A program made the position numbers and the translations under genes. A stretch of DNA of 64,000 nucleotides from Antedon mediterranea (Eukaryota; Animalia; Echinodermata). Below the pieces are notes generated by a model, which searched no databases, was not told the origin of the DNA, and saw only the letters and a program-made list of their open reading frames with translations. Location of the stretch: assembly GCF_964355755.1 (NCBI RefSeq), contig NC_092674.1, positions 1,488,001-1,552,000 on the forward strand, read 5' to 3'. Below are positions 1 through 64,000 of the stretch, piece by piece (within the stretch, counting starts at the first letter, position 1; every line of letters begins with the position of its first letter).

Positions 1-258
1 CCAGTATTGACTTTTGGTCTGGATGTAGGCCTCTCTCTAGCCAGTTCAGATGCTTACCAATCATTTTTTTCCTGAACCAGGTTTATCCCGGCTATAGTTC
101 CACCACCAAAAGTCGGCCCAATTTTGTGTTCTAGTGGGGTGGGATATACAATATATGATTTATAATCAGAAAGCTGGATGATGATGACACTTGCTGTTGA
201 TGAGAAAGTGATGATGCATTGATAATTAATTTAATTAATTAATTTTAAAGTACATTAC

Positions 259-3200
259 TTCTATAACGTTTGCGAGTAAAGCCATTTCAGGAATTGAAAA
301 TATGTCCATAAGCTGTCGCATATTTTGTCCCTGTAAAGAAAAAATAAATTAAATTTCACTGAATCTGAAAGCTTGCTTGCCTTTTCCTTCATGTTTATTT
401 GTTTAAGGTCAAAGGTTATACTTAATTATGCAAAAGATTTGATTACACACCTTGCCATGAAATGAGCTCATGTACGTTACTGGGATGTGAACACTGTCAT
501 ATTCCTCAATGACCTCCTCATTGCTTAACTGTCGGTGACCCCTGAAGTAAAATGGTTTAAAAAATCTAAATGAATCTACTATACATATCAATTGAACACA
601 CTATCCAAGACCTGCATTAGTGAGTTTATCTAAAAAGACTTCTACGCAATCAGTGGCACAACGGCTAGACCTGCATTAGTGAGTTTATCTAACAAGACTT
701 CTACGCAATCAAGTGGCACAACGGTTAGACCTGCATTAGTGAGTTTATCTAACAAGACTTCTACGCAATCAGTGGCACAACGGCTAGACCTGCATTAGTG
801 AGTTTATCTAACAAGACTTCTACGCAATCAGTGGCACAACGGCTAGACCTGCATTAGTGAGTTTATCTAACAAGACTTCTACGCAATCAGTGGCACAACG
901 GCTAGACCTGCATTAGTGAGTTTATCTAACAAGACTTCTACGCAATCAGTGGCACAACGGCTAGACCTGCATTAGTGAGTTTATTCAACAAGACTTCTAC
1001 GCAATCAGTGGCACAACGGCTAGACCTGCATTAGTGAGTTTATCTAACAAGACTTCTACGCAATCAGTGGCACAACGGCTATGAGCACTCACTAGCTAAA
1101 CCCAAGGGCCCGGCCTGAGCAGTGTCCAGAAGATAAAACAGGAATTAAAATATACATCAAAAAAGGCTAAAAACGCCCAAGGCCTCCAGCGTTGGAGGGC
1201 TACTTAGGGTTCCTAAAAAAGGGGGCCTCAGGCATCTGTGTTAGACCATCGATTGCAATTCTGTTTTATTTCTTCCCCCCCAAGTCCCAAAAGGTCCACT
1301 ATTTTCTCTGTTGGTATTTTTTCTTGTCTTGTTTAACTAAAGACAATATTATATATATACAAAATTTACATTATCAATTGTATACAAACAAAAATATGTT
1401 AATATAAAATGAAAAAATACGGTAATTAAATTTACGGAATCTGAAATGACTCAAACTTGATGTAAAACATGCGCAGTCGATCATGTGACGACAAGCAATA
1501 GCTTAGCGCTTCATGTACGCGGTACGCGGTAAAGTGTTTGCTGGAAATAAATACAGACGTACAACAGGCGGTAAAGATAGGTATAGGTAGCTGTTGCCAA
1601 GCTCATATCTTATAACACTACGCGCCCAGTAAATCATCCATGGACGCCATTCGGGCGGACAGGTTATTTAAATTGTGATTTAAATGTAAATGGTTTAAAT
1701 TTTGCGGTCCGCCTCGAAGTATCTGTGGTTAACCATCTTGATGAATGATTCATGGAAAAGGGAAGAAATTATGTACACAAAGTAAAATAAAAGTTTCTTT
1801 GGGATCTGGACACTTTCCGATTAATTCTGTGTGTTTACATTGATACGTTTGGTTAGACAACTTCGTTCTTTAACCGAAACATTGTGGATATTGCCTTGAC
1901 AACGGCGGAATGGCGTCCATGGATTACAAAGGTCTCACCCAGTTACCTATCTTGCGCCGCGTAGCGGCGCTATACAATCTTTGGTGTCTGGAAATACAGC
2001 GAATACGGATACAGCGCCTAAACATGGGAAGGAAGGCCAACTCAGACAGCGTCGTACGACGCTGTCTGAGTTGTTTGTCCTTTAAACATCATGAAAGCGT
2101 TAAGTTCTGGTGTCCATCGTTCAACTAGCCCAAGCCACAACAAAGAGTCTTAAATCAGTCTTTAGAACGTCAAATAACGCAAATTTTGCCGGGGCCTTCG
2201 GCCCCTGACCGGGGGCCCTTGGCGGCCCCCTGGCCCCCCAGCCATTGTTGCTCGCTTTGCTCGCACCCCCCCCATTATAAATGCTGCATACGGGCCTGAT
2301 ATGGAAAGTAAATTTTCTACCTTTCATGATTTTTTTTTACAAACATTTTTAGCAAAATGAAAAAAATTTAAAATAAGTACTTGAATACAGAACCAAATTG
2401 AATTCGATGGAAAGCATCTATCTTCAAAAGTAATCCCTGGGGAAAAAAATATAAATAAAACTATAAATCAAAATCAATTCACTAGTACTGTCAAAAACCA
2501 ATAGATGCACTGATTATGTTTAAATAATATAGTATAAAACTGACTCCAAATAAAGAGAGGCAAGTCATGATTCAACGTTTCGATCTGTATTTAAAAAATA
2601 TTACACATACCTTATGGATGTCATAATGCAAGCCTCTTATAGCAAAGGTGGGGTCATAGGGCACATCTTTTATTCCTGGTGGAAACTAATTAAAACAAAA
2701 TTAATTAAAACAAATAGTAATTTGATATGTATAAAATAGAAAGAATCAAACATGCCAATGTAGAATGGTTTGTGGAAAATAGTGTTCTATCTTTTTATGA
2801 ATTCTTGAAGCTGACAATTTATAGTTTTCTTTCCTGAATTATGAAAATGAAAAACAAAATGTTAAATTGTATATATGAATATTTATTGTTTGATTCCAAA
2901 ATGTATTTAAGTGAAGAGAGGCACTATATGTCAACAAATAATTCTTAGTAATTCCATGATGGTTGTCACATAATGCTTTGTATTGTACATTGTACATTAT
3001 CATTGATTACTTCCATCTTGGTCCTGTCTCAATGATGGTTGTCACATAATGCTTTGTATTGTACATTGTACATCATTGATTACTTCCATCTTGGTCCTGT
3101 CTCCATGACGGTTGTCACATAATGCTTTGTATTTCTTGTCTTTTTTATTGTATGTATATGTTTCATATGGACAGTTTGTCTGAAATAAAGTTGAATTGAA

Positions 3201-4012
3201 CATTGCACCACTTCTTTCATCAACCTACCAGTTTTTTCTCCATTAATATCTGTAGTGCCATTTTGTATATAAGTTGATCAAGCTCAACAGTATAGTCAGC
3301 CAGTGTGTAATCATAATCAAATCCATAGATGTTAATATCTCCTAGATTCAACTCATTATTTGAAAACACGCCCTTTGGGTTTATGTGATGTAAATCACTT
3401 TTTGCTGAAAAAATAAACAAAGTTTGCCCTTTTTAATTGAACAAGAAACTGAAACAAGAAGTGTGTGCCTCACACTTGTTGGGGAATGGTCAAATGATGC
3501 CTCATATTTGTGGGGACGGTAACTCGATTTCTTTTTGGATACATTTTGCATGGGATGGCTCACATGCCTCGCACACTGATGTGCCATTTGTAACAAGTCA
3601 AGAGAAGCCAGATTAAGTTTGAGGCCTATTTTATTATTATTATGATATATGTTATATGTATTTGTTATATTATCATAATATATGTGTATTCATTATAAAC
3701 CAATACACGGTAAATCCATCTATTCATTCATTATTTCCTAGGCCTAGGCCTGCATAATTGTATTTCAACCAGTCAGACATGCATCCAGGGACCAGACAAT
3801 ATGATTGCCGCCACACAAAACGAAAAAGACAGGCTAGGCCTAGCATAGCTACCTAGCTTTTCGCAATAATCCTTTGATAATTTATAAAGGCGCCACAGAT
3901 CACCGCTTGTAGCATTGGAATCTTTGTTCCAAGAATTACTTAAATAATAAGAACGATAACTAAAAAATCTATGAGTATGTCTTGCAAATGTTCTTCTCAT
4001 GGGCGCCGCCAT
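259..4012 (-). CDS. NT5DC3: 5'-nucleotidase domain-containing protein (NT5DC2/NT5DC3 family, HAD superfamily), first 6 coding exons; the gene continues beyond the left edge
   Basis: GT-AG exons 4012-3853, 3404-3229, 2685-2611, 2436-2381, 541-451 and 330-259 splice in frame: MAAPMRRTFARH...NPKGVFSNNELNLGDINIYGFDYDYTLADY (HAD motif I)...[29 protein letters not shown]...MRQLMDIFSIPEMALL. The basic N-terminus resembles a mitochondrial transit peptide. NT5DC2 versus NT5DC3 orthology is not resolved. Confidence 0.92.
608..1081. repeat. 59-bp minisatellite, ~8 copies, in an NT5DC intron
   Basis: Unit agacctgcattagtgagtttatctaacaagacttctacgcaatcagtggcacaacggct; near-identical copies with no spacers. 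Confidence 0.95.
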
Positions 4013-4386
4013 TATTGTTTTCGTTGATTCATAAACATTTTTATTAACTTACTTTTAGCTTGACAAAAAAATGTATTTGATAGGCTAACAAATAAAATAT
4101 ATTTGTAAGTTTATTATTTATGAATAAAAATGATTTATATTCAAATGTAAAGCAAAATATTAAATATTATCATTAGACGACATATAGTTAACAAGTTCGT
4201 GTCAAGTTTAGGGTCAAAACTGACCAATGAAATCACAACACATCAGGTTGCGAATTCGACGTGGTTGTTTTTCGACAACAATTGTGAATGAGGGTTATGT
4301 TTTTGTAGTGTTCTTTTCATTTAGTTGAATTCCTTGTCACTACTGCATGGTGTCAGTATCCCAGTACTCTTGAGGAATTTTACAAG
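4013..4386. promoter_or_regulatory. Bidirectional promoter between NT5DC and DNAJC3 with ERSE-like and UPRE-like motifs
   Basis: Divergent start codons lie ~375 bp apart. CCAAT-N9-ACACA at 4224-4242 (ERSE consensus CCAAT-N9-CCAC[G/A]) and cGACGTGG at 4257-4264. Confidence 0.6.
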
Positions 4387-7300
4387 ATGAAAAACATTTA
4401 TAATTTTTTATCTTCTTTTCCAATTCTACTAGTAACTATTGGTCTTGGACATGAAAAAGGTAGGCCTAACATAACTTTTAAACGACCAACATTTTCAGTC
4501 AGCAGGGCACCACCTGTCACACGTCAGCTTGCTTGTATGTAGTGTAGTGTAGGTGGAAGGGCTTGTCACTGTATGGTGAAAATAGATTACTGTATATATT
4601 CATTAGGAATAATTATGTAGGCCTAATGTAGGGGCTTAGCTAGCAAGGCTTGCTTAAGTTACTTAAAAAATTATTTTTGTTTTTTGGAAAATGAATTTCT
4701 AATAATAAATATTATAAATAATCTGTTTTACTTTACTTTTTATATATTCAGGCGTATATTGGCTAGTTCAGTATGCCTCCTCGACCTAGCATGGTTGTTT
4801 AATATAATAAAAACCAGTGCTTGGTTAGTTTGTATAATAGATAGGCCTATATGTTGGTTATGGTTGGTTATATTTCTCGTTTTATGTCTGTTTTGTGTCT
4901 TCTGCTTGTTTACTTCTGTTGTTATTTAATTTAAAATCTGATTCTGGTTGGTGTATGGTGTACTGTGTTACTTGCGAAACCTTAGACCTGGCCGCTGGGG
5001 TGATCAAATAAAATAAAACTATACATAGAACACGTTTCTACAATAATAAATAAAAAAGCCTGATCATTTTTTATTATGTTTTACTTCGTAGGAGTTGATG
5101 CCACTCAGAAGGATGCCTCGAGGCATATGGAGAATGGTAATGCCTTATTGGCCGCTGGTCAGCTCGCCGAGGCACTGAACCATTACAATTCAGCAATTGG
5201 TATGTTTATTCAAGCATAAAAGACAATTTTGTTTTGTTCATGCTTACATTTTACTTGAAATTGTACATTCAAAATGGGGTTTTTTTTCGCTAAAAGTTTT
5301 TAGCTAAAATTCACATTCCGTTTTCTTTCTTTTACAGAGAATGACCCAGATAATTTCATGGCATACTACAGGAGGGCAACTGTTTATTTGGCAATGGGCC
5401 GTTCCAAGTCGGCGTTACCGGACTTGAAGAAGAGCAGTGTATTAAATAAAGCATTTTCACCCGCTCTTGTTAACCATGGCAACATCCTAATGAAACAAGG
5501 TCATTTGGCAGCCGCTAAGAAAGACTACGAAGCAGTTGTAAGTTTATTTGGAGCGAAGGTCATAGTTAAGAGGTCAAACTTTCAGAAAGGTTAAATATAT
5601 AATATATGTATCAGTGGTGAATCCAGGATTTTGAAACAGAGGGGCCTAGGGCCTAAAAGTGGTGAAATGAAGTTATGAACTTAATTTGATGTCCAATCCT
5701 TTGCATTACCATTTGCAAAATTTAAGATTCACCGTGACACCTATGTATGTGATTTAATGAATGGACTACTGTATCGGAATTTGTAAGTGAAAGAAATACT
5801 CTGTTTTGTTCTACAGATAGCAAACGATCCAAGCAATAAAGAAGCCAATGAGAAGCTAAGACTGGTTGATCCATTAATTGCGAACATAAAGCAAGGCGAC
5901 GCCCTCATGAAGTCCAGGAACTTTCAAGAGGCCCTTCAATATTATAATGCTGTTATAGATGTAAGAGATTCAACAATAATTTCGTTTAGAATTTATCAAG
6001 ATTTTTGCTTTGCACTATCTTATTGTTTTGTTGTTCTCTGTGTGTGTCACTGCCTCAAAAGAAGAATTTTATAAATATGAAATATTGTTTGTACCAATTT
6101 TTAAATAGATTTATTAATTGATTTTCTTTCAGCATTGTATATGGTTTCCAGATGTACGAATAAATCGTGCCGAATGTTACCTTCAAGTTGGAGAAGTATA
6201 TAAAGCAATTGACGACTACAAAGTGATAGTAAAATTGACCAATGACAACACACAAGGTTATTATAAAATGAGCGGACTTCACTATCAAATTGGAGATTTA
6301 GACGATGCTTTAGTGTAAGTGTTGTTTATACACAATTGGATGGGAGAACAACATACAGAATAAATATATGTATATGCTTTGTAGGAATATAGGAAATAGC
6401 ATGTAAGTTTAGGGTTACCCTGGACTAAGTTGTATTATAGTTGGAGAAATAACATGTAAGTTTAGGGTTACCCTGGACTAAGTTGTAATATAGTTGGAGA
6501 AATAACATGTAAGTTTAGGGTTAACTTAAAGGCCAGGTGCGGGCAAAAAATTTCTATTGATCATACATTCCAATAATTATCGATCTATAGTTTCCCCTAT
6601 GTTTCATAATTTTTGGGATTTTCTTTGTGTTACACGAGCTTGTTGAAAATAAGCACTTTCATATCAGTGGGGGGATAGTTCAAATTACACAGTAAAATCT
6701 CTATTCTTTTGTACACAAATTTTGTAAATAGAGAGGCATTTTAAAAAGCTATGAAAAATAAATGGTGTGGTAAAAAATGTTATCAGATGACTAAATATAG
6801 GTAATATAACTTGAATATTACATTTCTGATATTTTTATTCAACTTCAGATTTTTATTTTATTTTCATGCTATAGCAAAAATTATCCACCGTATATCCACC
6901 ATCTTTTTTCACCGTCTAGGGAGTCACCAGATATGTTATTACATTAGGTTAACTACCTAACTTCCTGGTTTTTATGGAAGAATTTTGCCAAATTTTGTAT
7001 TTGACCATATTAAGGGAAATTCATGTTTTTTCGTCTTGATTTCTGTTACAAATATTTGATTTATGTACAATTAACCAAATATTATATTTAAAATTCATGC
7101 CTGTACCTGAGCTTTAAAAGTTGTAAGTAATAACTTCAATAATGAAAGGCTTATCAATATGTATAAACCTGTACCGTACATATCATCAGTGAATCATTCA
7201 TACATTTAATAATTAAATTTATTTTTATTTTCAGTGATATTCGTGAATGTTTGAAGTTAGATCCTGAACACAAAGAATGTTTTCCATTTTACAAAAATAT

Positions 7301-9774
7301 GAAAAAGCTAAACAAACAATTAATGAAAGCAAAAGATTACGAAAATGAAGAAAGGTGAGTCCTTTTTTGTACTCAACATCAATAACGCAAGTGTATTTGC
7401 AATAGAAAATATAATAATGGAATAATAAATGGAAAAGTTCCAAATTGTATTTGTATGTATGAAATTCCTAATAAAATATTTTCCTATTAGAGGACGAAAT
7501 AAAGTTAAATTAAAATCAATAATTGCTACAATGATTTTTAATGGACTGTGGAATATTATTAAAATTGTATTGTATTCATAAAATTCTGTACTATAATTGT
7601 TTTTCATAAGGATAAGTACTTTCTCCTTATTAACAATACTAGGCTTTTTATGATGATGGGCATATTAAGATGAAAATATTGTATGCTAATAGACACGTCT
7701 TGTTTTTATGATGATAGGCATATTAAGATGAAAATATTGTATGCTAATAGACACGTCTTGTTTTTATGATGATAGGCATATTAAGATGAAAATATTGTAT
7801 GCTAATAGACACGTCTTGTTTTTATGATGATAGGCATATTAAGATGAAAATATTGTATGCTAATAGACACGTCTTGTTTTTATGATGATAGGCATATTAA
7901 GATGAAAATATTGTATGCTAATAGACACGTCTTGTTTTTATGATGATAGGCATATTAAGATGAAAACATTGTATGCTAATAGACACGTCTTGTTTTTATG
8001 TACAGCTATGAAGATGCTATAGGAAAATACGAAGCTGCAAAGAAAACTGAACCCAATAATTGGGCATACGTATCAAGAGCAGACAGAGGCATCTGTCATT
8101 GTTTAGTAAAATCTTTTAAAACATCAGAAGCTATTACTAAATGTAATGAAGTACTCGCTGATGATGTAGAGAATATTGATGTTTTATTAGATATTGGAGA
8201 AGCTTATATACAAAATGAAGAATTCCAAAAAGGTATGATTGCTAACATAGATTATTTGTTTAGCAGATTCTTGTATGGTATCATATCGAGCAACAATAAA
8301 CCCTGTGCTGTATCGTGTCTCATGGTGGAATACATTACCCAGTATCGTGTCTCCTGACTGCTTAGTTATTGTTTGGCTTGTTATTGTTTGTTTTACTATT
8401 ATTTTCTTGGAAGTTCATATGGAATATATTTATCAAAATGAAATCTGACATTTACACACATTAATATTGTTATAATTGTATATTTTTTTTCTTGTTAATA
8501 TTTTAGCCATTGATGAATTTACAAAAGCACATAATATAGAAGACAGTCAACGAACACAGGATGCTTTAAAACGAGGCAATAAATTACTTAAACAATCTCT
8601 AAAACGAGATTACTATAAAATTTTAGGAGTTAAAAGGTATGTTAAAATTGAATGTTATAAATAAGAAATGTTAAAAGGAATAAGGTAACACTTTTTAAAG
8701 GTTATTTTGAACGCTAAAGCTCTGTCTACACTATCAAACTCAAAAATAAAAAAAAAGTGTGCCCAAATATGGTAATGATATGCCCAAATATGGTAGTGAT
8801 ATGCCCAAATAATATGGTAGTGATATGACATCATTTTGTTCATATATGGTTGCATCCATTTTTTGTTTGATAGTTTTATGGGCAGAGTTCAAGTTACCAG
8901 TAGGATGTGTATTCAATGCAAGTAATTTGTTTCTGATGTTTTTATTTTCCACTTTTAGAAATGCAAATAAGAAAGAGATAATAAAGGCATATCGTAGTTT
9001 AGCAGTCCAATGGCATCCAGATAAATTTGAGGATGCTGAAGAAAAAGTAAAAGCAGAGAAAAAGTTTATAGATATTGCAGCGGCTAAGGAAGTATTAACA
9101 AACCCAGGTAAGGTTGTCACTTGTTGTATTCAAGTTCAAATTTATTGTACCAAAACAATGCAAAATTGAGATATGTAAAAACATTAAAGATTAAAATGGT
9201 AAAACATGTTAAAAACTGGACTTGATAAAATTTCACTATGATATAGTTAAGATTTTAAAATAGAGAATACTTACCGTTTAAAATAAGCAATTTGAAAATA
9301 CTGTAGTCTGATTGCACATGGAAAGAATGAATTATTATGATGCTCAGTCTTGTTAATTGAAGGGATCAACCTACTGGATGAGAAGTTGGTATCTGCTGTG
9401 AGAGAGTCAGTCAGTCCAACATTTATTTTAACTATTATAACTAGAACCGATACATGCCTCAGGGTGGGAAATACCATTTTGGCCTCCATTTCAAATGTAT
9501 TTTAGAACCTTCCCAGGACAGGTCAATTGACACCCCATTTGTGTGTAATATCATCAAACGCTCTCTCTTAAATCGGTTGATTATAATTATTGTAGTTATG
9601 TTTTAAACAATTTTTTTTTGTAATTCAGAAATGCGTGAAAAGTTTGACCGTGGTGAGGATCCACTGGACGCAGAAGAACAACAACAGAGTAATCGGGGCA
9701 ATTGGGGTAGTCCGTTCGGTTTCAACCCATTTGGAGGCGGAGGAGGCCATTCATTTAAATTCCACTATAATTAA
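4387..9774 (+). CDS. DNAJC3: DnaJ homolog subfamily C member 3 (p58IPK/ERdj6): signal peptide, TPR repeats and C-terminal J domain; 10 coding exons
   Basis: Exons 4387-4459, 5092-5199, 5338-5537, 5817-5960, 6133-6314, 7235-7354, 8006-8232, 8507-8636, 8959-9107 and 9629-9774, all GT-AG and in frame. Motifs AYYRRATVYLAMGRSKSALPDL, IRECLKLDPEH, KRDYYKILGVKR, QWHPDKF (HPD), FIDIAAAKEVL, C-terminal FKFHYN*. Confidence 0.96.
6400..6523. repeat. 53-bp tandem duplication, ~2.4 copies
   Basis: catgtaagtttagggttaccctggactaagttgta... recurs at 6400, 6453 and 6506. Confidence 0.85.
6530..7113. mobile_element. Kolobok-like non-autonomous DNA transposon (MITE) in DNAJC3 intron 5
   Basis: TTAA on both sides; imperfect TIRs aggccaggtgcgggca / tgcctgtacctgagct with AG..CT termini. 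Confidence 0.6.
7645..8000. repeat. 58-bp minisatellite, ~6 copies, ending at the DNAJC3 exon 7 acceptor
   Basis: Unit tttttatgatgataggcatattaagatgaaaatattgtatgctaatagacacgtcttg; the last unit runs into tacag|8006. Confidence 0.95.
8718..8888. mobile_element. Harbinger-like MITE family A copy (right end degenerate)
   Basis: TIR agctctgtctacactatcaaact; internal 21-bp units gcccaaatatggtagtgatat. Confidence 0.7.
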
Positions 9775-11432
9775 ATATTTTAAGTTTTTAGTCAAACCGG
9801 TAAAATTTTACTTATTCAATAACTTTTCATTACACACTATGAGTACATTTATATTTATGTATTTCTAAAATGGTATAAATAATTACTGCTATGTCAGATC
9901 TGTATATTTAGGTATTAAACAACAGGTATTTAGTTAATCTCTGTTTATGAGCCTCATCTACAAAATACCAGCCATAAAAAGTAGATGTTTTTGTTGATAC
10001 AATACTTTACTTTGATTGGCCAACAATGTGTGGAGTACAAATAGATACGAAACACCATTGCATTCAGTATACTAAGGCATTCCCCTTATACATATAACAT
10101 TGTTCTAAAGTTTTATAAGGGACTGTAAAACTCCGTCTACACTATCAAACTAGTTTGATTGTGTAGACAGAGTTTAAAGGTAGTGTGCATATATTTATTC
10201 CATTTAATGCTATTTTTCTATCGTATCCTCTATTTTTACATAATTTAATAGAACTAATTAACCTTTGACATGTTTGCTTTTATGTTTTCAGTAAAATTAT
10301 AAAAGTGATCACCTATAATTCTAGTTTTAATTATAATTGATTCAACTCTACAAAATTGAAAATTCATTTATCGCCTCATGTGGTTTAACATTAATGTTTT
10401 AACATAAAGAAATACAATTAGTAAAAACAAACAAATAAAATTGTTTGCTAAGAATAAATATTTAATGTTGAATGTCAAAAGCTATGCAATGTGGTACAAC
10501 ATGGTCTGCATATCCGGTTCGGGTCTCAGATATTGTATGTATGTTGCTCTCAAGATGTTTTAAGCCAATTCATTAGCCTAACACTACGTTTAACCCGTCA
10601 CTAGTTATGATTCTTATAACTAATATGTACGCTAATAATTTAAGTTAATGGTAGTCTATTTTATAAAACTGTACAATAGTGTTGTGGTGCATCCTAGAAT
10701 GGGAAAGGGAAAAATAGTTTCACATATTGGACTTTTTTGTTTTATTTTAACAAAAGTGTAAAGATATTTTTTTTAAATAAGTTTAATTTAATTGTATGAA
10801 TCTCTACAAACATGTTTTTTAGCCATAAATATTCTCTTTTTGTAGATGAGGCAAAAAGGTTGTAAGTGTAAGTTTTTATTTTGTATGAGGGAGGTTAGAG
10901 AACAAACCAACAATGGTCTCGTTAAAATTCAATTTGTTGCATGTGTTAATTCTAATTGCATCACCTTTACGATGTCATAGGTCATCGTTTGCGTTTGCAT
11001 AAAAAAATCTTTGTACTTAATACAAATTCTTTTCTCGAAAAATGCCAAAAATATCTTTTTAAAATGCTATTATTATGGCTATATATGCGCATATATTGCT
11101 TTGTATCATCTTATAGAGCCATAATAACCAGTTTTGTCGAAAAATAAAAGGGTCAAAATTTTACCATTATTGGATATCGACGTTTTAAAATGCTATTATT
11201 ATGCAATAATATGGCTATATATGCACATATATTGCTCATCTTATAGAGCCATAGTAACCAGTTTTGTCGAAAAATAAAATGGGTCGAAATTTTGCAATTA
11301 TTGGAAAAAATCCCTGTACTAGTACAGGGATTTTTCCGAAATATGCCCAAAATATCGAAATTTTGCCATTATTGGATATCGACGTTTTAAAAATAATGCT
11401 AATAATATACAAATAATGAATGTTTATGAGTG

Positions 11433-11862
11433 TAATGGTACAAATAATGGCACGAGGTGAATGATGAAAGGTTATATTTCAACGAGGCGATGAGCCGAGT
11501 TGAAATATAACCTTTCATCATTCACCAGACCAGACAGGTGGCGCTGTTGTATTTCACAGTACACAGAGCCATATCATAGGGTAATTTGTGTACTAGATTT
11601 TTTTTCATCCGCGAAACGTTTTTTTTTCCGTACACAAATGTTTAAAAGAAAAACGAAACTGAGGCCAGACGACAGGTGGCGCTGTTGTATTTCACAGTAC
11701 AGAGCCATATCATAAGATAATTTGTGTACTAGTTTTTTTTTTGTACACAAAAATGTTTCAAAAAGTACTATTAAACGATCGTTTAATAGTGCGTACTATT
11801 GCACGCCATGTGACCCACAACCGTCCAATCAAATGACAGGAATTTATTTAGGTGTTATATAA
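11433..11862. mobile_element. Non-autonomous element with a 28-bp perfect hairpin (Crypton-like, tentative)
   Basis: ggtgaatgatgaaaggttatatttcaac - gaggcgatgagccga - gttgaaatataacctttcatcattcacc at ~11455-11526; an internal ~65-bp direct duplication; ends ccaatcaaatgacagg...gttatataa. The family assignment is from recalled motif resemblance only. Confidence 0.4.
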
Positions 11863-12669
11863 TTTGCAATAATATTAGACCGGGCGCCCGGAAGATTTAT
11901 TCATGTGAAAAGATACAAAAGGTTTGATGATGTAGTTAGGTGCGTATTAGGGCGAGATGCAATATTCGACATTGCTGCCGGGTCACAGCCTGTACATGGG
12001 GCCTGTGGGGATCATAACATAGGGGGGTAAAAATGCCTTTATTCATGTGAAGCGATACAAGGATAAACTTTTTTGGATATCATTCGCAGTGGGCTACTAA
12101 TGATTACATCACCAATGACAGCAACTTTATCCTGTACGGGGCGCCAAACAGCAACATTTTAGGGCCACGCCCAAATTGGTTTATTCATGTGAAGCGATAC
12201 AAGGTTGAATCTTTTTTTAATGGCAGCAGTACATATTGGGGATGACAAAAACACCAATGACAGCAACTTTATCCTGTACATAAGCTCAGACAGCAGCCCT
12301 AAAGGTCCGCAGATTCCCCCTATTCGGCTATATACTCGGCGCGTATGTCGTCTTATGGCGTTCAGCTGAGTTAGAAATACGTGATACGGACTCGGACTGA
12401 CAATAAATACACAGCAGAATGATAAAACAATAAATAAAGAGAGCAGTTGTTTGCTGTACCAAATCATCAAACATCAAACTCTTAGGAACTCGCCCAAAAT
12501 GGGTTTATCCATGAAGTGTGTAATCATTTTTGAGCAGCTCAAATACCCGAGGCTCCATTCGTGATCAACAATGTTGATAATACAAACACATTCACGATAA
12601 CGAGTGACTTTTATTTTATAATGGAAATATATTTTTATTTTGGAATAATAAATAACACCAACAAAAACA

Positions 12670-15440
12670 CTTATTCGCCTCTGCGCATGTTTATTATACT
12701 ATAGTAACCATTTACGTCAAAAAATAAAAAGGGTCGAAAATCGGCCATTTTTCGAAAATTTCCTTCAAAAAATGGCAAATTTTCGACCTTTTTATTTTTC
12801 GATAAAACTCGTTACTATAGCACAATTGACATGCGCAGAACTCATTATTCGACTCTGCGCATGTTTATTATACTATAGTAACCATTTATGTCAAAAAATA
12901 AAAGGGTCGAAAATCGGCCATTTTTCGACAATTTCTCTGTACAGGGATTTTTTCACAAAAATGGCAAATTTTCGACCTTTTTAATTTTCGATAAAACTGG
13001 TTACTATAGCACAATTGACATGCGCAAAACCCATTTTTCGACTCCGCGCATGTTTATTATACGATAGTAACCATTTATGTCAAAAAATAAAAGGATCGAA
13101 AATCGGTCATTTTTCGAAAATTTCCCGGTACTATAGTACAGGGATTTTTTTAAAAAAATGGCTAATTTTCGACCTTTTTATTTTTCGATAAAACTCGTTA
13201 CTATAGCACAATTGACATGCGTAGAACCCATTATTCGCCTCTGCACATGTTTATTATACTATAGTAACCATTTATGTCAAAAGTGGTTACTATAGCACAA
13301 TTGACATGCGCAGAACCCATTATTCGGCTCTGCGCATGTTTATTATACTATAGTAACCATTTATGTCAAAAATTAAAAAGGGTCGAAAATCGGCCATTTT
13401 TCGAAAATTTCCATGTACTATAGCACAGGGACTTTTCAAAAAATGGCAAATTTTCGACCTTTTTATTTTTCGATAAAACTCGTTACTATAGCACAATTGA
13501 CATGCGCAAAACCCATTATTCGCCTCTGCGCATGTTTATTATACTATAGTAACCATTTATGTTAAAAGTGGTAACTATAGCACAATTGACTCAGAACTCA
13601 TTATTCGACTCCGCGCATGTTTATTATACGATAGTAACCATTTATGTCAAAAAATAAAAGGATCGAAAATCGGCCATTTTTCGAAAATTGCCCGGTACTA
13701 TAGTACAGGGATTTTTTTTTAAAAAATGGCTAATTTTCGACCTTTTTATTTTTCGATAAAACTGGTTACTATAGCACAATTGACATGCGTAGAACCCATT
13801 ATTCGCCTCTGCACATGTTTATTATACTATAGTAACCATTTATGTCAAAAGTGGTTACTATAGCACAATTGACATGCGCAGAACCCATTATTCGGCTCTG
13901 TGCATGTTTATTATACTATAGTAACCATTTATGTCAAAAGTGGTTACTATAGCACAATTGACATGCGCAGAGCCTATTATTCGACTCTGCGCATGTTTAT
14001 TATACTATAGTAACCTGTACTATAGTACAGGGATCTTTTAAAAAAAATAGCATATTTTCGACCTTTTTAATTTTTGATAAAACTGGTTACTATAGCACAA
14101 TTGACATGTGCAAAACCCATTATTCGCCTCTGCGCATGTTTATTATACTATAGTAACCATTTATGTCAAAAAATAAAAGGGTCGAAAATCGGCCATTTTT
14201 CGAAAATTTCCCTGTAGAGGGATTTTTTCAAAAAAATGGCCAATTTTTGACCTTTTTAATTGTCGATAAAACTGGTTACTATGGCACAATTGACATGCGC
14301 AGAACCCATTATTTGTCTCTGCGCATGTTTATTATACTATACTAACCATTTATGTCAAAAGTGGTTACTATAGCACAATTGACATGCGCAGAACCATTAT
14401 TCGCCTCTGCGCATGTTTATTATACTATAGTAACCATTTATGTCAAAAAATAAAAGGATCGAAAATCGGCAATTTTTCGAAAATTTCCCTGTACTATAGT
14501 ACAGGGATTTTTTCAAAAAAATGGCTAATTTTCGACCTTTTTATTTTTCGATAAAACTGGTTACTATAGCACAATTGACATGCGTAGAACCCATTATTCG
14601 CCTCTGCACATGTTTATTATACTATAGTAACCATTTATGTCAAAAGTGGTTACTATAGCACAATTGACATGCGCAGAACCCATTATTCGACTCTGTGCAT
14701 GTTTATTATACTATAGTAACCATTTATGTCAAAAAATAAAAGGGTCGAAAATCGGCCATTTTTCGAAAATTTCCCTGTAGAGAGATTTTTTCAAAAAAAT
14801 GGCCAATTTTTGACCTTTTTAATTGTTGATAAAACTGGTTACTATGGCACAATTGACATGCGCAGAACCCATTATTTGTCTCTGCGCATGTTTATTATAC
14901 TATACTAACCATTTATGTCAAAAGTGGTTACTATAGCACAATTGACATGCGCAGAACCATTATTCGCCTCTGCGCATGTTTATTATACTATAGTAACCAT
15001 TAATTTATGTCAAAAAATAAAAGGGTCGAAAATCGGCCATTTTTCGAAAATTTCCATGTACTACAAAAAATGGCAAATTTTCGACCTTTTTAATTTTCGA
15101 TAAAACTGGTTACAATACCACAATTGACATTCGCAGAACTCATTATTCGCCTCTGCGCATGTTTATTATACTATAGTAACCATTTATGTCAAAAGTGGTT
15201 ACTATAGCACAATTGACATGCGCAGAACCCATTATTCGACTCTGTGCATGTTTTTTATGCTATAGTAACCATTTATGTCAAAAAATAAAAGGGTCGAAAA
15301 TCGGCCATTTTTCGAAAATTTTCATGTACACAGGGATTTTTCCAAAAATGGCTATATATGCGCATATATTGCTTTGAATCATCTTATAGAGCCATACTAA
15401 CCAGTTTTGTCGAAAAATAAAAGGGTCGAAATTTTGCAAA
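12670..15440. repeat. Complex satellite of two alternating palindromic modules (~86 bp and ~100 bp)
   Basis: Module A: tggttactatagcacaattgacatgcgcagaa...tctgcgcatgtttattatactatagtaacca. Module B: aaagggtcgaaaatcggccatttt...ccctgtactatagtacaggg...aaaatggctaattttcgaccttt. Related sequence occurs at 11050-11400. Confidence 0.9.
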
Positions 15441-16281
15441 TCCGTCTTCACTGTAGAGTGAGAATAAAGATTAATTATAAGCGTACGTATCATTTCGTCG
15501 TGAATGTGTTTGATTGGAAGAGAATGAATATACAAATATATTACTGCAGAAAAATCTCTTCATTTATATAAATTCACACTTCACTTTTAAAGAAACAGAA
15601 TACAAATGTCATTTTATCTCACAATAACTATATTTTAGATAATTTGTTATGTTCGTATAAAGATTAGTTACATATGTCACTGCTTGAAAAGATCAATTTT
15701 CCATGTTTTACATAAATAATTCAGCAGTACAACAATGATTTCATTTTTTTGTAAAAACATTGACAAATTTGACAATGTTTTAGTCGCTTGAAAAGTATAT
15801 GTACATACATTACAAAATTATGTTGATACGTGGTTGAAAGGGGCTTGAGCTAGGCTGAATATAAAAACTCAAATTTCATAATTGTTTTTACAGATGTCGT
15901 TTTATCAAAATATACTTAATGGGAAAATAATTAAAGGCGGCCTGTTTGTTCTGAGTATACACTTGTTACAAATTGTGTTGTTTTGGCAGATTTTACCAGA
16001 CTCATAATTTTTAATTCAAAAACGTGATTTTAAAACATGCCTGCCAAGAATTGCATTGTGGTTTAGAAAATAGAATGAAAGTAGAACATTGAATGTAAAA
16101 CACTGCAACTGGTATATTTAGAATACAACAAGGCGTAGTCCCTCACCATCAATTTGAACACCAACAACCCCCTCCCCCCCCCCCTGGCCAACTTTCTTAT
16201 TCATTATTAAATTCCCATCCACTGAACAACCCATTGATCCCATTGATCAAACATAGTTTTGTGCCAATGTAGTAAAAATTA

Positions 16282-16485
16282 AGCTCTGTCTACACCATCA
16301 TCTGACAAAAACATGTGATTTGCCCATATATGGACATGATGATGTCATATCACTACCATATTTGGGCATATCACTACCATATTTGGGCACATCACTACCA
16401 TATTTGGGCATATCACTACCATATTTGGGCACATCACTACCATATTTGGGCATATCGCTATCATATAGTTTGATAGTGTAGAGCT
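16282..16485. mobile_element. Harbinger-like MITE family A copy with expanded internal 21-bp repeat
   Basis: TTA|agctctgtctacac...gtgtagagct|TTA; ~5 copies of atatcactaccatatttgggc. Confidence 0.75.
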
Positions 16486-16982
16486 TTACATTCATTTTAG
16501 TCCATCATTTGGCCTCTCACATTTCTTTAAACATTCTTAATAGTAACACCCGTAATTTAAACATAACATTACAAAAAAAAAACTAATCGCACACACACAT
16601 TACTAAATAATATTAAGCATATAATAGGGATGAGGGCAGCAAACATAGAATATCACATTTTAAAAATGATATCAAAATAAAAACTAATTGTATTTACATA
16701 TTATCAAAATAACTATCTCTGTAAATGAAATTATTCATTTATTTTTGTTGTTTTGTTTCGTTTGTTGATGATCGATAATTTATAAAATATTAAAAAATAT
16801 TGAAATTTAAAACTCTGTTATAATATAAAGAAAAATAAAGAGTAAAAGAAAAAATTTAATATATGTGACTGATGTGACTTAGTACTCAAAACCATCAATG
16901 TCAAAGGTCAGAGGTTAGCTAAAAACTGGTTGTACATTCACTGAATAATTAAAAGATAATATTCAATGAAGAAACTGATTTA

Positions 16983-17161
16983 AGGGCCTTTCACAACTGC
17001 TCCGGCACGGTTCCGATCCGGCGACGGCAAATCCAATCGAATGTCTATGTTTCGTTTTTACACGGCTACACGCATATCGATTGGTGCTTGGCCGCGTGGA
17101 GCGTCGTGAAAACAAAACATTGGTGTTCGATTCGCCGGACCGGAACAGGTGTGAAAGGCTT
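16983..17161. mobile_element. Short MITE (Harbinger-like)
   Basis: Imperfect TIRs agggcctttcacaactgctccgg / ccggaacaggtgtgaaaggctt. Confidence 0.5.
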
Positions 17162-17800
17162 TGATTGTCTATAAACAAAACCAGAAATGTTTGACACAAC
17201 ATAAGCAGTATATATTAATAATCCACACTAATGCACTCACTAAATGAAACCTGCATCATACACGACCTTGATGCTATATAAATAAAAAAACAAATACAAT
17301 AATATTTAACTGCATTTGGTGAATTAAGAGTTTATGTAGAAATATAGATTGTCCCCACAAAGGTGATGAATTCACCCTACCATGGAGATACAGCATGCCT
17401 GCCATTGAGCATACAGCATGCCTGCCATGGGCTATGTCATTCTAAACCTCAAGCATTGTATATGCTATGTGTTATAAGATCACCAAATCATATAAAATGC
17501 CTTCCATGGGCTATGTCATGTTACACCTCAAGCGTTTTATCACCAAGTCATGTGTAATGCGTTCCATAGGCTGTGTCTTGGTACACCTCACCTTGTAAAT
17601 GCTATGTTTTACTATGATTACCAAATCATACACCATGCCTTCCATAGGCTGCGTCATGTTATATATAACTCATGCCTTCCATAGGCCATGTCATATTATG
17701 ATCACTGTAATGTTTCTTTCATAGGCTATGCTACATTTAAATCAACTTCTTGTATGGTTATGTCTCATTATGATCATCTGTAATGTAATGTTCCAGCATC

Positions 17801-18183
17801 ATGTGCACACAACTCATGTACAGCGCACACAACTCATGTACAGCGCACACAACTCATGTACAGCGCACACAACTCATGTACAGCGCACACAACTCATGTG
17901 CAGCGCACACAACTCATGTGCAGCGCACACAACTCATGTGCAGCGCACACAACTCATGTGCAGCGCACACAACTCATGTGCAGCGCACACAACTCATGTG
18001 CAGCGCACACAACTCATGTACAGCGCACACAACTCATGTACAGCACACACAACTCATGTACAGCGCACACAACTCATGTACAGCGCACACAACTCATGTA
18101 CAGCGCACACAACTCATGTACAGCGCACACAACTCATGTGCAGCGCACACAACTCATGTACAGCGCACACAACTCATGTGCAC
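17801..18183. repeat. 20-bp minisatellite, ~19 copies, in the TFDP 3' UTR region
   Basis: Unit cagcgcacacaactcatgt(a/g); begins ~100 bp past the TFDP stop codon. Confidence 0.95.
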
Positions 18184-18279
18184 ATTTGTCAGTATATAAT
18201 TCATCACAGCATACTGTAGGTATGTCAAAGTGGGTTTTGATAAATATTCCTTGATTTTTCATAATTAAATAACACTTAA

Positions 18280-21200
18280 TCACTGATCCACGCTCAGTTC
18301 ATCATCAGATCCGTCGATGTCGCTTTCAAGCAGAGACGAAGGAGTGTCCGTGGCACCGCGCGACGGACCCATGCTAGAATGTGACCCGATACTTGGCGTA
18401 CGGGATATAGTCTGTCTATTTGCCATGGCAACTTCGTAATCTAGCGAGTAAGATCCTTGTGAGGATGATTGGCTGGACGACCCAGCGCTAGTTGATGTGC
18501 GTGTTTGGATACCGCTTGGTCCTGCTATTATCGATGTACTATTGTTTCGGCCTTTATTTTGTTGTGCCATTTCTGAGAAAGTAAAACATTTTTAATAATA
18601 ATCTTGGATCTAGTATATGCCTAATTAAATAAACATTATTGCAATTCATTAACAGGGAGTTTTTCGATTTCAAACGACCTAGGAACAATTTGGGCCATGG
18701 TAATTAATTGTGTGCATGTGGAGAAGTTAGGACGTACTTCCTCTCCCTATTCCACTACGATTTCGGTGATTTCTTTGCCTAGGTGACGACTGACGACACA
18801 TCAATACATAGGTTCTAGGAAATCTAAAGCTCTCTAATATCTAGGTCCTCATCCACGTTAATTACTATCTTGTATTGAATTTTCCCGCAAACGACAATGT
18901 CAATTAGCTGAAACTAAGCCAGGACTGTTTAAAGCACCTTGGTTGGTCTTACCACTGACCAAGGGCTTCTATCGTCCAATGCACACCTTAACCATAGGAA
19001 AGGCATAAGCCAATGTGTCTGAGGCAGATACTAGTTACACTCACCAATAACATAAGGTTCTAATGCTTTTGGTACCATGTTCCTTGCTTCTTGTAAATGT
19101 TCCTCTTTACATTCACCTTTATCTAGGCCAAATGCCATGCCCATTCTCTTTAGTACTTCTATGTCATCGTGAATCTCAAATGCATTATCAAAACTAAACA
19201 GATACTCAAATCTAAAGAAAAAAACAACAAATGATTTCCATTGATTTACTCATTGTATTAGCTTTTATAACATAGACTGAAATCGTGCTAAGAAACTGAA
19301 GTATTTATGGTGTACATATTATACCAAGGCAATCCAAGTGAGTGAGTGGCCGAGCGGTTAAGACAGTGGAACCGTAATCACGTAGCCATAACATCGGCAG
19401 GGGTTCGGGGCTCACTCACTCCATGGTTCTGGTGGTAGAACGAGTCTTCTCGGATAAGGACTATAAACCGTAGGTCCAGTGTACACAACTTGCTCGTGTG
19501 CACTTTAAAGAACCTAGTACATCTTTCGAGACGAGTAGGGGGTTACCCCGGTGTACTAGTACATCACAGCCACTGATCACCAACTGGGCCCTCTGGGAGA
19601 TCAGTCTTTGACTGAAGAGGTCACCCAGTATAAAGATAAACAAAAAAAAACCAACAACAGGATGCTGAGCTCTAGAGATCAAATGGTTTATCTGTGGCTG
19701 TGACAGGATGCTGAGCTCTAGAGATCAAATGGTTTATCTGTGGCTGTGACAGGATGCTGAGCTCTAGAGATCAAATGGTTTATCTGTGGCTGTGACAGGA
19801 TGCTGAGCTCTAGAGATCAAATGGTTTATCTGTGGCTGTGACAGGATGCTGAGCTCTAGAGATCAAATGGTTTATCTGTGGCTGTGACAGGATGCTGAGC
19901 TCTAGAGATCAAATGGTTTATCTGTGGCTGTGACAGGATGCTGAGCTCTAGAGATCAAATGGTTTATCTGTGGCTGTGACAGGATGCTGAGCTCTAGAGA
20001 TCAAATGGTTTATCTGTGGCTGTGACAGGATGCTGAGCTCTAGAGATCAAATGGTTTATCTGTGGCTGTGACAGGATGCTGAGCTCTAGAGATCAAATGG
20101 TTTATCTGTGGCTGTGACAGGATGCTGAGCTCTAGAGATCAAATGGTTTATCTGTGGCTGTGACAGGATGCTGAGCTCTAGAGATCAAATGGTTTATCTG
20201 TGGCTGTGACAGGATGCTGAGCTCTAGAGATCAAATGGTTTATCTGTGGCTGTGACAGGATGCTGAGCTCTAGAGATCAAATGGTTTATCTGTGGCTGTG
20301 ACAGGATGCTGAGCTCTAGAGATCAAATGGTTTATCTGTGGCTGTGACAGGATGCTGAGCTCTAGAGATCAAATGGTTTATCTGTGGCTGTGACAGGATG
20401 CTGAGCTCTAGAGATCAAATGGTTTATCTGTGGCTGTGACAGGATGCTGAGCTCTAGAGATCAAATGGTTTATCTGTGGCTGTGACAGGATGCTGAGCTC
20501 TAGAGATCAAATGGTTTATCTGTGGCTGTGACAGGATGCTGAGCTCTAGAGATCAAATGGTTTATCTGTGGCTGTGACAGGATGCTGAGCTCTAGAGATC
20601 AAATGGTTTATCTGTGGCTGTGACAGGATGCTGAGCTCTAGAGATCAAATGGTTTATCTGTGGCTGTGACATGATCAGTTCCACATCCCCTAAACTGAAT
20701 TTCAATTGGCCAATTGGTTTGCTCAAATGATTGGTTACGAACACCATGGCCAAAATATACGTACACCATACAGTACTGCTGGTATTTGTCGCAGCCAGAC
20801 ATAAGATCAAAAGACTGTTACGAGTTCCTATCTTGGCAAGGTGAGCTCAGCGTCCTGTTGTAGCTTTTATTATACTTACTTATCATTTGATATACTGCAA
20901 TCAATAACAGTCTTTTTGCTGGTGTTGACAATGATGTAAGGTAAGTGGATTGCTGAGCTGCTACTAGGAGCACTCACTGACCCAGACTGCTCCATTGATT
21001 TGTTCCTTTGAACAAGGTTCTTAAATGCTATTTGCTGATGAAAAAATAATAATAGAATAATTTTATTTAAAAGAGAAATTAATGATAAAAAAATCAACAA
21101 ACACTATAAAGCTCTGTCTACACTATCAAATTAGACAAAAACAGTGTGATGTAGCCAGATATAGTAGTGATATGACATCATGTCCATATATGGGCACATC

Positions 21201-24200
21201 ACATTTTGGCACATAAAATTTGATAGTGTCGACAGAGATTTAGTATGAAAGTTTATCAGTGATGTGTAGACAGCATAAATTGTAAAATCACCTGTAGTAT
21301 TAGTTCCTGTAGCTGTGTAGTCTTTTGCCGTATTCGTTCTTCCCTTTGTTTTTTCTCCTGTTCTAAATTCTGACATTCTTGCGCCGAGTTTGTTGGTAAG
21401 CCAATCCATCGGATTTCTTTCTTTTCTTTGGAAATGATATTCATGGCCATTAAGACGTTGAGGGCGTCGTAAACTCTCCTTCGGATGTTTTTCTGATCAT
21501 ACTGTGCCTATTCAAAAAAATTTTAAAATTTCATTTATTTGTCTTTACAATCTTAGATAATTAGTAAGTGTCATTACTTAACTAGTATTTAATTAAAATT
21601 AAGAGTAAAAAATGGTAGTTAAGATTACAGTACTAACCTGTTCTGATGGTGATAACCTGTGGTGCGGTGGAATACCTGCAAACTCTTGCACTAACTCGTC
21701 AGCAACCTCATTATATGATGTTACGCCTTTCTTCTGAACCTTCTCACAAACCTTATTTGAAAAATGTCTAAGCCCCTTGCCTTCTTTCTCTCGTTTTCGC
21801 CTCTTTCCACTTCCCCTATAAAAAATGTAAACAGATTTGCATAGATGACATCAATACTGAATGTATGTGTACTACTATAGTACCACAGTAACAATTATTC
21901 TTAACATAATATAAAAAAAATGCCTTTACTTACGAGAATTCTTGATTATCGCTGTCCATATAAATTGTTCTTTTCCTACTGCAAAACCAAATTAAGAATA
22001 TTTGGATTAATATAAACAGTAGCCACAATGTTTCAATCTTTAAAATTAAAGATGTATTGTCCCTTGAAACACAAAAAAATGAAGGTCAAAATATTCTAAA
22101 TTTAAATCGGCCATATCAAAGTAATATTAAAGTTATTCACTTTAAGTCGAAAATTCGAGCCAAAAACAACAAGTTTACGTAATTAACAGGTAAATTAATT
22201 TGATTACATTTCGTCTAGAAAATCGTCGTGAGCGAAAGTAAACAAAGATTTCAAACCATGAGTATGCATTATGCATGATGCTAATTAGGATTGTTTACAA
22301 CTTGCACGGTTGAGAAGGTGTTTTCACACAGATCGCGAGGAAGTTTTATGAATATGCATACAGAGTAGCCAAACAAGCGCGTTGCAATATGAGATATGTT
22401 TTGATCAAAAACTTTGACTGGAAGTCAAAGTTATTTTTTGAACAAAAAAACGTCTGTATTTCAGTTAAATAATTTTTTTTTCGACTAATTTTTGGTGAAA
22501 GTTAATAACTATTATGATACTTCAAAATAACCCACTTTTTTTCAAAATCTTATATTTTTTATTTTTTTGGAATTAGTCAAAGGGACAATACATCTTTAAG
22601 TAAATAAAAAAAGAGCTAGAATAAAGCTCTGTCTACATTATCAAACAAGTTTGACAAAAAAAAGTGTGATGTGCCCAAATATGGTAGTGATATGCCCAAA
22701 TACGTTAGTGATATGACATCATCATGTCGATATATGGGCACATCGCATTTTTTTGTTACATAAAGTTTAATAGTGTAGACAGAGCTTAAGGCACTAATTA
22801 TTCTTACCCCCATGGTGACTCCAGGCCAACAGGGGCTAATATATGTGGACTGCCACCTAAAACCGTTGGTACTGTACGCTGTTGGGTTCCAAGAATCTGA
22901 AGAAAATATAAAAAATTGAATTTCATCAACTGTTAATACGAACATGAAAACATTCTCTTAAATAACTTGGTTCTTAAGATCTGTTTACACTATCAAACTG
23001 TATGCGACAAAAATAATATGATATGCCTATATATGGACATTATGATGTCATATCAATACCATATTTGGGTATCACTACCATATTTGTGCACATAACAATT
23101 TTGTTGTCAAACTAGTTTGATAGTGTAGACAGAGCTTTAATGTGTATGTATCCAATGATCTATGTATTTGGTACACCAGTAATCCTGATCAAGTGACGTT
23201 TCACTACTGTTGCTTACCACAGGTGATCCTGTAGTTGTAAGTGTCCTGTGTTGGCTCTTAGGCAAGATCTGTGCTTCAGTCTTCAAAGGAGACGTCTTGT
23301 ACATACCTCCAGGAATCACCGCTAAAGGTAATGCTAATGTTCCTAAGAAGAAGAAAAATGTATACAGATTACAGTGAATTTTTATTTATTTATTTCGGTA
23401 TATATAAAAAACATACAAAACAGCAGCACTGAAAAGTCTGAAAACGTTTGTTAACATATATATATATATATAAAAAAAACACATACAATATTGCAAGTTT
23501 AAGAAAGAGTTAGCATTTATAGGTAAGTTTAACCCTTTTCTGTTGAAGTTTAAGATTGATCTAATGAGGAGGCCACTAGCCTTTTGTAGGGGCTATGAGG
23601 GTATCTGGCCTCTACAGAAGGCTGGTTTCCAAACTTTAATATTTTTTCTTAATACATTTACAGATGATACAGTAGCAATTTAAAAAATAAATTAGGTTAA
23701 AATTTCGCAATAAACACAGTCAGATTTGAATAATAAACACAGTCCTTAAATAATAAACACTTGTTATTAATAAGATTTCTGACGACATTTAGATTGGTTT
23801 TAGCACACATTAGAATATCAGCTTACAATGAATTACCATAATACATCTAGTGGTGGTAGTATTATCTATATTGTATGTCAAGCAACATAATGAATATATT
23901 TACAGTATATTCAAGTCTATGTTGATTACATTTAATACAAGCTACAGCATGTGAACAAGAACAACAAAATGGTGGTTTTAACCGAATAAAGTCTAAATTT
24001 CTCTTGTGAATTTGAGGGAGGCTCTGGATTCGTTCTTTCGTTTTTTTTTCTTTGGGTGACTATTTATCATTCTCACAGATTTCCTTATCTTTATTGTTTC
24101 AAATTAATTAATTAAAATTCAGTTAATCACTGGGCGGTTTAGAATTTATTCTGTGCCTGTGATGTTTATAAATGAACCTACAGTAACACTTTAAATCTAT

Positions 24201-27200
24201 TATCAACTAATACAAAAAAGAAATCAGCTATTTCTTGGCTATTTCCCGATTATTTTATGAAATACAGTATAACGAAATTCCAAGTCTTAGGCCTTAGTGG
24301 TAAAATTACAGTACACTGTAGTAGCAGAAATAACAAATATGTGCCCTTAATAATTAGCAGCAACAGTAAAAACATGGCAAGCAATTGATTGTCAAGGCCA
24401 CAACCTGAAGGCAGCAGGTTGAACCCCATAGAACAGAACCATATAGTATTATACTGTTAGTATAGTATTAGGGTGTCTAGAAAACTCAGATCTAGAAAAC
24501 TCAGATCTCAGATATATCTGAGTTTTCTAGATCTAGAAAACTCGGATATCTGTAGTATTATACTGTACTATAGTATACTGTAGTAGTACGTGATACTATA
24601 ATATTTGTATTTTGTAATAACAGAGATATATACACAGTCAGGGAAAAATTTCATTAAACAATTTTATTTAGCAATATTGCTAAATCAAACTGATTTTTAA
24701 GTCGAGAAACATAGTTTTGTATTGTATTTTTTGCTACACAATTTTCAAAATGTGTAGCAATAAGGTTGTTTTGTATAGCTTTTTGCTATGCTACACTGGC
24801 GAAAATTTTCCCTGCACAGTATAACAAGGGAGTTGTTTTTAATTCGCTGGTATAGCAATCAATGGCAGTGGGAACAGTTTCAACATTAGTTAATTATTAT
24901 ATACATCCTATTCTATTTTAATTCTGGGTCATTCCATCTCAGATCACCCAATGAGGTAAACCCTACCTCTTCCAATTTTGATGAAATTTGGTATATAGGT
25001 GATTCATAGCAATTAAAGCCAAAATTTCAAATTTTAACTTTATCGGACCAACGGTTTTCAAGATATCGCAATTTCAATTTTCGGTTTTTACGCAAAAAAG
25101 GGCGCGTCCGCCACGTTTCAAAGAGCTGTATCTCGGGAACTATAGGTTCGATTTTAAAAGCAAAGGTATTTTTGTAAAGGGGAGACCATAAGGAATCTAA
25201 ATATACTAATTGTGTGTGTTTTATGTTAATTTTAAGTTGAATAAAACTTTGACATATATTTTGACCTTGAAATTGACCCCGTGGAACACGCCCGTTTTGT
25301 TGGTGACTATCATGAAAAATGTAGCCCTACGTGTCAACTACAACATATAAAAAAATTGGAGGGGTTTTTTTCTTTGTTTCCATGAAATTACAATTTGAAG
25401 TTGACATACCTCTTCCTTTTAGTGTATTTTTGGTGTCTGTCCATGCATTACTTCAATGTCAATTTGATGTATTCCAAAATTAATTTTATTACAAACTAAA
25501 TATTATTATAATGTTACAATTGTCTATGTCTGGCCTTTACTCATTTTGGGAAATACTGTAATTCCTAGTCGAAGAGGATTTTATAAACGGAGAGGCTATA
25601 ATACAATGTACATTTGATTCAGGAATCCAACAACAGTCTTCTTTGGAGGGCCAATAAAAGGTTTTCGCTGACCCATGAGGATGCATAAATTTAATTTGAA
25701 AATCCCCAAACTCTTCTGAGAGTGAGACATCCACCACCAAACCAATCCATGGGACACCATCATAACTACAGCACACAAAATTCTGAAGTCTAATAATGGT
25801 GGGTTGTGTATCAGCAACAATTTCATTTTCATCACTGAAAGATTCTTGAATCACTACCACATCCGGAGGGTTTATCTGGGTACTAAGTTTGTAGACCTGC
25901 ATCTGTGCCAGAGAAACGGGAACAAAGCGATGATATTGTAATGTACCCTTGATGGTCTGGGCGAGGTTGAATCTCAGCTTTATTTCTTTTTCCACAGTAG
26001 ATACCTCATCTATTCCCTCATGAAAAAAGTTGATGCCTGGAATGTCCATATGAGCGAGTCATATGGCCGAGCGGTTAAGGCAGGGGCGCCGTTTACCGTA
26101 CCTAAAAGAGCCAACAACAACATCGGCAAGGGTTCGAGGCCGACTCGCTCCTAGTTCTGGTGGTGGAACAAGTCTTCTCGGATAAGGACTATAAACCGTA
26201 GGTCCAGTGTACACAGTTATAACATGTGTGTACTTTAAAGAACCCAGTTCATTATTTGAAAAAGAGTAGGGGGTTACCCCGGTGAACTGGTTCACACAAT
26301 AGCCCCTGTATCAGGGGGATTACCACCTATCTGATAGGACAGTGATTAATTCACTATTGGTAATCCTTGGCCACATTGCCTAAAGACATAAAATAAAAAT
26401 AAAAAATTACACAGTAGTCGAACATACTGAGAGATGTGATAATATGACATTCAGTCAAACGCTGTAAGCTTCTCATAGTGACAAGCCTCTTAACGGTTCC
26501 ACCTATGCCATCACACGCACTCTTGCCATGTGATGTAGCAAAAAAATTCCACTCGGCGTCTAAACCAAAATCTTCCTGGTGGTGGCAAAGGTTAATAAAG
26601 TTATATTTGTTTTTGTATTGGCCGCCACATCCATCTGTGAAATAATGAACTTTTTTCATGGTTGGTAGTTTTGTTTTTCTATAGGGGATGACAACCTTTA
26701 AAAAGGCATATACAGTAACTGTTGTATGTTCTCTGCAATCACTTATTATGCATATGTTAATGTGCATAATAACATAGTAAGGACACTAAACTATGTGTCA
26801 AAATTGATTTTAAAAGTATGTGAGTTACCCAGTATTTCTCATATCAAAATATATCTACTGTTTAAGTGGGCCTGATGAGAAAGCGTAACAATAAGACACC
26901 TTAACAGTTAGTGTTCACACTGTGTATAAGTATAACAACACCAAAAATACACTAAAAGGAAGAGGTATGTCAACTTCAAATTGTAATTTCATGGAAACAA
27001 AGAAAAAAACCCCTCCAATTTTTTTATATGTTGTAGTTGACACGTAGGGCTACATTTTTCGTGATAGTCACCAACAAATTGGGCGTGTTCCACGGGGTCA
27101 ATTTCAAGGTCAAAATATATGTCAAAGTTTTATTCAACTTAAAATTAACATAAAACACACACAATTAGTATATTTAGGTTCCTTATGGTCTCCCCTTTAC

Positions 27201-30200
27201 AAAAATACCTTTGTTTTTAAAATCGAACCTATAGTTCCCGAGATACAGCTCTTTGAAACGTGGCGGCCGCGCGCTTTTTTGCGTAAAAACCGAAAATTGA
27301 AATTGCGATATCTCGAAAACCGTTGGTCCGATAAGGTTAAAATTTGAAAATTTGGTTTTAATTGCTATGAATCACCCATATACCAAATTTCATCAAAATT
27401 GGAAGAGGTAGGGTTTAAAATTCCATTTTTTTTGGGTGAACTGAGATGGAATGACCCTTCTATTATTTAAACATAATCAGTGCATCTATTGGCTATTTCT
27501 ATTGGTTGTTTAAAATATATTTATTGTCAGTGAAATTGATATTGCAAAGAGAGAGTGGGTGTTCAAAAGTTAAGGGTGGTTGACATTAGCAGCTACTGCA
27601 AGAAGAACACAGTGCATACTACTGTATACTATATTTAAATACAGAATATAATTCAAATGCCATGTACAGTACAAGTATGATGGGAAACCAACTGTATTGT
27701 ATTGTAGTATATAGCATAATGCCTATCTTGACACTATGTATAAGGTACATGTGCAGTGTACCATTTTGCTATTGTACTTTAAATTAGCAAGTAATGTGTA
27801 AAATACTAAACAATCTATGCAAAGGCATCAAATTAATATAATCATTCAGTCAGAAATTTTAATATTGAAATGTTCACTGATTTGGAATGACACGCAAGAA
27901 AATAGAAACTATAATTCCATTATCACAAATTCTGTATTGAGATATGAGATTTGAATGAAACACAGGGCAGTGAAGAGATTATAATATAAGAGTGTAATAC
28001 TGTATTGAGATATGAGATTTGAATGAAACACAGGGCAGTGAAGAGATTATAATATAAGCGTGTAATACTGTATTGAGATATGAGATTTGAATGAAACACA
28101 GGGCAGTGAAGAGATTATAATATAAGCGTGTAATACTGTATTGAGATATGAGATTTGAATGAAACACAGAGCAGCAGTGAAGAGATTATAATATAAGCGT
28201 GTAATACTGTATTGAGATATGAGATTTGAATGAAACACAGGGCAGTGAAGATATTATAATATAAGCGTGTAATACTGTATTGAGATATGAGATTTGAATG
28301 AAACACAGGGCAGTGAAGAGATTATAATATAAGCGTGTAATACTGTATTGAGATATGAGATTTGAATGAAACACAGGGCAGTGAAGAGATTATAATATAA
28401 GCGTGTAATACTGTATTGAGATATGAGATTTGAATGAAACACAGGGCAGTGAAGAGATTATAATATAAGCGTGTAATACTGTATTGAGATATGAGATTTG
28501 AATGAAACACAGGGCAGTGAAGAGATTATAATATAAGCGTGTAATACTGTATTGAGATATGAGATTTGAATGAAACACAGAGCAGTGAAGATATTATAAT
28601 ATAAGAGTGTAATACTGTATTGAGATATGAGATTTGAATGAAACACAGAGCAGTGAAGAGATTATAATATAAGCGTTTAATACTGTATTGAGATATGAGA
28701 TTTGAATGAAACACAGGGCAGTGAAGAGATTATAATATAAGCGTGTAATGCTGTATTGAGATATGAGATTTGAATGAAACACAGAGCAGTGAAGAGATTA
28801 TAATATAAGCGTGTAATACTGTATTGAGATATGAGATTTGAATGAAACACAGGGCAGTGAAGAGATTATAATATAAGCGTGTAATACTGTATTGAGATAT
28901 GAGATTTGAATGAAACACAGAGCAGTGAAGAGATTATAATATAAGCGTGTAATACTGTATTGAGATATGAGATTTGAATGAAACACAGCGCAGTGAAGAG
29001 ATTATAATATAAGCGTGTAATACTGTATTGAGATATGAGATTTGAATGAAACACAGGGCAGTGAAAAGATTATAATATAAGCGTGTAATACTGTATTGAG
29101 ATATGAGATTTCAATGAAACACAGGGCAGTGAAGAGATTATAATATAAGCGTGTAATACTGTATTGAGATATGAGATTTGAATGAAACACAGAGCAGCAG
29201 TGAAGATATTATAATATAAGAGTGTAATACTGTATTGAGATATGAGATTTGAATGAAACACAGGGCAGTGAAGATATTATAATATAAGCGTGTAATACTG
29301 TATTGAGATATGAGATTTGAATGAAACACAGGGCAGTGAAGATATTATAATATAAGCGTGTAATACTGTATTGAGATATGAGATTTGAATGAAACACAGA
29401 GCAGTGAAGAGATTATAATATAAGCGTGTAATACTGTATTGAGATATGAGATTTGAATGAAACACAGGGCAGTGAAGATATTATAATATAAGCGCGTAAT
29501 ACTGTATTGAGATATGAGATTTGAATGAAACACAGAGCAGTGAAGAGATTATAATATAAGCGTGTAATACTGTATTGAGATATGAGATTTGAATGAAACA
29601 CAGGGCAGTGAAGAGATTATAATATAAGCGTGTAATACTGTATTGAGATATGAGATTTGAATGAAACACAGGGCAGTGAAGAGATTATAATATAAGCGTG
29701 TAATACTGTATTGAGATATGAGATTTGAATGAAACACAGGGCAGTGAAGAGATTATAATATAAGCGTGTAATACTGTATTGAGATATGAGATTTGAATGA
29801 AACACAGAGCAGCAGTGAAGAGATTATAATATAAGCGTGTAATACTGTATTGAGATATGAGATTTGAATGAAACACAGCGCAGTGAAGAGATTATAATAT
29901 AAGCGTGTAATACTGTATTGAGATATGAGATTTGAATGAAACACAGGGCAGTGAAGATATTATAATATAAGCGTGTAATACTGTATTGAGATATGAGATT
30001 TGAATGAAACACAGAGCAGTGAAGAGATTATAATATAAGAGTGTAATACTGTATTGAGATATGAGATTTGAATGAAACACAGGGCAGTGAAGATATTATA
30101 ATATAAGCGTGTAATACTGTATTGAGATATGAGATTTGAATGAAACACAGGGCAGTGAAGAGATTATAATATAAGCGCGTAATACTGTATTGAGATATGA

Positions 30201-32050
30201 GATTTGAATGAAACACAGGGCAGTGAAGAGATTATAATATAAGAGTGTAATACTGTATTGAGATATGAGATTTGAATGAAACACAGGGCAGTGAAGATAT
30301 TATAATATAAGCGTGTAATACTGTATTGAGATATGAGATTTGAATGAAACACAGGGCAGTGAAGAGATTATAATATAAGAGTGTAATACTGTATTGAGAT
30401 ATGAGATTTGAATGAAACACAGCGCAGTGAAGAGATTATAATATAACAGTGTAATACTGTATTGAGATATGAGATTTGAATGAAACACAGGGCATGCAGT
30501 GAAGAGATTACAATATAAGCGTGTGTAATACTGTATTGAGATATGAGATTTGAATGAAACACAGGGCAGTGAAGAGATTATAATATAAGCGTGTAATACT
30601 GTATTTTAGACTGTATATTCTCTTTATTTAAAAAATAATGATCAATTTACATCTTGTGGCCAAATTGCATGTAAAACATGTCAAAAATACAAATACATTT
30701 TGACAATTTCAGTGAAAAACATACGACCTGCAAATTCTAAACTTTCAGCACTTTATATTTTCAATACAATAATGATTTTTTTTTAAAGTACTGTTCTAAA
30801 ATCAGACACCGCTAGGCTAGTCCACGATTCTGTGTCTTACAAGAGGATGAAGTTGATTTATTTATCTTTGTGGGTCCATGAGAGAACATTCAGTTCAGAT
30901 TGTATGTCTTTGTGGGTCCACAAGAGAACATTCAGTTCAGATTGTATGTCTTTGTGGGTCCACGAGAGAACATTCAGTTCAGATTGTATGTCTTTGTGGG
31001 TCCACGAGAGAACATTCAGTTCAGATTGTATGTATTGGATGGAAGTTTAAAGCCTCTTTCATCACACTGGACTTTAATTATAATATTTCATGGGTAAAGT
31101 TACAGTACCTTGGTTAAATTCTTTTTTTTTTTCCAGTATAATAACGCAAATGGCTTAAATGCGGATTTACCTACCAGGATGTAAAAACATGGATGATAAA
31201 CCACAAAATGTAAAAGTACAATTGTAAGTATCATGAATGATAAACCACAAATGTAAATGTACAATTATCTGTATGTACAGCATGTGGAACTAAAGTGAAA
31301 CAACCAGCAACAAGCAACAAATCCCTTCATATGCAAATGATCTAGTGATTGAATAAAGCCATGTAGGCTAATCCCCAGTTACACTGCCTCACTGGCTTAC
31401 ATTCTGTATGCTGCTGCTGGCTCCATTCATCTATCAGTGTAAATACACTGCTAGTTCGATTTACAGAAAAGAAAAGAATACACACTAGAATGTATTGAAT
31501 GGTCTACATGTATTCACAAGACTATGGATGGGCTACTTAGTGCAAGTTGTACAATAATCTGCATATAGCTTTGGCTCTCACTGTAATCTAATAATGTTAT
31601 AGTGTTGTTTAATCCTAAGAATGTTCTTGGATTGATTTGAGTTAATGATAGTAGAATGTTATTAAGAAGAAGAGTTACTGTACTCAATCAAAATATTTAA
31701 ATAACAAGCCATTTTGTTAATTTTTTTATTTTTTTTTTTGCCAAATCTAAGTCTAAAGCTCTGTCTACACTATCAAACTTATATGGACATGATGAGGTCA
31801 TATAACTACCACATGTGGGCGTATTACTACCATATTTGGGCACATCACTACCATATTTAGGCATATCACTACCATATTTAGGCATATCACTACCATATGT
31901 GGGCATATCACTTTTTTTGTCAAACTAGTTTGATAGTGTTACACTGTAGACATAATTCAGCCCGCTCTCCTCACCTTTGCTTGTAATTGTTGGCTGTAAG
32001 TTGTGATCCTTTAGCGTTTGTAGTCCACTGTGTGTATCCAACATACCAGC
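18280..32050 (-). CDS. TFDP1: Transcription factor Dp (E2F dimerisation partner), 8 coding exons found; start codon uncertain (ATG at 32044 or in an unidentified upstream exon)
   Basis: Exons 32050-31975, 23342-23218, 22896-22808, 21815-21638, 21507-21292, 21034-20880, 19211-19045 and 18572-18280 splice in frame. [34 protein letters not shown] box [68 protein letters not shown], acidic tail. Confidence 0.95.
19338..19650 (+). mobile_element. tRNA-derived SINE with Deu/Nin-type central domain
   Basis: Box A tggccgagcgg, box B ggttcgggg, core cttctcggataaggactataaaccgtaggtcc...ttaaagaacc...gagtaggggttaccccggtg and an A-rich tail; near-identical to 62992-63312. Confidence 0.85.
19654..20862. 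mobile_element. MITE whose left terminus is tandemly amplified (46-bp unit, ~22 copies, 19657-20670)
   Basis: Left end acaacaggatgctgagctc; right end gagctcagcgtcctgttgt (18/19 inverted match). Unit acaggatgctgagctctagagatcaaatggtttatctgtggctgtg. Confidence 0.8.
21110..21239. mobile_element. Harbinger-like MITE family A copy
   Basis: agctctgtctacactatcaaa ... tttgatagtgtcgacagagat. Confidence 0.75.
22050..22595. mobile_element. Kolobok-like MITE
   Basis: TTAA|agatgtattgtccctt ... aagggacaatacatct|TTAA: perfect 16-bp TIRs and a TTAA TSD. Confidence 0.75.
22625..22786. mobile_element. Harbinger-like MITE family A copy
   Basis: TAA|agctctgtctacattatcaaac ... gtgtagacagagct|TAA; matching 3-bp TSD. 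Confidence 0.8.
22977..23136. mobile_element. Harbinger-like MITE family A copy (opposite orientation to the 22625 copy)
   Basis: TTA|agatctgtttacactatcaaac ... gtttgatagtgtagacagagct|TTA. Confidence 0.75.
24639..24814. mobile_element. Short MITE; a second, degraded copy lies at ~32489-32625
   Basis: TIRs cagggaaaaattt / aattttccctg; shared body ttagcaatattgctaa..tcaaactgatttt...gctatgctacactggcgaaa. Confidence 0.55.
25537..26767 (-). pseudogene. Sola2-type DDD transposase C-terminal remnant, interrupted by a SINE
   Basis: ORF 26767-26354 has [55 protein letters not shown] and resumes after the SINE as DIPGINFF...[13 protein letters not shown]...KFMHPHG..FYWP; the N-terminal half is missing. 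Confidence 0.8.
26052..26406 (+). mobile_element. Deu/Nin-type tRNA-SINE of a second subfamily, nested in the Sola2 transposase
   Basis: Box A tggccgagcgg, box B ggttcgagg and the same core ttctcggataaggactataaaccgtaggtcc, but a different 3' part ending in (taaaa)n. Confidence 0.8.
27932..30604. repeat. 68-bp minisatellite, ~39 copies, in a TFDP intron
   Basis: Unit ctgtattgagatatgagatttgaatgaaacacagggcagtgaagagattataatataagcgtgtaata with recurrent variants, including 71-bp gca-insertion units. It explains the run of 62-aa ORFs. Confidence 0.97.
30865..31032. repeat. 42-bp tandem repeat, 4 copies
   Basis: Unit tctttgtgggtccacgagagaacattcagttcagattgtatg. Confidence 0.9.
31757..31952. mobile_element. 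Harbinger-like MITE family A copy next to TFDP exon 31975-32050
   Basis: agctctgtctacactatcaaact, ~5 internal 21-bp units, then actagtttgatagtgt. Confidence 0.7.
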
Positions 32051-35000
32051 CTAAAAGAACAACAAAATATTCATATAAAAACATGCAAGCACCAAGATGC
32101 TTATTTCAAATAAACTGTATTTTCTACTTTTTAAGATCAAACAGACAATTTGAATTTTAAAATAAGGGCTACAATGAGGGTCCTTAAATGGATCCACCTA
32201 TGGACACAAATGTCTTATTCAAAATACAAGTTTTAATTGCTAGAGATTGACAACCAAGTTCAAGTAAATCATATCAGTGTAGTTAACACACTGGATCACA
32301 GCCAAGCTTTTCTGTATAATAAACGGACACAGGCCAAGTATTACCCTATAACAGTACAAATGTTGAAAATAATGGTACATAATTAACCATTATTTTATGC
32401 TGTGTATTTACTGTATTTTGAAGAAAAAACCCTTGGGACGTCAAATGATAAAGTGTAAACTGGTTAACCCTTGACTTTCCAGGACAGTACAGGAGAAAAT
32501 TTAATTAAAAAATTTTGTTTAGCAATATTGCTAATCAAACTGATTTTTGAGTCAAGAAACATAGTTTTGTATTGTATTTTTTGCTACACAATTTCAGATT
32601 TTTGCTATGCTACACTGGCGAAATTAGTACAGTATAAGGTATATTATCATGTTTTATAATCTATTACCGCCATTGGTAAAACCAATTACTACCATTTTAT
32701 TTATGTCATTCATTCAATAGATGATGGGATATTACTCTGGTGGTATACCAGTATTGATCTCATTCATTATCATTGTACAATGCATTTCAATAATTGTGTT
32801 AACTGCTATGAATGCTGCTATTAGCATTCTACTATGAAGTGATAGGATTGAGTAGGGGCCACAGGAGAGTAACCAACCAAGTGTAAACAGGCTCTTCTCT
32901 GTCTAACTAGGTTAACACAACTAGTAAATAGGGGCTTTAAAACGTAGTGTTTGTTAAGGCTTGTTATTTGCATAGACAGGATGGTATCCTTGTTTGTAAA
33001 CTCTAATTTGAAAGATAAAATTCTTTTGTATTATTTTGTTTTAATATCAATGCTCAGCTATAGTACAATGATAACGATGTCCAAGAAATACGTGGACACA
33101 CTTGTTCTGTGCCAGTTTTTAAAATAGATTAATTCACCACATGTAGATATTTGGTTTTTTTAAATATTAAATGTAAATTCACTATACAGTTGGTGTACAC
33201 ACTTGTTCTGTGCCAGTTTTAAAATAGATTAATTCAATTGATTCACTGATATTAAAATTAAATTCACTATAAATAAAATCTGAAAACTTCATTTGATCTG
33301 GATTTAAAATAGTGACAATAATAATGCACTCTAATATGAGGTCTTTATTAATATTCTAAACTACTGTTTACTTAATTTTTTGTCGGGAGGGGGGGGGGGA
33401 GAGGTCAACGGAAGGTCAAAACATTTGTAGAATACCATAAAATATCACAAGGTCAACGTCAGTCAGACAAATTGTACTGTTATAATCCATATTGCAGGAT
33501 GTAATATAAATGTTTCCTATTGTATAATATACTGTAATAGTTGAGAAAGGAAAATGCATTTACACAGCAGCACAATAGAAGGGCAGCAAGTTGACCTTCA
33601 AAAGGTCAATCACATGTAACAAGTGTAGTATGTATTGGAATGCATGGTTCAAATCATGTAGTAGGTCGTTATGTGAATGATAGCAAATTAAGAATTGTGA
33701 AAGCAAACAATGAATTGAATGAACAAAAAGTGGTATTGTCACCCAAAAACATGAACAAAGAAGATTAATATAAAAAGACTTTGTTTGAATAGGCCATTTT
33801 GCAGTTTTAATAAAATTAATCACTTCAATAAAAAAAAATAATAATATAAACACAAATAACAACAATAAATTCAACCAAAAACCCATTGATAATTTGACTA
33901 TTTTTTGCTTTAAATTACATTTTTTTAGGTAAATAATTTTTTTTAGATCCATTTTTTGGTCAAAGTGACTATTAGTATTAATATTAGTATTATGTGACAT
34001 TACAGTAAAATGACATACTGTATTTGACAAAACAAGTATGTTTTCAGGGGACAAAACAAGTATGTTTTCAGGGGACAAAACAAGTATGTTTTCAGGGACC
34101 AAAATATATCTTAAAATGTTGTACAAACTTCTTTGGCTATGCTCTCCAGGCCTTGTTCTTTGTAGAAACTGAGGATATCATCCTGTACTATCTGATGGCC
34201 AGCTGCCTTGGATGGCGTTGTTGGTGCACTCTTTACGGGGCTGCCTTGTCCTATTAAAAAAACACATTTAAAGATCAACAATTTCGCCATGCAAACTTTT
34301 AAACAATGGTACTATTAAAAACAAATTTGTAAAATGTTGCTACTCCATAAAAATCCTAATGTACTTGGTACTAAAGTTAATACTAAATAACAAACATATT
34401 AAATAATGTGATAATAATAATTATATTATTGGTAATAATAATAATAATAGGTTTGTAACATAATTTTAATAAAAAACTGTAATATTATCAATATTGACCT
34501 AAAAAAAATATTTGTTTGTACATCGTGCAGCTGCAAGCTAAAATTTGATAAATTTATAAACGAACAAAAACTGATAATATAATTGTTGTTTCGTGCTGAA
34601 GCTTCATGGGATAAAATAAATATGCTATTAAAAAACAAACAATACAAAGGTTTTTGAAAATCAACAAACCACTTTATGATTAATAATAATGAATAGAAAT
34701 ACAAAGCCAATCATTTGAGAGAATCTCTCCTACTTTTGAAATGGTTTGCACCTAATTGGTGAACTTCACTCAGTGTAAACAGACAGCATGCATTATATAA
34801 ACAAATATAAAATTGTTTTATTTTATGCTAGGCCCAGGGTTTATAACAAGCAGCTATCCCAACCATAGTGATGTCATGGCTTAGTCAAACACAAAAGATT
34901 GTTTCCACTACACCAAGCACCTGGCTAACTAGAATTCCTTCATTGTGGAACTTGGGTGCTAGACAAAGGCATTGTTCATTAAGTTTAGCAGCATCAGTAA

Positions 35001-37544
35001 AGATTTAAATGCCAATGCACAAACCGGTTCTTTTGTCTTGAGAAAAATTAATCTTAAAACAAATTTTAAAATACACAATGTTAAAGACAGCTGACCATAT
35101 TTTGTTCTGAGTTTAAGTTTGCCTTTTAATAACTTTGGGCTTTAAAATTTAAAGAGAGAGATAACATAAGCTAGGACATGTGTTTATAGTTATTCTTCTA
35201 GTTCAAATTCAACAACTTTCAAAAGTCAGTTATTTTTAAATGCCCTAAATATTGGATCATTATTATTGTACATTATATTTAAATTATATAGATTTTTTTT
35301 AAATATTAAATAATCTTTAATAATAATATAATATTATTTTTATTACAATTTTTCAAATTCGCCCCAGAACACTGATGATATAGCCCCAATGACGAGAGTA
35401 ATTGTAACGCATACACAGAATGTGTTTATTGCTACATGTTGAGATATTATAGCCCAGTATTGATTACCAATACTGAAAAGTCAACCCTGATGTTCTAGGC
35501 AATGACAGATTAATGGCGGCTTCACAATACAGTAACTAATCCACCTTCACAGTGGAACATACTTTTGTGTGCAAAAGAAATGTCGATTGTAAATAACTGT
35601 TATACAAATAACTACAACATGGTAGTAAGTTACAGAGATGAATGACGATAAACAAACATGACTTTAGCTATGCATTTGTTTTTAATTTCTAAAGAATGCA
35701 GAATGTTGTATTTATAGCCAGAGGAGAATTAGCAATTAATGTACAAATGAGGTCACTAGATTTGACCTTTGATTCCTCACTAGAGACCTCACAGAAAAAA
35801 CAAAATAAACATCATATTATGCATTGCTCAGAATTGAAGAGCTCACTTCAAATTAAAAAAGTAAAGGTATTTTTAAATAATTGAATTAACCCTGTATATA
35901 AATCAATAATTAACATTCACTGTAACAGTTACCAAACCTTCTAATCTATCCTAAAACAAAAATGTGAAGGACTGAAATGAAATATCCACCATTGAACACA
36001 GAGATAGTGATTGTAACCATGGCCACTGTGTACAGTACTATATTACTGTATTGTGGTAACCACAGTTACACTGTAAATTGTATATAAACACAATTAATGT
36101 AATCTCTAATCTACAAAACTACAGATTTCCAGATTATTTCATTACTTTTTCTAATTTATAATTATTTATAATTTATAATTATAATTTATCTTTAGTTGGT
36201 GAATGTTTCAAAACATGCCGGAGTTTTGAAGTAGAAAAATAGTACATAATAGTACAGTACTGATTCGGGAAATTCCAATGCAAAATGCGTTGGAATATAG
36301 ACCACACTACTCATCAATGTTGCACATATTATCAAATACATACAGTAATGTTGGGTACATGGCCACCAACATTTGACCTAATTACTGTACAATCAAGGGA
36401 GGTACTACACTGTAGATTATTTATTCATTATTATCATTTTTGTTAATGTCTTACCTCACAAACATGCCTTAGGAACTTTATAATCAAGGAGGAAACAAAA
36501 GGGCAAAATATTGACAAATCTAAACTGAATACTGGTATATCCCTTTAAACTGCAATTATCCATCAGATAATAATGTTTGAAATTCCAATAGCGTCACCTT
36601 TAACACAGAATGCATACCATACAGAGACTGTATGTGAACCTTAATGTTGGGTCAGGTATAATCATTAACAAAACATTATATAAAATAAGAAACAGATATT
36701 TAGACTAAACTTGAGTGGTATCAAATGGCTACAAATTGTAATGTTTTATTTCATCGTTTTTGTTTGCTTGACTTAACAAAAAATTTAGGCAATTTTGCCA
36801 ATAGTGTCCAAATTCACTGGGGATAGTAAACTTTAAGTGAACCACGATAGTATTCTTAACTTTTAGGACTAGTAGAATTTAGCTATGTATGTACTAAACA
36901 AAACTTTCAATTCACAAAGGATCAGAACGTCTAGCTTGCATGCATACCGTAATGCTACTTAATACTCTGTGTTTTTGGTAAAAACTATGACAGTAAACAT
37001 AATTTTTAAAATAATTTTTTTTAAATATGGATAAGGAGTCAGATGAGTTTTTGGATTTTATTTTTTTTATTAATATTATAAAATTATTTTTTTATTCTTA
37101 AAAACTGTTCAATTTTTTTGTATGTCAATTTTTTTTATCGAACTTGAAATAAGAGAGACTTGTGCCGTATTAATTCATTGTACTGTGAAAGATCAGCAGA
37201 TCAGGTTGCTTCCGTTCTTAAATGCCCTTGAAGAAGTCGGTGAAAAGGGCTCAGGAAATATCTTGTTAATGAAATACTGTTTAATCTTCAAAAACTGAGC
37301 CTTTGTTTACTTTGACTATGCCTGGTTGTGCATGTTGTGTAGTTTGTTGCGCGGATCCAAACTTGTCATGGGGACGAGTTCTAATGTATTAATTTTTTCG
37401 TTATTTCACACTGCATCAGATATGAGCTAAAGGATTAAAACTTAAAATCTACTAAATCAGTAAAAATTAATAACTACAATAGAATTTAAGCCACAACCCA
37501 GATATGCAATGGCAAGCAAAATGATTCTAGATTGACAAAGTTTA

Positions 37545-37740
37545 AATATTTGAAACATAGGTCTAGGATCAAAGGTCAGACCATCGAACCATGTACAGTA
37601 CAGTAACCCACCTTCTTGGATAGCTCATATGCACTATTAAAAGAGCCTACTGTAGTACAGGTACACATTGAGAAGAGTAGTGGTTTACCCTGGTGTACTA
37701 CATCACAGCCACTGATCAGAAACTGGGGCCAGTATGTATA
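37545..37740 (+). mobile_element. Degenerate SINE fragment (family of the 19338 copy)
   Basis: gagtagtggtttaccctggtgtactacatcacagccactgatca matches the SINE 3' half. Confidence 0.5.
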
Positions 37741-38939
37741 AAATATTTCAATTTACCCTAAGAAAACTTCCAATCTGCTTAAATACGTCTCTATAAAATA
37801 CTGATGTTATTGCATCATCAAAACAACATACAGTTACTGTAATACAGTATAAGGAAATTCCCAATTACTGTAGTCACTTCCTTTTTTGTAAGGAAAATTA
37901 TAAATTATTGATGAAGCTGATTTTTTAATATCAATGTAACAAACAAAGCAAAATAAATTAGACAGACGATTGACTTGTGTCTAGTAGTATTGAACAATAA
38001 AATCATCTACAGTACAGTACATGACATTGGTAATTAACTAGACTTTATTTTTAGGGGTGTCTTGCTGTACGGAAATTTAAGTTTTCTTTTCTCAGATATG
38101 GCTACTGTATGTCTATTTATCCGGTTAACAAGACATTGAATGTTCTATGAAAATCAAGCCAAATTTCCACTTTGTTAAAAAAAAATTGCAATCAATCCCA
38201 AGTAGGATAATATTCATCATAGATTATACATTCAGACAGACCCAACTAAATGTAACGGTAGCAAAGAACACGCCTTTTAAAAATATTGTAATGACCAAAA
38301 ACACAACTTAAAGGATGACGCGCACACAATAACATAAGACTGATTGTTATACACTTCTATATTAATTAGTAAATATATATAATATATAATCATACCATAC
38401 TTTTATTTTAATCTCTTATTCAACCAAAAAAAGACAACATAACTTGTATGAGAATCAAAACAAATATTTATTAATGGCATGCATTATGTTAGGCCTACAT
38501 TATTTTTTTCATGTCCAACAAGGTGTGGTGTAGATATATTACCATTCTGTTGCTACTAATATTAAATAGAGGCCTAGGCATAGGCCCCAGTTATTTACAA
38601 TCTATGCAAGAACCAGGTTTAATTTTCCATGTTACATTGTTTTTATTTACAAATTATGGCTGTATAATTAAATGTAGGAGGAGGGTATACAAAATAATTC
38701 TTTGATTTTAATAAGCTCATACGATGATGTAAAATCACTGTATATAGGCATACAATAGGATAAGCCTAGATTGTATATAGGCCTGGGCTGAGGGATTACT
38801 GTAACTTATTACCGAGCTGGTAAGCTTCTAAGCTTGATTGACCCAGCCAGGCCTGGGTTAGGCCTAGGTTAGGCCTAGCCTAGCCTAGGCCTAGATAATT
38901 TTGGAAAATAAAAACAATAATAATAGGCCTAGCCTAAAC

Positions 38940-39460
38940 AAACCTTCGTCCACCCAGAGACTTGTCAACGTGGCAGCAGAAGTAGTCGTCATATTAACGA
39001 ATGTTGCATTTAATCATTAAAATTCTGGCATTTAAATCTCACTATCTCCCAGGAGGCGAGTAATGATGTGCACCACACGGACGGCCACTATCGATCGGTG
39101 GAAAATTATCCCAAATTCTCACGCACCTGGGTCGTCGTCAGAGATAAAAATGGCGAAACAGGGGAGCGTTACTGTTTTCAAATGTTAATTTTTCAACTTA
39201 ATAAACTTTGATTTCAGCCATCGTCGCACCAGCAAATAAAACAAAACTTAATGAATTAATTTACAGAATAGAAATACAAATTCACTCAATTTAAGTGCAA
39301 TTTAAAAGCAAAACACTACAGCAACTTCCTTTGTAGGTACCCCAATCGTCAAGCTATAGAAAACTGAGCTTGGCGGTGGCGATGTAAGGATGTTGTTGAT
39401 TGGTCAATTACTGATGGTTTCAGAAATTGTTGCGGCTGCGCATTTTGACAGATGCGATCT
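38940..39460 (-). promoter_or_regulatory. Probable TFDP promoter and non-coding first exon(s)
   Basis: Locally CpG-rich. Candidate donors gaag|gtttgt (~38944) and ccag|gtgcgt (~39125), aaaatggcgaaa (YY1/E2F-like) at ~39147, gattgg (CCAAT) at ~39399, and a TAGGCCTA cluster just downstream. Confidence 0.45.
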
Positions 39461-42400
39461 TTTGTTGTCCCAATAGACAAAAGGGCTTCTTAAATTATAT
39501 ATTTTGAAGTGAAAACTTCTATTGAATATCTGGTACTCCACAAATACCAACATAACTTGGTTAAACGGTTTCTTATAATCATTATAATACAGGAAATCAA
39601 TGTTTCATTTTTTGGTGTATGGGAGAAAAGTCTAAGGAGTCTGCTGGCATTTAAATTATATAGAGGGCAGTATTATTAAAAGTGAAATACAAGGTAAAAG
39701 TAAACTTGAAAGTTTTAAAATTAACAATAAAGTTACAAACAAAATTACATAAAAACTAAAATTAAACTTAATAAAACGATCAGCAAGAAATTAAAATAAT
39801 AAATCAAATAAATATTACATACTTAGCTAAAGTAGATAGCTTTTCAAGACTTTCAGATATTGAGACTATTGAAAAAAGTATTTATTATAATAAAGGAGAT
39901 GTTGTGGATCAAAGAGATAAAACCTACACTCAATAAACAATCGGATTCCATCAAAGCTAAATTGTTTATCTAACTCAGTAGGAGGAGCTAATTACTTAAT
40001 TAGCCCTCAATTAGCATTTCCTGTCACCAACTTATTATTGTTTTGTATTCACTTGATCTTGAAAATGGTTCTATGATGGTACCGAAACGTCGATTTCTCT
40101 TTTTGTCATTAAATTTTATATTGAAAATAAACTAAATAAATAAATAATTTATTTATCGTTAGATTAATTTTTTAAAAGCCTGGTACTGTATTCAATTTAA
40201 GAGAATGGTCTTTTTCTTACTGCGTTTCAAAGCAAATAAATATAGAAATCTCTCAATATGCCAACAAAAGAAGATTAACAAAATTGGGTCTTGAAATTTC
40301 CTTTTTCAGTTTAAATAAAGTTATTCACTTCCGTTGAAAAAAAAAACCAACAAAATGATTTCAATTATAAAGACAAAATTATAGACAAAATAAATGCTTA
40401 AATTTAATACAAATAAGTTCATTTTTTGGCTGACAATTTTGTTTGGTTTTAGGTAGTCTGTTTTTGCTTTTTACAAATTTGATTAGATCCCATTTTTGGT
40501 AAACGTGACTATTACGCGACATTAAAATGATCCATTTTTTACACAGACAATGTACCATTTTTTTTTTTTATTCTTTGCAGAATTTCATGTTCTTCAAGAT
40601 TTTGAAATCAAAAGGGCCAGAAGAACAAAACAGGGAGCAAGAAGGTCGAACAAGGAACGTACCAACAAGACAACAATATATTCTGTATTGCTTTACTCTC
40701 GATAAAATGGTGTACAAACGCTTGGTTGCTAAGTAACACCACAATGACAGGACAACATAGTTAACTTGTTTCAGAAATATTTTATTGTAAATAAAATGAT
40801 TTATCATACTGACATATGTATGTATTTTTTCTAAAATGAAGTTTATTTACAAAAATTATCCCCCATCCCGATTGTATAGCAGCTAGGTATTCTACAAAAA
40901 AAACTAAAAATGTGGTAATATTACTATTACTACTGTGTTCCATCATTTACAATATACAGTATTTATATACTTTTCACCTAGTATACTTAGCTTATATAAT
41001 AATAGATTCACTTCAGTACAGTTATAGGACAATTATTTCTTATCCTAAAATAACATTAATAAAACATTTTTAATCAAGAAAGTGTGACTTATAAATCTAC
41101 CTATATATTTCTAAAAATGTAGTGTTATGTTAAAACCATTGCCAAATGTAATTATACATTAATTTCCAATACAGTGGAAACATTACAACATTAATAATAA
41201 ACTCAGAATTTAAAATATATACTCATAACGGAACGTATATCTTTACAACATAACTTTACTAAAAATGTTCCTAAAAATAAATTTTAAAAGAAATGTCGAT
41301 TTTGTTTTTTCTGCTAGGAAAATTGAGTGATTGTCAATGTTATTATATATATGTTATTGTCATTATATAATATCGTACAGTGCATTTATAGTTTTTTTTT
41401 TCAAAGCAATTCCAAATATTAATTTCAAATAGTTACTCTTGAGTGAAGTCCATGCAAAATATTATATACAATACAAAGCATCTTGGTTGTAATACAGCAG
41501 AAGCTGTATTCAGGGGACACAAAGTAAAAGGGAATTATTATGTTTCAACCATATAGTCATGTCCTAAAACTTCCTCAATAAATGAACAATGTTTTAACAA
41601 TACAGCCAAGCCATATTGAGGGACAATCTTATTTAGGGGACAGACATTTTCCCAAGAATTAAGGGTCCCTGTGTTTTAACAGTACTGCCACTATTAAAGG
41701 ACACACCCCTATTAATTGGCAGTCTACTATCTAAAATAGATACTCCAATTACTTAATTTAAGTAAATATGTTTCTTTAATTTTTCTTGATAATAGTACTC
41801 TCTGGCAGTCAAACCTCAATACCAAGCATGCATTCTGTTGATGCACTATTTCTAGATGTCACTGCTGTATTTCTCTTGTGTCAGTACATTCAATTATTTC
41901 AATCCACCATGATAAGTTTGGCATTAGATTAGTTAAACAGCAAAGATAACATATAAAGCAGACAAATAATAGCAAATATCTTTCTTAAAAATCACACTTA
42001 ATGATACAACTATTTAATGTACCTGTCCTACATTATTGTATAAAAGTATTACTGCAATAAGAACTACTTTAAAATTGTTATAAATGTTAATAGTCATAAA
42101 ATGAAGGCACTACTGAACAAATGTGGTATATAGAATAACATATGAACACATCAAGTAAACATTACTGTATATACTCTGGTATAATCCCAACCCCTTGGGA
42201 GTGGGACTACACCTGGGAATAAATATTATCTGAAATCTGAATTTGGTTCAGAAAAATAATGATGGTTAAAAACTCATCTGAACTGGCTAGAGAAAGGCCT
42301 ACATCCAGACCAAAAGTCAATACTGGGACTATACCCGGGGATATGCATGTTGGTGAAATCAGACATAAAGTAGGGGGTGGGATTAACTAGAGGATATACA

Positions 42401-42567
42401 ATAAATAGACTGGTGAAACTTATTCCTCCATGCTAAAATACATTGAATAATAAAATATGAACACTATTATAAGAATGTTTATTATTGTTTAAAATAGATT
42501 AGCGCCAATAACGATCCTTACTTTTAAAAATAACTAATGTACAAAAGTTCATAAAACGTTTTAGAAA

Positions 42568-45500
42568 CTAAGGCCGTGAATCGTTATCCGATTCTGCTTT
42601 TGTATTTTGCATCTCGTAACTGTCGTTTGATTCGCCGTCGGACTCTACTTCTAACGAAACTATGGTGGTGCTCTCCACAACCGAATTATCTATCGTACTT
42701 TCCTCCTCTTCAGCAGCGGAATATTGAGACGACGTTCCCTCTAGCGGGTCTGTATCGCCTGTGGGGCGCACGTATCTGCCGCCACCACGATTACCAAATA
42801 ACAGAGGGGTGTTCTCGCCATCGCTGTCATCACTGTCTGATGAGTCATCTTCTATGTCTCCAGGAATGACTTTACGTTTGCAAACCGGACATGTACGCTT
42901 GTTGTTGGTCAGCCAAGGGTCAATGCATGGACAATGAAAAGCTAAATAAAACAAACAATTTGGAATTTAAACATAAAATACCAGACAAATTATGTAACTG
43001 GATAGTTAGAACAAATCATACAACTTGTCACTAGTCATCGTAACTTGCTAAACACCAGGTGAACATTTGCTAAACACTTGGTAAACAATATCAAAACACT
43101 TGCTAAACACTAGATAAACACTAGATAAACACTAGATAAACCCTAGGCATATTAGACTCACCATGATTACAAGGCAAAATGCGCAGCTTGTCGCCTTCAT
43201 TATATTCATCAAGACATATGGCACAAACATCATAATTTTCACCTGCAAAAAGAAAAATGGTATACTTTGAGAACCATCATTATGTTTGTTAATCTTGTGA
43301 TGTGCTCATATATGACATGATGATGATCACTACCATATTTTAGCATAGTGCAGACGAGCTTAATATTAAATTAGTTTTGCAAAAAGAGAGCCTACCTTTC
43401 TTGAATTTCTTGATGGGTAATTTTTTCAAGTGTTCTCTTGAGAGACGTGAACGTCTCAGCTTACGTCGGTCACGTAAATATTTTACAATCTGAATAGCAA
43501 AGAAAAATTCAATCGTAAAATCAATCTACAAGTATTAACTAGATCTCAATGTATTTAGGACAAGGAAGCTAATTACAAAGAACAAGTCAACTTCCCAGCA
43601 TGAATAACTAACTGTACATAGGTTATTAATAGTATTTCCTGTTGCTTACTAATTCTTTTCCTCTTTTAGCTTTATAAATTTATGAATCAAAAGAACCTTC
43701 CCCACCCTTTAAAAAATAATATTATTAATAATAATACTCACAATATAAACAAGCAGGAATATTAAACATGTACCACAGACTGCTAAGAATGGTACAAAAT
43801 AGTAGAGAGGGGAAGGAAAAGATATATATGGATACAATGTGACTGTACTCCTAGCAAAATAAAAAGAAAAGAGCACAATATGATTAGATATGCTTATACT
43901 AATGATATGGTAGTGATGACGTTTGCAATTTTCAGTAACTTAGGGTGGCATTTTGTAATATACGATCCATACAATATTTTTCTCAAAATCAGAAAAAAAA
44001 TGTAAATTATTTATTGGTTTGCAACCTTTGTTTATGAAAATTACAACGTTATCCACCACGTACCAACATTCTTAATCATATTAAACTTACCATAAATGTA
44101 AAAGTTAAAAGCACACAGAAACCAACAATGCAGATGAATGGGGTATACAGATTCATAGGGAATGTGTTATGCGCATATATTACAACACTATACCTGTGAA
44201 ATAATAAGGCGTAGAGGATGATGGAACAAGCGGACAAAGAAACATGACATGATAGCAAAAGAATATGAATTCTTTATTTCTAAAGCTCTGTCTACACTAT
44301 ACTATCAAACAAAAAAAGTGTGATGTGCCCAAATATGGTAGTGATATGACATCATCATGTCCATATATGGCCACATTTTGTTGTCACATAATGTTTGATA
44401 GTGAAGACAGAGCTTTATTCTATACACATCCATTCAGATTATTGTATTTCTGTCCTATTGTACTACTATGGTGATTTAAGAAATGTTCATGTCAAAACTA
44501 TTCTACTGCAGTAATTGAATTTTATTTATTGTGAAATAATGAAGGATGATGGGTAGAAAGGAGAGGTCTAAGAAAAAAAAAGAAAATTAATTTAATCCTA
44601 GTCGTAAATACTACACAAATTTCCATTCAGATCTTTTTCATTGTGTCAGATTAGTATTACCATGGTAATTTATAAAAAAAACGTCAAAACTATTTAAATT
44701 AGTTACTGCAGTAACTACTTATAAAGCTATATTGAACAAAAAGTAAAATCATACATGCCAATGTTTACTGCAGTAACTGCAGTAGAATAATTTCTACCTA
44801 AAAATAAATTCAGTTTTTTCTGAGAGGATTAGAGCAATGCAAGTACATCCTGGAATCGTGAAGTCACAAACCAAATAATTATTGTGAAAAATCTTACCCT
44901 GTTTTATAATCACTCTTGGTCAATAGAAGACCATCTTCTTCACCTACAAACACAGAAGGTATAACAACTTCATTTCCATCTGCAAAAATCAATAAAAAGA
45001 AAGTCAACTACTAGACAACTGTCAAGCTAAAAATGACATTATGTCATTTGTCAAACCACTGTATTACGATTATATAATATTGTTGCTTTTTTATATCTAC
45101 CGGTATATATATTTGTACATTATAGTTGTAAATTATAACTCAATTTGCTGCTATGTTTTAATAATTATGTTGAATTTGAATAAATACCCAATATATTTAA
45201 TTTTATACAGTACATCTGTATATTATAGACAGGCTAATTATATTGATGCTATGATAGGTTACATACATACAGACCATATTTTGTCAGCTTTCTTGGAACA
45301 GTGGAATATTCAAATTTTATTTTTTCAACAATTTTTTTTATTTGAGATAATAAATATTTATTGTTTCTGCAACATATACTGAATTTTGTCAAAGTAACCT
45401 CATTATTATAAAATTAAATATTTATAATTTGGTTATATATGAATAAAAAAAAAGGAAAACAAAATTGAATAAAAATTGAATAAAAATTGATTGAAACATA

Positions 45501-48468
45501 ATACCAAAATATACATAGTATACTGTAGCACAAGATTTACTCATTGATTTCATTGATTCTTTAAACCAGTATATTTTGAACAATTTATGAATATAGATTT
45601 AGTGTAAATAGATTAATTGAAGGTGGACGTAATTCCAATTGAAATATAATAAAAACAAAACAAATACAACACACAACATGTTACAACATGCTGGTATATG
45701 AATCATTATTTTAATTGCAAGTTCTACAAATTCTACAGATTAATGAATGCACTGATTTCATTCACTTATTGTCCATTTTCAAATTTACATCAAAAAAACA
45801 CAACATTGAGTAATTGTGAAAGTAATTGTATCAACATGCATACAATACTATGTATGTATTTCTTTTGTCCTGTGGAAAATGAGTCAGGTACTGTATGGGC
45901 GTGGTAACCTACAAGTGGGTGCAGCTCATGGACGATACCACTGTATTGAAGGGGTGTTACTTTTCGAATTATGCATTAGCAAGGGAATCGCCAATTATGT
46001 TTATAAATGTACTGTAAGCTGGGCACAAATAGACAATATAAGGAAACTAATATTGTATATCCAATCTCTATCAAAAACAGCAACTAGCACATTTTTTACA
46101 AATTATTAACTTTGATAGACCAAAAAATAAATGTTGCAAAAATTGTTCAACCTGCAATTGACTATGACAAATCTACTAGCAATTTGCTAGGATGAATTTT
46201 GAGCGATGTCTACTTTTTGACATAAAAATAAAAGAGTTGATAACTTACGTTTACTAGGATTCATAGGCAGTATAGCATTTGATCCAACATTATAGACGAT
46301 GGCAGCTAAATAACCTGCTGTCTGAACATTCAATACCTGCACAAAAATAAGAGTTCATTAAATACATGATGATTTAGTAGTTTAAATTGTATAGCATTCT
46401 CAATTTTTCATGGAGTAAGGAAATTAAATTTTGTTTTATACATAAAGATTGTAATCATCCCATGCATAATGTATTTGAGGTGCAACTTAGTGGTACAGGT
46501 CCATCATCTCTCGTACAAATAGGTTTCATAACGGCTTTCTTCCAGCTGCCTGCTTTTCAGTATGCGACACTTTATAATTGTTTTTGTATATATATCTCAG
46601 GAAATAAGTAATTTTACATTGATAATGAAAGAATGAAGTTGAGACATTTGTAGAAAATATATAAAAGAGACTTGAATATATTATTAGACCGGTAGAATTC
46701 TTACCTTTACATCGAATTCACAATTATTACGACGGATTAATGCAACGTATGGCAAACTTTGATTAATGATTGGCGGCGACAGCACATCATGACAAGCATC
46801 GATAGGCTCAACAACTACAACCATTCCCTACAAAGACAAATACATAATGAAACACTCCACTAAACAATACACCCATTGCCTTAAGCTCTGTTTACACTAT
46901 CAAACTTTATGTGACAAAAAAATGTGATGTGCCCATATATACCCATGATGTCATATCACTACCATATTTGGGTTATCACACACTTTGTCTCAAACTAGTT
47001 TGATTTCTGAAGAATAAGATGTGTTTGGAAACAGTATGCCCACCAGTGGCGTAACAGCTATGGCTAAACCCATGCGCCCAGAGCTTAAGGGGAGAAACCA
47101 CAATGCAACTACCCCTGTGATACGCCACTACAGGAAGTGTGTCCCTTTGCCCACTGTGATATGCCACTAAGTGTTCCCCTTTGCCCACTGTGATATGCCA
47201 CTAAGTGTTCCCCTTTGCCCCTGTGATATGCCACTAAGTGTGACCATTAAAAACCAGGTTGTCATACTCTTCCTATGGCAACTTTCACTTTCTATTATTA
47301 TACATTAACTGCAAGATTAGGGACTTGACAATATCAAATTGTTTCCCTTTGGACTGTTACTACACATCACAAGTTTACAAATGCTTCTTCCTTGTTTGGA
47401 GGAAATAGTATGGATTGCCAGTCATCTGGTAATACTTTAAACGGACAACATTGCATAATACCATGTGTACACCAATTATATATTTTTATCAGGTGATACA
47501 ATGTTAGAAATGTAATTCTTGGATTCCAACTTATATTATGTTTGAGTGCAAGTTTTTGTATTGTTTATATTCAATATTTTACAGTATGTTCAACTTGCAT
47601 TAATATTGCAATAATAAATCTATATTCTTGTTGTTATATGTAATGCTTTGTATTTTTTTTGTGATATTTTATGTTCAACTTCAATTTATTTATATATAAT
47701 AAATTGCAATAATAAAGCTAAATGAGCACCATGCTCATACCAATTATTGTTATGTAATCTTTTTGGCACTGACCCTTGATTTATATAATGCTTTAATTCC
47801 GTTGTAAACAAATAATAAAACAAAACTACTGAATACCTTGAGGCCTTCTTGGGGTAGTTTAGTACCAAACGTCGCAGGATATGAGGGTAATTCCTGCGTT
47901 CCGGTGCCATTAGGTTTTTTCTACAAAAAAGATCAGTGAGTTGTTAAACAAAACAAACATTTTTAATTTTAGCCTTAAAAATAGGGTAAATTCTCCAAAA
48001 AAAAACAAACAATAGAAGAAGAAAAACATTGTATTTTTTAATGGGAATGCATTGTTCAAATACAGTTAACTCTGCCAATACCACATACCATATGTGGTAT
48101 TGGCAGAGTTACTCTAGGGATGACCTTCATACTGTATATCTATTTTAATTGGAATGCATTGTTGAAATACAGTTAACTCTGCCAATACCACATACCCTAG
48201 GGATGACCTTGTATATCTATTTTTCCAGAAAGTACGGTATTACGAATGTGTTTTAATAGTAAAAATTTAGAATTTAGGACTTTTTGGTTCAGTTTTTTTT
48301 ATTTTCGTAGAGTACAGTATCGGGAGATTGGACTGTATTGTTAGATGACAACAAACTATTGCAATTTTAAATCATACTCACAAGATACACATCAGCGGAC
48401 ACACTGTACTGACTAAGAACAACGCACAATACGATGCTCAAAATGTTAACTAGTAAACACTTCTTCAT
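42568..48468 (-). CDS. RNF13: PA-TM-RING E3 ubiquitin ligase (RNF13/RNF167 family)
   Basis: Exons 48468-48382 (signal peptide [26 protein letters not shown]), 47920-47837 (PATFG), 46827-46705 ([13 protein letters not shown]), 46336-46249 ([19 protein letters not shown]), 44979-44898 (IPSVFVGE), TM exon 44193-44091 or 43850-43742, 43489-43396 ([14 protein letters not shown]), 43242-43162 ([21 protein letters not shown]) and 42941-42568 ([22 protein letters not shown] plus ENTPLL dileucine). Confidence 0.94.
43742..43850 (-). CDS. RNF13-like alternative transmembrane exon B (109 nt)
   Basis: ttttgctag|g agt aca ... tat att|gtgagt; encodes [36 protein letters not shown]; phase 2 to 0. Confidence 0.85.
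44091..44193 (-). CDS. RNF13-like alternative transmembrane exon A (103 nt)
   Basis: tttcacag|g tat agt ... ttt atg|gtaagt; encodes [34 protein letters not shown]; phase 2 to 0. Confidence 0.85.
44284..44414. mobile_element. Harbinger-like MITE family A copy
   Basis: agctctgtctacactat ... gtttgatagtgaagacagagct. Confidence 0.75.
46884..47004. mobile_element. Harbinger-like MITE family A copy (right end truncated)
   Basis: agctctgtttacactatcaaact...atatcactaccatatttggg...caaactagtttga. Confidence 0.65.
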
Positions 48469-48587
48469 TTTGTTTTCATGCTACGGATGAATACTAACAT
48501 TACTGGAAAAAAGAAAAGGTACCAGCTTTAGATAAACAAGTAAACAACATTATGAAAATGTAAATCATAAGAATCAGAAATGGGCAA

Positions 48588-48782
48588 CAGGCCTGTCTTT
48601 TGAAAAGGTGTGCTACAAATTGCACTCCTCAATACATCCAGGGGTGCTGTAGGTGTGCTGTTTGTATGTTGGTGTGTAGAAGTTTACCAAATTTAAGCGT
48701 GTTGTAAATAGCACTCCTCAAGGGCAGTTTAGGAGTGTGTTAGGCGAGTGCTCACAATCACCGCCTTAAAAGACAAGGCCTG
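48588..48782. mobile_element. Short MITE
   Basis: TIRs caggcctgtcttt / aaagacaaggcctg; no clear TSD. Confidence 0.45.
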
Positions 48783-49677
48783 GGGTTACCACAAACAAGA
48801 TGCTTTTTCAAAGTTTATTTTAAAGTAAACCAATTTTATTTTTACTAAATTTCCAAAAGTATTTTTTATCAGTTTTACAATTTCAAAATACTAATATTTT
48901 AATTTCTTCAAATAAACAATTAAAATCTGGAATTCTGCAACAAGTTACTTGATTTTTATTTTTAACTTTGTTTGATTTATACAATAAGGAAATAATTGAC
49001 CGTTATTACAAATTTATTATGCAGCCAGTGGAAAGTTCAACCATGTTATTGTTTTCAATAAAGTAGGCCTATATTGCAAATTACATAACTTATTTTTATT
49101 TCTTTATTCCGACATAAAATCATAGGATAAAAACACAATAAAGTACCGATACGGCAAACTTATTTCCATTGTGGTGCTAAGTAGGGTCTTGTAACTTGTA
49201 AAATGTTTCCCTCCAGGATCTCACCATACTAGACCACTAAGTTTATCATCAATATTTGATTTGTGACTTGCCATTAACCAAAGAACAAATCAGAGTTCAT
49301 TTATTGAAGATTACCGATCAAATGTACAGTAGAATTTGACCCCAGTAAATAGATAACAAACAGAATGCAAACCACTCAATTACAGTGTTTTTTTGTTAAG
49401 GCATGTGGACACAAAGACTATAATGCAGCTATTGTACTGTTTTAGTAGTAATGTTATGTAATTGATTGATAGATATTTTTTTAATATTTGGCTATTTTAC
49501 AGGGTACATGACAGTAGGTAGGTAAACAAAAATGAACTGGTAGGTACTCCGGTAGCCCTAGCCTATATTTTAGAAACTTATAAATTTAGAATTATATAAT
49601 GTTATATTATATAACACATTAACTATATAAGAATATAGATATGTAAATTATATAATAAAATAAGACCCTACTCTTAA

Positions 49678-50666
49678 GTCGGATCAACTGCCGTTTTGGC
49701 TCCGGAGTTTTTTTTGTGGTTATTCCATTATTAAAGTGGGGGTGTGTGGTTATGAATATTGTGTGCAGGTACGTCAATAGAAATGACATTGAGAGCCCTC
49801 TTCTGTCAGTTGACTGGTTCCCGGTCTACCGCCTTGTAATTGACTTAATCATGATCGAATTCCAACAACTTAAGAATATACAAAATGTTTACATAATTAT
49901 ATAACAATGTAGATCTATCTAATAATGTTTTTATTTTTTTGCAGATAAAGGAGGATCATCAATAAAATAAAATGATAAAAATTCCAGGCATTTAATATAC
50001 GGTTTACTGATAAAATATAATGTACCAATGAAATAAACCTGGTGTTCTGAAACATATTTTAATAACTTTTGCCGGCCTAGCGCCTTTGTGTATCTAAATA
50101 ATTAAGTTAGTACAGTATTAACAAATAAAGGGTTAGGGTTATGTATAATAAAATGATAGAAATGAGGCATTATCTAATAATGTTTTTATTGATTTTTTTT
50201 TCAGATTTTTATAGTTTTAAAATTCAAGTACCGTTTTTATAGCGTTACTGTATGTATCCTGTAAATGCTAACCTAAAAATGTTATCTGAATGTTTCTTTT
50301 TACGTTATAGAAATGTAATAAAATAACGGTTATTAGTGAACCTAAACATTAACCAAACACTAACGTTAGAAAACCACTATGTGTTTGCTGGACTGCCACA
50401 ATGGAACAATAGACCTAGGCATGTTAAACAAAGAAATCACGTCAAAGCAGGGTGGAGACGGAATTTTAAGACAAAGGCGTTCTATACAAATGCAAATCAT
50501 TCATGTATACAAGGCGGTAGACCGGGAACCAGTCAACTGACAGAAGAGGGCTCTCAATGTCATTTCTATTGACGTACCTGCACACAATATTCATAACCAC
50601 ACACCCCCACTTTAATAATGGAATAACCCTAAAAAAAACTCCGGAGCCAAAACGGCAGTTGATCCC
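49678..50666. mobile_element. Foldback MITE with ~158-bp TIRs, TTAA-flanked (Kolobok-like), in the probable RNF13 intron 1
   Basis: 49681-49838 is the near-perfect reverse complement of ~50508-50665 (ggatcaactgccgttttggctccggag...); ttaa lies just outside both ends. Confidence 0.8.
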
Positions 50667-51559
50667 TTAATATAAGTCTTACTAGTAAATAAAGACCTTG
50701 TTTAATATTGCTATTTTATGGGATATCACATTAATCAAGACCCTACTAACTAATAATTATTAGCTTTAGGAGTACTCCTAAAACAATACAATTTTAGATT
50801 ACAGTATCAAGTAACACTGTGTAACCCCAAACGTCACATCAATCAACAAAACAACAACAAAGCATCTCGCGGTTGTTGTGACTAAATAAAAAGCCTACCG
50901 CCGCCGTGCGTGCTGGCCTAGCCTGATCAATCAACTGATACTTCATAAATACGCAATATTAAGTCTAACTTATTTACCTAAAGCAAATCAACATTAAGAA
51001 ATATGAAATATCTACCAATACCTTTGCATTTCAAAGGAAATATCCTGTTCAATTAGGTATATTTCTCTTTCGTTTCAAACGACAATATGTATCGCAGGCA
51101 GAGAGAGTGTGTCGATCATCACAAGTTCACAAAATGGTTGCTCCACAAAAATGAATGGGCGATGGGGGCGCACTGTCGACCTACTAAAATACACAAAAGC
51201 CTATTGTCAACTCGTATTATAAACTTTTTTAAATGCGAATTTTTAATAATAATCTATATAAAGGTGTCGGTTTCCCAGTTATTTACTGGTACTCACAAGG
51301 AGGGCCACGTGAAGGCCACCTTTATCCTCCTCTTTTTTAATTAGTGGGGAGAAACCGAAGTTCTCGGAGAAAAACCCCAACTTACCAGAAATTCATACCC
51401 AACTTACTAGTTTGTATTTTATTTTACCAAAATTAAATTGTACCAACATAACTTACCTCCGTATTAATTAATTTACACACCAACTTACCAGTTTATAGAT
51501 TCCATCAAAAAATTACTGTCGTACCAAAATGAATTATTGCAGTACCATAATTAATGTAA

Positions 51560-54500
51560 AACCACACAACTTACCAGTACAATACACAAACTTACCACAT
51601 ACCATAATTAATTTAAAACCTCACAACTTACCAGTACAATACACAAACTTACCTCAGTACCATAATTAATTTACATCCACACAACTTACCAGACAATAAA
51701 CACATTTACCTCAGTACCATAATTAATTTAAAACCACACAACTTACCAGACAATAAACACATTTACCTCAGTACCATAATTAATTTAAAACCACACAACT
51801 TACCAGTACAATACACAAACTTACCTCAGTACCATAATTAATTTAAAACCACACAACTTACCAGTACAATACACAAACTTACCTCAGTACCATAATTAAT
51901 TTAAAACCACACAACTTACCAGTACAATACACAAACTTACCTCAGTACCATAATTAATTTAAAACCACACAACTTACCAGACAATACACAAACTTACCTC
52001 AGTACTATAAATTAAAAACCACACAACTTACCAGTACAATACACAAACTTACCTCAGTACTATAATTAATTTAAAACCATACAACTTACCAGTACAATAC
52101 ACAAACTTACCTCAGTACTATAATTAATTTAAAACCATACAACTTACCAGTACAATACGCAAACTTAGCTCATTACCATAATTAATTTAAAACCACACAA
52201 CTTACCAGTACAATACACAAACTTACCTCAGTACTATAATTAATTTAAAACCATACAACTTACCAGTACAATACGCAAACTTAGCTCATTACCATAATTA
52301 TTTTAAAACCACACAACTTACCAGTACAATACACAAACTTACCTCAGTACTATAATTTAAAACCACACAATTTACCAGTACAATACACAAACTTACCTCA
52401 GTACCATAATTAATTTAAAACCACACAACTTACCAGTACAATACACAAACTTACCTCAGTACTATAAATTAAAAACCACACAACTTACCAGTACAATACA
52501 CAAACTTACCTCAGTACCATAATTAATTTAAAACTACACAACTTCCAGTACAATACACAGACTTGCCTCAGTACCATAATTAATTTAAAACCACACAACT
52601 TACCAGTACAATACACAAACTTACCTCTCAGTACTATAATTTAAAACCACACAACTTACCATTGATATAATACTTACCGTCAATATATGTTTTTTATATT
52701 TATTGCGGTATATAATAATAATGTTGGCATTACAATAACAATACACATTGTGTACCAATCCAATTTACCAGTGAGATGTAACAAATTAATTTAATCGTCA
52801 ATAACTAATTATCTAACTTAATTTAATTAGTAAACAGGGTTACATCAGGTGGTTAAAATCAGTACCGAAAGTACGAACCAACTTTATATACCATCGAGTA
52901 AAAATTCTAGAAGTAAGGCGCGATTTACCGAATTTTGCCCTTACGTAAATTTATATATAGAAACCACACAACTTACCAGTACAATACACAAACTTAACTC
53001 AGTACTATAATTAATTTAAAACCACACAACTTACCAGTACAATACACAAACTTACCTCAGTACCATAATTAATTTAAAACCACACAACTTACCAGACAAT
53101 ACACAAACTTACCTCAGTACCATCATTAATTTAAAACCACACAACTTACCAGTACAATACACAAACTTACCTCAGTACCATAATTAATTTAAAACCACAC
53201 AACTTACCAGTACAATACACATTCAAACTTACCACATACCATAATTATTTTAAAACCACACAACTTACCAGACAATACACAAACTTACCTCAGTACCATA
53301 ATTATTTTAAAACCACACAACTTACCAGACAATACACAAACTTACCTCAGTACTATAATTAATTTAAAACCACACAACTTACCAGTACAATACACATTCA
53401 AACTTACCACATACCATAATTATTTTAAAACCACACAACTTACCAGTACAATACACAAACTTACCTCAGTACCATAATTATTTTAAAACCTCACAACTTA
53501 CAAGACAATACACAAACTTACCTCAGTACCATAATTAATTTTAATCCACACAACTTACCAGTACAATACACAAACTTACCTCAGTACCATAATTAATTTA
53601 AAACCACACAACTTACCAGTACAATACACATTCAACCTTACCACATACCATAATTAATTTAAAACCACACAACTTACCAGTACAATACACAAACTTACCT
53701 CAGTACTATAAATTAAAAACCACACAACTTACCAGTACAATACACAAACTTACCTCAGTACCATAATTAATTTAAAACCACACAACTTACCAGTACAATA
53801 CACATTCAAACTTACCACATACCATAATTAATTTAAAACCACACAACTTACCAGTACAATACACAAACTTACCTCAGTACTATAAATTAAAAACCACACA
53901 ACTTACCAGTACAATACACAAACTTACCTCAGTACCATAATTATTTTAAAACCACACAACTTACCAGACAATACACAAACTTACCTCAGTACTATAATTA
54001 ATTTAAAACCACACAACTTACCAGTACAATACACAAACTTACCTCAGTACCATAAATTAAAAACCACACAACTTACCAGTACAATACACAAACTTACCTC
54101 AGTACCATAATTATTTTAAAACCACACAACTTACCAGACAATACACAAACTTACCTCAGTACTATAATTAATTTAAAACCACACAACTTACCAGTACAAT
54201 ACACAAACTTACCTCAGTACTATAAATTAAAAACCACACAACTTACCAGTACAATACACAAACTTACCTCAGTACTATAATTAATTTAAAACCACACAAC
54301 TTACCAGTACAATACATATTCAAACTTACCACATACCATAATTATTTTAAAACCACACAACTTACCAGTACAATACACAAACTTACCTCAGTACCATAAT
54401 TATTTTAAAACCTCACAACTTACAAGACAATACACAAACTTACCTCAGTACCATAATTAATTTTAATCCACACAACTTACCAGTACAATACACAAACTTA

Positions 54501-55302
54501 CCTCAGTACCATAATTAATTTAAAACCACACAACTTACCAGTACAATACACATTCAACCTTACCACATACCATAATTAATTTAAAACCACACAACTTACC
54601 AGTACAATACACAAACTTACCTCAGTACTATAAATTAAAAACCACACAACTTACCAGTACAATACACAAACTTACCTCAGTACCATAATTAATTTAAAAC
54701 CACACAACTTACCAGTACAATACACATTCAAACTTACCACATACCATAATTAATTTAAAACCACACAACTTACCAGTACAATACACAAACTTACCTCAGT
54801 ACTATAAATTAAAAACCACACAACTTACCAGTACAATACACAAACTTACCTCAGTACCATAATTAATTTAAAACCACACAACTTACCAGACAATACACAA
54901 ACTTACCTCAGTACCATAATTAATTTAAAACCACACAACTTACCAGTACAATACACAAACTTACCTCAGTACTATAAATTAAAAACCACACAACTTACCA
55001 GTACAATACACAAACTTACCTCAGTACCATAATTAATTTAAAACTACACAACTTCCAGTACAATACACAGACTTGCCTCAGTACCATAATTAATTTAAAA
55101 CCACACAACTTACCAGTACAATACACAAACTTACCTCTCAGTACTATAATTTAAAACCACACAACTTACCATTGATATAATACTTACCGTCAATATATGT
55201 TTTTTATATTTATTGCGGTATATAATAATAATGTTGGCATTACAATAACAATACACATTGTGTACCAATCCAATTTACCAGTGAGATGTAACAAATTAAT
55301 TT
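51560..55302. repeat. ~58-bp minisatellite in two blocks (51560-52660 and 52960-55170), each followed by the same ~130-bp tail
   Basis: Unit aaccacacaacttaccagtacaatacacaaacttacctcagtaccataattaatttaa; the tail attgatataatacttaccgtc...gatgtaacaaattaattta is duplicated at 52661 and 55171. Confidence 0.95.
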
Positions 55303-56359
55303 ACTTTACCTCAAGTGTAAACAGATGGTTAAATACAAACTTTCCTTTATATTATTGTGATACGAGTTACTGGTGATACGAGTTACTGGTGATACTGATC
55401 TATTATTGTTTTTTATTTCGTTTTATCTTTTATATATTGTGTATAATCCGGGTTGTTAAAGGAAAACAAACAAATGAAAATGTGTGAAATATTTTAAAAC
55501 GAGATAGATGATAATGATGATCATGTCAAGTGTATAGAAAAATATAAGAAGATTAATGAAAAAAGGAGTAATACGGAATTCATATATATTTACAATGTGT
55601 TAAATAATGATTTTATGTAATGACATGAGATAATATAAATGTGAATAAAAGTGGTGTTTGCGCCACAAAATAGAAAAAAACTTTCCTTTATAAAAAAAAA
55701 TACCCACCTCCAAACCTTACCGGTAGGCCTATACAAATACTTACCTCCGTATCAATATTTAACATCCCCAGGAGAGTATTACCTCAGTCTCAACCTGGTG
55801 AGGATGGTGCCTGATCGACATTGACATCCATCAGTATATTGAGTTGTTTTATAGATCGAGATGGAACAAAAACCAAAATTATTTGAAGAAACGTGGTAAT
55901 GATGAAAACAATAATCGAATCTGTCGTCGAAGAAATTGCAAAATTAGAATTTAGAAATGTTCCAAGATATGTTGTCAAATATATGACTCAAACCTAAAAT
56001 TACGCGATAACGATGAAAAAAAAAATCGAAACAATGAAAAAAATCCTGTGGAAGTGATCAAAATCGGCGAATTCTCGCAGGCTGAAAACGACACTTGACA
56101 TCACAGTGTGTAAAGAAAAAGACAGAAATGCAACTACGAAGATAAAACTCATTGTAGGCCTATAGCCAAAAACATAACATAATTCGAAGAAACGAGATAA
56201 CGATGAATAAAATAAAATGGAAGTGATGACAAAATCGGCGAATAATAAAAAACAAAGGAATAACTTTGTCTCGATCTGCTATGTGTTGTTCCAAGCTGTG
56301 ATGACTCGACATCGGAGAAAAAAGAAAGTGTTTTTCGAAAAATATGAAGCGCGAAAATG

Positions 56360-56770
56360 ATCTTGCTGCGTTAGTAACCATAACAACTTATAGTACCTTA
56401 TAATAAATCAAATATACCAGTGCGCATGTCAGGATGCTTAAGTTGCACAATTGAAGTTGTATCATGCATATCGTTACAATAATTATTTATACCAGGGATT
56501 ATTATTCGAACGATTAAATTCTCGTATTTTATGACAATTTAGGCACGTACTTTAATGCGTTTAAGAGATCGGTCCTGTTAACTCCACCTGTCTACTCCTA
56601 GACCAATCAAAATCGTCCAAATAATACTCACAGTACTAATGTGTGTTAGTAATAGTTTGAACCAACACATTGATTTATATTAATAATATAATACAAATTA
56701 ATATTTTGATTCAGTAGTATTAGTTCTTACTGTTTTTGATGTCCAAAGCTACGATGAAACAAAACAAAAG
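56360..56770. repeat. Dispersed repeat whose second copy is split between 59184-59302 and 60341-60880
   Basis: Shared blocks tcttgctgcgttagtaac..ccagtgcgcatgtcaggat and gtactttaatgcgtttaagagatcggtc..agaccaatcaaaatcgtccaaataatactcac..gatgtccaaagctacgatgaaac. Confidence 0.75.
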
Positions 56771-57744
56771 ATCAAAGACTTGTTTTGAAGAAACAAGCGC
56801 AGACTCCGATGATAAAACGTACTATGTTTTTATGTCCAAAGATTCGATGAAGCAAAAGTAAAAGCGCAGACTCCCAGAGTATGTTTGTGTGGGTTTCATG
56901 CAATGACCTACAAAAATCAGTATATACACAGTTGTTAATATCAATCATTCAGATAGAAATCGAACCAAGACGGGAATTCCGTATGCGCCTCGTAATTAAA
57001 TATGTAGGGGCTATGTCTATCAATGCAACAATTGTGTCATTAAATCGAAGATTACCAAGAAGGTATACCTTTATGATTACAATATGAAGGTATAATCTCG
57101 CTGATTAAACCATGTTAACTAACCTGGCTTGCTGTGGTCGCATCTTTGTTCCTTCTGATCTTCAAACAATCACAATCCGATGTTTCCACTCGTCTTGGTC
57201 TTCTGGGAGCGCTGACACCACCAACAACAACGTTGAGTTCAGAATAGATTTACTTTAAATTTAAACATCGCTTATATTTTCGGCGCTCGTCAAGACTTTA
57301 TTTCAACATATTGGTCAAGCTGCGCCCTTGGTCAAACAAACGCGTTTAATAAAAATATTGTTTAAACGGAAAATATTTCGAATTTAAACAATGCTTGCCA
57401 ATCACGATATAGATTTTAGTAGTTAAAACCGCGGCGGCGCCAACAAAAATTAGCTAATACTAACCTAGTGAAATTGATTAAAAACATCACAATTATTCAT
57501 ACTCTATCCTATGTAGGCTTACTCAAAGCCGTTTTTCATAAACAGCTTGCCTTGAAAGAGTGTAATAGACCTAAAGGTTGATGCCTTTTCAATAGGCCTA
57601 TCGTATGTTCCGGGCCTAGCTAAAAATACAAATGGTTCCGCCAGCAGTCAATTCATGTAATAGGCCTACAGTCTACTTCTATCATGAAACTATGTATTTA
57701 GCACTAGGTATTTAGTCTAGAACATATGCCAAAGCATGTGTTAA

Positions 57745-57888
57745 TAGACTAGAGCCCTGACAAAAAAAGTATGATGGTCCTAAATATGGCAGTGATATGC
57801 CCAAATATGGTACTGATGTCTTCATCATGTCCATATATGGGCACATCACATTTTTTTGTCGCATCAATTTGAGAGCGTAAACAGAGCT
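57745..57888. mobile_element. Harbinger-like MITE family A copy (left end lost)
   Basis: gtgatatgcccaaatatgg...catcatgtccatatatgggcacatcaca...gtaaacagagct|tta. Confidence 0.6.
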
Positions 57889-57989
57889 TTAAACAGTAAT
57901 ATCATAGCATATTCTAGACACGGGCCTATAAAATAGGCTATAGAGCCTGATATTTTATCTAGTAAGCATCATTAAGAGTTATTACCAAA

Positions 57990-58260
57990 TATACTTAAAT
58001 ATAATACGATAAATAAAATGCAAATAGTAAATTACAAGTATAGCCTATGTATGTTACTAAGATATAGTACAAAGCTATATACTTAGAACTATAATACGAT
58101 AAATAGAATGCAAATAGTAAATTACGAGTATAGCCTATGTATGTTACTAAGATATAGTACAAAGCTATATACTTAGAACTATAATACAATAAATAGAATG
58201 CAAATAGTAAATTACGAGTATAGCCTATGTATGTTACTAAGATATAGTACAAAGCTATAT
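57990..58260. repeat. 90-bp tandem repeat, 3 copies
   Basis: ataatacgataaatagaatgcaaatagtaaattacgagtatagcctatg... recurs at 58001, 58091 and 58181. Confidence 0.9.
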
Positions 58261-60406
58261 TCTGTGAAAAAGTGAATATTATACTTACGCATTCATATGT
58301 GTTTATACTTACCTATACCCAACTTTAATACCGACCTAGTGTAAATAATTTCGGAGAAACGCGGTTGTGAAAACAAAATCAAAGTGATGAAAACAAAATT
58401 GAAGAGATGAAAACAAATTCAAAGTGGAGAAACAAAATCGAAGAGATGAAAACAATATCGAAGAGATGAAAACAATATCGGAGAGATGAAAAAAATATCG
58501 GAGAGATGAAAAAATCCTGTGAATTCGAAGACAAAAGCAATAACTTCTGGATCTTAGTTCCATTCAAGTTCAAAATAAACGATGACACACAAACCAAAGT
58601 GTTGATAAAAGAAAAATAATTCGAAGAAACGTTGTAATGAAAGCAAAATCGAAGTGATGAAAAATCTTGTAAAAAATATTCGAAGAAAAAATATTCGAAG
58701 AAAAAACATCAGTACAAAAAATCGAAGTGATTAAATCCTTTTGCATCTGTTGAAGATATGTATAAAAATATAATTTTTTTTTCTGGCTGTTTTACTTCTC
58801 GTTTTGATTTAGCCTTTCGCTTTTATTTTATATCTCCATTGAGATCCAGCCACTGATACCCACAGCATTGTCATTTTTTCAGTAATTTGCCTTTGGATTT
58901 ATAAAAATATAATTATATATTATATAAGAGAAGAGTGAAATTACACTCTTTTCTTATTATATTAGTTTAAATAAATTAGTTTTATTAATTTATTTAAATT
59001 CAATCCAATTTTGTATAAACGCATCAACTGCATTAACATGTACACGCACAGCAAACTTCGCCTCGCCACTCCCACCCCCACCCCTCCTCCAACAACCATC
59101 AAACACTCGCTGTTCATAGTTCCTGAAAAGTAAATTTACAAGCCTAACACTACCATGAGGTATGAATCCAGGTGAAACAAGATGTCTTGCTGCGTTAGTA
59201 ACATACCTTTGGTCACCTGTACATTATACATAATATAAATCACAATAAACCAGTGCGCATGTCAGGATACTTAAGTTGCACAACTGGGGTTGTATCATGC
59301 ATGACTAAACATTGTTAGTTAAAACACATAATAATCGATGTATGATGATGTAAACATAAACAATATACACTACTTGGCACTAATCCAAGTAGCATTCATT
59401 TGTAAAAAAAAGGTTTTGTTGATGATGCCACGTGATGGTGGGGAGGGGGGGGGGGAGGAGTGCCGCGTATGATGATGTAATGACGGTGATGATGTCACAC
59501 TTGGAAACAATCTCTAGAATGTATTCACAGTGACAAATCTATGACATGTTAAGGGACAATTCATAGGAGTTTGTCACCGAAAATCAAACCAGAGAAAACG
59601 AAAAGACCAGTGACAAATGTAATTATCGAAGACATTGTATTATATAGAACAATATCTCAATTAGTTACAGTTGTAATTGAACTTTTAATTGTATGTGTTT
59701 TGATGATGTTCACATTTCTGTCTACAAATCACAATCGTGATATTACAGACAGATCGAAAGTATTAACTAAAATATAAAGTAAATAACATTTCATCTGTTT
59801 ATAATGCGAGTATTATGATGATGAATATTAATTAACATTATATACATTATATAAATTAATTAATCTATATTTTTGTTCAACCAATGCAATTAAATAAGAT
59901 AAGTTGTGGGACATATCTCACATAATCGCATGGTGACAATTTTAATTCGTTTATTCAGGAATCAGTTGAAGTGTAGGCCTACCATGCGTCACTAGCTAGC
60001 TGTGAAATAAACATGACATATAATACATATAATAATAATATATAATCACAATAATTATATGATAAATAGAATAGTATAATACAATTCGCAACCCATAATA
60101 TATTTGCAATATATTTTGGACACAAATTATATTACATAATGTTACAATATATTTGATAAGGGTTGATGCCTAATGCATACAGACTTCTGTTCATGCATGA
60201 TACAACCAATTAATCAAAATTAATTGGGTTTTTTCCTGTAAAGAAATGGATGTCTCTTGTTGACCCGTTGCGCTGTGAAAAAAAACCACACAAGATCAAA
60301 GAAATATAACCGCGCTAAGATTATAATTCTTTGTACCAGTGATTATTATTCGGACGTGAAAATAAATTCTCCTGTTTTATGTCAATTTATAGGTAAGCCC
60401 GTACTT

Positions 60407-60688
60407 TAATGCGTTTAAGAGATCGGTAATGCGTTTAAGAGATCGGTAATGCGTTTAAGAGATCGGTAATGCGTTTAAGAGATCGGTAATGCGTTTAAGA
60501 GATCGGTAATCCGTTTAAGAGATCAGTAATCCGTTTAAGAGATCAGTAATCCGTTTAAGAGATCAGTAATCCGTTTAAGAGATCAGTAATCCGTTTAAGA
60601 GATCAGTAATCCGTTTGGAGATCGGTAATGCGTTTAAGAGATCGGTAATCCGTTTAAGAGATCAGTATAATCCGTTTAAGAGATCGGT
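60407..60688. repeat. 20-bp minisatellite, ~14 copies
   Basis: Unit taat(g/c)cgtttaagagatc(g/a)g. Confidence 0.95.
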
Positions 60689-60849
60689 CTTGTTAACTCC
60701 ACCTGTCAAAGACCAATCAAAATCGTCCAAATAATACTCACGGTAGCCAATCTTATGTGTGTTAGTAGTTTGAACCAACACATTGATTTATATTAATAAT
60801 ATAATACAAATTAATATTTTGATTCAGTAGTATTAGTTCTTACTATTTT

Positions 60850-61030
60850 TGATGTCCAAAGCTACGATGAAACAAAATAAAAAGCGTTGATGTCCAAAGC
60901 TACGATGAAACAAAATCAAAAACTTTGATGTCCAAAGCTACGATGAAACAAAATCAAAAACTTTGATGTCCAAAGCTACGATGAAACAAAATCAAAAACG
61001 TTGATGTCCAAAGCTCGATGAAACAAAACA
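60850..61030. repeat. 38-bp tandem repeat, ~5 copies
   Basis: Unit tgatgtccaaagctacgatgaaacaaaatcaaaaactt. Confidence 0.9.
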
Positions 61031-61893
61031 TATATATAAATCCCAGAAAATCTTGTTTTGGAGATCGGAAACCGCCAAAACGCTAAATCATCTAAGACTT
61101 TTGTAAGCCAATACATTGGTATTGTTAATAATGTAAATTACTTTGTGATCCAAAAATTAGACCTAAACAACTCGCGAATTTGATTCCAGTTTCTTTTAAT
61201 GACCTATACAAAACAAATAAAAAAGTGATAACATTTTGTTATTATATAGTTTATTTTATGTAGTACACCGGGCGGCGTTCAAGGAAATGCAAATAACGTA
61301 GCTATGTATACAAGTTTTTTTAGATGGCGTTGCGTGAAGGTGCATTCATAACGTAACGTTCACTTTGTGATGAAATGTAATGACCACTAAATATAACAAA
61401 AAACCCTACACACAACTCGCCAGTTACTACTAATATAGTTTAAAAGAAGTTAATACTAGTAAGTGTGATTGTGATATGCGTAAAGCCAGATCTTACCCAT
61501 TCATTCACCCCACCCCTTCTTTTAGATTCGATTAATATGGGTAAGTCTATGGGTTCTGCAAACACATATTCTATTATGATAGGCAATAGTTACTGACTAA
61601 AGTCCGCAATTTCTTTTTAATTCATATATCTGGCTATGTAATGAACCTGTGAATGATGGTGATTAAACACTATTCTATACTCACATTGTCTTACTATCGT
61701 CGCCATATTTGTACGTCTCACCTCTTCAGCGAAACAATTTAAACTAAAGCATTCTTGCTTAAAGTTGTCGCGTACACGGTATGCTGACGTCACTCAATAT
61801 TCAAATTTAATTCCTAAACATGTGTTACCTTGTGTTCCGAATTGTCGTCCGGCGAAACTATGTTCCACAATTGATATGGGAGTACCTTTCTTA

Positions 61894-62034
61894 AGCTTGG
61901 TTCTCAAGACGCAACCAAAAAGACGTTAGCGCAACTCATTTGACAAATCACGACGCCATCCATCGCGTCGTCATTGGTCAAATTACTCGGTTGCTTTTCG
62001 CTTACGTGTTTGCGTTGCGTCCTAGTGGAAACCA
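61894..62034. mobile_element. Harbinger-like MITE family B; identical second copy at ~62633-62773
   Basis: agcttggttctcaagacgcaac...gttgcgtcctagtggaaacca with imperfect TIRs, preceded by tta. Confidence 0.6.
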
Positions 62035-62632
62035 TGTTTTTATGTTAACTTTGTTTTTCCAACATAGATTCCAGTCGATAAAACAATTTTGAAGTTGGTT
62101 TTCCCATTTATCTTGTGCTTTTGGTATGCACGCTGTATATGCTACCTCGGTAAAAGTGAAATAGAATTGTTTGACAGTTGTATAATTTGAAGTAACATTA
62201 ACATTTTTGTCTATTGTATCAACCTCTTTATGTATATAACAATAGGGTTTCTCAACCACTATAACTTTCCAGTTTCTTGGAATAGCGTCAATTAGTGCCA
62301 TATATTTTTAAAATGCATTTTCCCTTCGTTTCAACAGTGGAGTTATTTCATTAATATGCTTAAATCTAGACTTATCCATAATATCTCCTACTGTTTTTAT
62401 ACCTGATTTCACCCAAGATTTACAGAATAGTGATTTTTTGTTATGCATGACATATATATTCTCCCATAACCTCTGAGTTTTTATTTCACATATACATTGA
62501 GGTTTTTTAGTATAAATATTATTAAACCGTATGCAGGCTTTAAGCAAATTTATATAGAATGTATTCACATATTTGAGTGCATTATGCTTCTCAAAGTTTG
62601 CTTCCGTCATACTTAATGTATAATTTTTCTTA
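62035..62632 (-). pseudogene. L1/Tx1-clade non-LTR retrotransposon ORF2 fragment (region C-terminal to the RT domain)
   Basis: QRLWENIYVMHNKKSLFCKSWVKSGIKTVGDI...ALIDAIPRNWK...TVKQFY...PKAQDKWENQL..IDW motif series, with an internal stop. Confidence 0.7.
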
Positions 62633-62991
62633 AGCTTGGTTCTCAAGACGCAACCAAAAAGACGTTAGCGCAACTCATTTGACAAATCACGACGCCATCC
62701 ATCGCGTCGTCATTGGTCAAATTACTCGGTTGCTTTTCGCTTACGTGTTTGCGTTGCGTCCTAGTGGAAACCAAACATTAATATAAATTCATGTTGCGTC
62801 CAAAGTAGTCCTTAATTGTTAATATAATCCAATTGAAAATGATATGGATATTATTTTGTAGGTCTACTAAACTAGTTCTGTCATGTAAAAATAATTTAAA
62901 CATTGAAGCCAAACCAAGTGAAGTAACTTTATTCGGTAATATTCAAGCTATATAATAGGCGAGTGAAATTAAGGTAGTCAAGGCATACAAT

Positions 62992-63312
62992 GTGGGTGAG
63001 TGGCCGAGCGGTTAAGACAGTGGAACCGTAATCACGTAGCCATAACATCGGCATGGGTTCGAGGCTCACTCACTCCATGGTTCTGGTGGTAGAACGAGTC
63101 TTCTCGGATAAGGACTATAAACCGTAGGTCCAGTGTACACAACTTGCTCGTGTGCACTTTAAAGAACCTAGTACATCTTTCGAGACGAGTAGGGGGTTAC
63201 CCCGGTGTATTAGTACATCACAGCCACTGATCACCAACTGGGCCCTCTGGGAGACCAGTCTTTGACTGAAGAGGTTACCCAGTATAAATATATATTTCAA
63301 TCAATCAATCAA
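62992..63312 (+). mobile_element. Deu/Nin-type tRNA-SINE, full length
   Basis: Box A tggccgagcgg and box B ggttcgaggc; near-identical to the 19338 copy; (tcaa)n tail. Confidence 0.85.
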
Positions 63313-63504
63313 TAGGCATATATACGGAAATTCACTCGAGTATTTTGCGAGTGACATTTATCAATGTTTTAATAGCGTAGAACACGTCACTATGTTGCCG
63401 CCTATTGACATTTAAAGTCCTGGCTAATCCTTTAATGTTGTATTGTCACATGTCACTGTGATTTCAGCATGTCACAACCGTCAGTGTAACTGTCATAATT
63501 TTAT

Positions 63505-64000
63505 TCATCATTATCACCACAATTAAATTCAATCACCCACACTATCACTATCACTATCACCGCCACTATCACTATCGTCACCATCACCACCACTATCACT
63601 ACCGTCACCCTCACCACCACCATCACTATCGTCACTATCACTATCACCGCCACTATCATTTATCGTCACTATCACCACCACTATCACTACCGTCACCCTC
63701 ACCACCACTATCACTATCGTCACTATCATCACCACTATGACTATCGTTACTATCATCACCACTATCACCACCACTATAACTATCACCACCACTATCGTCA
63801 TCACCATCACTATCACCACCACCATCACTATCGTCAGTACCATCACCACTGTCACTATCACCACCATTATCTCTATCGTCACCACTATCACTATCGTCAA
63901 AATCACCACCACTATCACCTCCGCCATCACTATTGTCACTATCACCACTACTATCGTCACTATCACCACCACTATCACCTCCGCCATCACTATCGTCACT
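63505..64000. repeat. Low-complexity (cac/tat/cgt)n trinucleotide-derived repeat running off the right edge
   Basis: Repeated cactat/caccac/cgtcac hexamers. Confidence 0.9.

Follow-up and report, generated by a model that had tools for sequence, protein, structure and literature searches.

A tandem-duplicated pair of probably mutually exclusive transmembrane exons in an RNF13-type ubiquitin ligase gene of echinoderms

Can a single-pass membrane ubiquitin ligase exchange its only transmembrane (TM) helix by splicing, and what would be gained by doing so? The question is raised by an RNF13-type gene on the minus strand of a 64,000-nucleotide stretch of Antedon mediterranea DNA (NC_092674.1, positions 1,488,001 to 1,552,000 of the forward strand), referred to here as the window. 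A preliminary description, made from the sequence alone, had pointed to two exons for the TM segment, lying between the exons that encode the protease-associated (PA) domain and the juxtamembrane segment. The two, called A and B, are best read as a tandem-duplicated mutually exclusive exon pair, a known class of event that was not found described for the RNF13 family. That they form a conserved, mutually exclusive pair is close to certain; the whole reading given below, tandem duplicates that are likely spliced singly and likely alter partner choice, is held with a modest preponderance.

The gene model (all coordinates refer to the minus strand of the window) begins with E1 (48382..48502), which carries the start codon and a hydrophobic, signal-peptide-like stretch. 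E2 (47837..47920) opens the PA ectodomain, E3 (46705..46827) and E4 (46249..46336, one copy here) continue it, and E5 (44898..44979) is the last constitutive PA exon, its end at 44898 being in phase 2. Exon A (44091..44193; 103 nt, 34 aa) and exon B (43742..43850; 109 nt, 36 aa) each encode the last PA strand, a hinge and the TM helix. E7 (43396..43489) starts in phase 0 at 43489 with the basic juxtamembrane segment, E8 (43162..43242) encodes the first half of the RING-H2 domain, and the coding part of E9 (42568..42941) the second half, an acidic tail, an ExxxLL dileucine motif and the stop. The model with exon B (373 aa) is identical to the public RNF13-like protein P0002 of Antedon mediterranea, the one member of its cluster; exon A is missing from this record. 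A tblastn match at 47717-47637 was discarded as an artefact of sum statistics (alone, its E-value is 5.5). Downstream of the stop, RNA-like contigs over 40779-42941 (minus strand) reach about 40780, suggesting a 3′ UTR of ~1.8 kb, and those of sequencing run X1 show several differences from the window sequence. A MITE-like short element of very high copy number, bounded by terminal inverted repeats of 20 nt, lies in the E5–A intron (44281-44417) and in the E2–E3 intron (46880-46972). Elsewhere in the window, Pfam matches in 4 of the 30 open frames tested revealed exons of a TPR-repeat gene (5304-8354, plus strand) and of an E2F/DP winged-helix gene (21602-21850, minus strand); large tandem arrays occupy 51540-55171, 27928-30605, 19657-20675 and 12764-15348, with periods of about 58, 68, 46 and 89/280 nt.

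The encoded protein has the architecture of the PA-TM-RING ligases. A luminal PA domain is recognized by Pfam (E 2.8e-12), and the fold of the structure model resembles the PA domains of VSR1 (Z 19.3, rmsd 2.5 over 143 residues) and GRAIL (Z 17.3). The RING-H2 domain is of the C3H2C3 type, with C229, C232, C247, H249, H252, C255, C267 and C270 invariant in 63 sequences, and is also matched by Pfam zf-RING_2; its best match among solved structures is the RING of human RNF13 (E 2.8e-36, 72% identical). Assignment to the RNF13/RNF167/Godzilla branch relies on this best match, on homologue names that are mostly RNF13-like and on the ExxxLL motif in E9. A hydrophobic N-terminal helix is predicted at residues 3-18, and a single TM segment is indicated by 19-residue Kyte–Doolittle means of 2.5 for the A form and 2.6 for the B form. 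One long helix follows the PA fold in both structure models, that of P0002 (B form) and that of the crinoid Anneissia (A form).

The features from which an exon pair had been proposed withstood reanalysis. Both exons are intact in the model, with phases 2 to 0; retranslation returned the same peptides, each running from a linker through Pro-Phe into a hydrophobic helix. The splice sites are CACAG (acceptor) and ATG/GTAAGT (donor) for A, GCTAG and ATT/GTGAGT for B. The reading frame is kept by single inclusion only, giving 371 aa with A and 373 aa with B; joining A to B leads to a stop at residue 231, 155 nt before the last junction, and skipping both to a stop at residue 156, 168 nt before it. 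Since both stops lie >150 nt before the last junction, nonsense-mediated decay (NMD) is expected under the general rule on that distance. Homology of the two exons, adjacent, equal in phase and similar in length, is supported by a global BLOSUM score of 56 between them (shuffled mean 13.9, sd 7.2; none of 5000 shuffles as high), with 10 identities in Antedon, and by a profile of non-crinoid A exons, with which exon A scores 20.0 bits against 11.0 for the best of 300 shuffles of the intron region. When a profile of all other species' segments was run over the 2868 six-frame peptides of the window, exons A and B were the two matches obtained (E 1e-10 and 2e-6, the next at 0.13), so no third TM copy is present, and no second E4 was found in the 64 kb. 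Some peculiarities of the splice sites may be mentioned. The acceptor of exon B is a NAGNAG (43847-43852) whose second AG would cost one residue; the transcript contig described below and the public protein both take the first. Exon A is preceded by an AG-free stretch of 78 nt (44194-44272), the longest among the nine acceptors of the gene and devoid of a consensus branch motif, and its acceptor may depend on a distant or weak branch point. A hint of recursive splicing, exon A starting with GT, was set aside, as E4 and E8 start with GT too.

Is each exon used alone? Five sequencing runs contain the stretch, none of them recorded as RNA; X1 was taken as RNA because a contig of it is spliced. 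This contig (depth 277) covers B and E7, lacks the 252-nt intron between them, with GT–AG ends, and runs on past B into the last part of E5, exon A being skipped. As the DNA run X5 is unspliced, the joints of the X1 contig establish E5–B–E7 splicing. Thus, among the junctions anticipated in the preliminary description, 44898>43850 and 43742>43489 occur in one X1 contig, while 44898>44193 and 44091>43489 were not seen there. No exon A transcript was seen in Antedon mediterranea in this single contig, and contigs drop minor forms, which makes the absence weak evidence; searches for short proteins carrying exon A gave one candidate, which did not score, and one repetitive chance match, results with no bearing on expression. 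Use of B alone is seen in the Antedon contig, and use of A alone only in annotated isoforms of relatives and in assembled proteins. A frameshifted A+B product would be absent from protein sets in any case.

The relatives examined comprise 30 homologue clusters plus single records, with 13 named echinoderm species. Their isoforms are automatic annotations, of a kind that generally rests on RNA evidence. At least two annotated versions of exactly the TM segment are found in 10 of the 13 species, namely two each in Anneissia, Amphiura, Asterias rubens, Patiria, Acanthaster and Apostichopus, and three in Lytechinus variegatus, Strongylocentrotus and Diadema antillarum, as well as in L. pictus, where they stand in truncated models. 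A single form appears in the records examined for Antedon mediterranea (B), D. setosum (A) and A. amurensis (B). The RefSeq isoforms of the relatives swap exactly the A/B segment, which supports the proposed one-at-a-time use. In Anneissia, isoform X2 carries an annotated counterpart of exon A (25 of 34 residues identical, 74%) and X1 one of exon B (29 of 36); over the constitutive E3–E5, the two crinoids are 66-71% identical.

These figures bear on the view that, in Antedon, exon A is a relic, seldom used or in decay, with B now constitutive. Only B is annotated there and only B is in the RNA contig, the branch leading to Antedon A is 0.39 long against 0 for Anneissia A, and both annotated sea-cucumber forms are non-A, so that A may be dispensable. 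However, exon A is as conserved between the crinoids as the constitutive exons, has an open frame and a full GTAAGT donor, and retains the invariant A-type helix motif. A relic is accordingly quite improbable, and exon A is very probably used in Antedon mediterranea.

Outside echinoderms, the same TM segment is swapped, as seen at the protein level, in Priapulus (P0204/P0096) and Mercenaria (P0042/P0046), probably through independent duplications. One form is found in two hemichordates, amphioxus, Ciona, skates and rays (15 of 18 members listed), insect clusters, Limulus and ten other mollusc genera, a count that is weak evidence of absence because clustering at 90% can split isoforms. In molluscs, another segment is exchanged: the equivalent of E4 in the PA domain (window 46249-46336) is swapped in eight genera, Mercenaria (three forms), Littorina, Dreissena, Gigantopelta, Patella, Haliotis, Mya and Mytilus (records P0042/P0007/P0044, P0050/P0020, P0021/P0051, P0055/P0026, P0118/P0206, P0207/P0122, P0152/P0208 and P0033/P0237), and not in the records of Octopus, Saccostrea and Ostrea. 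Mercenaria combines three PA forms with two TM forms, giving up to six combinations. Among 80 metagenome loci, in which no echinoderm genomic DNA was recognized, none had two TM exon copies; in nine, a GT donor falls at the corresponding position, and six of those nine have the same AG acceptor as well, which indicates that the exon ends are old. In Lingula, a single protein model, P0058, contains two identical copies of the TM and juxtamembrane segment, probably duplicated during assembly or annotation.

How old is the pair? Altogether, 64 segments were cut, and a tree, weak with its 35 columns, was built from 46 of them, four rows being placed by likeness; Lingula, two RNF167s, tunicates, two L. 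pictus rows and others were omitted from it. All 18 B and extra copies fall on one side of a branch supported at 98/92, and the 11 A copies form a 90/86 group amid other animals' single exons; in Priapulus and Mercenaria, the second copy lies with the protostomes on a long branch. Exon A is of the same type as the single segment of hemichordates, amphioxus and vertebrates. Judged by these likenesses, A is the ancestral type and B the echinoderm-derived one. With crinoids left out of the profiles, each of the four crinoid exons is still assigned to its expected type, Antedon A scoring 31.4 bits as A and 10.3 as B, Antedon B 45.2 as B and 21.9 as A. Both Antedon exons resemble their Anneissia counterparts much more than they resemble one another, and the earlier proposal of an old duplication under selection is supported.

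A separate origin of the crinoid pair, with convergent likeness to the A and B of other echinoderms, deserves consideration. In approximately unbiased (AU) tests, grouping crinoid A and B as one clade is not rejected (p 0.276, on 35 columns), the TM segment was apparently duplicated separately in Priapulus and Mercenaria, and both Anneissia segments open with the same three residues. On the other hand, Val+4, Phe+11 and Tyr+15 are common to crinoid B and every other B (helix positions are numbered from the conserved Pro), the IVG motif and Phe+15 are common to crinoid A and every other A, the cross-scores favour orthology for all four crinoid exons, and the same tests reject Antedon-only (p 0.0013), echinoid-only (p 0.020) and asteroid-only (p 0.041) origins. 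Separate origin is thus improbable. We infer instead that one duplication, which we take to date from about 500 million years ago, occurred in the echinoderm stem. Further B-type copies would have arisen in sea urchins and sea cucumbers, and exon A was perhaps lost in the latter.

What does the swap change? It had been proposed to be limited to the TM helix and the luminal stalk. The helix part stands, but the first ~8 residues of the segment form the last β-strand of the PA domain, and what had been called a stalk amounts to a short hinge. Exon B supplies residues 156-191 of the P0002 model, with a predicted strand (157-163), some four hinge residues and a helix that starts at 168; the Anneissia A model has the same layout. 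Solved PA domains align over residues 22-165, so the exon-encoded strand closes the PA fold. The last 17 residues of the A and B segments align without gaps, and the length from the Pro to the exon end is identical.

Within this constant frame, each type has its own signature. Ile+4, Val+5, Gly+6, Cys+8 and Phe+15 are invariant in 11 of 11 A segments. In B, counted without six divergent extra copies and two L. pictus rows, Val+4, Cys+8, Phe+11 and Tyr+15 are found in 12 of 12 and Thr+7 in 11 of 12. Phe+11 and Tyr+15 occur in all 12 B but in none of the 11 A or of 24 segments of other animals, whose single exons do have Val+4 (15/24) and Thr+7 (7/24). Three of the seven invariant positions of B (Pro, Phe and Cys) are shared with A. 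The B invariants lie within a 120° arc of the helix (position-permutation p 0.0017), against p 0.032 for A and p 0.058 for the other animals, in a test that ignores shared ancestry. This conserved one-sided pattern of B resembles a helix–helix interface.

The RING, the juxtamembrane segment and the dileucine signal are common to the two forms, and both would therefore be putative active endolysosomal ligases, differing mainly in the helix face shown to substrates or dimer partners. Precedents exist among related ligases. Swapping the TM domain between RNF43 and ZNRF3 redirects the preference for FZD5 with localization unchanged, and leaves the handling of FZD6 as it was (PMC11231576). Dimers of plant RMR proteins depend on the TM region (PMC5085694), and RNF13 and RNF167 heterodimerize (PMC13370725). 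On balance, the main effect of the swap would be to retune the choice of membrane partners bound or paired with.

Two other effects were weighed. The swap could mainly alter trafficking, membrane-domain preference or proteolytic release instead of direct partner recognition; the alternatives of exon 17 of Dscam1 are said to steer dendrite versus axon targeting. B is less hydrophobic than A, with a Ser/Thr core, in seven of nine species pairs, and the hinge differs between the two. Cleavage of RNF13 on either side of the membrane has been reported (PMC8834447). However, the seven pairs are the non-crinoid ones: the drop and the polar core are absent in both crinoids, Antedon B being no less hydrophobic than A (Kyte–Doolittle 2.66 versus 2.58). 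Moreover, the length from Pro to exon end does not vary, the dileucine motif is constitutive, and TM swaps left localization unchanged in RNF43/ZNRF3 (PMC11231576) and in AtRMR1/2 (PMC5085694). This effect seems rather unlikely as the main one. Still less credible, to the point of being very improbable, is that the pair serves mainly for dosage control through NMD-sensitive double or zero inclusion, with the protein difference secondary. Both mis-splicing products do have stops >150 nt before the last junction, but the invariant residues particular to each exon are kept in the different classes, for which a poison exon would have no use, and sea urchins gained further in-frame copies. A change in membrane partners is thus retained as the preferred effect.

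How exclusive splicing would be achieved was approached by RNA folding. Steric exclusion was ruled out, the candidate branch point of B being about 200 nt from the A donor, and so was U2/U12 incompatibility, all donors being ordinary GT types. The A–B intron (240 nt) is predicted to form a single long hairpin (−58 kcal/mol, z −3.5, equalled in 2 of 200 shuffles) that spans from 9 nt past the A donor, where its first arm, box D (44013..44082), begins, to the candidate branch point of B (about −34), covered by its 3′ arm (43876..43945). Over the branch point, the hairpin is shut by 10 perfect pairs, a number reached in 0 of 500 shuffles; in 10 other donor–acceptor pairs the count is 7 at most. 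An alternative partner, box P (44832..44875), lies just past the E5 donor, and its predicted pairing with box D would loop out exon A: among 36 pairs of introns, none does better than the first 100 nt of the E5 and A introns (z −3.6, 0 of 100 shuffles). The best partners of box D in the pre-mRNA are the pre-B arm (−39.4), box P (−36.6) and a third (−35.2), with the limits of box D set after the pairing was seen; it is the fixed-window test on the intron starts that favours P.

In this scheme, box D over the branch point of B would lead to use of A, box D paired with box P would loop A out so that B is used, and NMD would remove the double- and zero-inclusion RNAs. The equilibrium prediction gives the advantage to the hairpin that masks B (0.77), yet B is what was observed. 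Box D is predicted to pair with box P only if the RNA stops short of the 3′ arm (0.86 and 0.77); with the B branch region held open, this pairing amounts to 0.0 and 0.11. A co-transcriptional or protein-assisted choice must hence be assumed. In addition, of 23 windows tiled over other parts of the gene, two show folding of similar or greater strength, and a dispersed repeat is matched by 14 nt of the 3′ arm. Box D paired no better than shuffles with the sequence immediately preceding A (3 of 40), and three pairings with the B–E7 intron, which folds worse than its shuffles, were likewise not above them. Predicted from one genome, the competing-structure switch is conceivable, with the balance leaning slightly against it.

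The preliminary description knew of no such arrangement, and literature searches, largely confined to non-subscription journals, found none for the RNF13 family. It is less unusual than had been implied, as the forms stand in the automatic annotations of relatives and belong to a well-studied class of event. RNF13 and RNF167 are not in the PMC8373072 supplement, which lists RNF128, and the supplements of PMC5740500 and PMC9741552 gave no matches, although a Drosophila or predicted human entry could be missed there. In the review PMC8834447, the role of the PA domain in RNF13-type ligases is called unclear and the TM helix is treated only as an anchor. The locus offers a natural, long-conserved swap of the helix with everything else constant, which bears on substrate choice by RNF13-type ligases; Phe+11 and Tyr+15 are the two residues to mutate, and sea urchin and sea star annotations already contain the forms, which are testable in embryos there. 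A ubiquitin ligase would also join the genes with repeated, convergent exon duplication. Tentatively, and with less confidence than for partner choice itself, RNF13/Godzilla might be a recurrent hot spot of exon duplication at two recognition surfaces, with three duplications of the TM exon (echinoderms, a priapulid and a clam) plus the PA exon in molluscs. In invertebrates, a structure-driven switch would then reprogramme an intramembrane substrate and dimer code by splicing, as the paralogues RNF13 and RNF167 do in vertebrates.

Among the closest known systems is Drosophila Dscam1, in which exons 17.1 and 17.2 are mutually exclusive and encode the membrane-spanning segment of a single-pass protein, as in the present gene; the alternatives reportedly affect localization (dendrite versus axon), and their choice is said, in a paper title, to involve steric hindrance and RNA structure. 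Dscam1, however, is a receptor and not a ligase, and the distance between the A donor and the B branch point leaves no plain steric block in Antedon. With RNF13, RNF167 and Godzilla, the gene shares the hydrophobic N-terminus, the PA domain, the one TM helix, the RING-H2 and the ExxxLL motif, but it has two alternative TM exons (three or more in sea urchins); TM isoforms of RNF13 or RNF167 appear neither in the accessible part of PMC8834447 nor in the human catalogue table of PMC8373072. That catalogue does record tandem-duplicated first exons of human RNF128/GRAIL (event 179, Gnathostomata; PMC8373072 supplement), likewise a PA-TM-RING ligase diversified by substitution of duplicated exons. 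RNF128 belongs to the Goliath branch, and its N-terminal exons swap the signal peptide and most of the PA domain, unlike the internal TM-helix exons A and B. For the putative RNA switch, the counterpart is ATE1, whose exons 7a and 7b are governed by element R3 of the intervening intron, pairing with an upstream or a downstream partner (PMC7797038); there, the partners are homologous, lie just before each exon and belong to a tested model, whereas the upstream partner in Antedon lies past the E5 donor and is predicted. Finally, in RNF43/ZNRF3, exchange of the TM helix between PA-TM-RING ligases shifts substrate preference (PMC11231576), but in a laboratory chimera of paralogous genes that are distant relatives; in Antedon, the swap would be natural and made within one gene.
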